Origin: Telmatocola sphagniphila
GTDB taxonomy: Bacteria > Planctomycetota > Planctomycetia > Gemmatales > Gemmataceae
Length of the DNA stretch: 32,000 nucleotides
Assembly: GCF_018398935.1 (NCBI RefSeq)
Contig: NZ_CP074694.1
Coordinates: 5,490,001-5,522,000 of the forward strand
Reading direction: 5' to 3'
Of the stretch, positions 1 through 32,000 are shown in pieces. How positions within the stretch are numbered: position 1 is the first letter of the stretch; each line of letters opens with the position of its first letter. The notes under the pieces were generated by a model. That model was not told the origin of the DNA, searched no databases, and saw only the letters and a list, made by a program, of their open reading frames with translations. A program made the translations under genes and the position numbers.

Positions 1-1
1 G

Positions 2-1438
2 ATCGCCGCTACGGGGTTATACTTTCATTTTTTTCGCGACAACGGGTCGAAGAGTTCTAATAGTTTCAACGCGACTCCCCGGCAACTCTCCTGGATTCGA
101 ATCCTAGTTTGCCTGGCCGCTCTTCTGCTGACACTACTGGAAGACCTACCAAGAGTTGCAGAATTCCCTCGTGAATTCGGCGTGTCTTATGAGGCGACGG
201 AGTGGCTACTTCGCCTACCTGGCTATTCTCAGGTATTGGTCAGCCGGAGTTACCTTGCTTTACTCCAGTGGGCTACGTTCTTATTACTTTTCCTGGCCAT
301 GCTGGGTGTTTTTACTCGGTTCAGTCTTCCGCTGGCGGGACTCAGCTTCTTTTACCTGCAAGCGATTTTGCGTTATCATGCAATATCTTTTCACGAGGGC
401 GTCTTACCGATTTATCTGCTACTGATTCTGACTTTCACTCCCTGTTCCGAGGTTTGGTCGTTCGATTCCTGGTGGAGATCGCCCCGGCCTGCACCATCTT
501 CGCAAGCCGTTCGATTTAGTGTATTCCTGTGCTTTTTCGTTGTTGCCGCTGTCTATGTTTCTTGCGGATTCAGTAAGTTAGGCAATTCGGGTTTGAATTG
601 GTTGCAACCCGAAAACTTGGAATTCAAAATTCTCCGCGATGCTATGAATCCCCTCTTCTTCAGTGAATTTCGCAATCCGGCTATCTGGCTCCACAGACAT
701 GATGTACCCATTTTCAGTTACAGTCTAATAGGGATATTTACTGTATCAGCGGAATTGTCCTATATAGCAATCTTTTTTTCGAAGTGGGCACGGGTTGTGA
801 TTCCTATTTTGATTTTCAGCTTGCACACTGGAATCCTAGTTTTTCAGAGGATTTTATTTCTAGACTTGATGATTCTCCAACTCATCTTCATTAACGCGAA
901 CTGGTTAGCACTATGGGCTCGTCGAAATAAGGAAATTCCTCCAGATTCCGATAACTTCATTCGCATTTCGAAGCTGGAACATAGATCAGAAACGGCTTGT
1001 CCGAAGCAACGCCTAAGACTGCTGGCATTCATTGTGATTTCTGCGGGTATCTCCGCGGTTTGGATTTACAGGATCGAACGCTTCCCGTTGTCGGCGTGGC
1101 AGATGTACTCCGATGTTCAAGCTCGGATGCCGATCGTGTATTTTAAAGTGATGGCCACTCGAGAAAACGGTGAGATTGAGGAGGTCGATTCACATTTATT
1201 CTGTCGATCGGTTATGATCAACAGCTATATGATGCTTATCCCCTCTCTCAACTCGGAGCGTATGAGTACGCTAACTGAAGTCATTACGAATTACATTGAA
1301 AAAAGTAATAAGGCCTCGCCCCCAGAATCGCGAATTAAATGTATAGAAATCGAGAAATGGAACTGGGATTACTGGGAAGATCCGAAGAACCCAAATTGTG
1401 GAAAAATAGTCAATAGCTATGCGTTCTATGCAAAGTAA
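2..1438 (+). CDS. HTTM-like polytopic membrane protein; the 5' end runs off the window
   Basis: The frame of ORF 182..1438 stays open back to nt 2 with no in-frame stop and no ATG/GTG/TTG. The upstream translation reads ...PRQLSWIRILVCLAALLLTLLEDLPRVAEF..., so the true start is probably upstream of the window. There are many hydrophobic segments. Blocks such as MLGVFTRFSLPLAGLSFFYL and FHEGVLPIYLLLILTFTPCS recall the HTTM (vitamin-K-carboxylase-like) membrane domain. The family call is from memory. Confidence 0.45.
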   Translation: MAATGLYFHFFRDNGSKSSNSFNATPRQLSWIRILVCLAALLLTLLEDLPRVAEFPREFGVSYEATEWLLRLPGYSQVLVSRSYLALLQWATFLLLFLAMLGVFTRFSLPLAGLSFFYLQAILRYHAISFHEGVLPIYLLLILTFTPCSEVWSFDSWWRSPRPAPSSQAVRFSVFLCFFVVAAVYVSCGFSKLGNSGLNWLQPENLEFKILRDAMNPLFFSEFRNPAIWLHRHDVPIFSYSLIGIFTVSAELSYIAIFFSKWARVVIPILIFSLHTGILVFQRILFLDLMILQLIFINANWLALWARRNKEIPPDSDNFIRISKLEHRSETACPKQRLRLLAFIVISAGISAVWIYRIERFPLSAWQMYSDVQARMPIVYFKVMATRENGEIEEVDSHLFCRSVMINSYMMLIPSLNSERMSTLTEVITNYIEKSNKASPPESRIKCIEIEKWNWDYWEDPKNPNCGKIVNSYAFYAK

Positions 1439-1526
1439 ATCTCACTCGCACTAGTGCAATGTCTCAGAATTAGCGTTACTTTGAGCTCCTTTTTTTCAGT
1501 TCATTCTATAGATGAAGAGAAAACCC

Positions 1527-1755
1527 ATGAAAATCGCCCTGCCAATTTCGCTGTCCGACTAAGAACGCCAAACGTTGACTTTTTGGGCTCGGGGACGAAG
1601 TACTCCCGCTCGGCTAGTCCTTCGGGCGAAGATCGTAAGCATCCCAAGGTTCGGCGTTGGTTGACCCGACATCCTCGATTCCACATACACTTCACCCCCA
1701 CGCGCAGTCCCTGGATGAATCTGGTGGAACGCCGGTTTCGCGACTTGACAGGTAT
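1527..1755 (+). pseudogene. IS630-family transposase relic: the N-terminal HTH piece is joined to the C-terminal tail and the DDE core is deleted
   Basis: From ATG 1527 the frame reads MKIALPISLSD*ERQTLTFWARGRSTPARLVLRAKIV, the typical IS630 Tnp N-terminus, with an in-frame TAA after SD. A different frame then reads HPKVRRWLTRHPRFHIHFTPTRSPWMNLVERRFRDLTG, the typical IS630 C-terminal 'HxHFTPTxxSWxNxVERxF' block. The roughly 250 aa normally lying between them are absent. Confidence 0.6.
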
Positions 1756-1948
1756 CTCAAATTCCCAGCAATTCACTTACTATGCCCGTATTTTCCCGAT
1801 CTGAAAGGCCGATTTTAACGACCCAGACTGCCTAAATTTCCATTTTCAGCCCAAGATGCTCTTAAAAATAAAGTATACCTTAATTAACTTGGATCTTAAC
1901 GCAAACAAAGTTGGATTGTCCCACCCGAATCCTAAGTGAGTGGTGCCC

Positions 1949-4900
1949 ATGCCCCTTCGCCTTCTGCTGAGCTGTCTGCTGTTGGTGCTTTGGAATTTCC
2001 CGGCCCAGAGTCAAACCACCCATATCTGGAACAACGCCAGTTCCGGACTCTGGTCGGCCTCGGCGAACTGGCATCTGAACCTCGCCCCGAACGATCCGAT
2101 TCTTTCCATTGCCCGCTTTCAATCGCTCGGCTCGGGGATTGCTAATCAGGCCGGTCTGGGTTCCAGCAGCTTTTCGATTCTGGGTCTGGAACTCAACGGC
2201 AACTACTCCTGGTCGCTCGGTCAAAGCAGCGATTCGGGCGTTCTCAATCTCGGTTCCCGCGGATTATTACTCGATGCCGGCTCGACGAAAGCCGTCACAC
2301 TCAATTACCGGCTCAATCTCACGGACGATCAGAAATGGGACACCGCCGGGAGCACAGTCACTCATCTGGGAGCACTTTCCGGCAGTAACGCACTTACCAA
2401 AAGCGGTTTGGGAACTTTGGTACTCGATAACGCCAGCAATAGCTTCAGCGGTTCGATTTCCGTCGATGCCGGAACTCTGCAAATCGGTTCGAGCAGCAAC
2501 AACGCCGCGCAATTCGCTTTGCATGGCAACTCTGTCGACCTCGCTTCGGGGACCACTCTGGTGACCGCCGGTAGTTCCCCGAATTTGAATATCGGCCGTC
2601 TGAGTGGCAGCGGGGTCGTCAACCTGGCGAGTACGGGCATTCTGAACCTGTTCGCCTACGAAAATGGCGCGTTTTCGGGTTCCATTACCGCGTCGGGCGG
2701 TCTGTATATTCGCGGCACGAACACTCAGCAGGCTTTCACCGGTAACACCAGCGGCATCGGAGCCAGCACCAATATCCTGACGAGCGCCACGCTCGTTCTC
2801 GGCGGCTCGAATGCCACGAGTGGCACGCTCGCTTCCTCGACCATCAACGTACAGCAAGGTAGCTTGATTCTCGATAATTCCAGCTTTTCCGCCAATCGCA
2901 TTCCCGACACAGCCGCCATGAACCTCTATGGGGCTAATCTCACGCTCATCGGTAATAGCGCGGGAACCATCGAGACTATGGGAACCCTGACCTTGCTCAA
3001 TAGCGGACCGTCCAACATCCAGGTCATCCACAACGGCGGCAGCGGCGGAACCGAACTGAAATTTGCCAATTCCGGCACGCTGCGCGGAAGCTCGACGAGT
3101 ATGACCGTGAACTTCGTGGGCGTGGGCGGAACGCTCGGCAGTGAAGGAGCCAATCCTCGTATTTCGTTCGCCGGGGCGATGTACTTCTCCTCCGATACGG
3201 GCATGATCTCGAACTCGATGACGAGTCCCAGCTTTGGCTGGGGCACGGTCAATAACACGAGTTGGGCGGGGGTTAAACAGCTGTCCAACGGCAGTTACAC
3301 CGTCTATGCCCTGAGCGATACCCTGCGCACCGAACTCGATCTGGCCAATACTCCCGGCAATGAACGGGTGAGCTATACCCCCAATCCGCTGAGTAGTCCC
3401 TTGACGCTCACCAACAACTTGAAAACGGGGGCACTCAAAATCATTCCTTCTGCACCCGGGCAAAGTTTGAATTTGAATTCCGGCCTTTACCTCCAAACCA
3501 ATGCGCTGATGCTTGCCGGACCATACAGTTTCAGCATTAATGGGGGGTTGGGATCCTATTTGATGGAATCGGTGAATTTCCGCTATGTCTACGTTCTCGA
3601 TCCCTCGGCGGTACTTTCGATGAACGGCAACATGACGGCGGCCTTGCAGCCGGTCATTAAGACGGGGGCCGGCTTTCTGGAATTGAACGGCACCACCAGT
3701 CAGCTCGTTTTCAATGCCGGGCTGAACATCTTCCCGATCTGCGTCTCGCAGGGAGTGCTTCGCGGGACTCCCACTACGCTGGGCGGCGGGACATCTTCCA
3801 GTGGAATCCGATCGACTTATTTACTGGTGGGGGGCGTTCTGGAAATCAGTGGCGGCGGCACCTTCTCCCGGGCCGTCGGCGTGGACGGCACTGTTCTGGG
3901 AGGCGGCTTGCGCTTCGATAATGGCTCGACGATTCGGGGGGATGGGGGCTTCTCGGCGTACAACGGCAATGCCACAGTGACACTTGTGACGGCCATCGGC
4001 GGCACTACACCGGCGAATCTGGTCTGGAACGACGGTAAATTCCTGGCGGACGGTTACGCCTTTTTGCTCGGCTCGATCAAGGCCGATAGCCGTCTTGATT
4101 TCACAAACTCTATCGGTCTCGACAACGGCGCCTCCACCAATCCCTATAGCGTGCGCGAAATTCGGGTCGCCGATAATCCGAATTCTACCACCGATATCAT
4201 GCGACTCTCGGGCGTTATCTCCGGTTCCAAAAATTCCGATCTGCTGAAAACCGATGCCGGGACCCTCGAATTGACCGGGGCCAATACCTATGCGGGCAAC
4301 ACGATTGTCAAGGGCGGCACGCTCGTACTCAGCGGCAGCTACACCGGCGGCGGCAATTTCACGGTCAACGCCGGCGCCACGCTGCAGATCAATTCCAATT
4401 TCACCCTGAATAGTTCGATATCGGGCTCGGGCAACGTCGTGCTTTCCGGAAACAGCACGCTAACCGGAACAGGAGTGATCACCGGCCGCTTCACTTTACA
4501 GCCCGGTTCGACTCTCGCACCCACTGGCTTCGGTTCCCTGACGATGGGGAATGCTACCTGGATGGGCGGCAGTACATTCGTGCTGAACTACAACACGGCG
4601 GTCACCAGTCCGATTCCGAGCGTCGATAACTCCGTCGTCAAAGCGGTTAACGGCGCGATTCTCGATCTCAGCAATCTCAGTTCCAGCAACCGGATGAACC
4701 TGCAATTGAACGCGATTCCCGGCGGCAGCGGTTCCGATTCCTCGGTCGTTTACACCTTCGCACAATACCCGCAGATCCTCGGCTTAACGCCGGGGAATGT
4801 TTCGCAACTCTTCAACATCACGGGCAATTATTCCGGCACACCGCTGGTGTCCTACATCCATGCCAGTTCGGATATTCTCCAGGTTAGCTTCACCCCGGCG

Positions 4901-4987
4901 CCTGAACCGACCTCCCTTCTGCTAGGCGCCGCATTGGGTCTTGGACTCTGGCGATTTCGACGCAAGAAGGGGATCAAACTGAACTAA
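1949..4987 (+). CDS. PEP-CTERM-anchored autotransporter-associated beta-strand-repeat surface protein
   Basis: 1012-1015 aa ORF with an alternative GTG start at 1940. The N-terminal signal peptide is MPLRLLLSCLLLVLWNFPAQSQ. The body is Gly/Ser/Thr/Asn-rich with recurring 'GTLxLxGxNxYxGxTxVxGGTLxL'-type repeats, for example DAGTLELTGANTYAGNTIVKGGTLVLSGS. The C-terminus PAPEPTSLLLGAALGLGLWRFRRKK is a PEP motif followed by a TM helix and a basic tail. Confidence 0.85.
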   Translation: MPLRLLLSCLLLVLWNFPAQSQTTHIWNNASSGLWSASANWHLNLAPNDPILSIARFQSLGSGIANQAGLGSSSFSILGLELNGNYSWSLGQSSDSGVLNLGSRGLLLDAGSTKAVTLNYRLNLTDDQKWDTAGSTVTHLGALSGSNALTKSGLGTLVLDNASNSFSGSISVDAGTLQIGSSSNNAAQFALHGNSVDLASGTTLVTAGSSPNLNIGRLSGSGVVNLASTGILNLFAYENGAFSGSITASGGLYIRGTNTQQAFTGNTSGIGASTNILTSATLVLGGSNATSGTLASSTINVQQGSLILDNSSFSANRIPDTAAMNLYGANLTLIGNSAGTIETMGTLTLLNSGPSNIQVIHNGGSGGTELKFANSGTLRGSSTSMTVNFVGVGGTLGSEGANPRISFAGAMYFSSDTGMISNSMTSPSFGWGTVNNTSWAGVKQLSNGSYTVYALSDTLRTELDLANTPGNERVSYTPNPLSSPLTLTNNLKTGALKIIPSAPGQSLNLNSGLYLQTNALMLAGPYSFSINGGLGSYLMESVNFRYVYVLDPSAVLSMNGNMTAALQPVIKTGAGFLELNGTTSQLVFNAGLNIFPICVSQGVLRGTPTTLGGGTSSSGIRSTYLLVGGVLEISGGGTFSRAVGVDGTVLGGGLRFDNGSTIRGDGGFSAYNGNATVTLVTAIGGTTPANLVWNDGKFLADGYAFLLGSIKADSRLDFTNSIGLDNGASTNPYSVREIRVADNPNSTTDIMRLSGVISGSKNSDLLKTDAGTLELTGANTYAGNTIVKGGTLVLSGSYTGGGNFTVNAGATLQINSNFTLNSSISGSGNVVLSGNSTLTGTGVITGRFTLQPGSTLAPTGFGSLTMGNATWMGGSTFVLNYNTAVTSPIPSVDNSVVKAVNGAILDLSNLSSSNRMNLQLNAIPGGSGSDSSVVYTFAQYPQILGLTPGNVSQLFNITGNYSGTPLVSYIHASSDILQVSFTPAPEPTSLLLGAALGLGLWRFRRKKGIKLN

Positions 4988-5021
4988 AATCTTGTCGTCT
5001 AGCGGGAGGGCGGCCGGGAAT

Positions 5022-5897
5022 TTATTCGGCATCCCAGATCAGGACGGTTCCCGTGGCGAAGCCGCAGACGTAACGCATACCATCGGGGGCGATGGCCACG
5101 CGCGAAATCTGCCCCTGCTTCCACTGGAAATTGTTCACTTCCTTGCCGCTGGACAGATCCCACAGTTTGGCGGTCTGGTCCCAACTGCCGGAGAGCAAAA
5201 ATTGTTCGTCCGGACTGAACGAGATGTCGCTCACTAAGCCCTTATGGCCTTCGAGACTGAATTTGAAGCGATGCTCTTCGCAGGAATAGATCGAAATTTT
5301 CCAGCTACAGCCCGCCGCCAGCGTCCCCTGGTTGGTGATGCGGAGACAGCGGGCAGGGTCCTTCAGGGAGAAATGAAATTGATCCTGCTTGCTCAGGCGA
5401 GCGGTGATCAATTTGTTGTGTCGGGTCGTCCAGGCGAAACGCTGACCGTTGGGCGATGCCGAAAAAGTTCGGGCCACTTCCAGGGAATAGGTGACGATCG
5501 CCTTGCCTTCCCGGCTGGGGTAATTCCAAAGCGTTACCCCTTTCGATTCCTCATAGAGTCGTTCGGGGTCGCCGGCGGTCAGCAGAATTTTTTTGTCGCT
5601 ATCGACGAAGGCTAGTCCGGTGACAGGGTATTGCAGAGACTTGTAGGTCTCCAGAAGTTTACCCGTTTCGGCATCCCAGAAGCGAGTTATGCCGTCTTCA
5701 CATCCCAGTGCCAGAATTGTCCCGGCCGCATTGAAGCCGAGGGCGTGGCAGCGCTGAGAGAGCATTTGCTCCCATTTCAGGCCGCCGCCTTCCCAGATTT
5801 GCAGGGCTCCGTCCCCGGCCGAGCTGGCCAGCAGCTTGCCGTCCGGGCTGAAGGCCAGTGCGCGAACCGGTCCCTGTCCGCATTCATACGCGATCAT
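5022..5897 (-). CDS. WD40-repeat protein
   Basis: 291 aa with repeated WD40 signatures: GHKGLVSDISFSPDEQFLLSGSWDQTAKLWDL, ALAFSPDGKLLASSAGDGALQIWE and GCEDGITRFWDAETG. It is convergent with the upstream PEP-CTERM gene. Confidence 0.85.
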   Translation of the reverse strand: MIAYECGQGPVRALAFSPDGKLLASSAGDGALQIWEGGGLKWEQMLSQRCHALGFNAAGTILALGCEDGITRFWDAETGKLLETYKSLQYPVTGLAFVDSDKKILLTAGDPERLYEESKGVTLWNYPSREGKAIVTYSLEVARTFSASPNGQRFAWTTRHNKLITARLSKQDQFHFSLKDPARCLRITNQGTLAAGCSWKISIYSCEEHRFKFSLEGHKGLVSDISFSPDEQFLLSGSWDQTAKLWDLSSGKEVNNFQWKQGQISRVAIAPDGMRYVCGFATGTVLIWDAE

Positions 5898-5921
5898 AAG
5901 TTCATTGTACGTTGCAGCAAT

Positions 5922-6113
5922 TCATTTCGTCGCTCGGTTTTGAAATCGCCAGTCGAAGGTAGGGAACCAGTCTTCGATACCCAGGATTGACTTGGTGCCA
6001 AGGTTCACCAGCAAATTTTTCTTTGGGGCGAGCTCCGCTGAACTTTGGAGTGATGAAAAGCCGGATTTATAAGAGAATTCGTAGTCTTGCCATGAAAAAT
6101 CTCTCATAAGCAT
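5922..6113 (-). CDS. Small hypothetical ORF (63 aa) directly upstream of the WD40 gene and in the same orientation
   Basis: This is the only ORF in an otherwise roughly 430-nt gap, and it ends 25 nt before the WD40 start. I recognise no motif in it, and it may not be a real gene. Confidence 0.2.
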   Translation of the reverse strand: MLMRDFSWQDYEFSYKSGFSSLQSSAELAPKKNLLVNLGTKSILGIEDWFPTFDWRFQNRATK

Positions 6114-6329
6114 TTGGCCAGATCCTGCCCACTTGACAGGGAAGGGAAATACCTCAAAAATGCTTAATCCTTTGAATTTGAAAAAAGCGTGAAGAGGGGA
6201 ATTCGTTCAACGTCCGATCGGATCGGGATTTATCGATTGCGATCGAAGCATTCCCTTTTCCAGCATGATCGCTGGGGCTTAGGTACCCTCCAGCGCTCGT
6301 TCAATTTTTAGTAATCCTTGAAGTAAAGA

Positions 6330-7151
6330 ATGCTTCAAATTGTAAAACATCTTTTGGATCGGCGGAATTCTCGGAGCCAGGCGAACGATGAACTGCGTCT
6401 GGCGGTGGTCGGCACACCGAGATCGGGAAATACCTGGTTTCGACACGTCCTGGCTGCGGCTTATGGGTTGAACGAGAATGGCCAGGCGATAGCAGTGCAC
6501 AATCCGCTCGATGCGAATTGGGAAGGGCACCGGTATATAGTTCAGGTGCACATTCCCTGCGAACCCAAGTGGATCGAACACTTCGAAAAACACCGCGTAA
6601 AAATTCTGGTTCCCATTAGACATCCTTTCGACGTACTCATTTCGATTTTGCACTACGTTTCCCAGGGCAACGAAACCCATCGCTGGTTAGACACTTACGG
6701 TGGCGATGAAGGCACCATTCTCGGGTTGCATCCCGGCCACCCGCAATTCCTCAATTACGTTCGGAGCCTACGGGCCAAAGCCCTCTTGGACGTCAGTTCA
6801 AATTGGAGCCAAGTACCTGGTGCGATCCCATTCCATTACGAAGATTTAGTCGCTCAGCCGGTTAAAACTTTGAAGCGCGTGGCCAAAGTGCTCGCGGTTT
6901 CTCCGAAAATTCCCTGGAAGGAAGCGCTCTCGGCCAACACGATCGAGCGGCTGCGCGTCAAAGATGGGGCGACGCATCACTGGCAGGGAAAACCGGGATT
7001 ATGGAAAATCCTGCTGACCCAGAAGATTGCCGAGGCGTTCGCGGAGACTCACCGGAGTCTTCTGGAAAAGCAGAACTATGAAGGGGGCGAGTCGGCATCC
7101 TCGCTATTGACCGAGGAAGAGGCGTACAAGAATTATCAGTCACTCGGGTGA
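6330..7151 (+). CDS. Sulfotransferase-family protein
   Basis: 273 aa. VGTPRSGNTWFRHVL matches the 5'-phosphosulfate-binding 'P(K/R)xGxTW' loop. IRHPFDVLISILHY matches the 3'-phosphate-binding 'RxPxDxxxS' motif of PAPS-dependent sulfotransferases. Confidence 0.75.
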   Translation: MLQIVKHLLDRRNSRSQANDELRLAVVGTPRSGNTWFRHVLAAAYGLNENGQAIAVHNPLDANWEGHRYIVQVHIPCEPKWIEHFEKHRVKILVPIRHPFDVLISILHYVSQGNETHRWLDTYGGDEGTILGLHPGHPQFLNYVRSLRAKALLDVSSNWSQVPGAIPFHYEDLVAQPVKTLKRVAKVLAVSPKIPWKEALSANTIERLRVKDGATHHWQGKPGLWKILLTQKIAEAFAETHRSLLEKQNYEGGESASSLLTEEEAYKNYQSLG

Positions 7152-7217
7152 CGATGCGGATCGAAATACCTTGTTCCATGCATATGCTTTGCAAAGCTGC
7201 ATTTCTATAATCCCCCC

Positions 7218-8066
7218 ATGCGGTTTGGAACTTTGACAATCGTCGGCGTCGGGCTTATCGGTGGTTCCATCGGTCGAGCGGCCAGGAACTGCGCGCTGGC
7301 GAAAAAAGTGATCGGGGTCGGCCGTAATGTCGAATCGCTGAAAAAAGCGGCTGAACTGGGAATTATCGATCATTACGAAACCAGCATTCCCGCCGGTGTG
7401 CAATCGGCCGATCTGGTCGTCTTCGCCGCACCGGTGGATCTCATCGCTTCCCAGGTCATTGAAGCCGCGGCCCATTGTCCCCCCGGTTGTCTGCTGACGG
7501 ATGCGGGCAGCACCAAACAAAAAATCATTCACGATATCGATCAGGCGAAATTTCCCGAAGCGGGCGTTCAATTCATTGGCAGCCATCCGATTGCCGGAGC
7601 GGCCCAGCGCGGCCCGGAATCGGCTCGAGAAGATCTCTTCGTCAACAAAACGGTGATCGTTACGCCCTCCCGGCACTCGAGCGAAGCGGGCGTCATTGAA
7701 ATCGAAGCCTTCTGGCGAGCCCTCGGGGCCAAGCCCGTACGCCTCTCGGCCCTGGAACATGACCGGCTGTTAGCATGGTCGAGCCATTTGCCACATATCA
7801 CGGCGGCGATCCTATCGGGTATCCTGCCCCCCGAAGCCCGGCCCTTTACGGGTACGGGATTCAAAGACACGACTCGAATTGCCGCCGGCGATCCCGAGGT
7901 TTGGCTGCCGATCATCAAACACAACCGGGAAGCCCTGCTGGATGGCCTATCCAATCTGGAATCGGCCATAGGCACGTTCCGTCAGTTGCTCCGCGATTCG
8001 GACTGGGAACCGATTCGCCAATTCCTCGAGAAAGGTAAACGAGGTCGCGATGCTTTGGGAAGTTGA
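7218..8066 (+). CDS. tyrA: Prephenate/arogenate dehydrogenase
   Basis: 282 aa. It has an N-terminal Rossmann motif IVGVGLIGGSIGRA, the catalytic-His block GSHPIAG and SHLPHITAA. Its stop overlaps the purL start by 17 nt. Confidence 0.85.
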   Translation: MRFGTLTIVGVGLIGGSIGRAARNCALAKKVIGVGRNVESLKKAAELGIIDHYETSIPAGVQSADLVVFAAPVDLIASQVIEAAAHCPPGCLLTDAGSTKQKIIHDIDQAKFPEAGVQFIGSHPIAGAAQRGPESAREDLFVNKTVIVTPSRHSSEAGVIEIEAFWRALGAKPVRLSALEHDRLLAWSSHLPHITAAILSGILPPEARPFTGTGFKDTTRIAAGDPEVWLPIIKHNREALLDGLSNLESAIGTFRQLLRDSDWEPIRQFLEKGKRGRDALGS

Positions 8067-10941
8067 AATTGCTCCGATAGGTCGCGACGGCGACTGCGAA
8101 CGAGTTCAGGAAGAATTCAATCTGCTCACCCACTCGCAGCGGGGGAAAGAACTGGTTGTGGCTGCCACCCGCGGCTTTCTCCTCGAAGGAGAAATCGGCG
8201 AGATCGATGCCCGGCGGCTCGTCGAAGAATTGCTGGTCGATCCCCTGCTGGAAACTTCGCAACTCACTTCCCTGCAAACAGCATTGCCTAAACCGGCGGT
8301 GACCGTGCTCTTGAAGCCGGGGGTGATGGATCCCTCGGCGCAAAGCGTTCTCGATGCCGCTCGCGATTTTCAAATCCGGCTGACTGCCGTGCGAACCTTC
8401 CGCCGCTATTACGGCCCCACCGATATTTCCGCGACCGATCGCGAAGTCTTGTTCCGTAAAGTCCTGGCGAACGATGCCATCGAACAGATCGTGCCGGGCC
8501 GTCCCCAGGCCGATCATCTCAGCCTGGGCAAATCCTACTCGTTCAAACTCATTGAAGTGCCGATTCGCAATCTCGATGATGCGGGTCTCGTGAAACTATC
8601 CAAAGAAGGTATGCTTGCGCTGAACCTGGAGGAGATGAAAACCATTCAGGCTCACTTCCGGGAGCTGGGCCGCGACGCCACCGATATCGAACTGGAAATG
8701 ATTGCCCAAACCTGGTCGGAACACTGCTCTCACAAGACTTTAAAAGGGCCCATCGATCTGGTGGAGCATACGCCACAAGGGCCCAAGATCCGCCACATTA
8801 AGAACCTGTTGCGAGAGACCGTCTTTGGCGCCACTCAGGAGATTCGCAAGAAGCTCGGCGCGGAAGACTGGTGCGTCAGCGTCTTTGCAGACAATGCCGG
8901 CGTAGTGACCTTCGACGAAAATTATCACGCCTGCATCAAGGTGGAAACGCACAATCACCCTTCCGCCATCGAACCCTACGGCGGCGCCAACACTGGCCTG
9001 GGCGGTGTGATTCGCGATCCCCTCGGTACCGGCCTGGGAGCCAAGCCAGTCTGCAATACCGATGTCTTCTGTTTTGCTTCCCCCGATTTCGACCCGGCCC
9101 AACTGCCCGCCGGTGTGCTGCATCCGCGCCGGGTGATGAAAGGGGTCGTGGCCGGGGTGCGCGACTACGGCAACCGCATGGGCATTCCCACCGTGAACGG
9201 CGCGGTGATCTTCGACGAACGCTATCTGGCCAATCCACTGGTCTTCTGCGGCACCATCGGTTTGATACCGGTGAATCGCGTTCACAAAGAACCCAAACCG
9301 GGCGATTACATCGTCGCGGTCGGTGGCCGGACGGGGCGCGACGGCATCCACGGGGCGACCTTTTCTTCGCTGGAATTGACCGACGCTTCGGAAGTGGAGA
9401 GTGGCGGCGCCGTGCAGATCGGCAACGCCATCGCCGAGAAAAAAGTGATGGATGTCATTCTGCAGGCGCGCGATCTCGGACTCTACACGGCCATCACCGA
9501 CTGCGGGGCTGGCGGCTTCTCCTCGGCGGTGGGGGAAATGGGCGCGGAACTCGGCGCGGCCGTCGAACTGGAGAAATGCCCGCTGAAATACGAGGGCTTG
9601 AGTTATACTGAAATCTGGATCTCCGAATCGCAGGAACGCATGGTGCTGGCCGTGCCGCCCAAAAACTGGCGGGAGCTGCAGCAACTGTGCGCTTCCGAAG
9701 GGGTGGAAGCGGCCATCATCGGTCACTTCGAAAGTACTGGTAAATTGAAGCTCCGCTATCAGGGGCATTCTGTCGGCGAACTCGAAATGCACTTCCTGCA
9801 CGACGGCCGGCCCGACGTGGTTCGCCCAGCCGAGGTGCCGCCTCCAGCTGCCAATTTGCCTCCGTTAAAATTCCACGATAAACCGCAGGAAACTCTCGCG
9901 AAGATTCTGGCCTGTTATTCGGTCTGTTCGAAAGAATGGATCATCCGGCAGTACGATCACGAAGTGCAGGGGGGCAGTGTGATCAAACCGCTGGTCGGCG
10001 TGGTCAACGATGGCCCCTCCGATGCGGCCGTGGTCATGCCGGTACTCGGTTCGCAGAAGGGGCTCGCCATTGGTTGCGGTATCAATCCCCGCTATGCCGA
10101 TTTCGATTCCTACGCGGCGGCCGCATGTGCCATTGATGAGGCGTTGCGAAATGTCGTGGCGGTGGGGGCCAACCCGAGCAAAACCGCGATTCTCGATAAC
10201 TTCTGCTGGGGCAACTGCAACGATCCCTTAATTCTCGGTTCGCTGGTGCGGGCGGCCGATGCCTGCAAGGATGTGGCGCTGGCCTTTGGCACGCCGTTCG
10301 TTTCGGGCAAGGATTCGCTGAATAACGAATACCGCTCGGCCGATCGCCGGATTTCGATACCGGGTACTTTGTTGATTACCGCCATGGGGCAGGTGAGCGA
10401 TGTCACCCGTTGCGTGACCATGGATTTCAAGCAGCCGGGCAATGCCATCTACGTTGTGGGCACGACCCGCAATGAAATGGGCGGCTCGCATTATGCTCTG
10501 GTGACCGGCCAGACCGGTGGCGAAGTGCCGCGTGTCGATTTGAGTGCCGCACCTAAGCTCTTTGCCACTTTGCACACGGCTATTTCGAAGGGGCTGGTGC
10601 GCAGTTGCCACGATTGCAGTGAAGGGGGCTTGGCGGTCGCCCTGGCGGAGATGGCTTTCGCGGGTGGCATCGGGGCCGATGTTGTGCATCTGAGTGGGGT
10701 GGCTCCTTCCTTGCCGGATACCGTCAAATTGTTCAGCGAATCGCCGAGCCGATTCGTGCTGGAAGTGGAGCCGGGCCACGAGAAGGAACTGGCGGAGTTG
10801 TTCGCGGGACAGGCTCTCATGAAGCTCGGCTCGACGGTGAAGGAAGACCGCTTGCGAATTGCGGGCGAGAATGGCGAATGGCTGATCTGGGCCAAGCTGC
10901 GCGAGTTGAAGGACGCCTGGCAGAAACCGCTGAAATGGTAG
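8050..10941 (+). CDS. purL: Phosphoribosylformylglycinamidine synthase subunit PurL with a PurS-like N-terminal extension
   Basis: 963 aa. Diagnostic blocks are WSEHCSHKTLKG, VETHNHPSAIEPYGGANTGLGGVIRD, GRTGRDGIHGATFSS and VSGKDSLNNEY. The first roughly 190 aa precede the usual PurL start and contain VTVLLKPGVMDPSAQSVLDAARDFQIRLTAVRTFRRYY, which resembles PurS. No glutaminase (PurQ) domain is present. Confidence 0.95.
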   Translation: MLWEVEIAPIGRDGDCERVQEEFNLLTHSQRGKELVVAATRGFLLEGEIGEIDARRLVEELLVDPLLETSQLTSLQTALPKPAVTVLLKPGVMDPSAQSVLDAARDFQIRLTAVRTFRRYYGPTDISATDREVLFRKVLANDAIEQIVPGRPQADHLSLGKSYSFKLIEVPIRNLDDAGLVKLSKEGMLALNLEEMKTIQAHFRELGRDATDIELEMIAQTWSEHCSHKTLKGPIDLVEHTPQGPKIRHIKNLLRETVFGATQEIRKKLGAEDWCVSVFADNAGVVTFDENYHACIKVETHNHPSAIEPYGGANTGLGGVIRDPLGTGLGAKPVCNTDVFCFASPDFDPAQLPAGVLHPRRVMKGVVAGVRDYGNRMGIPTVNGAVIFDERYLANPLVFCGTIGLIPVNRVHKEPKPGDYIVAVGGRTGRDGIHGATFSSLELTDASEVESGGAVQIGNAIAEKKVMDVILQARDLGLYTAITDCGAGGFSSAVGEMGAELGAAVELEKCPLKYEGLSYTEIWISESQERMVLAVPPKNWRELQQLCASEGVEAAIIGHFESTGKLKLRYQGHSVGELEMHFLHDGRPDVVRPAEVPPPAANLPPLKFHDKPQETLAKILACYSVCSKEWIIRQYDHEVQGGSVIKPLVGVVNDGPSDAAVVMPVLGSQKGLAIGCGINPRYADFDSYAAAACAIDEALRNVVAVGANPSKTAILDNFCWGNCNDPLILGSLVRAADACKDVALAFGTPFVSGKDSLNNEYRSADRRISIPGTLLITAMGQVSDVTRCVTMDFKQPGNAIYVVGTTRNEMGGSHYALVTGQTGGEVPRVDLSAAPKLFATLHTAISKGLVRSCHDCSEGGLAVALAEMAFAGGIGADVVHLSGVAPSLPDTVKLFSESPSRFVLEVEPGHEKELAELFAGQALMKLGSTVKEDRLRIAGENGEWLIWAKLRELKDAWQKPLKW

Positions 10942-11084
10942 GGGAATGCGATTTCTTAAATTGCGATTCTCTGATTCCGGGTTGATTTTAGAAAAGCTCG
11001 GATGTTCAGAGGTTCAGGCTAATTTTTACGAAAACAGCCTTCAATCCTTGAGGCTGTGACATCTAAATCTTCCGAAGCGTCGCG

Positions 11085-11534
11085 TTACCAGATGCCCTGA
11101 ACGCGACTGAGAAAAATGCAGAGTACACGAGTCGCTTCGCGCATGTCGACAGGCACGACAAACTTAGTGCGTTCGTGAACCAGAATATTCCGATATTCTC
11201 GAACTTTATGAACTGCTTCCGCATCGGCCTGAGGTATCCGGCAACGATCCCGAACGCGGTTAATCAGCGGTTCCGTGCCTCTGGGTTTACGGATGTGAAA
11301 TGCTCGTATGAAGTGTTGAAGAGCGGTCTCAAATTCCGAGAAGATTCGAACGATATAGGTACCTTCCAGATGGGATGAGGCAGTGACGATATCTCTGCGA
11401 ATTATGCGATTTCCCAAGATCGCTGGATTAACAGTCATTTCCTCGAGTAGACGATCAGTTACAAAACGGATTGCACCATACTCGCGTTCCACGGCTTTGA
11501 TCCGCGTCATCCAGTCAAATGCTTCATTCAGCAT
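11085..11534 (-). CDS. HEPN-like protein (RNxxxH motif), second gene of a two-gene module
   Basis: 149 aa. The C-terminal third contains VHKVREYRNILVHERTKF, an R-x4-H motif of the HEPN type in the 'RNxxxH' flavour. An earlier acidic helix reads LEGTYIVRIFSEFETALQHF. The start ATG lies inside the last codons of the upstream gene, within the sequence ATGCTGAATGA. Confidence 0.5.
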   Translation of the reverse strand: MLNEAFDWMTRIKAVEREYGAIRFVTDRLLEEMTVNPAILGNRIIRRDIVTASSHLEGTYIVRIFSEFETALQHFIRAFHIRKPRGTEPLINRVRDRCRIPQADAEAVHKVREYRNILVHERTKFVVPVDMREATRVLCIFLSRVQGIW

Positions 11535-12189
11535 GGGCTTTCATCTCATCGAAGACCTTTCGAAGGCTTTCTTTCGTCAAAGGTTTTGCCTCTTCCTCGC
11601 GGGCTTTACCGTTATTGGAAGCTCTTTTGAATAGATAGTGGATGTGCCAGCGATTGTTATAAAAGTATAAATTGGCAATATCGTCGTAAGAAGGCATTAA
11701 GTAAAGGTCGACGACGCCTTCCGCACCCGGCGCGGTGCGCGCAATGGGCTCCAGAAACAGGCGAACTGTTTCATGCTGAAGCAGCAGTCCCGGAGCTTTG
11801 TAATTCCCGAGCTCCGCATCTTCGATTTTTTTATCCACTGTTTTAGTGGCCCAATCGAGTTCCTGAGCCCAATTCTTTACCGTCGCCACAAGCTTCCTGA
11901 GCTTCTCAAGCCACTCGAGTCTAATGCTGATTTTCTGCCGGGCGGCTGCCTCCAGCTCTCTCTGCGTTGATTCTTGTACAGGTCGATTAATCCATTTGAA
12001 ATTCGTTTCATTGGCATGATTCTGAACGGATACGATATACTGAGGCATCGCCTCCACAGTGGCCTTTTCAGTAGACGTGGGCCGAACCGCCTTAGGCACA
12101 AATGTGAATCGGAGTGCCCCATTCGTATCGGGATCCTCCAAAATATTCACACTGTACGAAGCTGCTTGCGTCGCGCTATTCTTCGCCAT
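11524..12189 (-). CDS. Hypothetical protein (221 aa), first gene of the HEPN-like module
   Basis: ATG at 12189 is preceded by a GAGGG Shine-Dalgarno-like sequence; the ORF track begins one codon earlier at GTG 12192. I recognise no domain. A central segment, RELEAAARQKISIRLEWLEKLRKLVATVKNWAQELD, looks like a coiled coil. It overlaps the downstream gene by 11 nt. Confidence 0.6.
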   Translation of the reverse strand: MAKNSATQAASYSVNILEDPDTNGALRFTFVPKAVRPTSTEKATVEAMPQYIVSVQNHANETNFKWINRPVQESTQRELEAAARQKISIRLEWLEKLRKLVATVKNWAQELDWATKTVDKKIEDAELGNYKAPGLLLQHETVRLFLEPIARTAPGAEGVVDLYLMPSYDDIANLYFYNNRWHIHYLFKRASNNGKAREEEAKPLTKESLRKVFDEMKAHAE

Positions 12190-12535
12190 CACACCCTCAG
12201 TCCAATGCCACTTCTGAAAACGACAATTCCGAAATCAAATGATTCCCTAACCAGTTGCTGTCCAAGTATTATAACCGATTTTCACATCGACGAAAGACGG
12301 TGTCCGAAGGAGGAGATTATGTGGGCAATCGGGCTCTCAAATCGAGCATTTTTCTCGAAGCTTCCCGCGATTTTGATTGCGATAACGACCAGATCGGCGA
12401 CAATCGCCTGGGAGGATGCTCCCTTGCCGATCACCAAAAATTTTCCCCCTTCTTGTCGATTTCCTTTCCCATCGTTCGACTAAACCAGGAACAGCGGGCA
12501 GATCGCCCGTGCAACGACTCGAATTTGGAGAAGCT

Positions 12536-12880
12536 ATGCCGCAGTTTCTGGTTGCAATTCACCATCCCGATGGCTACGAACCCTCCGCGGAGGATGAAGC
12601 GATGCATCGCGATATCGACGTGCTGAACGAGGCGATGATTGCCGCGGGTATCCGCGTTTTCGTCGGCGGCCTGCGCCCAGCTCCGGAGGCAAGGTCGCTC
12701 CGGGCTCAAACCGGCGGTAAAGTCCTCGTCACCGATGGGCCTTACCTGGAAACCAAAGAGCACATCGGCGGCTTCTGGGTGCTGGAACTCCCCAATATGA
12801 AAGAAGCCCTGGAGTGGGGCAAGAAGGCCGTGCTCGCCTGTCGAGCACAGGTCGAGGTGCGGGAATTTTACTCGATGTAA
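12536..12880 (+). CDS. YCII-related (DGPF-motif) domain protein
   Basis: 114 aa from ATG 12536; the track's 12416 start adds 40 implausible residues. It contains VTDGPYLETKEHIGGFWVLELPNMKEALEWGKK, the classic YCII/DGPF block. Confidence 0.85.
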   Translation: MPQFLVAIHHPDGYEPSAEDEAMHRDIDVLNEAMIAAGIRVFVGGLRPAPEARSLRAQTGGKVLVTDGPYLETKEHIGGFWVLELPNMKEALEWGKKAVLACRAQVEVREFYSM

Positions 12881-13020
12881 TTCGACGACATAACTTCAGT
12901 TTTTAGACTATATGACGCTCGGAGGTGGCTGGCTGTCGAGAAAGGCAGTTCCCCCTCGACGCGACCGACCTAATTCACTCTAGGACAGTAACACGGAACT
13001 TTTAAACCGAGGAAATTCGA

Positions 13021-13401
13021 ATGAGATTTATTAGCGTTATGACAGGCAATGCAGCGAATCGTCTGCCGAACCAGATCGAGATGTCCTCCATGCACAAACT
13101 CATTGTGGCAGGTATGACGGCGGGTTGGCTGATCGAGTGCGAAGGGGTGACGTTTGGCACCCAAGGTGTCCGCGTTCATAAAGATCCCGCCGGCAAAATC
13201 ACAGTCACCGATGGCCCTTTCGCGGAAACGAAAGAAGTGCTCGGCGGCTACGCACTACTGAAAGCCGATAGTATGGAGGAAGCCGTTGGCTATACTCGGC
13301 AATTTCTCGAACATGTCGGCCAGGGAACCGGCGAGGGATTTTGGGAGGGCACTTGGGAGACTTATCAACTGTTTGAAATGCCGGTGGAAGAAGTTAAGTA
13401 G
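13021..13401 (+). CDS. YCII-related (DGPF-motif) domain protein, second divergent copy
   Basis: 126 aa containing ITVTDGPFAETKEVLGGYALLKADSMEEAVGYTRQF. Confidence 0.85.
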   Translation: MRFISVMTGNAANRLPNQIEMSSMHKLIVAGMTAGWLIECEGVTFGTQGVRVHKDPAGKITVTDGPFAETKEVLGGYALLKADSMEEAVGYTRQFLEHVGQGTGEGFWEGTWETYQLFEMPVEEVK

Positions 13402-13614
13402 ATTTAAACCGCAGTGGTAATTAATAAATATAAAACGCGCTTATATTTTATACTTAGGAGAAATACTATTTTCCCCAGCGCGCGTGGAATATTTTTATTG
13501 AAACGATAGTCGGAAACGCCGCGTTGCGGGATCAAATCTCTAGACTAACTGCGGTTCCGTTATCCGAAATCTGCGGAACCGTAAAGTCGAATAATTACCG
13601 AGAGGTTGCAAAAG

Positions 13615-14178
13615 ATGGCGAAGTCTCCGGCGGAAATGAAAGCGGCGATGATCGCGGGCCTGCAGGAGAAAACGGGCAGGTCGCTCGAAGAGTGGTTGCC
13701 GATTTTGCGAGCCAGTGGACTGACCAAGCACAAAGAACTCGTCACGCTGCTCAAGACCGAATACGAACTGACACATGGCTTCGCCAACATGATCGCCTTG
13801 CAAACTCTGGGTTCGGATAGCCACACCTCCGAGGACACCGATGCGCTGGTCGATGCCCAGTACGCCGGTAAGAAGGCGGGACTGCGGCCAATCTACGACG
13901 CTCTGATCGCCGCCGTGAAGAAGTTCGGAAAGGTCGAGGTTTCGCCGAAGAAAGCGTACGTCAGCCTCCGGCGGAATACGCAATTTGCCATCCTACAACC
14001 CTCGACGGCCACCCGGCTCGACGTGGGTCTGGTCTTGCCCGATGTCGATTCAACCGACCGGCTCGAAGTGGCCGGGAGTTTCAATGCGATGGTCACTCAC
14101 CGGGTACGTCTCGAGAATCTTTCGGAGATCAATAAGGAGTTGCTTGGCTGGCTGAAGCAGGCGTACGAGAAGGGGTAG
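13615..14178 (+). CDS. DUF4287 plus DUF5655 domain protein
   Basis: ATG 13615 follows AGAGG; the track start TTG 13606 is less likely. The N-terminal block GLQEKTGRSLEEWLPILRASGLTKHKELVTLLKTEYELTHGFANMIA is DUF4287-like. The C-terminal block KKFGKVEVSPKKAYVSLRRNTQFAILQPSTATRLDVGLVL is DUF5655-like. Both calls are from memory. Confidence 0.75.
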   Translation: MAKSPAEMKAAMIAGLQEKTGRSLEEWLPILRASGLTKHKELVTLLKTEYELTHGFANMIALQTLGSDSHTSEDTDALVDAQYAGKKAGLRPIYDALIAAVKKFGKVEVSPKKAYVSLRRNTQFAILQPSTATRLDVGLVLPDVDSTDRLEVAGSFNAMVTHRVRLENLSEINKELLGWLKQAYEKG

Positions 14179-14540
14179 AGTTACCTTGGCATTGTTCGAG
14201 CGACATTTTTTTGAAGCTAATCTGACGGTGAAAAAGTCGATGGTTTCTTCATTTCAGGAACAAGCTTCCAGGTTCAGTTAAGGTTTTTATTCTTAAGGAT
14301 CATTCGTGATCGAATCGGAGACGAGTCGATGGAACTCCTTACCTGACAAAGTGATACACGGTTTAAATCTTGTTCCAGTCTATTTACGAGATATAATTCA
14401 GTTCAGCAAAGTCATTGTTACCACAGTTCTTTCGACCGATGTCCTGGCTCTGATGAATTCGTCTATGACAATCGGAAAGATCGAATGATTGGCACAGTAA
14501 GACAATTTTCCGGCAGCGATTTTTGATTGGTTGAGATTTG

Positions 14541-15272
14541 ATGGCCCATTTTGACGATTATCACCGAACAGTGGTCGGTTACCATGGTACTAGTATTTCT
14601 TCGGCGTTGCGAATTGTAAATCGAGTTGAGAACTTCCGTCAGAGCGAAAGGGATTACGACTGGTTGGGAAGAGGGATCTATTTCTGGGAATATGGACCGA
14701 AACAGGCTCTGAATTTCGCGAGAATTCGTCAAAGGCAAGCGATAAATAAGAAGCATAAAACCTCGGGAGATCTCCGAAGAGCTACCGAACCTTTGGCCGT
14801 GGTTGCTTGCATGATACGGCTGGGATTTTGTCTAGACTTAACTGAACCTGAAAATGTAGAATATCTTGTAGCTATTTTCGATTCCTACAGGGAGTCGATG
14901 GAACTCGCTGGTGCTGAATTGCCCAAGAATCGGCATAAATACCGAAAGTTGGACTGTGCAATTTTCGAGTATGCCTACAAGGTCATCGAAGATTCCGAGT
15001 CCAATTTAACAATAGATACGGCCCGAGGCATCTATGTTCCTAGAGATGGAACCACTCGTATATGGCCGGGTAGCTGGATCTCTCGGGATACTCACATCCA
15101 GCTCTGTGTACGAAATCCGGCAAATTTGCTTGGAACATGGCTCCATTATCCGACCGGATTGGGGGTGAAGAATGTCTGTGAAGCGTTACAAGCTGGCGTT
15201 GCCGACCTCAAGTCAGAAGATTCGCAAAGCGAAAGCGAAGTTGAAGGGGATGAGTCAGCTCCGGAGAATTGA
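14541..15272 (+). CDS. Orphan protein with an H-Y-[EDQ] ADP-ribosyltransferase-fold-like (DUF3990-like) motif order and an acidic C-terminal tail
   Basis: 243 aa from ATG 14541. The ordered motifs are VVGYHGTS, then WLGRGIYFWEY, then THIQLCVRNP. The tail is SEDSQSESEVEGDESAPEN. G+C is lower than in the flanking genes. The functional call is tentative. Confidence 0.4.
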   Translation: MAHFDDYHRTVVGYHGTSISSALRIVNRVENFRQSERDYDWLGRGIYFWEYGPKQALNFARIRQRQAINKKHKTSGDLRRATEPLAVVACMIRLGFCLDLTEPENVEYLVAIFDSYRESMELAGAELPKNRHKYRKLDCAIFEYAYKVIEDSESNLTIDTARGIYVPRDGTTRIWPGSWISRDTHIQLCVRNPANLLGTWLHYPTGLGVKNVCEALQAGVADLKSEDSQSESEVEGDESAPEN

Positions 15273-15516
15273 CTTGATGGTCAAGGCAGGGGTAATGACC
15301 GAGAAACAGGCGGAAAAAGCCAGGAAGAAGTTTGCTGAGACGTCGACTTGAGAGGGGAGATTCAGAAACCAAATTCTCCTTTTGATGTAGCGTTGAGCCA
15401 CGAACCCCCAGCAAGAATTAGTTCAGAGCCCTCATATCCACTAAACTTTTGGAATCAAACCGTTCGCCGAAGAGATTGACAGCTTTTTCATTTCGCGGAG
15501 GAGTTAATCAATCCAA

Positions 15517-16434
15517 ATGGCCAAGCGAGACCTGAACAGCGGACTGTATGATCCCCGAATGGGCGATCAGGCCATTCGCTCGCTGAGCCTGAGTCTCGAT
15601 CCCAAATCCATCGAACCGGCCCGCACCAATTACTTTTCGATCTACTACATCGAAAACGGCTCCGGCAAGTTTTGGGCCGATGCCGCCTGTCATGAATTCG
15701 ACAGGGGTTCGCTGTTGTTCTTCGTACCGTATCAAAGCATCCGATTTGTTCCCGATACGCCTGTTCGCGCGGAGGCCATTCAATTCCACGCTAACTTTCT
15801 TTGCGTCGAGACGTTCCACGCCGAGGTCGGTTGCAGCGGAATTCTATTCAACGATCCCTACGGCATCCCAGTCGTCTCGCTGGACAAATCGGCCCAGCGG
15901 GAAGTATCCCGTCTGATCGAACGCGTTCGGAAGGAGCAAAGTCAAAGCGCCTTGGCGTTTGGCGAAGTTATGCTCGCTTATCTGAAAGTTTTGCTGATTC
16001 TGGCCGCGCGTATCAAGTCCCCCCAACCGGGCCTCTGCGTACCGGGCGCCAATGATTTTCGACATCCGGTTCTCGCCCAACTCCGCGATCTGATCGAGGA
16101 AAACTACCAGACTATGCATTCCCCGGCCGACTATGCCAAGCGGTTGCATCTGACGGCCAAGACCCTGGGAAGAATCGTTCGGGAACACCTGGGGACCACG
16201 CCGACCGATCTCATTCGGAATCGAATTCTTATCCATGCCAAATGGCAACTTCTTCACACACTGAAGCCGATTAAAGAGATTTCGCGCGAGCTGGGTTTTC
16301 GCGATGAACTCTATTTCAGCCGATTTTTCAAAAAATTTACCGGCTATTCGCCCACCTTCTTCCGCGAGTTCGAAACGGAAATTCGCAACGGGAGCAATCT
16401 GTCCATGTTTTCGGCCCAAGCGCCCATTCTGTAG
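15517..16434 (+). CDS. AraC-family transcriptional regulator
   Basis: 305 aa. An N-terminal cupin-like sensor region is followed by a C-terminal double HTH: YAKRLHLTAKTLGRIVREHLGTTPTDLIRNRILIHAKWQL ... ISRELGFRDELYFSRFFKKFTGYSPTFFR. Confidence 0.9.
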   Translation: MAKRDLNSGLYDPRMGDQAIRSLSLSLDPKSIEPARTNYFSIYYIENGSGKFWADAACHEFDRGSLLFFVPYQSIRFVPDTPVRAEAIQFHANFLCVETFHAEVGCSGILFNDPYGIPVVSLDKSAQREVSRLIERVRKEQSQSALAFGEVMLAYLKVLLILAARIKSPQPGLCVPGANDFRHPVLAQLRDLIEENYQTMHSPADYAKRLHLTAKTLGRIVREHLGTTPTDLIRNRILIHAKWQLLHTLKPIKEISRELGFRDELYFSRFFKKFTGYSPTFFREFETEIRNGSNLSMFSAQAPIL

Positions 16435-16525
16435 GCCAAAGTGGAATCCGATAATTGAGTCATGGGGCGGGCGAACCGGGGTTACTCCCGGGAGCAGCCG
16501 AAATAGACTCTTACGGAGATACAAA

Positions 16526-17116
16526 ATGGGTGTGCTGAAATTATTTGAAATGGCGTCTCGAATGGACAAAGTGGGCGTTGCTCTGACCCGAGTAGGACTC
16601 ATCATCGTGCTGCTGTGGATCGGTGGGTTGAAAGCGTTCCGCTACGAAGCGGATGGGATCGTGCCATTCGTGGCTAACAGTCCGACCATGAGTTTCTTCT
16701 ATGCCGACCCCGCCAATTATAAATCGCATAGGAATCCAGAAGGGGCCTTGGTACCGGAAAATCGGGCGTGGCACGAAGCCAATCGCACCTACACTTTCGC
16801 TTACGGCCTGGGCTCGGTGATCGTCCTTTATGGACTGTTGCTCTGTCTGCATCCGGTGTTGCCGCAAGCCGCCGCGGTGGGCAGCTTTCTGGTGTTTATC
16901 ATGTCTTTTGTTACGCTCTCATTTCTCATTACAACTCCCGAATGCTGGGTAGCGGATCTCGGGGAGGCTCAACATGGTTTCCCTTATTTGAGTGGAGCAG
17001 GTAGGCTGGTGATCAAAGACGCCATCATGATGGGAGCGGCTTTGGTAACGATGGCCGATTCGGCAAAAGCGTATCTGAAAAAACGATTGCACGCTACGAA
17101 GGGAGCCCTAAACTAA
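16526..17116 (+). CDS. DUF417 (YkgB/RclC-like) inner-membrane protein
   Basis: 196 aa from ATG 16526; the track's 16304 start overlaps araC and is implausible. It contains MDKVGVALTRVGLIIVLLWIGGLKAFRYEADGIVPFVANSP and a C-terminal GAGRLVIKDAIMMGAALV block typical of DUF417. Confidence 0.8.
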   Translation: MGVLKLFEMASRMDKVGVALTRVGLIIVLLWIGGLKAFRYEADGIVPFVANSPTMSFFYADPANYKSHRNPEGALVPENRAWHEANRTYTFAYGLGSVIVLYGLLLCLHPVLPQAAAVGSFLVFIMSFVTLSFLITTPECWVADLGEAQHGFPYLSGAGRLVIKDAIMMGAALVTMADSAKAYLKKRLHATKGALN

Positions 17117-17162
17117 TTGAGTCCAGATCCTGATTTGTAGCTCACCAAATGGGAGTCTCTAA

Positions 17163-18389
17163 GTGAACAGCGTTTTCCTTGCTGCCGCGGTAGTGCTGTC
17201 GATTCAGCCGATTCGAATCGAGCTCAAACAAAAAGCGACGTCGTTAGTGAAGCAGCTCGGGGATGGTTCTTTTCGCAAAAGAGAATCGGCGAGCAAGGAT
17301 CTAATCGTTCTGGGACTGAATTCCCGGGAAGCTCTGGAGGCTGGGGCAAAGAGTAGCGATCCGGAAATCCAGCAGCGTTGTAAATTACTGCGGGTCGAGA
17401 TGGAGAAGATGGAGTTGAATCGCCGGATTCGACAGTTCACGACCGACCCGATGGTTTCTCTGCCGGGCTGGAAAACGTTCAGCGAGAAATTCGGGTCCGA
17501 TGCATTGACCCGAAAAGTTTACGGACAGATGGCGGAGGTGGGAGGGGAACGGTTCGTATACTATGAAAGCGAGCCAGAAGGAGCGGCACGATTTTTTATT
17601 TCTGAATATCAGCGCCTTTCAGGAGAATTACGCAATTTAGACTATGATTTTAAGAAATTGATAGATGATAGAATAATATTGTTTTCAATATTATTCTATA
17701 TACTTCAATTAGAGAAAATGGAAGATCAAATTTCTCGTTCGGACCTATCCATTGTATTTAGTCTCGATTCAATGCCGATTACTCATTTAATACAGGGCGA
17801 GGCGCTGAAAATATTGTTGAGAGATAAACCGGAATCTCCAGTCTTCAAAAAGATTCTTCTGGGTTGGATGGGAAAAATTACAAACGACATAGCAATTCAA
17901 AGTTTGGGATACGATTTTGAATTATGTTTGATTCTTAATTCGCTAAGGGATAACAAATTGGATGAGGGAACAGAAATTATAAAAAAACTGTTAAAAGATC
18001 CCCGATTCGTAAAACAAAAAACTCAGACGAAAGGGTATGTTCTTCACGCTTTCGCAAACTTCGCTAAAAAACAAGACCTAAAAATATTTGAATCCTTTCT
18101 GAACGACGATTCTCGCACGACCGATCATCTCCTCGGAAATAACGGAAATCCCATTCAGTATCAGATTCAAACTCGCGATATTGCACTCGCTGCGGTTCTC
18201 CATTTAAATGGAGAAAAAATCGAGGATTATGGCTTCGATGGCTGGCGATTTGCCGACCAAGACGGAATAAACAATTCCATTGAGGTATTCAGTTTCATAA
18301 CCGAAGAAAACCGCAAAAAAGCCTTCCAGAAGTGGTACGATCTGAAAGAGAAGAAGGCCAAGGAATCGGCGCCAATGCCGAAGAAGTGA
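17163..18389 (+). CDS. Hypothetical protein, helical-repeat-like, with a sharply AT-rich central portion
   Basis: 408 aa with a GTG start preceded by GGGAG. It has a hydrophobic N-terminus, then LVKQLGDGSFRKRESASKDLIVLGLNSREALEAGAKSSDPEIQQRCKLL. I recognise no catalytic motif. Confidence 0.6.
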   Translation: MNSVFLAAAVVLSIQPIRIELKQKATSLVKQLGDGSFRKRESASKDLIVLGLNSREALEAGAKSSDPEIQQRCKLLRVEMEKMELNRRIRQFTTDPMVSLPGWKTFSEKFGSDALTRKVYGQMAEVGGERFVYYESEPEGAARFFISEYQRLSGELRNLDYDFKKLIDDRIILFSILFYILQLEKMEDQISRSDLSIVFSLDSMPITHLIQGEALKILLRDKPESPVFKKILLGWMGKITNDIAIQSLGYDFELCLILNSLRDNKLDEGTEIIKKLLKDPRFVKQKTQTKGYVLHAFANFAKKQDLKIFESFLNDDSRTTDHLLGNNGNPIQYQIQTRDIALAAVLHLNGEKIEDYGFDGWRFADQDGINNSIEVFSFITEENRKKAFQKWYDLKEKKAKESAPMPKK

Positions 18390-18497
18390 CTAGTGCCTGG
18401 ATTTTCGATACTTCGATCCCGCATCGGGACCGCTCCAAATCCTGATTTGGAATTTATAGCGAGTTTGATTATATCTTCCTGAGCCGTCGAGAACACC

Positions 18498-19076
18498 ATG
18501 TCTCAAAATAACTCTCGAATCACCATCCATATGGTCGCCAGCCTCGATGGCTTTATCGCCCGCAAGGACGGCCGGGTGGATTGGCTCGAGACTCCGGATG
18601 AGTTTCCCGGCGGATCGAGTTTAGATCCCGAATTTGTCGACCAATTTTTGAAATCGATCGATTGTTATGTCCTGGGGTCTCATACTTATGAATCCGCATT
18701 GAAGTTCGAGGAGCAGGGCTTGGGTTGGCCCTACGGCGATAAACCGACTTTTGTTCTGAGTAGTCGTCGGCTGCGTCGTAACCGGGATACTGTAAATTTC
18801 TACTCGGGAGATCTCACTCGGTTCGTCCAGGAGCAACTTCGGCCCCAGTTTCGCTCGATCTGGTTTGTCGGAGGAGGGTCTGTTTGTGCCGAGTGCATTC
18901 GACTGGGGCTTGCGGACGAAATCCGATATTCAACCGTGCCCATTCTGATCGGCGAAGGTATTTCTTTCTTCTCCAAGCTTGAACGGGATGTGCCGCTCGA
19001 TCTCAGGGAGACCAAAGCTTACAAAAATGGCATCGTGGAGCTGGTTTATGAGGTGTGCAGTACTTCCGATCATTAG
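18498..19076 (+). CDS. Dihydrofolate-reductase-like (RibD C-terminal domain) family protein
   Basis: 192 aa containing ITIHMVASLDGFIARKDGRVDWL ... YVLGSHTYES ... IWFVGGGSVCAECIRLGLADEIRYSTVPILIGEGISFF. Confidence 0.85.
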   Translation: MSQNNSRITIHMVASLDGFIARKDGRVDWLETPDEFPGGSSLDPEFVDQFLKSIDCYVLGSHTYESALKFEEQGLGWPYGDKPTFVLSSRRLRRNRDTVNFYSGDLTRFVQEQLRPQFRSIWFVGGGSVCAECIRLGLADEIRYSTVPILIGEGISFFSKLERDVPLDLRETKAYKNGIVELVYEVCSTSDH

Positions 19077-19201
19077 GAGAGAGCGAGACTCATGAACGGG
19101 CAGGATCGGCGGCAACAAACTATTTATAGCCGTAAGCACTCCGAGCAAGAAATTGAAATTCCAGCGGGAGCGGCGTTTCATATCGAGGATCTTCCGATTC
19201 T

Positions 19202-22200
19202 TCAAACTGACCTCTTTTTTCTCTTGTTTTGTCCGATTACCATCAGTCCCATTCCAGAGCCGATGAGCATCAGAAATCCCGGCTCTGGAACAGCAATGAA
19301 ATTCAAATAAATATCTCCATTGCTATCGCCCGTTACGGTCAGTTCGTATTGAGAGCTGGAGATATTGGTGGTTGTAAATTGAGTTTGGTTGGTAATGTCG
19401 AGACTCGACACATTCCCGGCTCCTTGAGCAATCAGGTAGCTGTAACTGTTGGGAAACTTCAGGCTTACCGAGCTGGCATCAACATTGAAAGTCGTTCCGC
19501 TGCTGATGGAAGTCGTTCCGCCGGTAATATAGATAAAATTGTTATGAGTGGGATAGGGTAGCGATCCCAGATCGGTACTCCCGCCCGTATTCGCAGAAGC
19601 GGCCGTGCTGGCATCAGCGATCTTGATTCCAACGATGGCACCCGAGGAAAGGGTCAGGCCGTTGCCGAGATTCAATGTACCGACGGCAAGTGCGCCGATA
19701 TCTCCATTACCCGGCGTAATCGCGCCGCCGGAAGCCACCGAAACCGGTCCGGCTATCATCCCCGTGCCACTCAACGTGCCGGGGTTGTTCACTTTAATCT
19801 GCAGGGTTGAAGTGGTGGAACCCACCGCGCTGGCCACCCTCAATTCTCCCGAGTTAATATTGATACTGGCATTAGTGTCGCCATCCAGATAACCGGGCTG
19901 GGTCAAAGTCAGAATTCCCAGTCCATTTTTATTGAACCCAAAATTACCGTAAACTCCCAGTGGACTATTCAAGGTCGCATTGAAGCCATTGGTATTGATG
20001 ATTCCCGTGGCGTTTGCCATCACAACGACCTGCCGGGAAGTCGTCCAGTTGGTATTGAGTACGATTCCCGCATCATTTTGACTTTCGATGGCTATTTGCG
20101 GTGCGTTACCGAGTGCGGCGTCCGAACTGATCCACAGTGAGCCTTCGTAGATTCTAATCGGTCCCGAGAAAGTATTGTTCGTATTGGTAAGCATAATTCC
20201 GCCGGATAAAGCTTGTGTGGCATAAATAGACAATCCCCCGGAGCCAGAGATGACTCCACTCAAGGTCAGAACGGGTCCTGAAAAATTCCGGCCATCCGTG
20301 CGTATGGAACTGTATCCGGAATTGAGCGTGATATTCGAACTTAAAGTTATGCTCGATGCTCCGGTATCGTCCCATAATCCCGCGGGTTGAAATAAACTGT
20401 AATAGGAACTTCCGTTCCCGGAATTCAATGCGATCGAAGTGGGATTTCCCAGGGCTGAGAGTGCCATGAAGGAAACGAAACCCGAATTGACGGTCAACGG
20501 ACCACCGATATTGTTGGCCGTATTGCTGAGGTAGAGCGTACCCGGCCCAGATTTGGTCAATCCATTCGCATTAGAAATGATCCCGGATACCAGCATATCA
20601 TTCTGCACGAAAAATTGGGCTTCACGCCCGTTAAAATCGAGAGTTGCCGTGGATGCAACCTGCGTCGATCCGGAGCCATTCTGAAGAAAGAGCACGACTC
20701 CGCTTTTCACCTGCAAAGTGCCGGTCCCCAAAATTTGCGAATCATTCATCGTTAATGAATTGATGGACGTGGGACTCGAACCGAGAGTGAGAGAAGAGGT
20801 GAGCAAGACATTATCGTACGTCGAAGCTCCAATCGTAACGCTCGCGGCGTATTCCGAGGACGCCAGGGGCCGAATGCCCGTGCTCCCATAGGTCACTAAG
20901 CTTGGAGTGGCGCTTCTCTGATTTCCGACCTGCGTTTGAGCGATGGCATAAGGAAGAATCGAGATGGTTGTAGTCCCGGCTGCTCCGCCCCCGCCCAGCA
21001 AGTCGGAAGTGGGTGCGGTGCTGAAGTAAATATTGGCGACACCCGCACCGGGCGCATCACCAAAACTCGAACTATTTCCTTCAAATAAAATGGTACCCCG
21101 TTGTGCGGAGCGTGAAAGACTTGCAAAGGTGAGAGTGGTTCCCGTGTTACCGGTTTGAGAGGCATCCACAGACACCACGGAATCCCCACTAATTGTCAAA
21201 GCTCCTGCCACCTGTTGGGTTCCAGTTTGATATCCCCCGATGAGGTTGAACGAAGCGCCCGACAGCGATACGGGGGTTGTCGAGGTGATTCGATTATTAT
21301 TGTTATTGGCGGCACTGGAATTGCCGTTAATATCGATGGCATTATTAAACGTAACGGATCCACCGGCATTCAATTGTATTCCCGAGGAATTCAAAATCGT
21401 GGCGTTGGGTCCCACTAAATAAATATCACCGAGAGCTCCTCCTCTGGGTTGCCCAGCGGTGGGACAAATTGCGGAGCCAAGTGGTCCCTGGAAGGTGTTT
21501 GTTCCGTAAAGAGTGAGCGTGCCGTAACCAATCGCATCTGTAATGATCACTCCTCCATTACCGGAAAGCACGCCGGACATCAGGAAACCACCCGGATTAT
21601 TTCGATCGCCGCCGTAATAGAAATTGGCGTTTAGAGTGAAGTTGTTTGGAAGTGCGGTACTCGCTCCATCCGAGACGAAAGTGCCTCCATTCACAATGAC
21701 GTTCCCAGTCGAAAGAGAATTGGAATCTCTAATTCGAATATTCCCTGCTTGAATGATAATGGAACCGTTTCCGCTGGCTCCGGAAGCGGTGTTGAGATTA
21801 GAAAAAGTCGTGAAACCCAAGTTTTGGTAGTTGGTAGGTCGATCAACCGTGACTGTCGCACCGAAGGTCGCCCAGGCGATATCTATCTCACCGGTACCGC
21901 TTCCAGCGATGGTTGTAGCCGCGGAAAAATTGGCATAGTTCAGATTCACCAATCCATAACTATTCATGTTGACTTGAGCATTGCTTCCACTGAACTTAAT
22001 GGTGTTGACGCTCGAGTCGCTGGAATTTCCCGTATTAATTGAAATCGTTCCCCCGATACCGGAAAAATTCATCTGGTTGGTCTGAAAGTTATTTCCCAGA
22101 TTGTTGAGAGTGTTATAACCCGTGGTATCTCCATTCGGATTCGAGAAATTGAGGATGACCGAGGACCCACCTCCGGAGGGTGGAACGCCTCCTGACCAAC

Positions 22201-22321
22201 TTCCGGCACTCCAGTTGGTAGTACTGCTGGGAGTATAGGGCCCTTCCCAAGTATAAGTTTGACAGTAGGCTTCTGAACTCAAATGTAAACACGTAAAAAG
22301 ACAGATCATAAATCGAAACAT
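19202..22321 (-). CDS. PEP-CTERM-anchored autotransporter-associated beta-strand-repeat surface protein
   Basis: 1039 aa. The signal peptide is MFRFMICLFTCLHLSSEAYCQ. The body is a G/S/T/N-rich beta-strand-repeat region, for example LTKSGPGTLYLSNTANNIGGPLTVNSGFV. The C-terminus is VPEPGFLMLIGSGMGLMVIGQNKRKKRSV. Confidence 0.85.
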   Translation of the reverse strand: MFRFMICLFTCLHLSSEAYCQTYTWEGPYTPSSTTNWSAGSWSGGVPPSGGGSSVILNFSNPNGDTTGYNTLNNLGNNFQTNQMNFSGIGGTISINTGNSSDSSVNTIKFSGSNAQVNMNSYGLVNLNYANFSAATTIAGSGTGEIDIAWATFGATVTVDRPTNYQNLGFTTFSNLNTASGASGNGSIIIQAGNIRIRDSNSLSTGNVIVNGGTFVSDGASTALPNNFTLNANFYYGGDRNNPGGFLMSGVLSGNGGVIITDAIGYGTLTLYGTNTFQGPLGSAICPTAGQPRGGALGDIYLVGPNATILNSSGIQLNAGGSVTFNNAIDINGNSSAANNNNNRITSTTPVSLSGASFNLIGGYQTGTQQVAGALTISGDSVVSVDASQTGNTGTTLTFASLSRSAQRGTILFEGNSSSFGDAPGAGVANIYFSTAPTSDLLGGGGAAGTTTISILPYAIAQTQVGNQRSATPSLVTYGSTGIRPLASSEYAASVTIGASTYDNVLLTSSLTLGSSPTSINSLTMNDSQILGTGTLQVKSGVVLFLQNGSGSTQVASTATLDFNGREAQFFVQNDMLVSGIISNANGLTKSGPGTLYLSNTANNIGGPLTVNSGFVSFMALSALGNPTSIALNSGNGSSYYSLFQPAGLWDDTGASSITLSSNITLNSGYSSIRTDGRNFSGPVLTLSGVISGSGGLSIYATQALSGGIMLTNTNNTFSGPIRIYEGSLWISSDAALGNAPQIAIESQNDAGIVLNTNWTTSRQVVVMANATGIINTNGFNATLNSPLGVYGNFGFNKNGLGILTLTQPGYLDGDTNASININSGELRVASAVGSTTSTLQIKVNNPGTLSGTGMIAGPVSVASGGAITPGNGDIGALAVGTLNLGNGLTLSSGAIVGIKIADASTAASANTGGSTDLGSLPYPTHNNFIYITGGTTSISSGTTFNVDASSVSLKFPNSYSYLIAQGAGNVSSLDITNQTQFTTTNISSSQYELTVTGDSNGDIYLNFIAVPEPGFLMLIGSGMGLMVIGQNKRKKRSV

Positions 22322-22748
22322 GAGTCGGCCCCGATCTTCCCGGAATTTCGTGAAAATAAAATAAACGGAATTCGCATTCTGCCAAAATGAAAATCGATTA
22401 AAAACAGCGCTCCAAGCTGATCGAGTTCCAAATGTAACGAGGAGAAATGATTAAGAAATCTTTTGGAATTATTTGTAAGTAATAATGCTCTCAGAATTGA
22501 TTAAATATTATTGAAAAATAATACTTAAGTGCGTTGTTGGTGCAATGTTATTTAGATTTCAATCCTCCAGGCTGAGACAACTCGAGAAGCGTCCGCGCAT
22601 CCCCCATCCCCTACAGCCGGTTTTACCGGCTTCTCACCCAGCCAATCTCTGCTCTGCAAGATAAGCCTCATTTGAGCAGTAGTGCCCCTGTCGGCTAATC
22701 TGAAGGAAACGATTTCCCAGACTTCTGACCTTTGTTCAAGAGTTTCCC

Positions 22749-23150
22749 ATGAAAAAGTCACTGGTGTTGATGACTCTGCTATTTTTCGGTTCGTTTGCCC
22801 GGGCTCAGGAACCAGTCCTGGGCTCGAATTCATTGTCCGGCAGTTGGACAGGCACCTGGCTCAGTACCGACTCCGGCCATAAAGGTCCGTTGAAGGCCGA
22901 GCTGATCGACCAGGGCAACGGCGCTTATCAGGCCAAGTTTCGTGGGCGTTTTTTCGCAGTCATCCCGTTTCGCTACAACGTCACGCTGAACGTGGTGCAA
23001 CAGAATGGCAATCAAACGACGCTGGCCGGTTCTTCCCGGCTGCCGTTCTTCGGAACCTTCCAGTACTCCGCCGTTTCGGATGGCCAGAGCTTGAACGCCG
23101 AGTACACTTCGCGAAGCGACCACGGGCAATTTCAGTTGAGGAGGAGATAG
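22749..23150 (+). CDS. Small secreted hypothetical protein (133 aa)
   Basis: It has the signal peptide MKKSLVLMTLLFFGSFARAQE followed by a beta-rich body. Its 3' 209 nt are duplicated at 26596-26804. Confidence 0.7.
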   Translation: MKKSLVLMTLLFFGSFARAQEPVLGSNSLSGSWTGTWLSTDSGHKGPLKAELIDQGNGAYQAKFRGRFFAVIPFRYNVTLNVVQQNGNQTTLAGSSRLPFFGTFQYSAVSDGQSLNAEYTSRSDHGQFQLRRR

Positions 23151-23412
23151 GGGGCAATTTTCCACGCCGCCTTTTTGGATTGTCTTCGAAAAATTCAAAA
23201 ATCGAATCCGGGCTTTTTACGAAGTTCGAATAATTCTGGATAACTGGCATGAATTGCCAGCGAATATTGTGAAGTTTATGACGAAATGGCCAACGATTTC
23301 AGTCTCACCATACAAGTAGTTATTTCAGTGTATTGAGTGCTTTGGTAGCATTTTTTCTAATTTCTTCTGGATAAGATTCGCTCGTGAATTCTTTGCACAT
23401 TTTTTTAAATTC
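22942..23412. repeat. 471-nt direct repeat, copy 1
   Basis: It aligns to 26596-27066 at a constant offset of 3654 nt, and I count 9 mismatches. It covers the 3' part of the 133-aa gene, the spacer, and the last 31 codons of the minus-strand paralog. Confidence 0.95.
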
Positions 23413-23479
23413 GTTTAGATTATTCTTTTTTTTGCTGCATTCCATAATATAGGGCAGATAGAAGGATACTTGCACTAGG
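23320..23479 (-). pseudogene. Detached 3' fragment of paralog A, separated from its body by the IS insertion
   Basis: The reverse strand reads ...LVQVSFYLPYIMECSKKKNNLNEFKKMCKEFTSESYPEEIRKNATKALNTLK*. This is colinear with the C-terminus of paralog B (...YLPYISTSSINKIYYPEFKKMCKEFTSESYPEEIRKNANKALNTLK*). Confidence 0.85.
23474..23479. repeat. Target-site duplication ACTAGG, left copy
   Basis: The identical hexamer abuts the other IS end at 25336-25341. Confidence 0.7.
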
Positions 23480-25335
23480 CCTTAAAACAGCGTAGTTTTT
23501 TGGGGAATTGTTTCGATTTATCGAAGAAAGCTCGAAATCCTTTTTGTTTTCTGCGGTTTGTGTAAGTAACCGCTTAACAAATCGACAGTCGCAAAAAGGA
23601 GTTTCGAGTGAATGTTATTTTCGGACGTTGGTTTCAAAAATGCAAGAGTCGAATCGAACGTCGCCTGGCTAAGCGAGAGGCCGCGATGACCTTCGCTCCT
23701 TCTTTCGACGCCTCCAACATTCATTACGAAGTCTCCGAACGCGTGGGGGCGATCAGTTGCGGAGGCCTCGGGGCCATGCACCTTCTGGCCCGGCGTATCG
23801 GACTGATCGACGACATCGACGAGAAGCTGCATCTGCTCCAATTTCAAAGGCCTTACTCGGAATCGGACCACGTGTTGGCCATCGCTTACAATTCCCTTTG
23901 CGGGGGTACCTGCCTGCAAGACATGGAACTGCGTCGCACGGACGAAAACTTTCTCAACGCCTTGGGCACTCAGCGTTTTCCCGACCCGACTACTTCGGGC
24001 GACTTTTGTCGACGCTTCGATAGTGGCAGCATCCAGGCTTTGATCGACGCTTTCAACCAGACCCGTTTACGCGTCTGGTCGAAGCAACCCGATTCCTTTT
24101 GGGAATGCGCGAAGATCGACGCCGACGGCAGCTTTACCCAAACGCGTGGCGAGCGTAAAGCGGGGATGGACATCAACTATAACAGAGACTGGTGTTACCA
24201 CCCCCTGGCGGTGACCCTGGCCAACACCGGTGAGACGCTGAGCATCGTCAACCGTCCCGGCAATCGCCCTTCGCACGAAGGGGCCGCGGTCGAACTCGAC
24301 CGGGCTCTTTTGCTGTGCCTTCAAGCGGGCTTTCGCAGGATCGTCTTTCGCGGCGACACCGATTTCTCGCAGACCACTCGCCTCGACGGCTGGGATGCCA
24401 ACGCCAAGGTACGCTTTTATTTCGGCTACGATTCGAAGCAAAACCTCGAAGCAATCGCGGAAAAACTGCCGGAAGCGGCTTGGCACAAGCTCGAGCTGTC
24501 CCGCGCAATACTCGGCGAAAGCGAAGTTGCGACACCGACGGGAAAACACCAAGGAGCGGATCGTCCAAGAGCGGGAATTCGTAAATGTGAAGTTGATCTC
24601 CGAAGCGGTGGCCGAGTTCGAGTACCAACCGACCGCTTGCCGAAGGGCGTATCGCCTGGTGGTGATTCGCAAGAATCTTTCCGTGGAAAAAGGCGAATCC
24701 GTTCTGTATCCGGACGAACGCTATTTCTTCTACATCACCAACGACCGGGAGTGCACGGCCGCCGAAGTCGTCTACGAAGCCAACGATCGCTGCAATCAGG
24801 AAAATCTGATAAGCGCAGCTCAAGGGCGGTTGCCGGGCCTTGCACGCGCCGCTGCACGATCTGGAAAGCAATTGGGCGTACATGGTGATGGCCTCCCTGG
24901 CCTGGAACTTGAAAGCCTGGTGGGCCTTGACGTTGCCGGAAACTCCTGGTCGCTGGCGGGAAAAGCATCGGGACCAGAAGCAGTCGGTTTTGAAAATGGA
25001 ATTCAAAACCTTCCTCAATGCTTTCATGCTTCTGCCTTGTCAGATCGTCCGGAAGGCCGGCCGCATCGTCTATCGATTGCTCGGCTGGAACCCGCACTTG
25101 CCAATCTTCTTCCGACTACTGAAAGCACTGAGGTGCTGATCGTTCGACCGACTGAAGTCGGGATCCGGATGTCCCGATCCGATAAAACGCCGAGAGCTAT
25201 TCGCGGAAAGGAAGAATGTTTGAAAAATAGAAGTATGCGTTCGGCCGAGCGAAAAGCTCCGGCGTGGGGGACTCATCGAACTATCTCGCTAAAACTCCCC
25301 ACGGAATTGGCATCAAAAACTTCGCTTGTTTGAGG
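23480..25335 (+). mobile_element. IS1380-family-like insertion sequence (1856 bp)
   Basis: The terminal inverted repeats are CCTTAAAACAGCGTAGTTTTT (23480-23500) and the reverse complement of 25315-25335, CCTCAAACAAGCGAAGTTTTT; they match at 17 of 21 positions. ACTAGG direct repeats flank the element. It holds a single DDE transposase reading region. It interrupts an ORF whose two halves rejoin in frame. Confidence 0.85.
23608..25139 (+). pseudogene. IS1380-family (DDE_Tnp_1-like) transposase, disrupted by two +1 frameshifts
   Basis: Three consecutive frames carry the protein. Frame 1 runs from GTG 23608 to ...EAAWHKLE at about 24497. The next frame reads PAQYSAKAKLRHRRENTKERIVQEREFVNVKLISEAVAEFEYQP...YFFYITNDRECTAAEVVYEANDRCNQENLI to about 24810. 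The third frame reads AQLKGGCRALHAPLHDLESNWAYMVMASLAWNLKAWW...LLKALRC*. The sequence after each shift in the old frame is Arg-rich nonsense. Confidence 0.8.
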
Positions 25336-26345
25336 ACTAGGGGCGGGTACACAAATTTTTTATCCGTTTGATATAAATACCGATAAAGTTTTACTATGAA
25401 TTCGAGGTCAAAATCCATCGTAAAGACGCTACTGTTTTTATTGTGAGGATACTTAATGAGAGTCCACTTACCTTCACCTAGACTTGACGAAAATTTGCGC
25501 AGTTGAGATTGATCATATTCATTCTGACGATGCAAGGTATTTGCATAACAAAAAATTCTAATCTCTGAACTTGACCACTTTTTACCCATATTATTAGTCA
25601 TATATTCGTTAAGGAAATAAAAAGTGAAAGGATGAGATTTCGAACATGATTCAATAATATCTATGTAATTATCTTTAGAGGGCTGATTTAGGAAGTATTT
25701 CCAACGAGTGATGGACCATGTTGAGATATAATAATTATCTGAACCGATACCAGTTTTGAGCAATTCTAATTTGTTTCGTACGTTCGAGCAGGAGAATCTT
25801 GTAAGAAAATCCACAAAGGGGTTCACTTGACTTGAGACAATTAGATTGTCCTGCTCTTGAGTCTTATCATCGAAAAAGGTAGGGTACGGGCATATTGGGC
25901 ACCAAAGCTTTGACAGTTCATTTTTGGTAGTGATAGCAGAAACTTCCCCTTCAATATTCTCATTATTTTCTTTTATGAAAAAAATTCCGTAACCTCCGAT
26001 ATGAGGGTTTTTAATATACTCGATTCGAGAAGGATTATAATCGTATTTTGATATATCTGCGAAAAAAAAGGGGATTGTAGCAGTAAATGCTCGAACAATA
26101 AATTGTTTGTTTTGATATTTTCGATCACCTATCAAAACCTTCTCAACAATCAAAGTGCTTTTAAAAGTGCATGAAAGGTCGACTCTGCTGTACAGTTCAT
26201 CGTTTGGACGATCCGTTTGTCGATAGAATCTATCTGAAACCGTCAAGTATCTCCCAAGGACTAAAGTGACATCGGTTGGTATAATTTGCACAATATTACT
26301 AAAGAAAAGTATGAAGCAAGATTTTGCTAAAACTGTTGACAACAT
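25281..26345 (-). CDS. Paralog A of an unrecognised AT-rich protein family, 3'-truncated by the IS insertion (last 17 codons read into the IS)
   Basis: 354-aa ORF. It is colinear with paralog B, with roughly half the positions identical by eye. Shared blocks include VLGRYxxVSDR, DLSCTFKSTL, FIVRAF, AITTxNELxKxWCPIxPYP, YFLNE, GKWT and YLYQxDKxFxYPP. The tail LKQAKFLMPIPWGVLAR is encoded by IS sequence (25281-25335). Confidence 0.75.
   Translation of the reverse strand: MLSTVLAKSCFILFFSNIVQIIPTDVTLVLGRYLTVSDRFYRQTDRPNDELYSRVDLSCTFKSTLIVEKVLIGDRKYQNKQFIVRAFTATIPFFFADISKYDYNPSRIEYIKNPHIGGYGIFFIKENNENIEGEVSAITTKNELSKLWCPICPYPTFFDDKTQEQDNLIVSSQVNPFVDFLTRFSCSNVRNKLELLKTGIGSDNYYISTWSITRWKYFLNQPSKDNYIDIIESCSKSHPFTFYFLNEYMTNNMGKKWSSSEIRIFCYANTLHRQNEYDQSQLRKFSSSLGEGKWTLIKYPHNKNSSVFTMDFDLEFIVKLYRYLYQTDKKFVYPPLVLKQAKFLMPIPWGVLAR
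25336..25341. repeat. Target-site duplication ACTAGG, right copy
   Basis: It is identical to 23474-23479 and lies immediately outside the right inverted repeat. Confidence 0.7.
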
Positions 26346-26393
26346 AGGTTTTGTGTCTCGCTTTCTTTGAACTTCAAAATACCTAATTTAGTT

Positions 26394-26401
26394 GTGCCAT
26401 G
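26394..26401 (-). promoter_or_regulatory. Conserved upstream block (CATGGCAC on the coding strand), 49-56 nt before the paralog A start
   Basis: The same octamer sits at the same distance upstream of paralog B (28183-28190). A second shared block, TTTCTTT, lies 17-23 nt upstream of both starts. The surrounding sequence is diverged. Confidence 0.3.
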
Positions 26402-26595
26402 TTTTCAAAAGAACAACTGATGTAATGCGATTGCTGGCTTGGCATGAGTTGCCACTTAATTATTGTCATACAACAAAATTAAAGATGCGAAAAGATATTT
26501 TTGGAAATAGACAAATTACTGTATCCATCAGAGAGTGAACAAATCGATAAAGACGCTCTATTAACTCTGACTATGGCTATTTAGAATATTATACT

Positions 26596-26804
26596 GTGAG
26601 CGTTTTTTCGCAGTCATCCCGTTTCGCTACAACGTCACGCTGAACGTGGTGCAACAGAATGGCAATCAAACGACGCTGGCCGGTTCTTCCCGGCTGCCGT
26701 TCTTCGGAACCTTCCAGTACTCCGCCGTTTCGGATGGCCAGAGCTTGAACGCCGAGTACACTTCGCGAAGCGACCGTGGTCAATTCCAATTGAGGAGGAG
26801 ATAG
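26596..26804 (+). pseudogene. 5'-truncated duplicate of the 133-aa secreted-protein gene (last 68 codons only)
   Basis: It reads ...RFFAVIPFRYNVTLNVVQQNGNQTTLAGSSRLPFFGTFQYSAVSDGQSLNAEYTSRSDRGQFQLRRR*. An in-frame TGA lies at 26568-26570, and there is no ATG/GTG/TTG between that stop and the homology start. Confidence 0.85.
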
Positions 26805-27066
26805 GGGGCAATTTTCCACGCCGCCTTTTTGGATTGTCTTCGAAAAATTCAAAAATCGAATCCGGGCTTTTTACGAAGTTCGAATAATTCTGGATAACTG
26901 GCATGAATTGCCAGCGAATATTGTGAAGTTTTTGACGAAATGGCCAACGATTTCAGTCTCACCATACAAGTAGTTATTTCAGTGTATTGAGTGCTTTGTT
27001 AGCATTTTTTCTAATTTCTTCTGGATAAGATTCGCTCGTGAATTCTTTGCACATTTTTTTGAATTC
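26596..27066. repeat. 471-nt direct repeat, copy 2
   Basis: See copy 1. Confidence 0.95.
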
Positions 27067-28134
27067 AGGATAATAAATTTTATTGATACTACTTGTCGAT
27101 ATATAAGGCAAATATTCAGCCATCTGAATCACCGGGGGATATTTAAATTGTTTATCAACTTGATATAAATAGTGGTAAAACTTTATTACGTAGTCAAGAT
27201 CAAATTCCATGGAATAAGTGCTACTAGCTTTGTCAGGCGGAAATGTAACATGAGTCCACTTTCCTGACCCAATGCTATGCAGATATTTTCTAATCTCAGT
27301 TTGATCGCATTTTTCCTTTCTGTGGAGTGTGGCGATTTGGGATAAAACTCTAATATCGGATTTAGTCCATCGCTCTTTCGCTTGATTTGTGAGAAATTCA
27401 TTCAAAAAATAATATGTATGTGAATGCGCGGATGATAAGTTATTGATTACATCTTTGTAATTGTCCATACAAATATTATTTAGGAAGAACTTACGTTTTT
27501 CAATTGACCAACATGCTATGTAGAGATTTTGTGAAGTAGTTCCAGCTAATATCATTTCTAATCTGGATCTTAAATTTGAAGTAGAGTATTTTTTGACATG
27601 CTCTACGAAAGGTAGTAACTGACTTGATAAAATAATTTGAGCTTCATCTCTCGCTTTTTCATTAAATGCAATCGGGTACGGCAATATTGGACACCAAATT
27701 TTAAAAAGTTCATTTTCCGTCGTTATTGCTGAAATTTCATCACTTATACCTTCATTATTATCTTGCAGATAGAAAAGTCCGAGATCACCGATTTCGGGAT
27801 TCGAATCATACTTTAGTCGTAGAGGTTCATATATATATCTTGCGCTTGATCGGAATGTAGGACTCGTATTTGAGAATGCCCTAACTATGAAATTGCAATT
27901 TTGAAATTTAATATTTCCGGACAATATTTTATCAACTACAAGAGTACTTTTAAACGTACATGACAAATCAATCTTGGTATAAAGTGCATCTTGCGGACGA
28001 TCTGATCGCCTTTCAATTCTATCTGATACTTTTACATATCTCCCAAGAACAAATGTGACATTATTTGGAATGACTTGTAAAAACGTAGAAAAGAAAACTA
28101 TCAAATCAATTTTTATAATTGTAATCGATGCCAT
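26974..28134 (-). CDS. Paralog B of the unrecognised AT-rich protein family (intact, 386 aa)
   Basis: A long ORF in about 28% G+C DNA (hand count on one line). It has a short hydrophobic N-terminus, MASITIIKIDLIVFFSTFLQVIP. I recognise no domain. It is a paralog of 25281..26345. Confidence 0.75.
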   Translation of the reverse strand: MASITIIKIDLIVFFSTFLQVIPNNVTFVLGRYVKVSDRIERRSDRPQDALYTKIDLSCTFKSTLVVDKILSGNIKFQNCNFIVRAFSNTSPTFRSSARYIYEPLRLKYDSNPEIGDLGLFYLQDNNEGISDEISAITTENELFKIWCPILPYPIAFNEKARDEAQIILSSQLLPFVEHVKKYSTSNLRSRLEMILAGTTSQNLYIACWSIEKRKFFLNNICMDNYKDVINNLSSAHSHTYYFLNEFLTNQAKERWTKSDIRVLSQIATLHRKEKCDQTEIRKYLHSIGSGKWTHVTFPPDKASSTYSMEFDLDYVIKFYHYLYQVDKQFKYPPVIQMAEYLPYISTSSINKIYYPEFKKMCKEFTSESYPEEIRKNANKALNTLK

Positions 28135-28182
28135 GATGTAACTTACCAGATTTCTTTAAATATATCTGGGCATACTGTTTAA

Positions 28183-28190
28183 GTGCCATG
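28183..28190 (-). promoter_or_regulatory. Conserved upstream block (CATGGCAC on the coding strand), 49-56 nt before the paralog B start
   Basis: It matches 26394-26401 in sequence and spacing. Confidence 0.3.
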
Positions 28191-28342
28191 AAAAGCGCGT
28201 TCAATTTTGCACGTCAATTAGACCACAATGGAGTAGTATTATCATCCAAGATATTTGGTAAGTCAACAAAAAAAGTAGAGATTTTCACCAATTAAGAGTT
28301 CAGAAGCGTGAGAGCTTATTTTTGCTTTACTACCTCAAAAGT

Positions 28343-28371
28343 AAGATTTCAGCTCGTTGAACTGAAATCTT
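28343..28371. terminator. Perfect 10-bp stem hairpin (AAGATTTCAG-N9-CTGAAATCTT) with T-rich flanks on both strands
   Basis: The stem halves are 28343-28352 and 28362-28371. It is followed by CTATTTTG on the plus strand and by ACTTTTGAGG on the minus strand. It lies 36 nt downstream of the stop of the 62-aa minus-strand ORF and about 210 nt upstream of paralog B. Confidence 0.3.
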
Positions 28372-28406
28372 CTATTTTGCCCATTTGGTGACTCAATCTC
28401 GCTATT

Positions 28407-28595
28407 TTATCTGGCAGTCGTTAGTCTGGAAAAGATAGGTAATGGACTCCGCAGAATAGATAAGGCCAGTTCAACAGGGTGAACAATTACCCTCAAAAAA
28501 CTGCCATACTTTTCTGATTCCAAGGCATCGACATTCGTTCCATCGCTTCTGACAGCATATTCTCTAGATTTACCTATTTGCAAATTTATTTTCAA
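28407..28595 (-). CDS. Small hypothetical ORF (62 aa) at the right edge of the AT-rich islet
   Basis: The only support is the ORF itself and the downstream hairpin. There is no recognisable motif and no clear ribosome-binding site. Confidence 0.2.
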   Translation of the reverse strand: MKINLQIGKSREYAVRSDGTNVDALESEKYGSFLRVIVHPVELALSILRSPLPIFSRLTTAR

Positions 28596-28696
28596 ATCTA
28601 TCGTTAATCGCTCTACCCAACTAAAATATCCCCCTCCCGGCGGCGTCTCTATAACAGGGTTAGTGACCGAATCACAACCCCCGAGAGGTATTCATC

Positions 28697-29188
28697 ATGA
28701 CAGCAAAAGAAATCCTAGTCATCGACATGGACACGGCCACGTTCATACTCAACACCTACTTGAGCGACTTTACCGAAGCGGAAATGCTCAAACGGCCCGT
28801 GCCGCAGGCCAATCATACCGCATGGCAGTTGGGCCATCTGATCGCTTCAGAAAATGACATGTTGAGTGCTCTGACGCCACCTGCCAGCATCAGCCTCCCC
28901 GAGGGGTTTGCCAAACAGCACAGCAAGGAATCCGCCGGAAGCGACGATCCGGCCAAATTCCTGACCAAAGCTCAATATCTCGAATTGATGCAGAAAGTTC
29001 GCGCGGCGTCCAAAGAGGCTCTGGCGAAAATGACTGATGCGGATTTCAATAAACCGGGTCCGGACGCATTAAAATCCTTCGCGCCAACGCTCGGGGCACT
29101 GTTCAGCGTGATTGCTGGCCATCCGATGATGCACACCGGGCAGTTGGCCGTGCTGCGCCGGGCGCTCGGCAAGCCGATTCTGATGTGA
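28697..29188 (+). CDS. DinB-family (DinB_2-like) four-helix-bundle protein
   Basis: 163 aa. The His-containing helices are NHTAWQLGHLIASE and IAGHPMMHTGQLAVLRRALG, typical of the DinB superfamily. Confidence 0.8.
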   Translation: MTAKEILVIDMDTATFILNTYLSDFTEAEMLKRPVPQANHTAWQLGHLIASENDMLSALTPPASISLPEGFAKQHSKESAGSDDPAKFLTKAQYLELMQKVRAASKEALAKMTDADFNKPGPDALKSFAPTLGALFSVIAGHPMMHTGQLAVLRRALGKPILM

Positions 29189-29265
29189 TAGAGATTTTCT
29201 TTTTTCAAAAATCGCCCAAGCCCCCGTTCAAACCGGATTCCGTTCTCAGACAGAGCTGCTCCCCC

Positions 29266-29955
29266 ATGCCAAATATCGTTCGCGTCGTGGATCTCTGCAA
29301 AAACTACTATCTGGGGGATGTGCTGCCGGTTCTGCGCGATCTTCAACTCGAAATCGACGAGGGGGATTTCGTGGCTCTGATGGGCCCCTCCGGTTCCGGA
29401 AAATCGACTTTGCTCAATATCCTCGGCTGTCTCGATCGGCCGACCAGCGGCAGCTACTTTCTGGGCGAGGTCGACGTTTCGGAGATGGACGATGATGCCC
29501 TGTCGGATGTGCGTAGCCGGTATCTGGGGTTCATTTTTCAGTCTTACAATTTGCTCCCGCAATATACGGTGGTGGAAAATATCGAAATTCCGCTGCTCTA
29601 TCAGGGTCTGGAACTAAACGATCTTACCCGGGCCCGCTGCGTCGAACTGGCCGAGATGGTCGGCCTGGCCGAGCGGCTCGATCACCGCCCCTTTCAGCTC
29701 TCGGGCGGTCAGCAGCAACGGGTGGCTATTGCCCGTTCGCTAGTGAATGATCCTCATGTGATTCTAGCCGATGAACCGACTGGGAACCTGGACTCGCGCA
29801 CTTCGGATGAGATCATGCAGATGCTCACCGATATGAACAACGCGGGCAAAACCATCATCATGGTGACCCACGAAAACGATATCGCCGCCTGGGCTCGGCG
29901 CGTCATCCGATTGCGCGATGGTGTTATCGAATCGGATGTGCGAAATCGCCAATAA
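29266..29955 (+). CDS. ABC transporter ATP-binding protein (MacB/LolD-type)
   Basis: 229 aa from ATG 29266; the track's 29185 start adds an implausible leader. Motifs are Walker A GPSGSGKSTLLNILG, the Q-loop FIFQSYNLLP, the signature LSGGQQQRVAIARSL, Walker B VILADEPTGNLD and the H-loop MVTHE. Confidence 0.9.
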   Translation: MPNIVRVVDLCKNYYLGDVLPVLRDLQLEIDEGDFVALMGPSGSGKSTLLNILGCLDRPTSGSYFLGEVDVSEMDDDALSDVRSRYLGFIFQSYNLLPQYTVVENIEIPLLYQGLELNDLTRARCVELAEMVGLAERLDHRPFQLSGGQQQRVAIARSLVNDPHVILADEPTGNLDSRTSDEIMQMLTDMNNAGKTIIMVTHENDIAAWARRVIRLRDGVIESDVRNRQ

Positions 29956-29961
29956 GAAAAA

Positions 29962-32000
29962 TCAATCGGCTCGCAAAGCAGAAACAATTTTCTGCTTCAA
30001 CGTCGCATAAATGGCCCAGCGGATCGCAATAACCCCGGCAATAAATACCACTCCTAAAAGCACGCCCAGCCGCAACCAGGGTATCTCCGATAGCCGCGTA
30101 GCTGGTAATATCGAGATCAGCGCGGCCAGCACGCCAATCGCCAGACCGACGGCGAACAGCGAAAAATTCTCCCAGTTCAGCAAGCCGCGGATCACCGGCC
30201 GGGAGTATCCGAGCGCAGTCAACAGGGCCAATTCCCCGCGCCGTTCGAAAATGTTTCGCAACAGCACCGCCGCCAGGCCCAGCACGCCTAGCAGTAATCC
30301 CAGCCCGCCCAGCAATTGGAAGGTCGTCAGATAAGTGTTCTCGACGGCCAGATAATTGGCCACGCGCTGCCGAGTACCGGAAATGCTAGGCCCATAAACT
30401 CCCAGACCAGTGAGCAACTGTTTCTGTTGCTCTTCCGGCAGATCGAGCAGGAAGAAGCCGTAACCCTCCTGCTTCGGATAATGCTGCAGGAAGGCTTTGG
30501 CACTCATCAGGATCTCGCTTTGAAAAGGCGAATCCTTCAGAGTACCGACCAACTTCACCGAGTAGGGTTTGCCATTTTCATCGGGAATTTCAAACACATC
30601 GCCGATGCTTTTCTTCAGCATCCAGGTAGCGGTGTTCTCTTCGACGAAGATGGGAACCGGCTCGCCGGGCGAGACTTCTTCCAATAGAGTCCAGGGATTT
30701 TCCGCCGCGTGAATTTGATCGGAAAAGACGAAGCCCCCCCGTTGAAGGAACTCGGCCGAGACGCCCAGCACACGCGGATTGGTGGCCTGATAGAGATTCA
30801 AACAGGAGGCATCATCCCCGGCCCGCACGCGGAACGCATAAAGCGACTGCTTGCCCTGCCACTGATCTTCCACGGCTTTGACCTTGCTCGCCACCTCGGT
30901 GGCATTCAATTTCTGGTCCTGATAAATGCGTCGCAACCCGGCTAGCAGGTTATCCAGAAATTCCGGTGTGTTAGGAGCCACGAACAGCGGCACATCCAGT
31001 TCCATGATCTCGGGAAAGCCACCCGAACCGCCTTCTTTCTTGGCGAAATCGGCCTCCGGCTCCCGGCGGAAGGATTCCACCGCCACCAGTAGAAATCCGG
31101 CACTGGCTAACAGCCCGGCGGTCAGCAGACTGCGCGTCGGGTTCCGGGCGGTATTGGTCCAGGCCAGATTGCCGAGACTGCGAACAGGTGTTTTGTGCGA
31201 CTTCAAGCGGATCCAGAGCATTCCCAGAAGGAAAATCAAAATGCCACTCCCCCCACTGAAGAACGAACCTGCCCGGGGCTCGCCCGGCGGCATATAAGGT
31301 CCCATGACCAAGCAGGCCAGGCCGCCGACTAACACCACCCACAACACGATTTTCAGTATGCGATGCCGCCGCGGATTCACCTCCTGCGTTTCGATCCGCT
31401 CATCCAGTTGGCTGCTGGTCACTCCCTTCAGTAACAACGCTGGCGGAATCTTACGCAGGATTCGCACGGCCCAGCGGATGGCGAATAAAGACATTCCAAC
31501 CGAGGCGATCAGGCCGATAATCAAACTCGTCGGACCGATGTGCAGACGCAGAAAGCTCCGCACGCTGGCATCGGGCCAGAGCACTTTCAACATGTAGAGC
31601 ATGCCGGCCGCGAAACCGATCGCCCCCAATAGACCTAACAGGCTGCCGATCAAGGACAGCAGCATGCCCTCCTGAGTGAGAAGGCTGCGAATCCAGGTCG
31701 GAGAAAAACCACTGGCCTCGAGCAGGCCGAATTCTTTAGCTCGGCGTTCGACATTCAGCCGGAACATCAGGCCGACTAGCAACAGAGCGGCCACGATCAA
31801 AAAGAAGCTGAACCCAAGAAAGAGCATCCCGAAATCGTTGCTGCCCGAGCTGGATTTCAGCAGCCGTTCGCGAATCGGCTCGAAAACGAAGCCGCCTGCC
31901 TTGGGATCGAGATGTTTCAAAAAGGCTTGAGAAAACTGCGTCAGCCCGGCGTTCAAATCCTGACCGGCCGTCGGCGCAATTCGCACGCTGGTCGTATCGC
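29962..32000 (-). CDS. FtsX/MacB-type ABC transporter permease with two FtsX domains; the N-terminus is probably beyond the window
   Basis: At least 674 aa. One FtsX-like module is ERRAKEFGLLEASGFSPTWIRSLLTQEGMLLSLIGSLLGLLGA. A second is ERRGELALLTALGYSRPVIRGLLNWENFSLFAVGLAIGVLAA. The track ORF starts at an ATG 15 nt from the window edge, so the true start may lie outside the window. Confidence 0.85.
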   Translation of the reverse strand, partial: DTTSVRIAPTAGQDLNAGLTQFSQAFLKHLDPKAGGFVFEPIRERLLKSSSGSNDFGMLFLGFSFFLIVAALLLVGLMFRLNVERRAKEFGLLEASGFSPTWIRSLLTQEGMLLSLIGSLLGLLGAIGFAAGMLYMLKVLWPDASVRSFLRLHIGPTSLIIGLIASVGMSLFAIRWAVRILRKIPPALLLKGVTSSQLDERIETQEVNPRRHRILKIVLWVVLVGGLACLVMGPYMPPGEPRAGSFFSGGSGILIFLLGMLWIRLKSHKTPVRSLGNLAWTNTARNPTRSLLTAGLLASAGFLLVAVESFRREPEADFAKKEGGSGGFPEIMELDVPLFVAPNTPEFLDNLLAGLRRIYQDQKLNATEVASKVKAVEDQWQGKQSLYAFRVRAGDDASCLNLYQATNPRVLGVSAEFLQRGGFVFSDQIHAAENPWTLLEEVSPGEPVPIFVEENTATWMLKKSIGDVFEIPDENGKPYSVKLVGTLKDSPFQSEILMSAKAFLQHYPKQEGYGFFLLDLPEEQQKQLLTGLGVYGPSISGTRQRVANYLAVENTYLTTFQLLGGLGLLLGVLGLAAVLLRNIFERRGELALLTALGYSRPVIRGLLNWENFSLFAVGLAIGVLAALISILPATRLSEIPWLRLGVLLGVVFIAGVIAIRWAIYATLKQKIVSALRAD

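Follow-up and report, generated by a model that had tools for sequence, protein, structure and literature searches.

Several described systems place near-identical DNA beside duplicated or diverged genes. Segmental duplications may be templated or mediated by microhomology, through RecA-independent tandem duplication or synthesis-dependent break repair. Campbell-type integration by a single crossover yields a merodiploid. The tufA and tufB genes are an example of the partial concerted evolution of paralogs by gene conversion. In the orphan module arrays of polymorphic toxins (for instance cdiA-CT/cdiI and rhs-CT/immunity), divergent modules stand in tandem and a short conserved segment permits homologous exchange. 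A locus in the planctomycete Telmatocola sphagniphila SP2 shares features with each of these. Its single 3-nt junction, truncated duplicate of a neighbouring gene and young direct repeats are those of a microhomology-mediated or templated segmental duplication. Campbell-type integration likewise leaves direct repeats around an insert, with a copy of the adjacent gene that lacks its start, and a near-identical tract with in-register edges inside diverged paralogs recalls partial concerted evolution. Divergent genes stacked with a short conserved segment, at a site where a relative carries an Imm33 gene, may by analogy resemble the orphan toxin/immunity arrays. We analysed a 32,000-nt stretch of the chromosome around this locus (hereafter the window), and all positions are given in its coordinates. 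We propose that the locus was shaped by a recent recombination or repair event among foreign genes.

Self-BLASTN of the window and a position-by-position comparison identified a gapless direct repeat of 471 nt, in which positions 22942-23412 recur at 26596-27066 with an offset of 3654 nt and 9 mismatches (98.1% identity; 22945, 23122, 23123, 23126, 23132, 23135, 23278, 23345 and 23407 in copy 1). These are the limits and the mismatch count given in the initial annotation, which had also described the repeat correctly as spanning the end of a 133-aa gene, a 169-nt convergent spacer and the end of a minus-strand gene. Copy 1 comprises codons 66-133 of the 133-aa gene (its last 205-209 nt), the spacer, and the stop and last 30 codons of the minus-strand paralog A. 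Both edges are sharp. On the left, unbroken identity begins at 22946 and is preceded by a 3-nt microhomology, GTG (22942-22944); as GTG is the sole common sequence there, this edge is an illegitimate junction. On the right (27066|27067), the edge lies in register between the two paralogs. The intact 133-aa gene (22749-23150, plus strand) is a native planctomycete gene of 56% GC with a signal-peptide-like N-terminus. Its homologs occur in Zavarzinella formosa and in Pirellulaceae metagenome-assembled genomes at 42-58% identity, and the closest at species level (Zavarzinella, 58%) has no synteny with the locus; an ortholog of 97% identity lies on the metagenome contigs L009 and L010. The start-less 3' fragment of this gene at 26596-26804 (plus strand, codons 66-133 and stop), also reported in the initial annotation, is real, and this truncated copy marks a recombination junction.

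The minus-strand genes are paralogs. Paralog B (26974-28134) is intact, with 386 aa and 33% GC. Paralog A is split into a 3' piece (23320-23479, 52 codons and stop) and a 5' piece (25342-26345, 334 codons, 35% GC) by a plus-strand insertion sequence of 1856 bp (23480-25335), with a perfect 6-bp target-site duplication, ACTAGG, on either side (23474-23479 and 25336-25341). Removal of the element, joining 23479 to 25342, restores an in-frame A of 387 aa and shortens the spacing of the repeat copies, now 3654 nt, to 1792 nt, since 1862 nt of it consist of the element and one copy of the target duplication. The element does not figure in the initial annotation's account of the spacing. It belongs to the IS1380 family, with terminal inverted repeats that begin with CC (inverted arms 23475-23500 and 25315-25340, 26 nt, 81% complementary), a short target duplication and a transposase matching Pfam DDE_Tnp_1_4 (PF13701) above the cut-off (E 2.1e-17). 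The match to the NCBIfam IS1380 profile (NF033539, E 5.3e-45) scored 153.8 bits and missed the 180-bit equivalog cut-off, since the in-frame part covers no more than profile positions 9-261. The reading frame of the transposase is disrupted, and its homology is spread over the open reading frames 23608-24888, 24395-25333 and 24840-25139. Target duplications in this family are usually 4-5 bp, so that the element differs from its relatives both in its 6-bp duplication and in its broken frame. Two further transposases of at least 90% identity are present on the same 6.59-Mb chromosome, and the genomic copies differ by indels. Only 67 nt of the A body separate repeat copy 1 from the element. One-ended mobilisation of A in the manner of ISEcp1 is ruled out by the perfect flanking duplication and by the restoration of the reading frame on excision.

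Once the element is removed, A and B align end to end with one gap at 52% protein identity, in line with the identity of about 50% first noted from the sequence. At the DNA level, identity in 60-nt windows ranges from 43 to 70%, and the only BLASTN alignments are two patches of 65-69%. Identity at codon positions 1, 2 and 3 of the bodies is 0.61, 0.73 and 0.42, dN is 0.41, and dS is saturated and not computable. The lowest identity at third positions, together with the saturated synonymous sites, identifies A and B as real, old coding genes. The repeat, which has diverged by 1.9%, is far younger than the paralogs that carry it, and a simple old tandem duplication cannot account for this difference in age, as had been argued from the outset.

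The two paralogs are orphans. No relative was found among 5.8 billion clustered proteins or, by profile search, among 1.84 billion representatives, and none turned up in GTDB genomes (a representative set that does not include the source genome), in IMG/VR or, by tblastn, in plasmids and phages. Pfam, NCBIfam, PADLOC and PDB sequences gave no domain match, and PHROGs gave only non-significant ones (best E 0.11). An AlphaFold2 model reached a mean pLDDT of 36.7, too low to support a fold search. Exact-match metagenome scans with a 27-mer of the spacer and a 28-mer of the tail found nothing.

Comparison with close relatives places both paralogs in an AT-rich islet, running from 23152, directly 3' of the stop codon of the 133-aa gene, to about 28600, at 33-41% GC, with the two tandem genes of the orphan family as its cargo. 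Two metagenome relatives, L009 and L010, are 98% identical and lose homology at 23151, past the stop of the 133-aa gene, where they carry an Imm33 gene instead; the spacer and both paralogs therefore form a strain-specific islet. From 28660 on, the window is matched at 97.6% by L011, an environmental contig, which places the islet's right edge at some point within the AT-rich upstream region of B (28135-28659). The islet is best explained as foreign in origin. The 169-nt spacer (23151-23319, 41% GC) is its first part and not backbone; it folds no better than shuffled sequences (z-score -0.77), and scans for terminators and promoters within it gave no signal over background. An integron gene-cassette array was also considered and is ruled out, as the scanned open reading frames of the window include no integrase or recombinase, the spacer shows no notable fold and the repeat includes part of a host gene.

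Base composition separates the age of the paralogs from that of the repeat. A, B and the upstream region of A (26346-26595, 33% GC, with the truncated copy of the neighbour gene joined to its end at the illegitimate junction) have a GC content of 0.33-0.35, whereas the duplicated piece of the neighbour gene stands at 0.56 and the backbone of the window at 0.49-0.56. This contrast indicates that the split of A and B predates their residence in this genome and that the duplicated block was made here. On this reading, A and B had separated long before, in an AT-rich genome, and most likely arrived jointly, since the lack of any other family member argues against two independent arrivals.

The composition bears directly on long-term concerted evolution, which would hold that the neighbour-gene fragment was part of an old tandem duplication and that repeated gene conversion has since preserved the identity of the 471 nt as the gene bodies drifted apart. 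In its favour, the right edge falls in register between A and B, as conversion tracts do, and the left edge is the end of possible homology. However, the duplicated block holds native DNA of 56% GC, which places the duplication in this lineage, whereas A and B are saturated in dS and yet remain at 33-35% GC, with a GC3 of 0.27-0.34, amid a backbone of 49-56% GC. By the established principle of amelioration, this argues that they diverged before reaching this genome. Moreover, the regions upstream of A and B have no homology to each other (a Smith-Waterman score of 12, with shuffled sequences at 10.8 +/- 1.3), and the 98%-identical relatives lack the entire islet, so that its presence here is recent. 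The tract also differs from partial concerted evolution as in tufA/tufB in running 374 nt past the gene into non-paralogous DNA. Homogenisation of the 3' flank by gene conversion, one of the two explanations originally offered, is therefore disfavoured, and we consider it improbable.

We propose instead that the repeat was left by a single recent event of recombination or repair in this lineage, which copied the 3' flank of A behind B; we assign the whole reading, the foreign, strain-specific islet included, a probability of roughly 0.4. A break between A and B would have been repaired with the 3' end of A as template. Copying would have begun in register at the boundary of paralog tail and body (27066|27067), continued across the last 30 codons of A and the spacer into 205 nt of the neighbouring host gene, and ended in a join to the upstream region of A at the 3-nt microhomology GTG (26595|26596). 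The outcome would be the same had a microhomology-mediated tandem duplication been succeeded by an in-register deletion. Either way, B would have gained the tail and 3' flank of A, and between the paralogs there would remain a stretch of the neighbour gene without its start. Unlike a plain microhomology-mediated segmental duplication, the duplicated flank here lies behind two genes that differ by 48%, so a second, in-register exchange between old paralogs is needed. A few point changes and one short recombination patch would have followed, and the IS1380-family element probably inserted into A afterwards, inactivating it and extending the repeat spacing to its present length. The analysis establishes the repeat, its junctions, the insertion sequence, A and B as coding genes and as orphans, and the left boundary of the islet; the order of these events and a template on the same chromosome we infer. 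Counted in favour of the within-lineage event were the left junction with GTG only, the in-register right edge and the uneven spread of the differences between copies, none of which fall in the first 176 nt of the repeat and 8 in the other 291 nt (p 0.027). No intermediate or ancestral arrangement was seen, which counts against it.

The differences between the copies also bear on the capture model of the initial annotation. Five of the nine are packed into 14 nt (p 0.0002), and an outgroup places all five on copy 2, in the start-less fragment at 26776-26789. Four of the five are at third codon positions of the 133-aa frame, and the patch, CGT-GGT-CAA-TTC-CAA, changes a His to Arg, the residue of the homologs. 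It thus resembles a functional allele of another lineage and not the drift of a dead fragment, and the within-lineage event needs an extra, imported patch; as evidence of foreign-lineage DNA the patch is a weak hint. In a Campbell-type or homology-driven capture, a fragment from a sister Telmatocola (22946-26595, circular or in tandem), carrying the 133-aa gene end, spacer, tail and A, would have recombined into a resident locus of the 133-aa gene, spacer, tail and B. A single crossover within the common 471 nt would then stack the second family member and yield the whole layout, truncated neighbour-gene copy included. Apart from the patch and the shift towards the family consensus, which look inter-lineage, the 1.9% divergence of the repeat is on the scale of that between SP2 and its environmental relatives (0.75-4.8%). 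The flank offers a further recombination signature: divergence from the relatives is 10/210 next to the islet and 4/531 further upstream (p 0.0009), indicating that inter-lineage recombination has been active here. This step falls between 22825 and 22958, an interval that contains the left repeat edge at 22946; the coincidence was dropped as evidence, as the interval takes up 134 of the 741 nt compared and would include the edge by chance in about 18% of cases.

The expected direct repeats around an insert and truncated flanking gene are thus present, but the donor molecule or lineage with an alternative allele was not found. Capture requires that a second lineage had another member of an otherwise unseen family, equipped with the same tail and placed at the same site. 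No A/B relative and no copy of the spacer or tail turned up in the collections searched, which lack strain-level data for this species, so that absence is weak evidence. The only close relatives available for comparison are environmental, and in place of an A-like or B-like single-paralog locus they have the unrelated Imm33 gene. There is no sign of a circle, vector, donor lineage or integrase, and the junction of the would-be circle is itself illegitimate. An illegitimate step would still be required for the 26595|22946 junction, as would an earlier in-register exchange for the common tail of A and B. Capture from a sister lineage has no stronger support than an intrachromosomal event, and overall we regard it as rather unlikely. 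The broader suggestion that allelic variants are stacked here by capture is not supported, as no allele pool was found in protein, genome, virus, plasmid or phage collections.

Another possibility is that the tandem is an assembly error, wrongly expanded from one locus or from two variants present in the culture. The genomic copies of the transposase differ by indels, which hints at imperfect polishing in repeats. Against an artefact, 17.3 kb of the window is matched at 100% identity by L002 and L003, two short-read contigs, and the bodies of A and B, at 52% identity, are not collapsible alleles. Furthermore, the unitig L003 ends at 22975, that is 22945 + 30, exactly where it should end in a k=31 graph if a second left context joins at 22946; with mixed variants, the branch point would be 23122. 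Since L003 ends where a true two-copy repeat predicts, an artefact is very unlikely.

The Imm33 gene of the relatives raises a wider reading, in which the site 3' of the 133-aa gene is a recombination hot spot in peat-bog Gemmataceae, with its cargo swapped (Imm33 or orphan A/B) and members of the orphan family stacked by capture through the conserved 3' tail and spacer. We regard this as doubtful. Unlike the orphan toxin/immunity arrays, the conserved segment here is 3' and includes non-coding DNA and a fragment of a foreign gene; no toxin or immunity domain was found in A or B, and Imm33 occurs only in the environmental relative.

At present, the locus is an ordinary structural variant, produced by an ordinary kind of genome rearrangement. 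It is a clean, datable case of recently acquired foreign genes reshuffled within 6 kb, with a junction at microhomology, an exchange in register between the old paralogs, and the subsequent knock-out of one of them by an insertion sequence. It also draws attention to a protein family for which about 15 billion predicted proteins offer no relative, and which occupies a site filled by an immunity-type gene in close relatives. If the hot-spot reading is true, the locus would be a 3'-anchored analogue of the orphan toxin/immunity arrays, and if more Telmatocola genomes show other cargo with the same 3' anchor, it would provide a testable model of homology-driven capture in Planctomycetota.

Self-BLASTN of the window confirmed the 471-nt direct repeat described in the initial annotation: copy 1 (22942-23412) and copy 2 (26596-27066) align with 9 mismatches and no gaps, and this pair is the sole strong non-trivial match. 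In copy 1 the mismatches lie at 22945, 23122, 23123, 23126, 23132, 23135, 23278, 23345 and 23407. The left end of the repeat falls at codon 66 of a 133-aa gene (22749-23150, plus strand), which is itself intact; a 169-nt spacer comes next, followed by the 3' end of a minus-strand gene, paralog A at copy 1 and paralog B at copy 2. The copies are unrelated beyond the left edge and about 58% identical beyond the right edge. Identity between them is unbroken from 22946 until the next mismatch, and the GTG preceding the mismatch at 22945 is a 3-base microhomology common to both. Two Logan contigs (SRR14506984) match the window at 100% over 13,774 and 3,540 nt, and the left one stops at 22975, the final position of the last k=31 k-mer holding the distinguishing base 22945. 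This stop is expected of a de Bruijn graph if a second left context merges at 22946; neither a locus present once nor mixed A-type and B-type variants would produce a branch at that point. We take this as support for the junction at read level from short reads. The other Logan contig (L002, with DinB and ABC genes) begins at 28461, within the AT-rich region upstream of B, and no explanatory repeat was seen in the window; possible causes of this break are another copy at a different place in the genome, reduced coverage or a culture variant.

The 133-aa gene is a gene of planctomycetes; its homologs reach 58% identity in Zavarzinella and 42-49% in Pirellulaceae. Its ortholog on two metagenome contigs of close relatives, L009 (JGI) and L010 (ENA), has 4 amino-acid differences. 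Both contigs match the window at 98% over 22268-23151, homology being lost one base past the stop codon of this gene; on the right side, an ENA contig matches at 97.6% from 28660 on. Since homology to L009 and L010 ends at 23151 and the match to the other ENA contig starts at 28660, the interval from 23152 to ~28600 is strain-specific. The GC content is 0.41 in the spacer and 0.30-0.375 in the tail, A, B and the upstream regions, as against 0.56 in the neighbouring 133-aa gene and 0.49-0.56 in the backbone. The interval from 23152 to ~28600, 'spacer' included, is thus a small foreign islet. The cargo after the 133-aa gene differs by lineage: the relatives carry a plus-strand Imm33/DUF2185 gene 80 nt after it (L009:965-1195, L010:820-1026), whereas strain SP2 carries the AT-rich islet. 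The Imm33/DUF2185 gene is absent from the window, and none of its 77 homologs is an annotated Telmatocola protein. Upstream of B, a perfect hairpin with a 9-bp stem (AGATTTCAG ... CTGAAATCT, 28345-28371) separates a 62-aa minus-strand ORF (28407-28595) from the promoter-like site that scored best for this paralog (28266-28238).

Paralog A is interrupted 67 nt past the repeat. Only 160 nt of this gene (23320-23479) precede a GC-rich block, which encodes an IS1380-family transposase (Pfam DDE_Tnp_1_4, E 2e-17; NCBIfam IS1380, E 5e-45). The element (23480-25335) has its transposase homology split among three frames (ORFs 23608-24888, 24395-25333 and 24840-25139), 26-nt inverted ends at 23475-23500 and 25315-25340, and the hexamer ACTAGG on either side. 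Other copies in the same genome have products of 574 aa and 352 aa with indel differences, which indicates that the copies are decaying or that these repeats are imperfectly polished. The 3654-nt offset reported earlier is correct as a distance but composite as a period, comprising an original unit of 1792 nt and 1862 nt contributed by the IS with its target duplication. Removal of 23480-25341 fuses the halves of A in frame (387 aa), with no other defect, and the restored protein aligns end to end with B (26974-28134, 386 aa) with one gap and 52% identity; the C-terminal 30 residues hold one difference. Over the 355 diverged codons, identity at positions 1/2/3 is 0.61/0.73/0.42, dN is 0.41, and dS is saturated and hence not computable. 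A and B are real genes, old paralogs under purifying selection. They had no match in Pfam, NCBIfam, PADLOC or PDB sequences and only non-significant ones in PHROGs (best E 0.11). A word-indexed search of 5.8 billion clusters returned none but the query, exhaustive profile searching of 1.84 billion representatives with HMMER returned a fragment of A alone, and GTDB genomes, IMG/VR, plasmids and phages held no relatives. The AlphaFold2 model (pLDDT 36.7) was unusable.

The repeat differs by 1.9% and the bodies of A and B are saturated. The duplicated block holds 205 nt of native 56% GC DNA, and so originated in this lineage or in a near relative of it. Foreign DNA ameliorates towards the composition of its host; A and B are still at 33-35% GC despite saturated synonymous divergence, which implies that their split predates arrival and took place in an AT-rich genome. 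The age contrast and the composition together count against conversion having maintained the uniformity of an old duplication. The initial annotation favoured capture of sister-strain DNA by Campbell-type single crossover, a reading we consider rather unlikely, although several observations speak for it. Five of the nine differences between the copies are packed within 14 nt (p 0.0002), and with L010 as outgroup they are assigned to copy 2, the dead fragment (26596-26804); four fall at third codon positions of the 133-aa frame, and the fifth changes a His to an Arg codon, Arg being present in 2 of 4 homologs. By its sequence, this patch looks like part of a functional allele that belongs to a different lineage. 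SP2 and L010 also differ at 10 of 210 positions inside the repeat, compared with 4 of 531 upstream of it (p 0.0009), and so the islet-adjacent flank has been exchanged between lineages. All 10 differences are common to both SP2 copies; read as codons, 7 are synonymous, 2 lie in one Val-to-Ile codon and 1 is Thr-to-Ile. The closeness of this step in divergence to the repeat edge was not significant, as the step could be placed only within 22825-22958 (~18% by chance). A short stretch imported into copy 2 at a later time could also account for the patch and flank evidence.

The two edges differ in kind. At the left, the upstream region of A is joined to the middle of the neighbouring gene with GTG alone in common, indicating an illegitimate join; at the right, the boundary occupies the same codon of A and of B, indicating homology-guided exchange. 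The upstream regions of A and B have no common homology. Because the family is seen nowhere else, two arrivals at one site are unlikely, and A and B, which lie side by side on one strand and are equal in composition, have the look of an old tandem pair that was transferred as a unit. The most economical route, to which we give a probability of about 0.4, is a single chromosomal repair event. A break separating the two paralogs would have been primed in register on the tail of A, 471 nt copied leftwards from there, and the copied end sealed to the upstream region of A via microhomology; a microhomology duplication followed by in-register deletion would be equivalent. The IS1380-family insertion, probably a later event, inactivated A and left B as the sole intact member. 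A promoter-like match (consensus match only; 26588-26617, minus strand, ATGACT-18 nt-TATAAT, 10/12) straddles the illegitimate junction, its -35 in the truncated gene copy and its -10 in DNA upstream of A.

Elsewhere in the window, two ~1000-aa proteins carry autotransporter-type PATR repeats (1940-4987 and 19202-22321), the second of which lies directly upstream of the 133-aa gene and is encoded on the other strand. Two small overlapping minus-strand ORFs at 11085-12192 may form a toxin-antitoxin pair, as the downstream one weakly matches a HepT-like ribonuclease (E 6e-4). A 63-nt direct repeat of 75% identity (12711-12773 and 13187-13249), where the annotation of Logan contig L003 has two adjacent YCII-domain genes, is consistent with an older tandem duplication. 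A 244-aa ORF in a lower-GC region (14538-15272) weakly matches the catalytic (ADP-ribosyltransferase) domain of exotoxin A, below the cut-off (E 5e-4). A 408-aa ORF (17163-18389) contains a 36% GC stretch, especially at 17501-18000, and a 32-nt near-palindrome (17668-17699); it has no Pfam or NCBIfam match and a relative at 90% or more on a Logan contig (P0017).

The observation of the repeat therefore stands, and its original interpretation is supported in part only: the repeat does not yet amount to evidence of an allele-stacking system. Recombination between the 471-nt direct repeats can still loop out A and the IS in one piece. The feature is a scar of recent recombination within a foreign islet with two orphan paralogs, a kind of event already known in a location that is new.

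Follow-up and report, generated by a model that had tools for sequence, protein, structure and literature searches.

Lactococcal Abi genes and the genes for Sie/Ltp-type proteins encode stand-alone abortive-infection or superinfection-exclusion proteins of plasmids and prophages. Such exclusion genes are single, markedly low in G+C, often orphan, often membrane-associated and strain-specific, and they are carried on mobile DNA. A different kind of acquired DNA is represented by e14, a 15-kb prophage found in the icd gene of Escherichia coli K-12. It provides a new 3' end for icd and leaves a 163-bp pseudo-icd fragment (PMC6379469). Previous studies also indicate that ORFans are generally AT-rich and frequently genuine genes under selection (PMC3514957), and that integrative elements are a major source of them (PMC2718499).

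The locus described here is an AT-rich islet of Telmatocola sphagniphila, located in a window of 32,000 nucleotides, which is the whole stretch of DNA analysed. It is probably a small and recent foreign acquisition, whose sole cargo would be an ORFan gene present in two old, diverged versions, A and B. Like ORFans in AT-rich horizontal islets (PMC3514957, PMC2718499, PMC12315717), A and B have a higher A+T content than the host, are confined to one genome and lack homologs, and they combine purifying selection with an association with mobile DNA. Unlike typical short ORFans, they are long (387 aa); in addition, they differ from islet ORFans in occurring as two copies only 52% identical and in having no integrase or integrative-element remnant adjoining them.

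General features of the islet

Table 1. Features of the AT-rich islet and its flanks (positions within the window).
Feature	Position	Strand	Remarks
Host small secreted-protein gene, 133 aa, KIH39_22035	22749..23150	+	Left flank; 3' 209 nt inside R1
Repeat copy R1, 471 nt	22942..23412	.	98.1% identical to 26596-27066
Paralog A, 3' piece, codons ~336-387 and stop	23320..23479	-	Translation, tblastn
IS1380-family IS, 1856 bp	23480..25335	+	Inverted repeats, ACTAGG duplication, HMM matches
Paralog A, 5' piece, annotated as truncated 354-aa KIH39_22050	25336..26345	-	34.8% G+C
AT-rich upstream region of A	26346..26595	-	32.8% G+C
Repeat copy R2	26596..27066	.	Truncated small-gene fragment, spacer, B stop and last 30 codons
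Paralog B, intact, 386 aa, KIH39_22060, QVL31503.1, annotated hypothetical protein	26974..28134	-	
AT-rich non-coding region upstream of B, right islet edge	28135..28640	-	36.8% G+C
Host DinB_2-superfamily gene, right flank	28697..29188	+	Pfam DinB_2, 55.5% G+C

The islet is flanked by a conserved gene for a small secreted protein and by a DinB_2 gene (Table 1). The small gene has 55.7% G+C and a GC3 of 0.70, and the N-terminus of its product is, by eye, signal-peptide-like (MKKSLVLMTLLFFGSFARA-QE). Its orthologs are found in Zavarzinella formosa (58% identity) and on three short assembly or metagenome contigs, and this host flank is apparently inherited vertically. No AT-rich islet lies beside the Z. 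formosa ortholog, in agreement with an earlier note on this DNA, which had taken the islet to be accessory. The same note had called the right-hand neighbour dinB. It actually encodes a DinB_2-superfamily protein (PF12867, E = 4.8e-17), and its reading as DNA polymerase IV is rejected. The gene overlaps the start of an ABC-transporter ATPase gene, which matches MacB/LolD-type models.

The orphan-gene DNA has 33-37% G+C (34.8% in the body of A at 25341-26345, 32.6% in B, 36.8% at 28135-28620), against 52.7% for the remainder of the window (52.5 +/- 5.3% by 500-nt windows). The AT-rich stretch that the earlier note placed between the two flanking genes is thereby reproduced, as are its sole G+C-rich interruptions, the IS (54.8%) and the duplicated host segment (26596-26895, 51%). 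Single 60-nt lines of the islet fall to 25% G+C, in keeping with the very AT-rich lines counted before; the background of 65% read from purL does not stand, because purL has 59.2% overall and its 60-nt lines span 45-73%, and the figure therefore fits a single line. The GC3 of A and B is 0.27-0.34 (0.27 in B) versus 0.53-0.75 in host genes, which confirms the compositional foreignness. Therefore the islet seems not to have ameliorated toward host composition, an argument which presupposes that synonymous sites drift in that direction. Horizontal acquisition and accessory status are supported, with one point against a mobile origin, namely that no integrase or other mobility gene is encoded by the islet.

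The two paralogs

In A, an unbroken frame of 387 codons results when the IS is deleted together with a single copy of its target duplication. In this frame the 3' piece joins 25342-26345; the first 6 nt of the 5' piece are the second copy of the duplication. The lengths of 387 and 386 aa and the common strand given before are reproduced. BLASTP aligned the two proteins colinearly along 387 residues at 203/387 identities (52%), with a single gap and E = 6e-157, much as had been estimated by eye. The conserved blocks quoted in the earlier note are present except for one detail, in that VIK occurs in B only and A has IVK. Both proteins also show the short hydrophobic N-terminus and the almost invariant C-terminal block described there. 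Each N-terminus is the only strongly hydrophobic 19-residue window of its protein (Kyte-Doolittle means 1.76 and 2.02, respectively); that of B includes Lys and Asp and could alternatively be a buried strand. Within the last 30 residues A and B differ only once, and the protein is basic (K+R 50 vs D+E 41).

Differences between A and B amount to 0.38, 0.27 and 0.58 at the first, second and third codon positions. The corresponding pN is 0.29 and pS is 0.72, which is saturated (dN 0.37, dS above 2.4). The opposite strand has no ORF longer than about 50 aa. A and B are evidently real genes maintained by purifying selection. Each stands alone with its own upstream region. The two regions share in-register motifs only over the ~60 nt adjoining the start codon, namely CATGGCAC at about -56 and TxAAAGAAA at about -25. 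A perfect 10-bp hairpin is located upstream of B (28343-28373), and Rfam and tRNA scans of that region, up to the right islet edge, found nothing.

Interruption of A by an IS1380-family element

To judge from the sequence, a resident, multi-copy element of the IS1380 family has inactivated A but not B, which is intact. The element has terminal inverted repeats of ~21 nt and is flanked by direct duplications of ACTAGG (23474-23479 and 25336-25341). Its transposase matches NCBIfam transpos_IS1380 in three different frames (E = 5.3e-45, 6.1e-12 and 3.2e-11) and also Pfam DDE_Tnp_1_4, and the genome holds two further transposases at least 90% identical to it. The transposase match, length, inverted repeats and short target duplication are those of the IS1380 family. 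However, the transposase reading is spread over three frames, and at 6 bp the apparent target duplication exceeds the usual 4-5 bp of this family. The first frameshift is common to all three genome copies and could thus be programmed, tolerated or a systematic sequencing error. Since A carries no other lesion, the insertion is recent.

The 471-nt repeat and recombination

R1 and R2 differ at nine sites, five of which are clustered at 23122-23135. R1 consists of the 3' part of the small gene, a 169-nt spacer, and the stop and last 30 codons of A; in R2 the small gene is represented by a fragment beginning inside codon 65 (26596-26804), followed by the spacer and the end of B. Identity is 59-60/60 per line across R and then falls abruptly to 30-45/60. 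As pS is 0 over codons 361-387, the near-invariant C-terminus reflects a recombination tract rather than functional constraint. At the far end of the A upstream region, AT-rich DNA meets the small-gene copy inside codon 65, and this junction (26595/26596) is evidently illegitimate. Four of the five clustered mismatches are at third codon positions of the small-gene frame (P about 0.045, for five changes), and the R2 fragment retains Arg, the residue of most orthologs at a site that is His in the full-length gene; this suggests two functional alleles rather than a decaying duplicate. The repeat, at 98.1% identity, thus appears to mark a recent recombination that set A beside B. The association with an IS and a recombination scar claimed in the earlier note therefore holds. 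Paralog diversification, which it had also proposed, is unlikely to have occurred in place: synonymous sites are saturated and GC3 is nevertheless far below that of the host, so the divergence most likely took place outside this genome.

An ancient tandem duplication in place, comprising the orphan gene and 209 nt of the host gene, with repeated gene conversion keeping only the 471-nt 3' block nearly identical, would account for the tandem, same-strand and colinear arrangement. On the left the identical block stops at the duplication junction, and on the right it breaks off abruptly, as a conversion tract would. However, the pS implies a long residence, which conflicts with the low GC3, a useless host-gene fragment would have to persist throughout, and the mismatch cluster resembles coding-constrained divergence, not decay or homogenisation. 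We consider this origin unlikely.

Orphan status

Only the proteins themselves and their paralogs were recovered from 5.8e9 protein clusters (single-sequence and profile searches, E <= 10) and, by phmmer, from 1.84e9 representative proteins. No homolog outside this genome was found in GTDB genomes, JGI metagenomes or IMG/VR viral contigs, nor any in phage and plasmid collections. Pfam, NCBIfam, PADLOC and PHROGs gave no significant match. The AlphaFold2 models were unusable (pLDDT 33-36), and Foldseek with one of them gave no match at E <= 0.001. A and B are, on the evidence of these searches, orphans whose detectable relatives are absent from every public collection searched. The HMM and Foldseek results agree with the earlier note, which could not assign the family.

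Many "hypothetical" families fall into known folds once a good structure exists, and A and B might be very divergent members of such a family, for example of nucleotidyltransferase-fold, nuclease or Abi type. In Pfam, the L544 nucleotidyltransferase domain is weakly matched by residues 210-269 of B (E = 0.011), and the block VLGRY..VSDR..(I/V)DLS loosely resembles the hG[GS]...DhD motif. However, the match is under the Pfam cut-off (16 vs 27 bits), is absent in A, and falls on a helical stretch of the model, not on its catalytic motif; the block has Arg after Gly and a single acidic residue (D-L-S). A profile search of PDB sequences was empty at E <= 10, and the structure comparison above was equally unproductive. 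Such a relationship seems improbable.

It is much less probable that A and B are a new site-specific recombinase, each gene being a minimal self-integrating element that targets the 3' end of the small gene and brings a replacement for it, in the manner of phage integrases at icd or tRNA genes. The geometry is that of e14 in icd, where the target gains a new 3' end and the displaced piece lies beyond the other end of the insert (PMC6379469); the gene directly adjoins the repeat, and the protein is basic and of integrase-like size. However, neither paralog matches a tyrosine or serine recombinase, DDE or HUH family at E <= 10, the His-Ser-His of B is not kept in A, and the right border of the islet has no third copy of R, which tandem integrations should have left. 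Moreover, the 471-nt identical tract is ample for RecA-dependent recombination, and a dedicated enzyme is therefore unnecessary. That A and B, lacking homologs, are chance ORFs in AT-rich junk or an assembly artefact fusing two alleles is refuted, as far as sequence can show, by codon-periodic substitutions with pN well under pS. Further points against it are a 387-codon open frame with P ~ 9e-14 (stop codons at 0.075 per codon for this composition) seen twice, the clean target duplication at the IS with the frame restored on its removal, and the junction 26595/26596, which would exist in neither allele alone.

Putative function

The earlier note had regarded the islet as a defence, conflict or surface-variation system. 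This is not borne out, as no partner genes are present at the locus, neither protein matches a PADLOC defence model or a PHROG, and the surroundings are ordinary host genes without defence-island neighbours. Being single low-G+C orphan genes, A and B resemble stand-alone genes of the Abi/Sie type, which is a lead only; they differ from these in matching no PADLOC or PHROG model and in having no phage or plasmid context found. A tentative and rather doubtful guess, prompted only by composition, stand-alone arrangement and hydrophobic N-terminus, is that they encode a mobile-element-derived accessory protein of ~45 kDa that may take part in exclusion- or defence-type conflict at the envelope and not in housekeeping. 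It would be a basic protein with a signal- or anchor-like hydrophobic segment at the N-terminus, an otherwise undefined N-terminal half and an alpha-helical C-terminal half.

Proposed history of the locus

Returning to the islet as a recent foreign acquisition, A and B would have diverged not in this chromosome but in a pool of AT-rich donors, for which unsampled mobile elements or phages of the lineage are the likeliest candidates. As no donor, related strain or empty site was found, we infer the direction and mechanism of recombination from geometry alone. The absence of a third R copy at the right border counts against this history as well. The original arrangement may have been small gene-R-B. 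The A unit, which measured ~1.8 kb prior to the IS insertion and comprised R', the A body and 250 nt upstream of it, may derive from a related chromosome or element already bearing the same junction and would have been taken up through one crossover inside R. One possibility is the Campbell-type insertion of a hypothetical circular fragment; another is an equivalent one-ended event with homology at one border and illegitimate joining at the other. Through the crossover the small gene would have acquired a new 3' end, its former end becoming the displaced fragment in R2.

As with e14 in icd, the insert brings a slightly different 3' end of the target gene, and the original end is left as a truncated pseudo-fragment at its other end. 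However, e14 has its own integrase, whereas the A unit has no recombinase and consists of one gene in an insert of ~1.8 kb, or 3.65 kb if the IS is counted; the repeat measures 471 nt, against the 163-bp icd fragment. In addition, part of the cargo gene itself is included in R, an argument for homologous and against site-specific recombination. In both cases the two copies are direct repeats through which the insert can be excised, and recombination between those of the islet should be capable of deleting the A unit again.

Genomic setting and composition of the islet

The DNA comes from Telmatocola sphagniphila (Planctomycetota, Gemmataceae), and the hypothetical protein KIH39_22060, encoded on a 6.59-Mb contig, has exactly the sequence of paralog B of the islet. 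An earlier note had described an AT-rich islet with two paralogs, an IS element and a duplicated host segment, and this description is reproduced by the G+C, ORF and alignment figures. The G+C content is 34.8% for paralog A, which is split by the IS, and 32.6% for the intact paralog B; their upstream regions have 32.8% and 36.8%, respectively. The IS has 54.8%, the duplicated host segment 51%, and the window minus the islet 52.7%. The contrast between islet and background is thus real, but the background of 65% read from a purL line was too high (purL has 59%). The surrounding genes are ordinary, including purL and genes for prephenate dehydrogenase, an AraC regulator, DUF417 and RibD_C proteins; also nearby are two PATR/PEP-CTERM-type surface proteins, a MacB/LolD-type ABC transporter and a DinB_2 protein. 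The last had been named dinB, and it belongs to the DinB_2 superfamily, not to polymerase IV. Scans for tRNA genes and Rfam families found none in the window. A and B each stand alone, 250-500 nt from the nearest other feature.

Several other stretches of the window are of lower G+C content. The ORF at 14538-15272 (+; 244 aa, 47% G+C) has weak, consistent matches to the exotoxin A catalytic domain (Pfam PF09009, E = 4.9e-4; PADLOC PD-T4-9_A, 1.4e-3; PDB exotoxin A chains, E about 0.2-0.5, residues 10-95), and may be an ADP-ribosyltransferase-like accessory gene. None of the ORFs at 17163-18389 (+, 43%), 182-1438 (+, 45%) and 11524-12192 (-, 49%) matches a Pfam, NCBIfam or PADLOC entry. With 35.8%, 17501-18000 has the lowest G+C in the window outside the islet, and it may be a further piece of foreign DNA.

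Coding status of the two paralogs

Features of the islet and its left flank
Feature	Position	Strand	Remarks
Small secreted-protein gene	22749-23150	+	133 aa
Paralog A, last 52 codons	23320-23478	-	beyond IS
IS1380-family element	23480-25335		1856 bp, inserted in A
Paralog A, annotated ORF	25281-26345	-	354 aa; reads 10 codons into IS
Paralog B	26974-28134	-	386 aa

Deletion of the IS and one copy of the target duplication restores an uninterrupted frame of 387 codons in A, which aligns with B from end to end (52% identity, 74% positives, one gap, E = 6e-157). An open frame of this length has a chance probability of about 9e-14 at this composition and is seen twice, and no ORF longer than about 50 aa exists on the opposite strand. 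A and B differ at 0.38, 0.27 and 0.58 of first, second and third codon positions, respectively, and the Nei-Gojobori proportions are pN 0.29 and pS 0.72, with synonymous sites saturated and the protein conserved. Because of the frame probability, the lack of opposite-strand ORFs, the codon-position pattern and pN versus pS, A and B are judged to be real genes, kept by selection. No further paralog remnants were found in the window, and neither protein contains internal repeats.

The element interrupting A ends in imperfect terminal inverted repeats (CCTTAAAACAGCG... and CCTCAAACAAGCG...), with direct copies of ACTAGG on both sides. Its transposase is split over three frames, which match the IS1380 model NF033539 with E = 5.3e-45, 6.1e-12 and 3.2e-11 over model positions 9-415, each piece scoring under the full-length cut-off. 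The DDE transposase, the inverted repeats and the short target duplication together place the element in the IS1380 family. Two further transposases in the same genome share at least 90% identity with it, and the multi-copy element is therefore a resident one. The first frameshift (near 24500, within the transposase at 23608-25139) is common to all three near-identical copies, whose annotated lengths are 352, 426 and 574 aa; it could be programmed, tolerated, or a systematic homopolymer sequencing error in the assembly.

Searches for relatives and known folds

The earlier note could assign A and B to no family, and the profile searches matched none: there is no significant Pfam, NCBIfam, PADLOC, PHROGs or PDB-profile match. 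For curated families (Pfam-A, NCBIfam), a match was a profile-HMM score at or above the family cut-off. A has no Pfam-A match, and neither protein matched NCBIfam; separate scans of the N- and C-terminal halves at E <= 10 gave nothing usable. The best Pfam match of B is PF21655 (L544_NTransf; 16 bits, with the cut-off at 27, residues 210-269); it is missing in A and lies off any catalytic motif, and on these grounds is treated as a chance match. In PADLOC-DB 2.0 neither protein has a match at E <= 1, and the neighbouring ORFs gave two marginal matches only, elsewhere in the window. The best PHROGs E-values are 0.11-0.39, each to a family of unknown function. Searches by tblastn of 50,697 phage records and of plasmid records returned no match to A or B, and a PDB sequence profile search gave nothing usable. 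Among 5.8e9 protein clusters, searched with single sequences and a two-sequence profile at E <= 10, only A and B themselves were recovered; an exhaustive phmmer search of 1.84e9 representatives likewise found only the paralog. Pattern and tblastn scans of GTDB genomes, JGI metagenomes and IMG/VR detected no homologs, and a scan of IMG/VR with an exact DNA pattern from the conserved 3' end gave no match. A and B thus show the marks of ORFan or lineage-restricted genes: no outside homolog, atypical composition and evidence of coding. They form a true orphan family, kept by selection and carried in an islet of horizontal origin.

The proteins are about 45 kDa and basic (K+R 50 versus D+E 41). The extreme N-terminus is the sole strongly hydrophobic stretch, its character is kept in both copies, and it holds the best 19-residue Kyte-Doolittle window in each (1.76 and 2.02). 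Sec export or membrane anchoring was defined by a signal peptide with a basic n-region, a hydrophobic core and an AxA-type cleavage site, or by a TM helix spanning at least about 19 residues; there is a single Lys and no AxA site or lipobox, and in B a Lys and an Asp fall within the hydrophobic stretch. AlphaFold2 on the two-sequence alignment reached a pLDDT of 36 with B first and 33 with A first, and a helical C-terminal half is the sole feature on which both low-confidence models agree. Foldseek against the PDB with one of these poor models returned nothing at E <= 0.001, and such a search is meaningless given the model. Cryptic membership of A and B in a known fold has about the same likelihood as any other specific alternative.

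It is unlikely that A and B are a novel self-integrating recombinase. Tyrosine and serine recombinases, DDE enzymes and HUH enzymes, for which a profile match or a conserved catalytic signature (R-H-R-Y, or a HUH motif plus Tyr) was sought, gave no Pfam match at E <= 10, and the only H-x-H, an HSH in B, has no counterpart in A. A Pol-beta-type nucleotidyltransferase fold would need hG[GS] and, after it, [DE]h[DE]h that supplies two metal-binding carboxylates. This fold was rejected, since A and B show L-G-R-Y and their (I/V)-D-L-S offers just one Asp. Readings of the conserved blocks as NTase, PD-(D/E)xK, HEPN, HUH or Walker A motifs were likewise turned down by eye, these motifs being incomplete or different between A and B.

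Upstream regions and the small secreted-protein gene

The upstream regions of A and B have no significant overall similarity, and the motifs shared in register are confined to about 60 nt proximal to the start codons. An 8-mer, CATGGCAC, occurs on the minus strand at 26395-26402 and 28184-28191, about -56 from the two start codons; a TxAAAGAAA block at about -25 is the other conserved element of these otherwise unalignable regions. The two may form a shared promoter or operator. A sigma-54 promoter was rejected, the shared TGGCAC being without a -12 GC element. A perfect 10-bp hairpin at 28343-28373 (AAGATTTCAG ... CTGAAATCTT), in AT-rich non-coding DNA about 210-240 nt upstream of B, has no Rfam match or obvious role.

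The small secreted protein encoded at the left flank (KIH39_22035) belongs to no Pfam family. It is kept in Zavarzinella formosa and on several short assembly and metagenome contigs, with the invariant core RFFAVIPFRY.V.L.V, and represents a small uncharacterised Gemmataceae family. The Z. formosa ortholog (58% identity) is the sole one on a long contig, where the context is unrelated and uniformly GC-rich; because this context is wholly different, no empty site can be defined. Pattern scans with the small gene yielded no close relative, and neither a relative nor a donor nor an empty site turned up.

Repeat R and the inferred history of the locus

Between 22942 and about 23412 (corresponding to 26596-27066), a gap-free comparison of the A unit (IS removed) with the B unit gave 59-60 identities in each 60 nt, and past this stretch the count drops abruptly to 30-45. 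This direct repeat, R (copies R1 and R2), is 471 nt long with nine mismatches (98.1% identity), and comprises the last 209 nt of the small gene, a 169-nt convergent spacer that folds no better than shuffled sequence, and the final 30 codons of A/B with their stop. The C-terminus noted before as almost invariant is indeed present, and is explained by its position inside R, with pS = 0 over codons 361-387. R2 starts within codon 65 of the small gene, immediately after the AT-rich DNA upstream of A, and this boundary is an illegitimate junction. Five of the nine mismatches fall in 14 nt at the small-gene end, four of them at third codon positions (P about 0.045), and the third-position changes comprise one His/Arg codon and three synonymous ones. 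In addition, the truncated small-gene fragment retains the Arg found in the Zavarzinella and metagenomic orthologs. The third-position excess and the retained Arg suggest that the R copies are two functional host-gene alleles, and not a gene with its decaying duplicate.

The GC3 of A and B is 0.27-0.34 versus typically 0.53-0.75 in host genes, and together with the synonymous saturation this argues that the two did not diverge in this genome; they would have diverged in an AT-rich gene pool and come into the genome later. The order of the locus is small gene (5' part), R1, A body, A upstream, R2, B body, B upstream, DinB_2. From this geometry we infer the whole recombination history. A single crossover in R could have brought a molecule with its own repeat copy (R'), A and the A upstream region into a resident small gene-R-B locus, whereby the host gene would gain a new 3' end and its old 3' end would be left as a fragment beyond the insert. 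Since the incoming unit would have carried R', its source should be a related chromosome or element with the same junction already. The outcome resembles that of prophage e14 at icd, in which the incoming DNA likewise gives the host gene a new 3' end and the displaced fragment lies on the far side (PMC6379469). Unlike in e14, no integrase is encoded in the islet, no third R copy or other att-like repeat is present at the right border, and the length of the repeat suffices for RecA; a homologous exchange, whether Campbell-type or one-ended, is therefore favoured over a site-specific event. A and B would thus act as alleles of a single locus, with extreme divergence between them. The IS probably entered A as the last event or nearly so, since A has no other lesion, and the 471-nt direct repeats should permit renewed loss of the A unit.

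Possible function and significance

The islet had been put forward as a candidate undescribed conflict, defence or surface-variation system. The idea of a conflict or defence system, though still conceivable, is not borne out: A and B have no partner ORFs beside them, no defence-model matches and no defence-island neighbours, and the genes stand alone. Assignment to a known or candidate anti-phage defence system was likewise rejected, there being no PADLOC model match and no partner genes. The foreign composition, the stand-alone genes, the strain restriction, the hydrophobic N-terminus and the tolerated loss of one copy lead to a best guess, possible though rather unlikely: an accessory protein that derives from a mobile element, is associated with the envelope and serves in exclusion or defence. 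It is quite improbable, going further, that A and B are the first two members to be sampled of a stand-alone family of this kind, so far unrecognised. Unsampled planctomycete mobile elements would carry this family, its alleles would be extremely divergent, and strains would exchange them by way of a conserved 3' recombination handle.

That ORFans are AT-rich and stem from mobile DNA is a known pattern (PMC3514957, PMC2718499, PMC12315717). A and B fit it, and are unusual in protein length and in their well-preserved recombination record. With no function, partners or relatives to hand, they change no view yet and open no long-standing question to testing. They do provide a clean case of a long protein family, kept by selection, that is undetected among about 15 billion public proteins, in an islet that seems to record the order of events, from foreign acquisition through recombination across a 471-nt flank to knock-out by an IS. 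As such they offer a concrete example for the debate on the origins of bacterial ORFans, and possibly a way into the hardly known phages and mobile elements that Planctomycetota carry.
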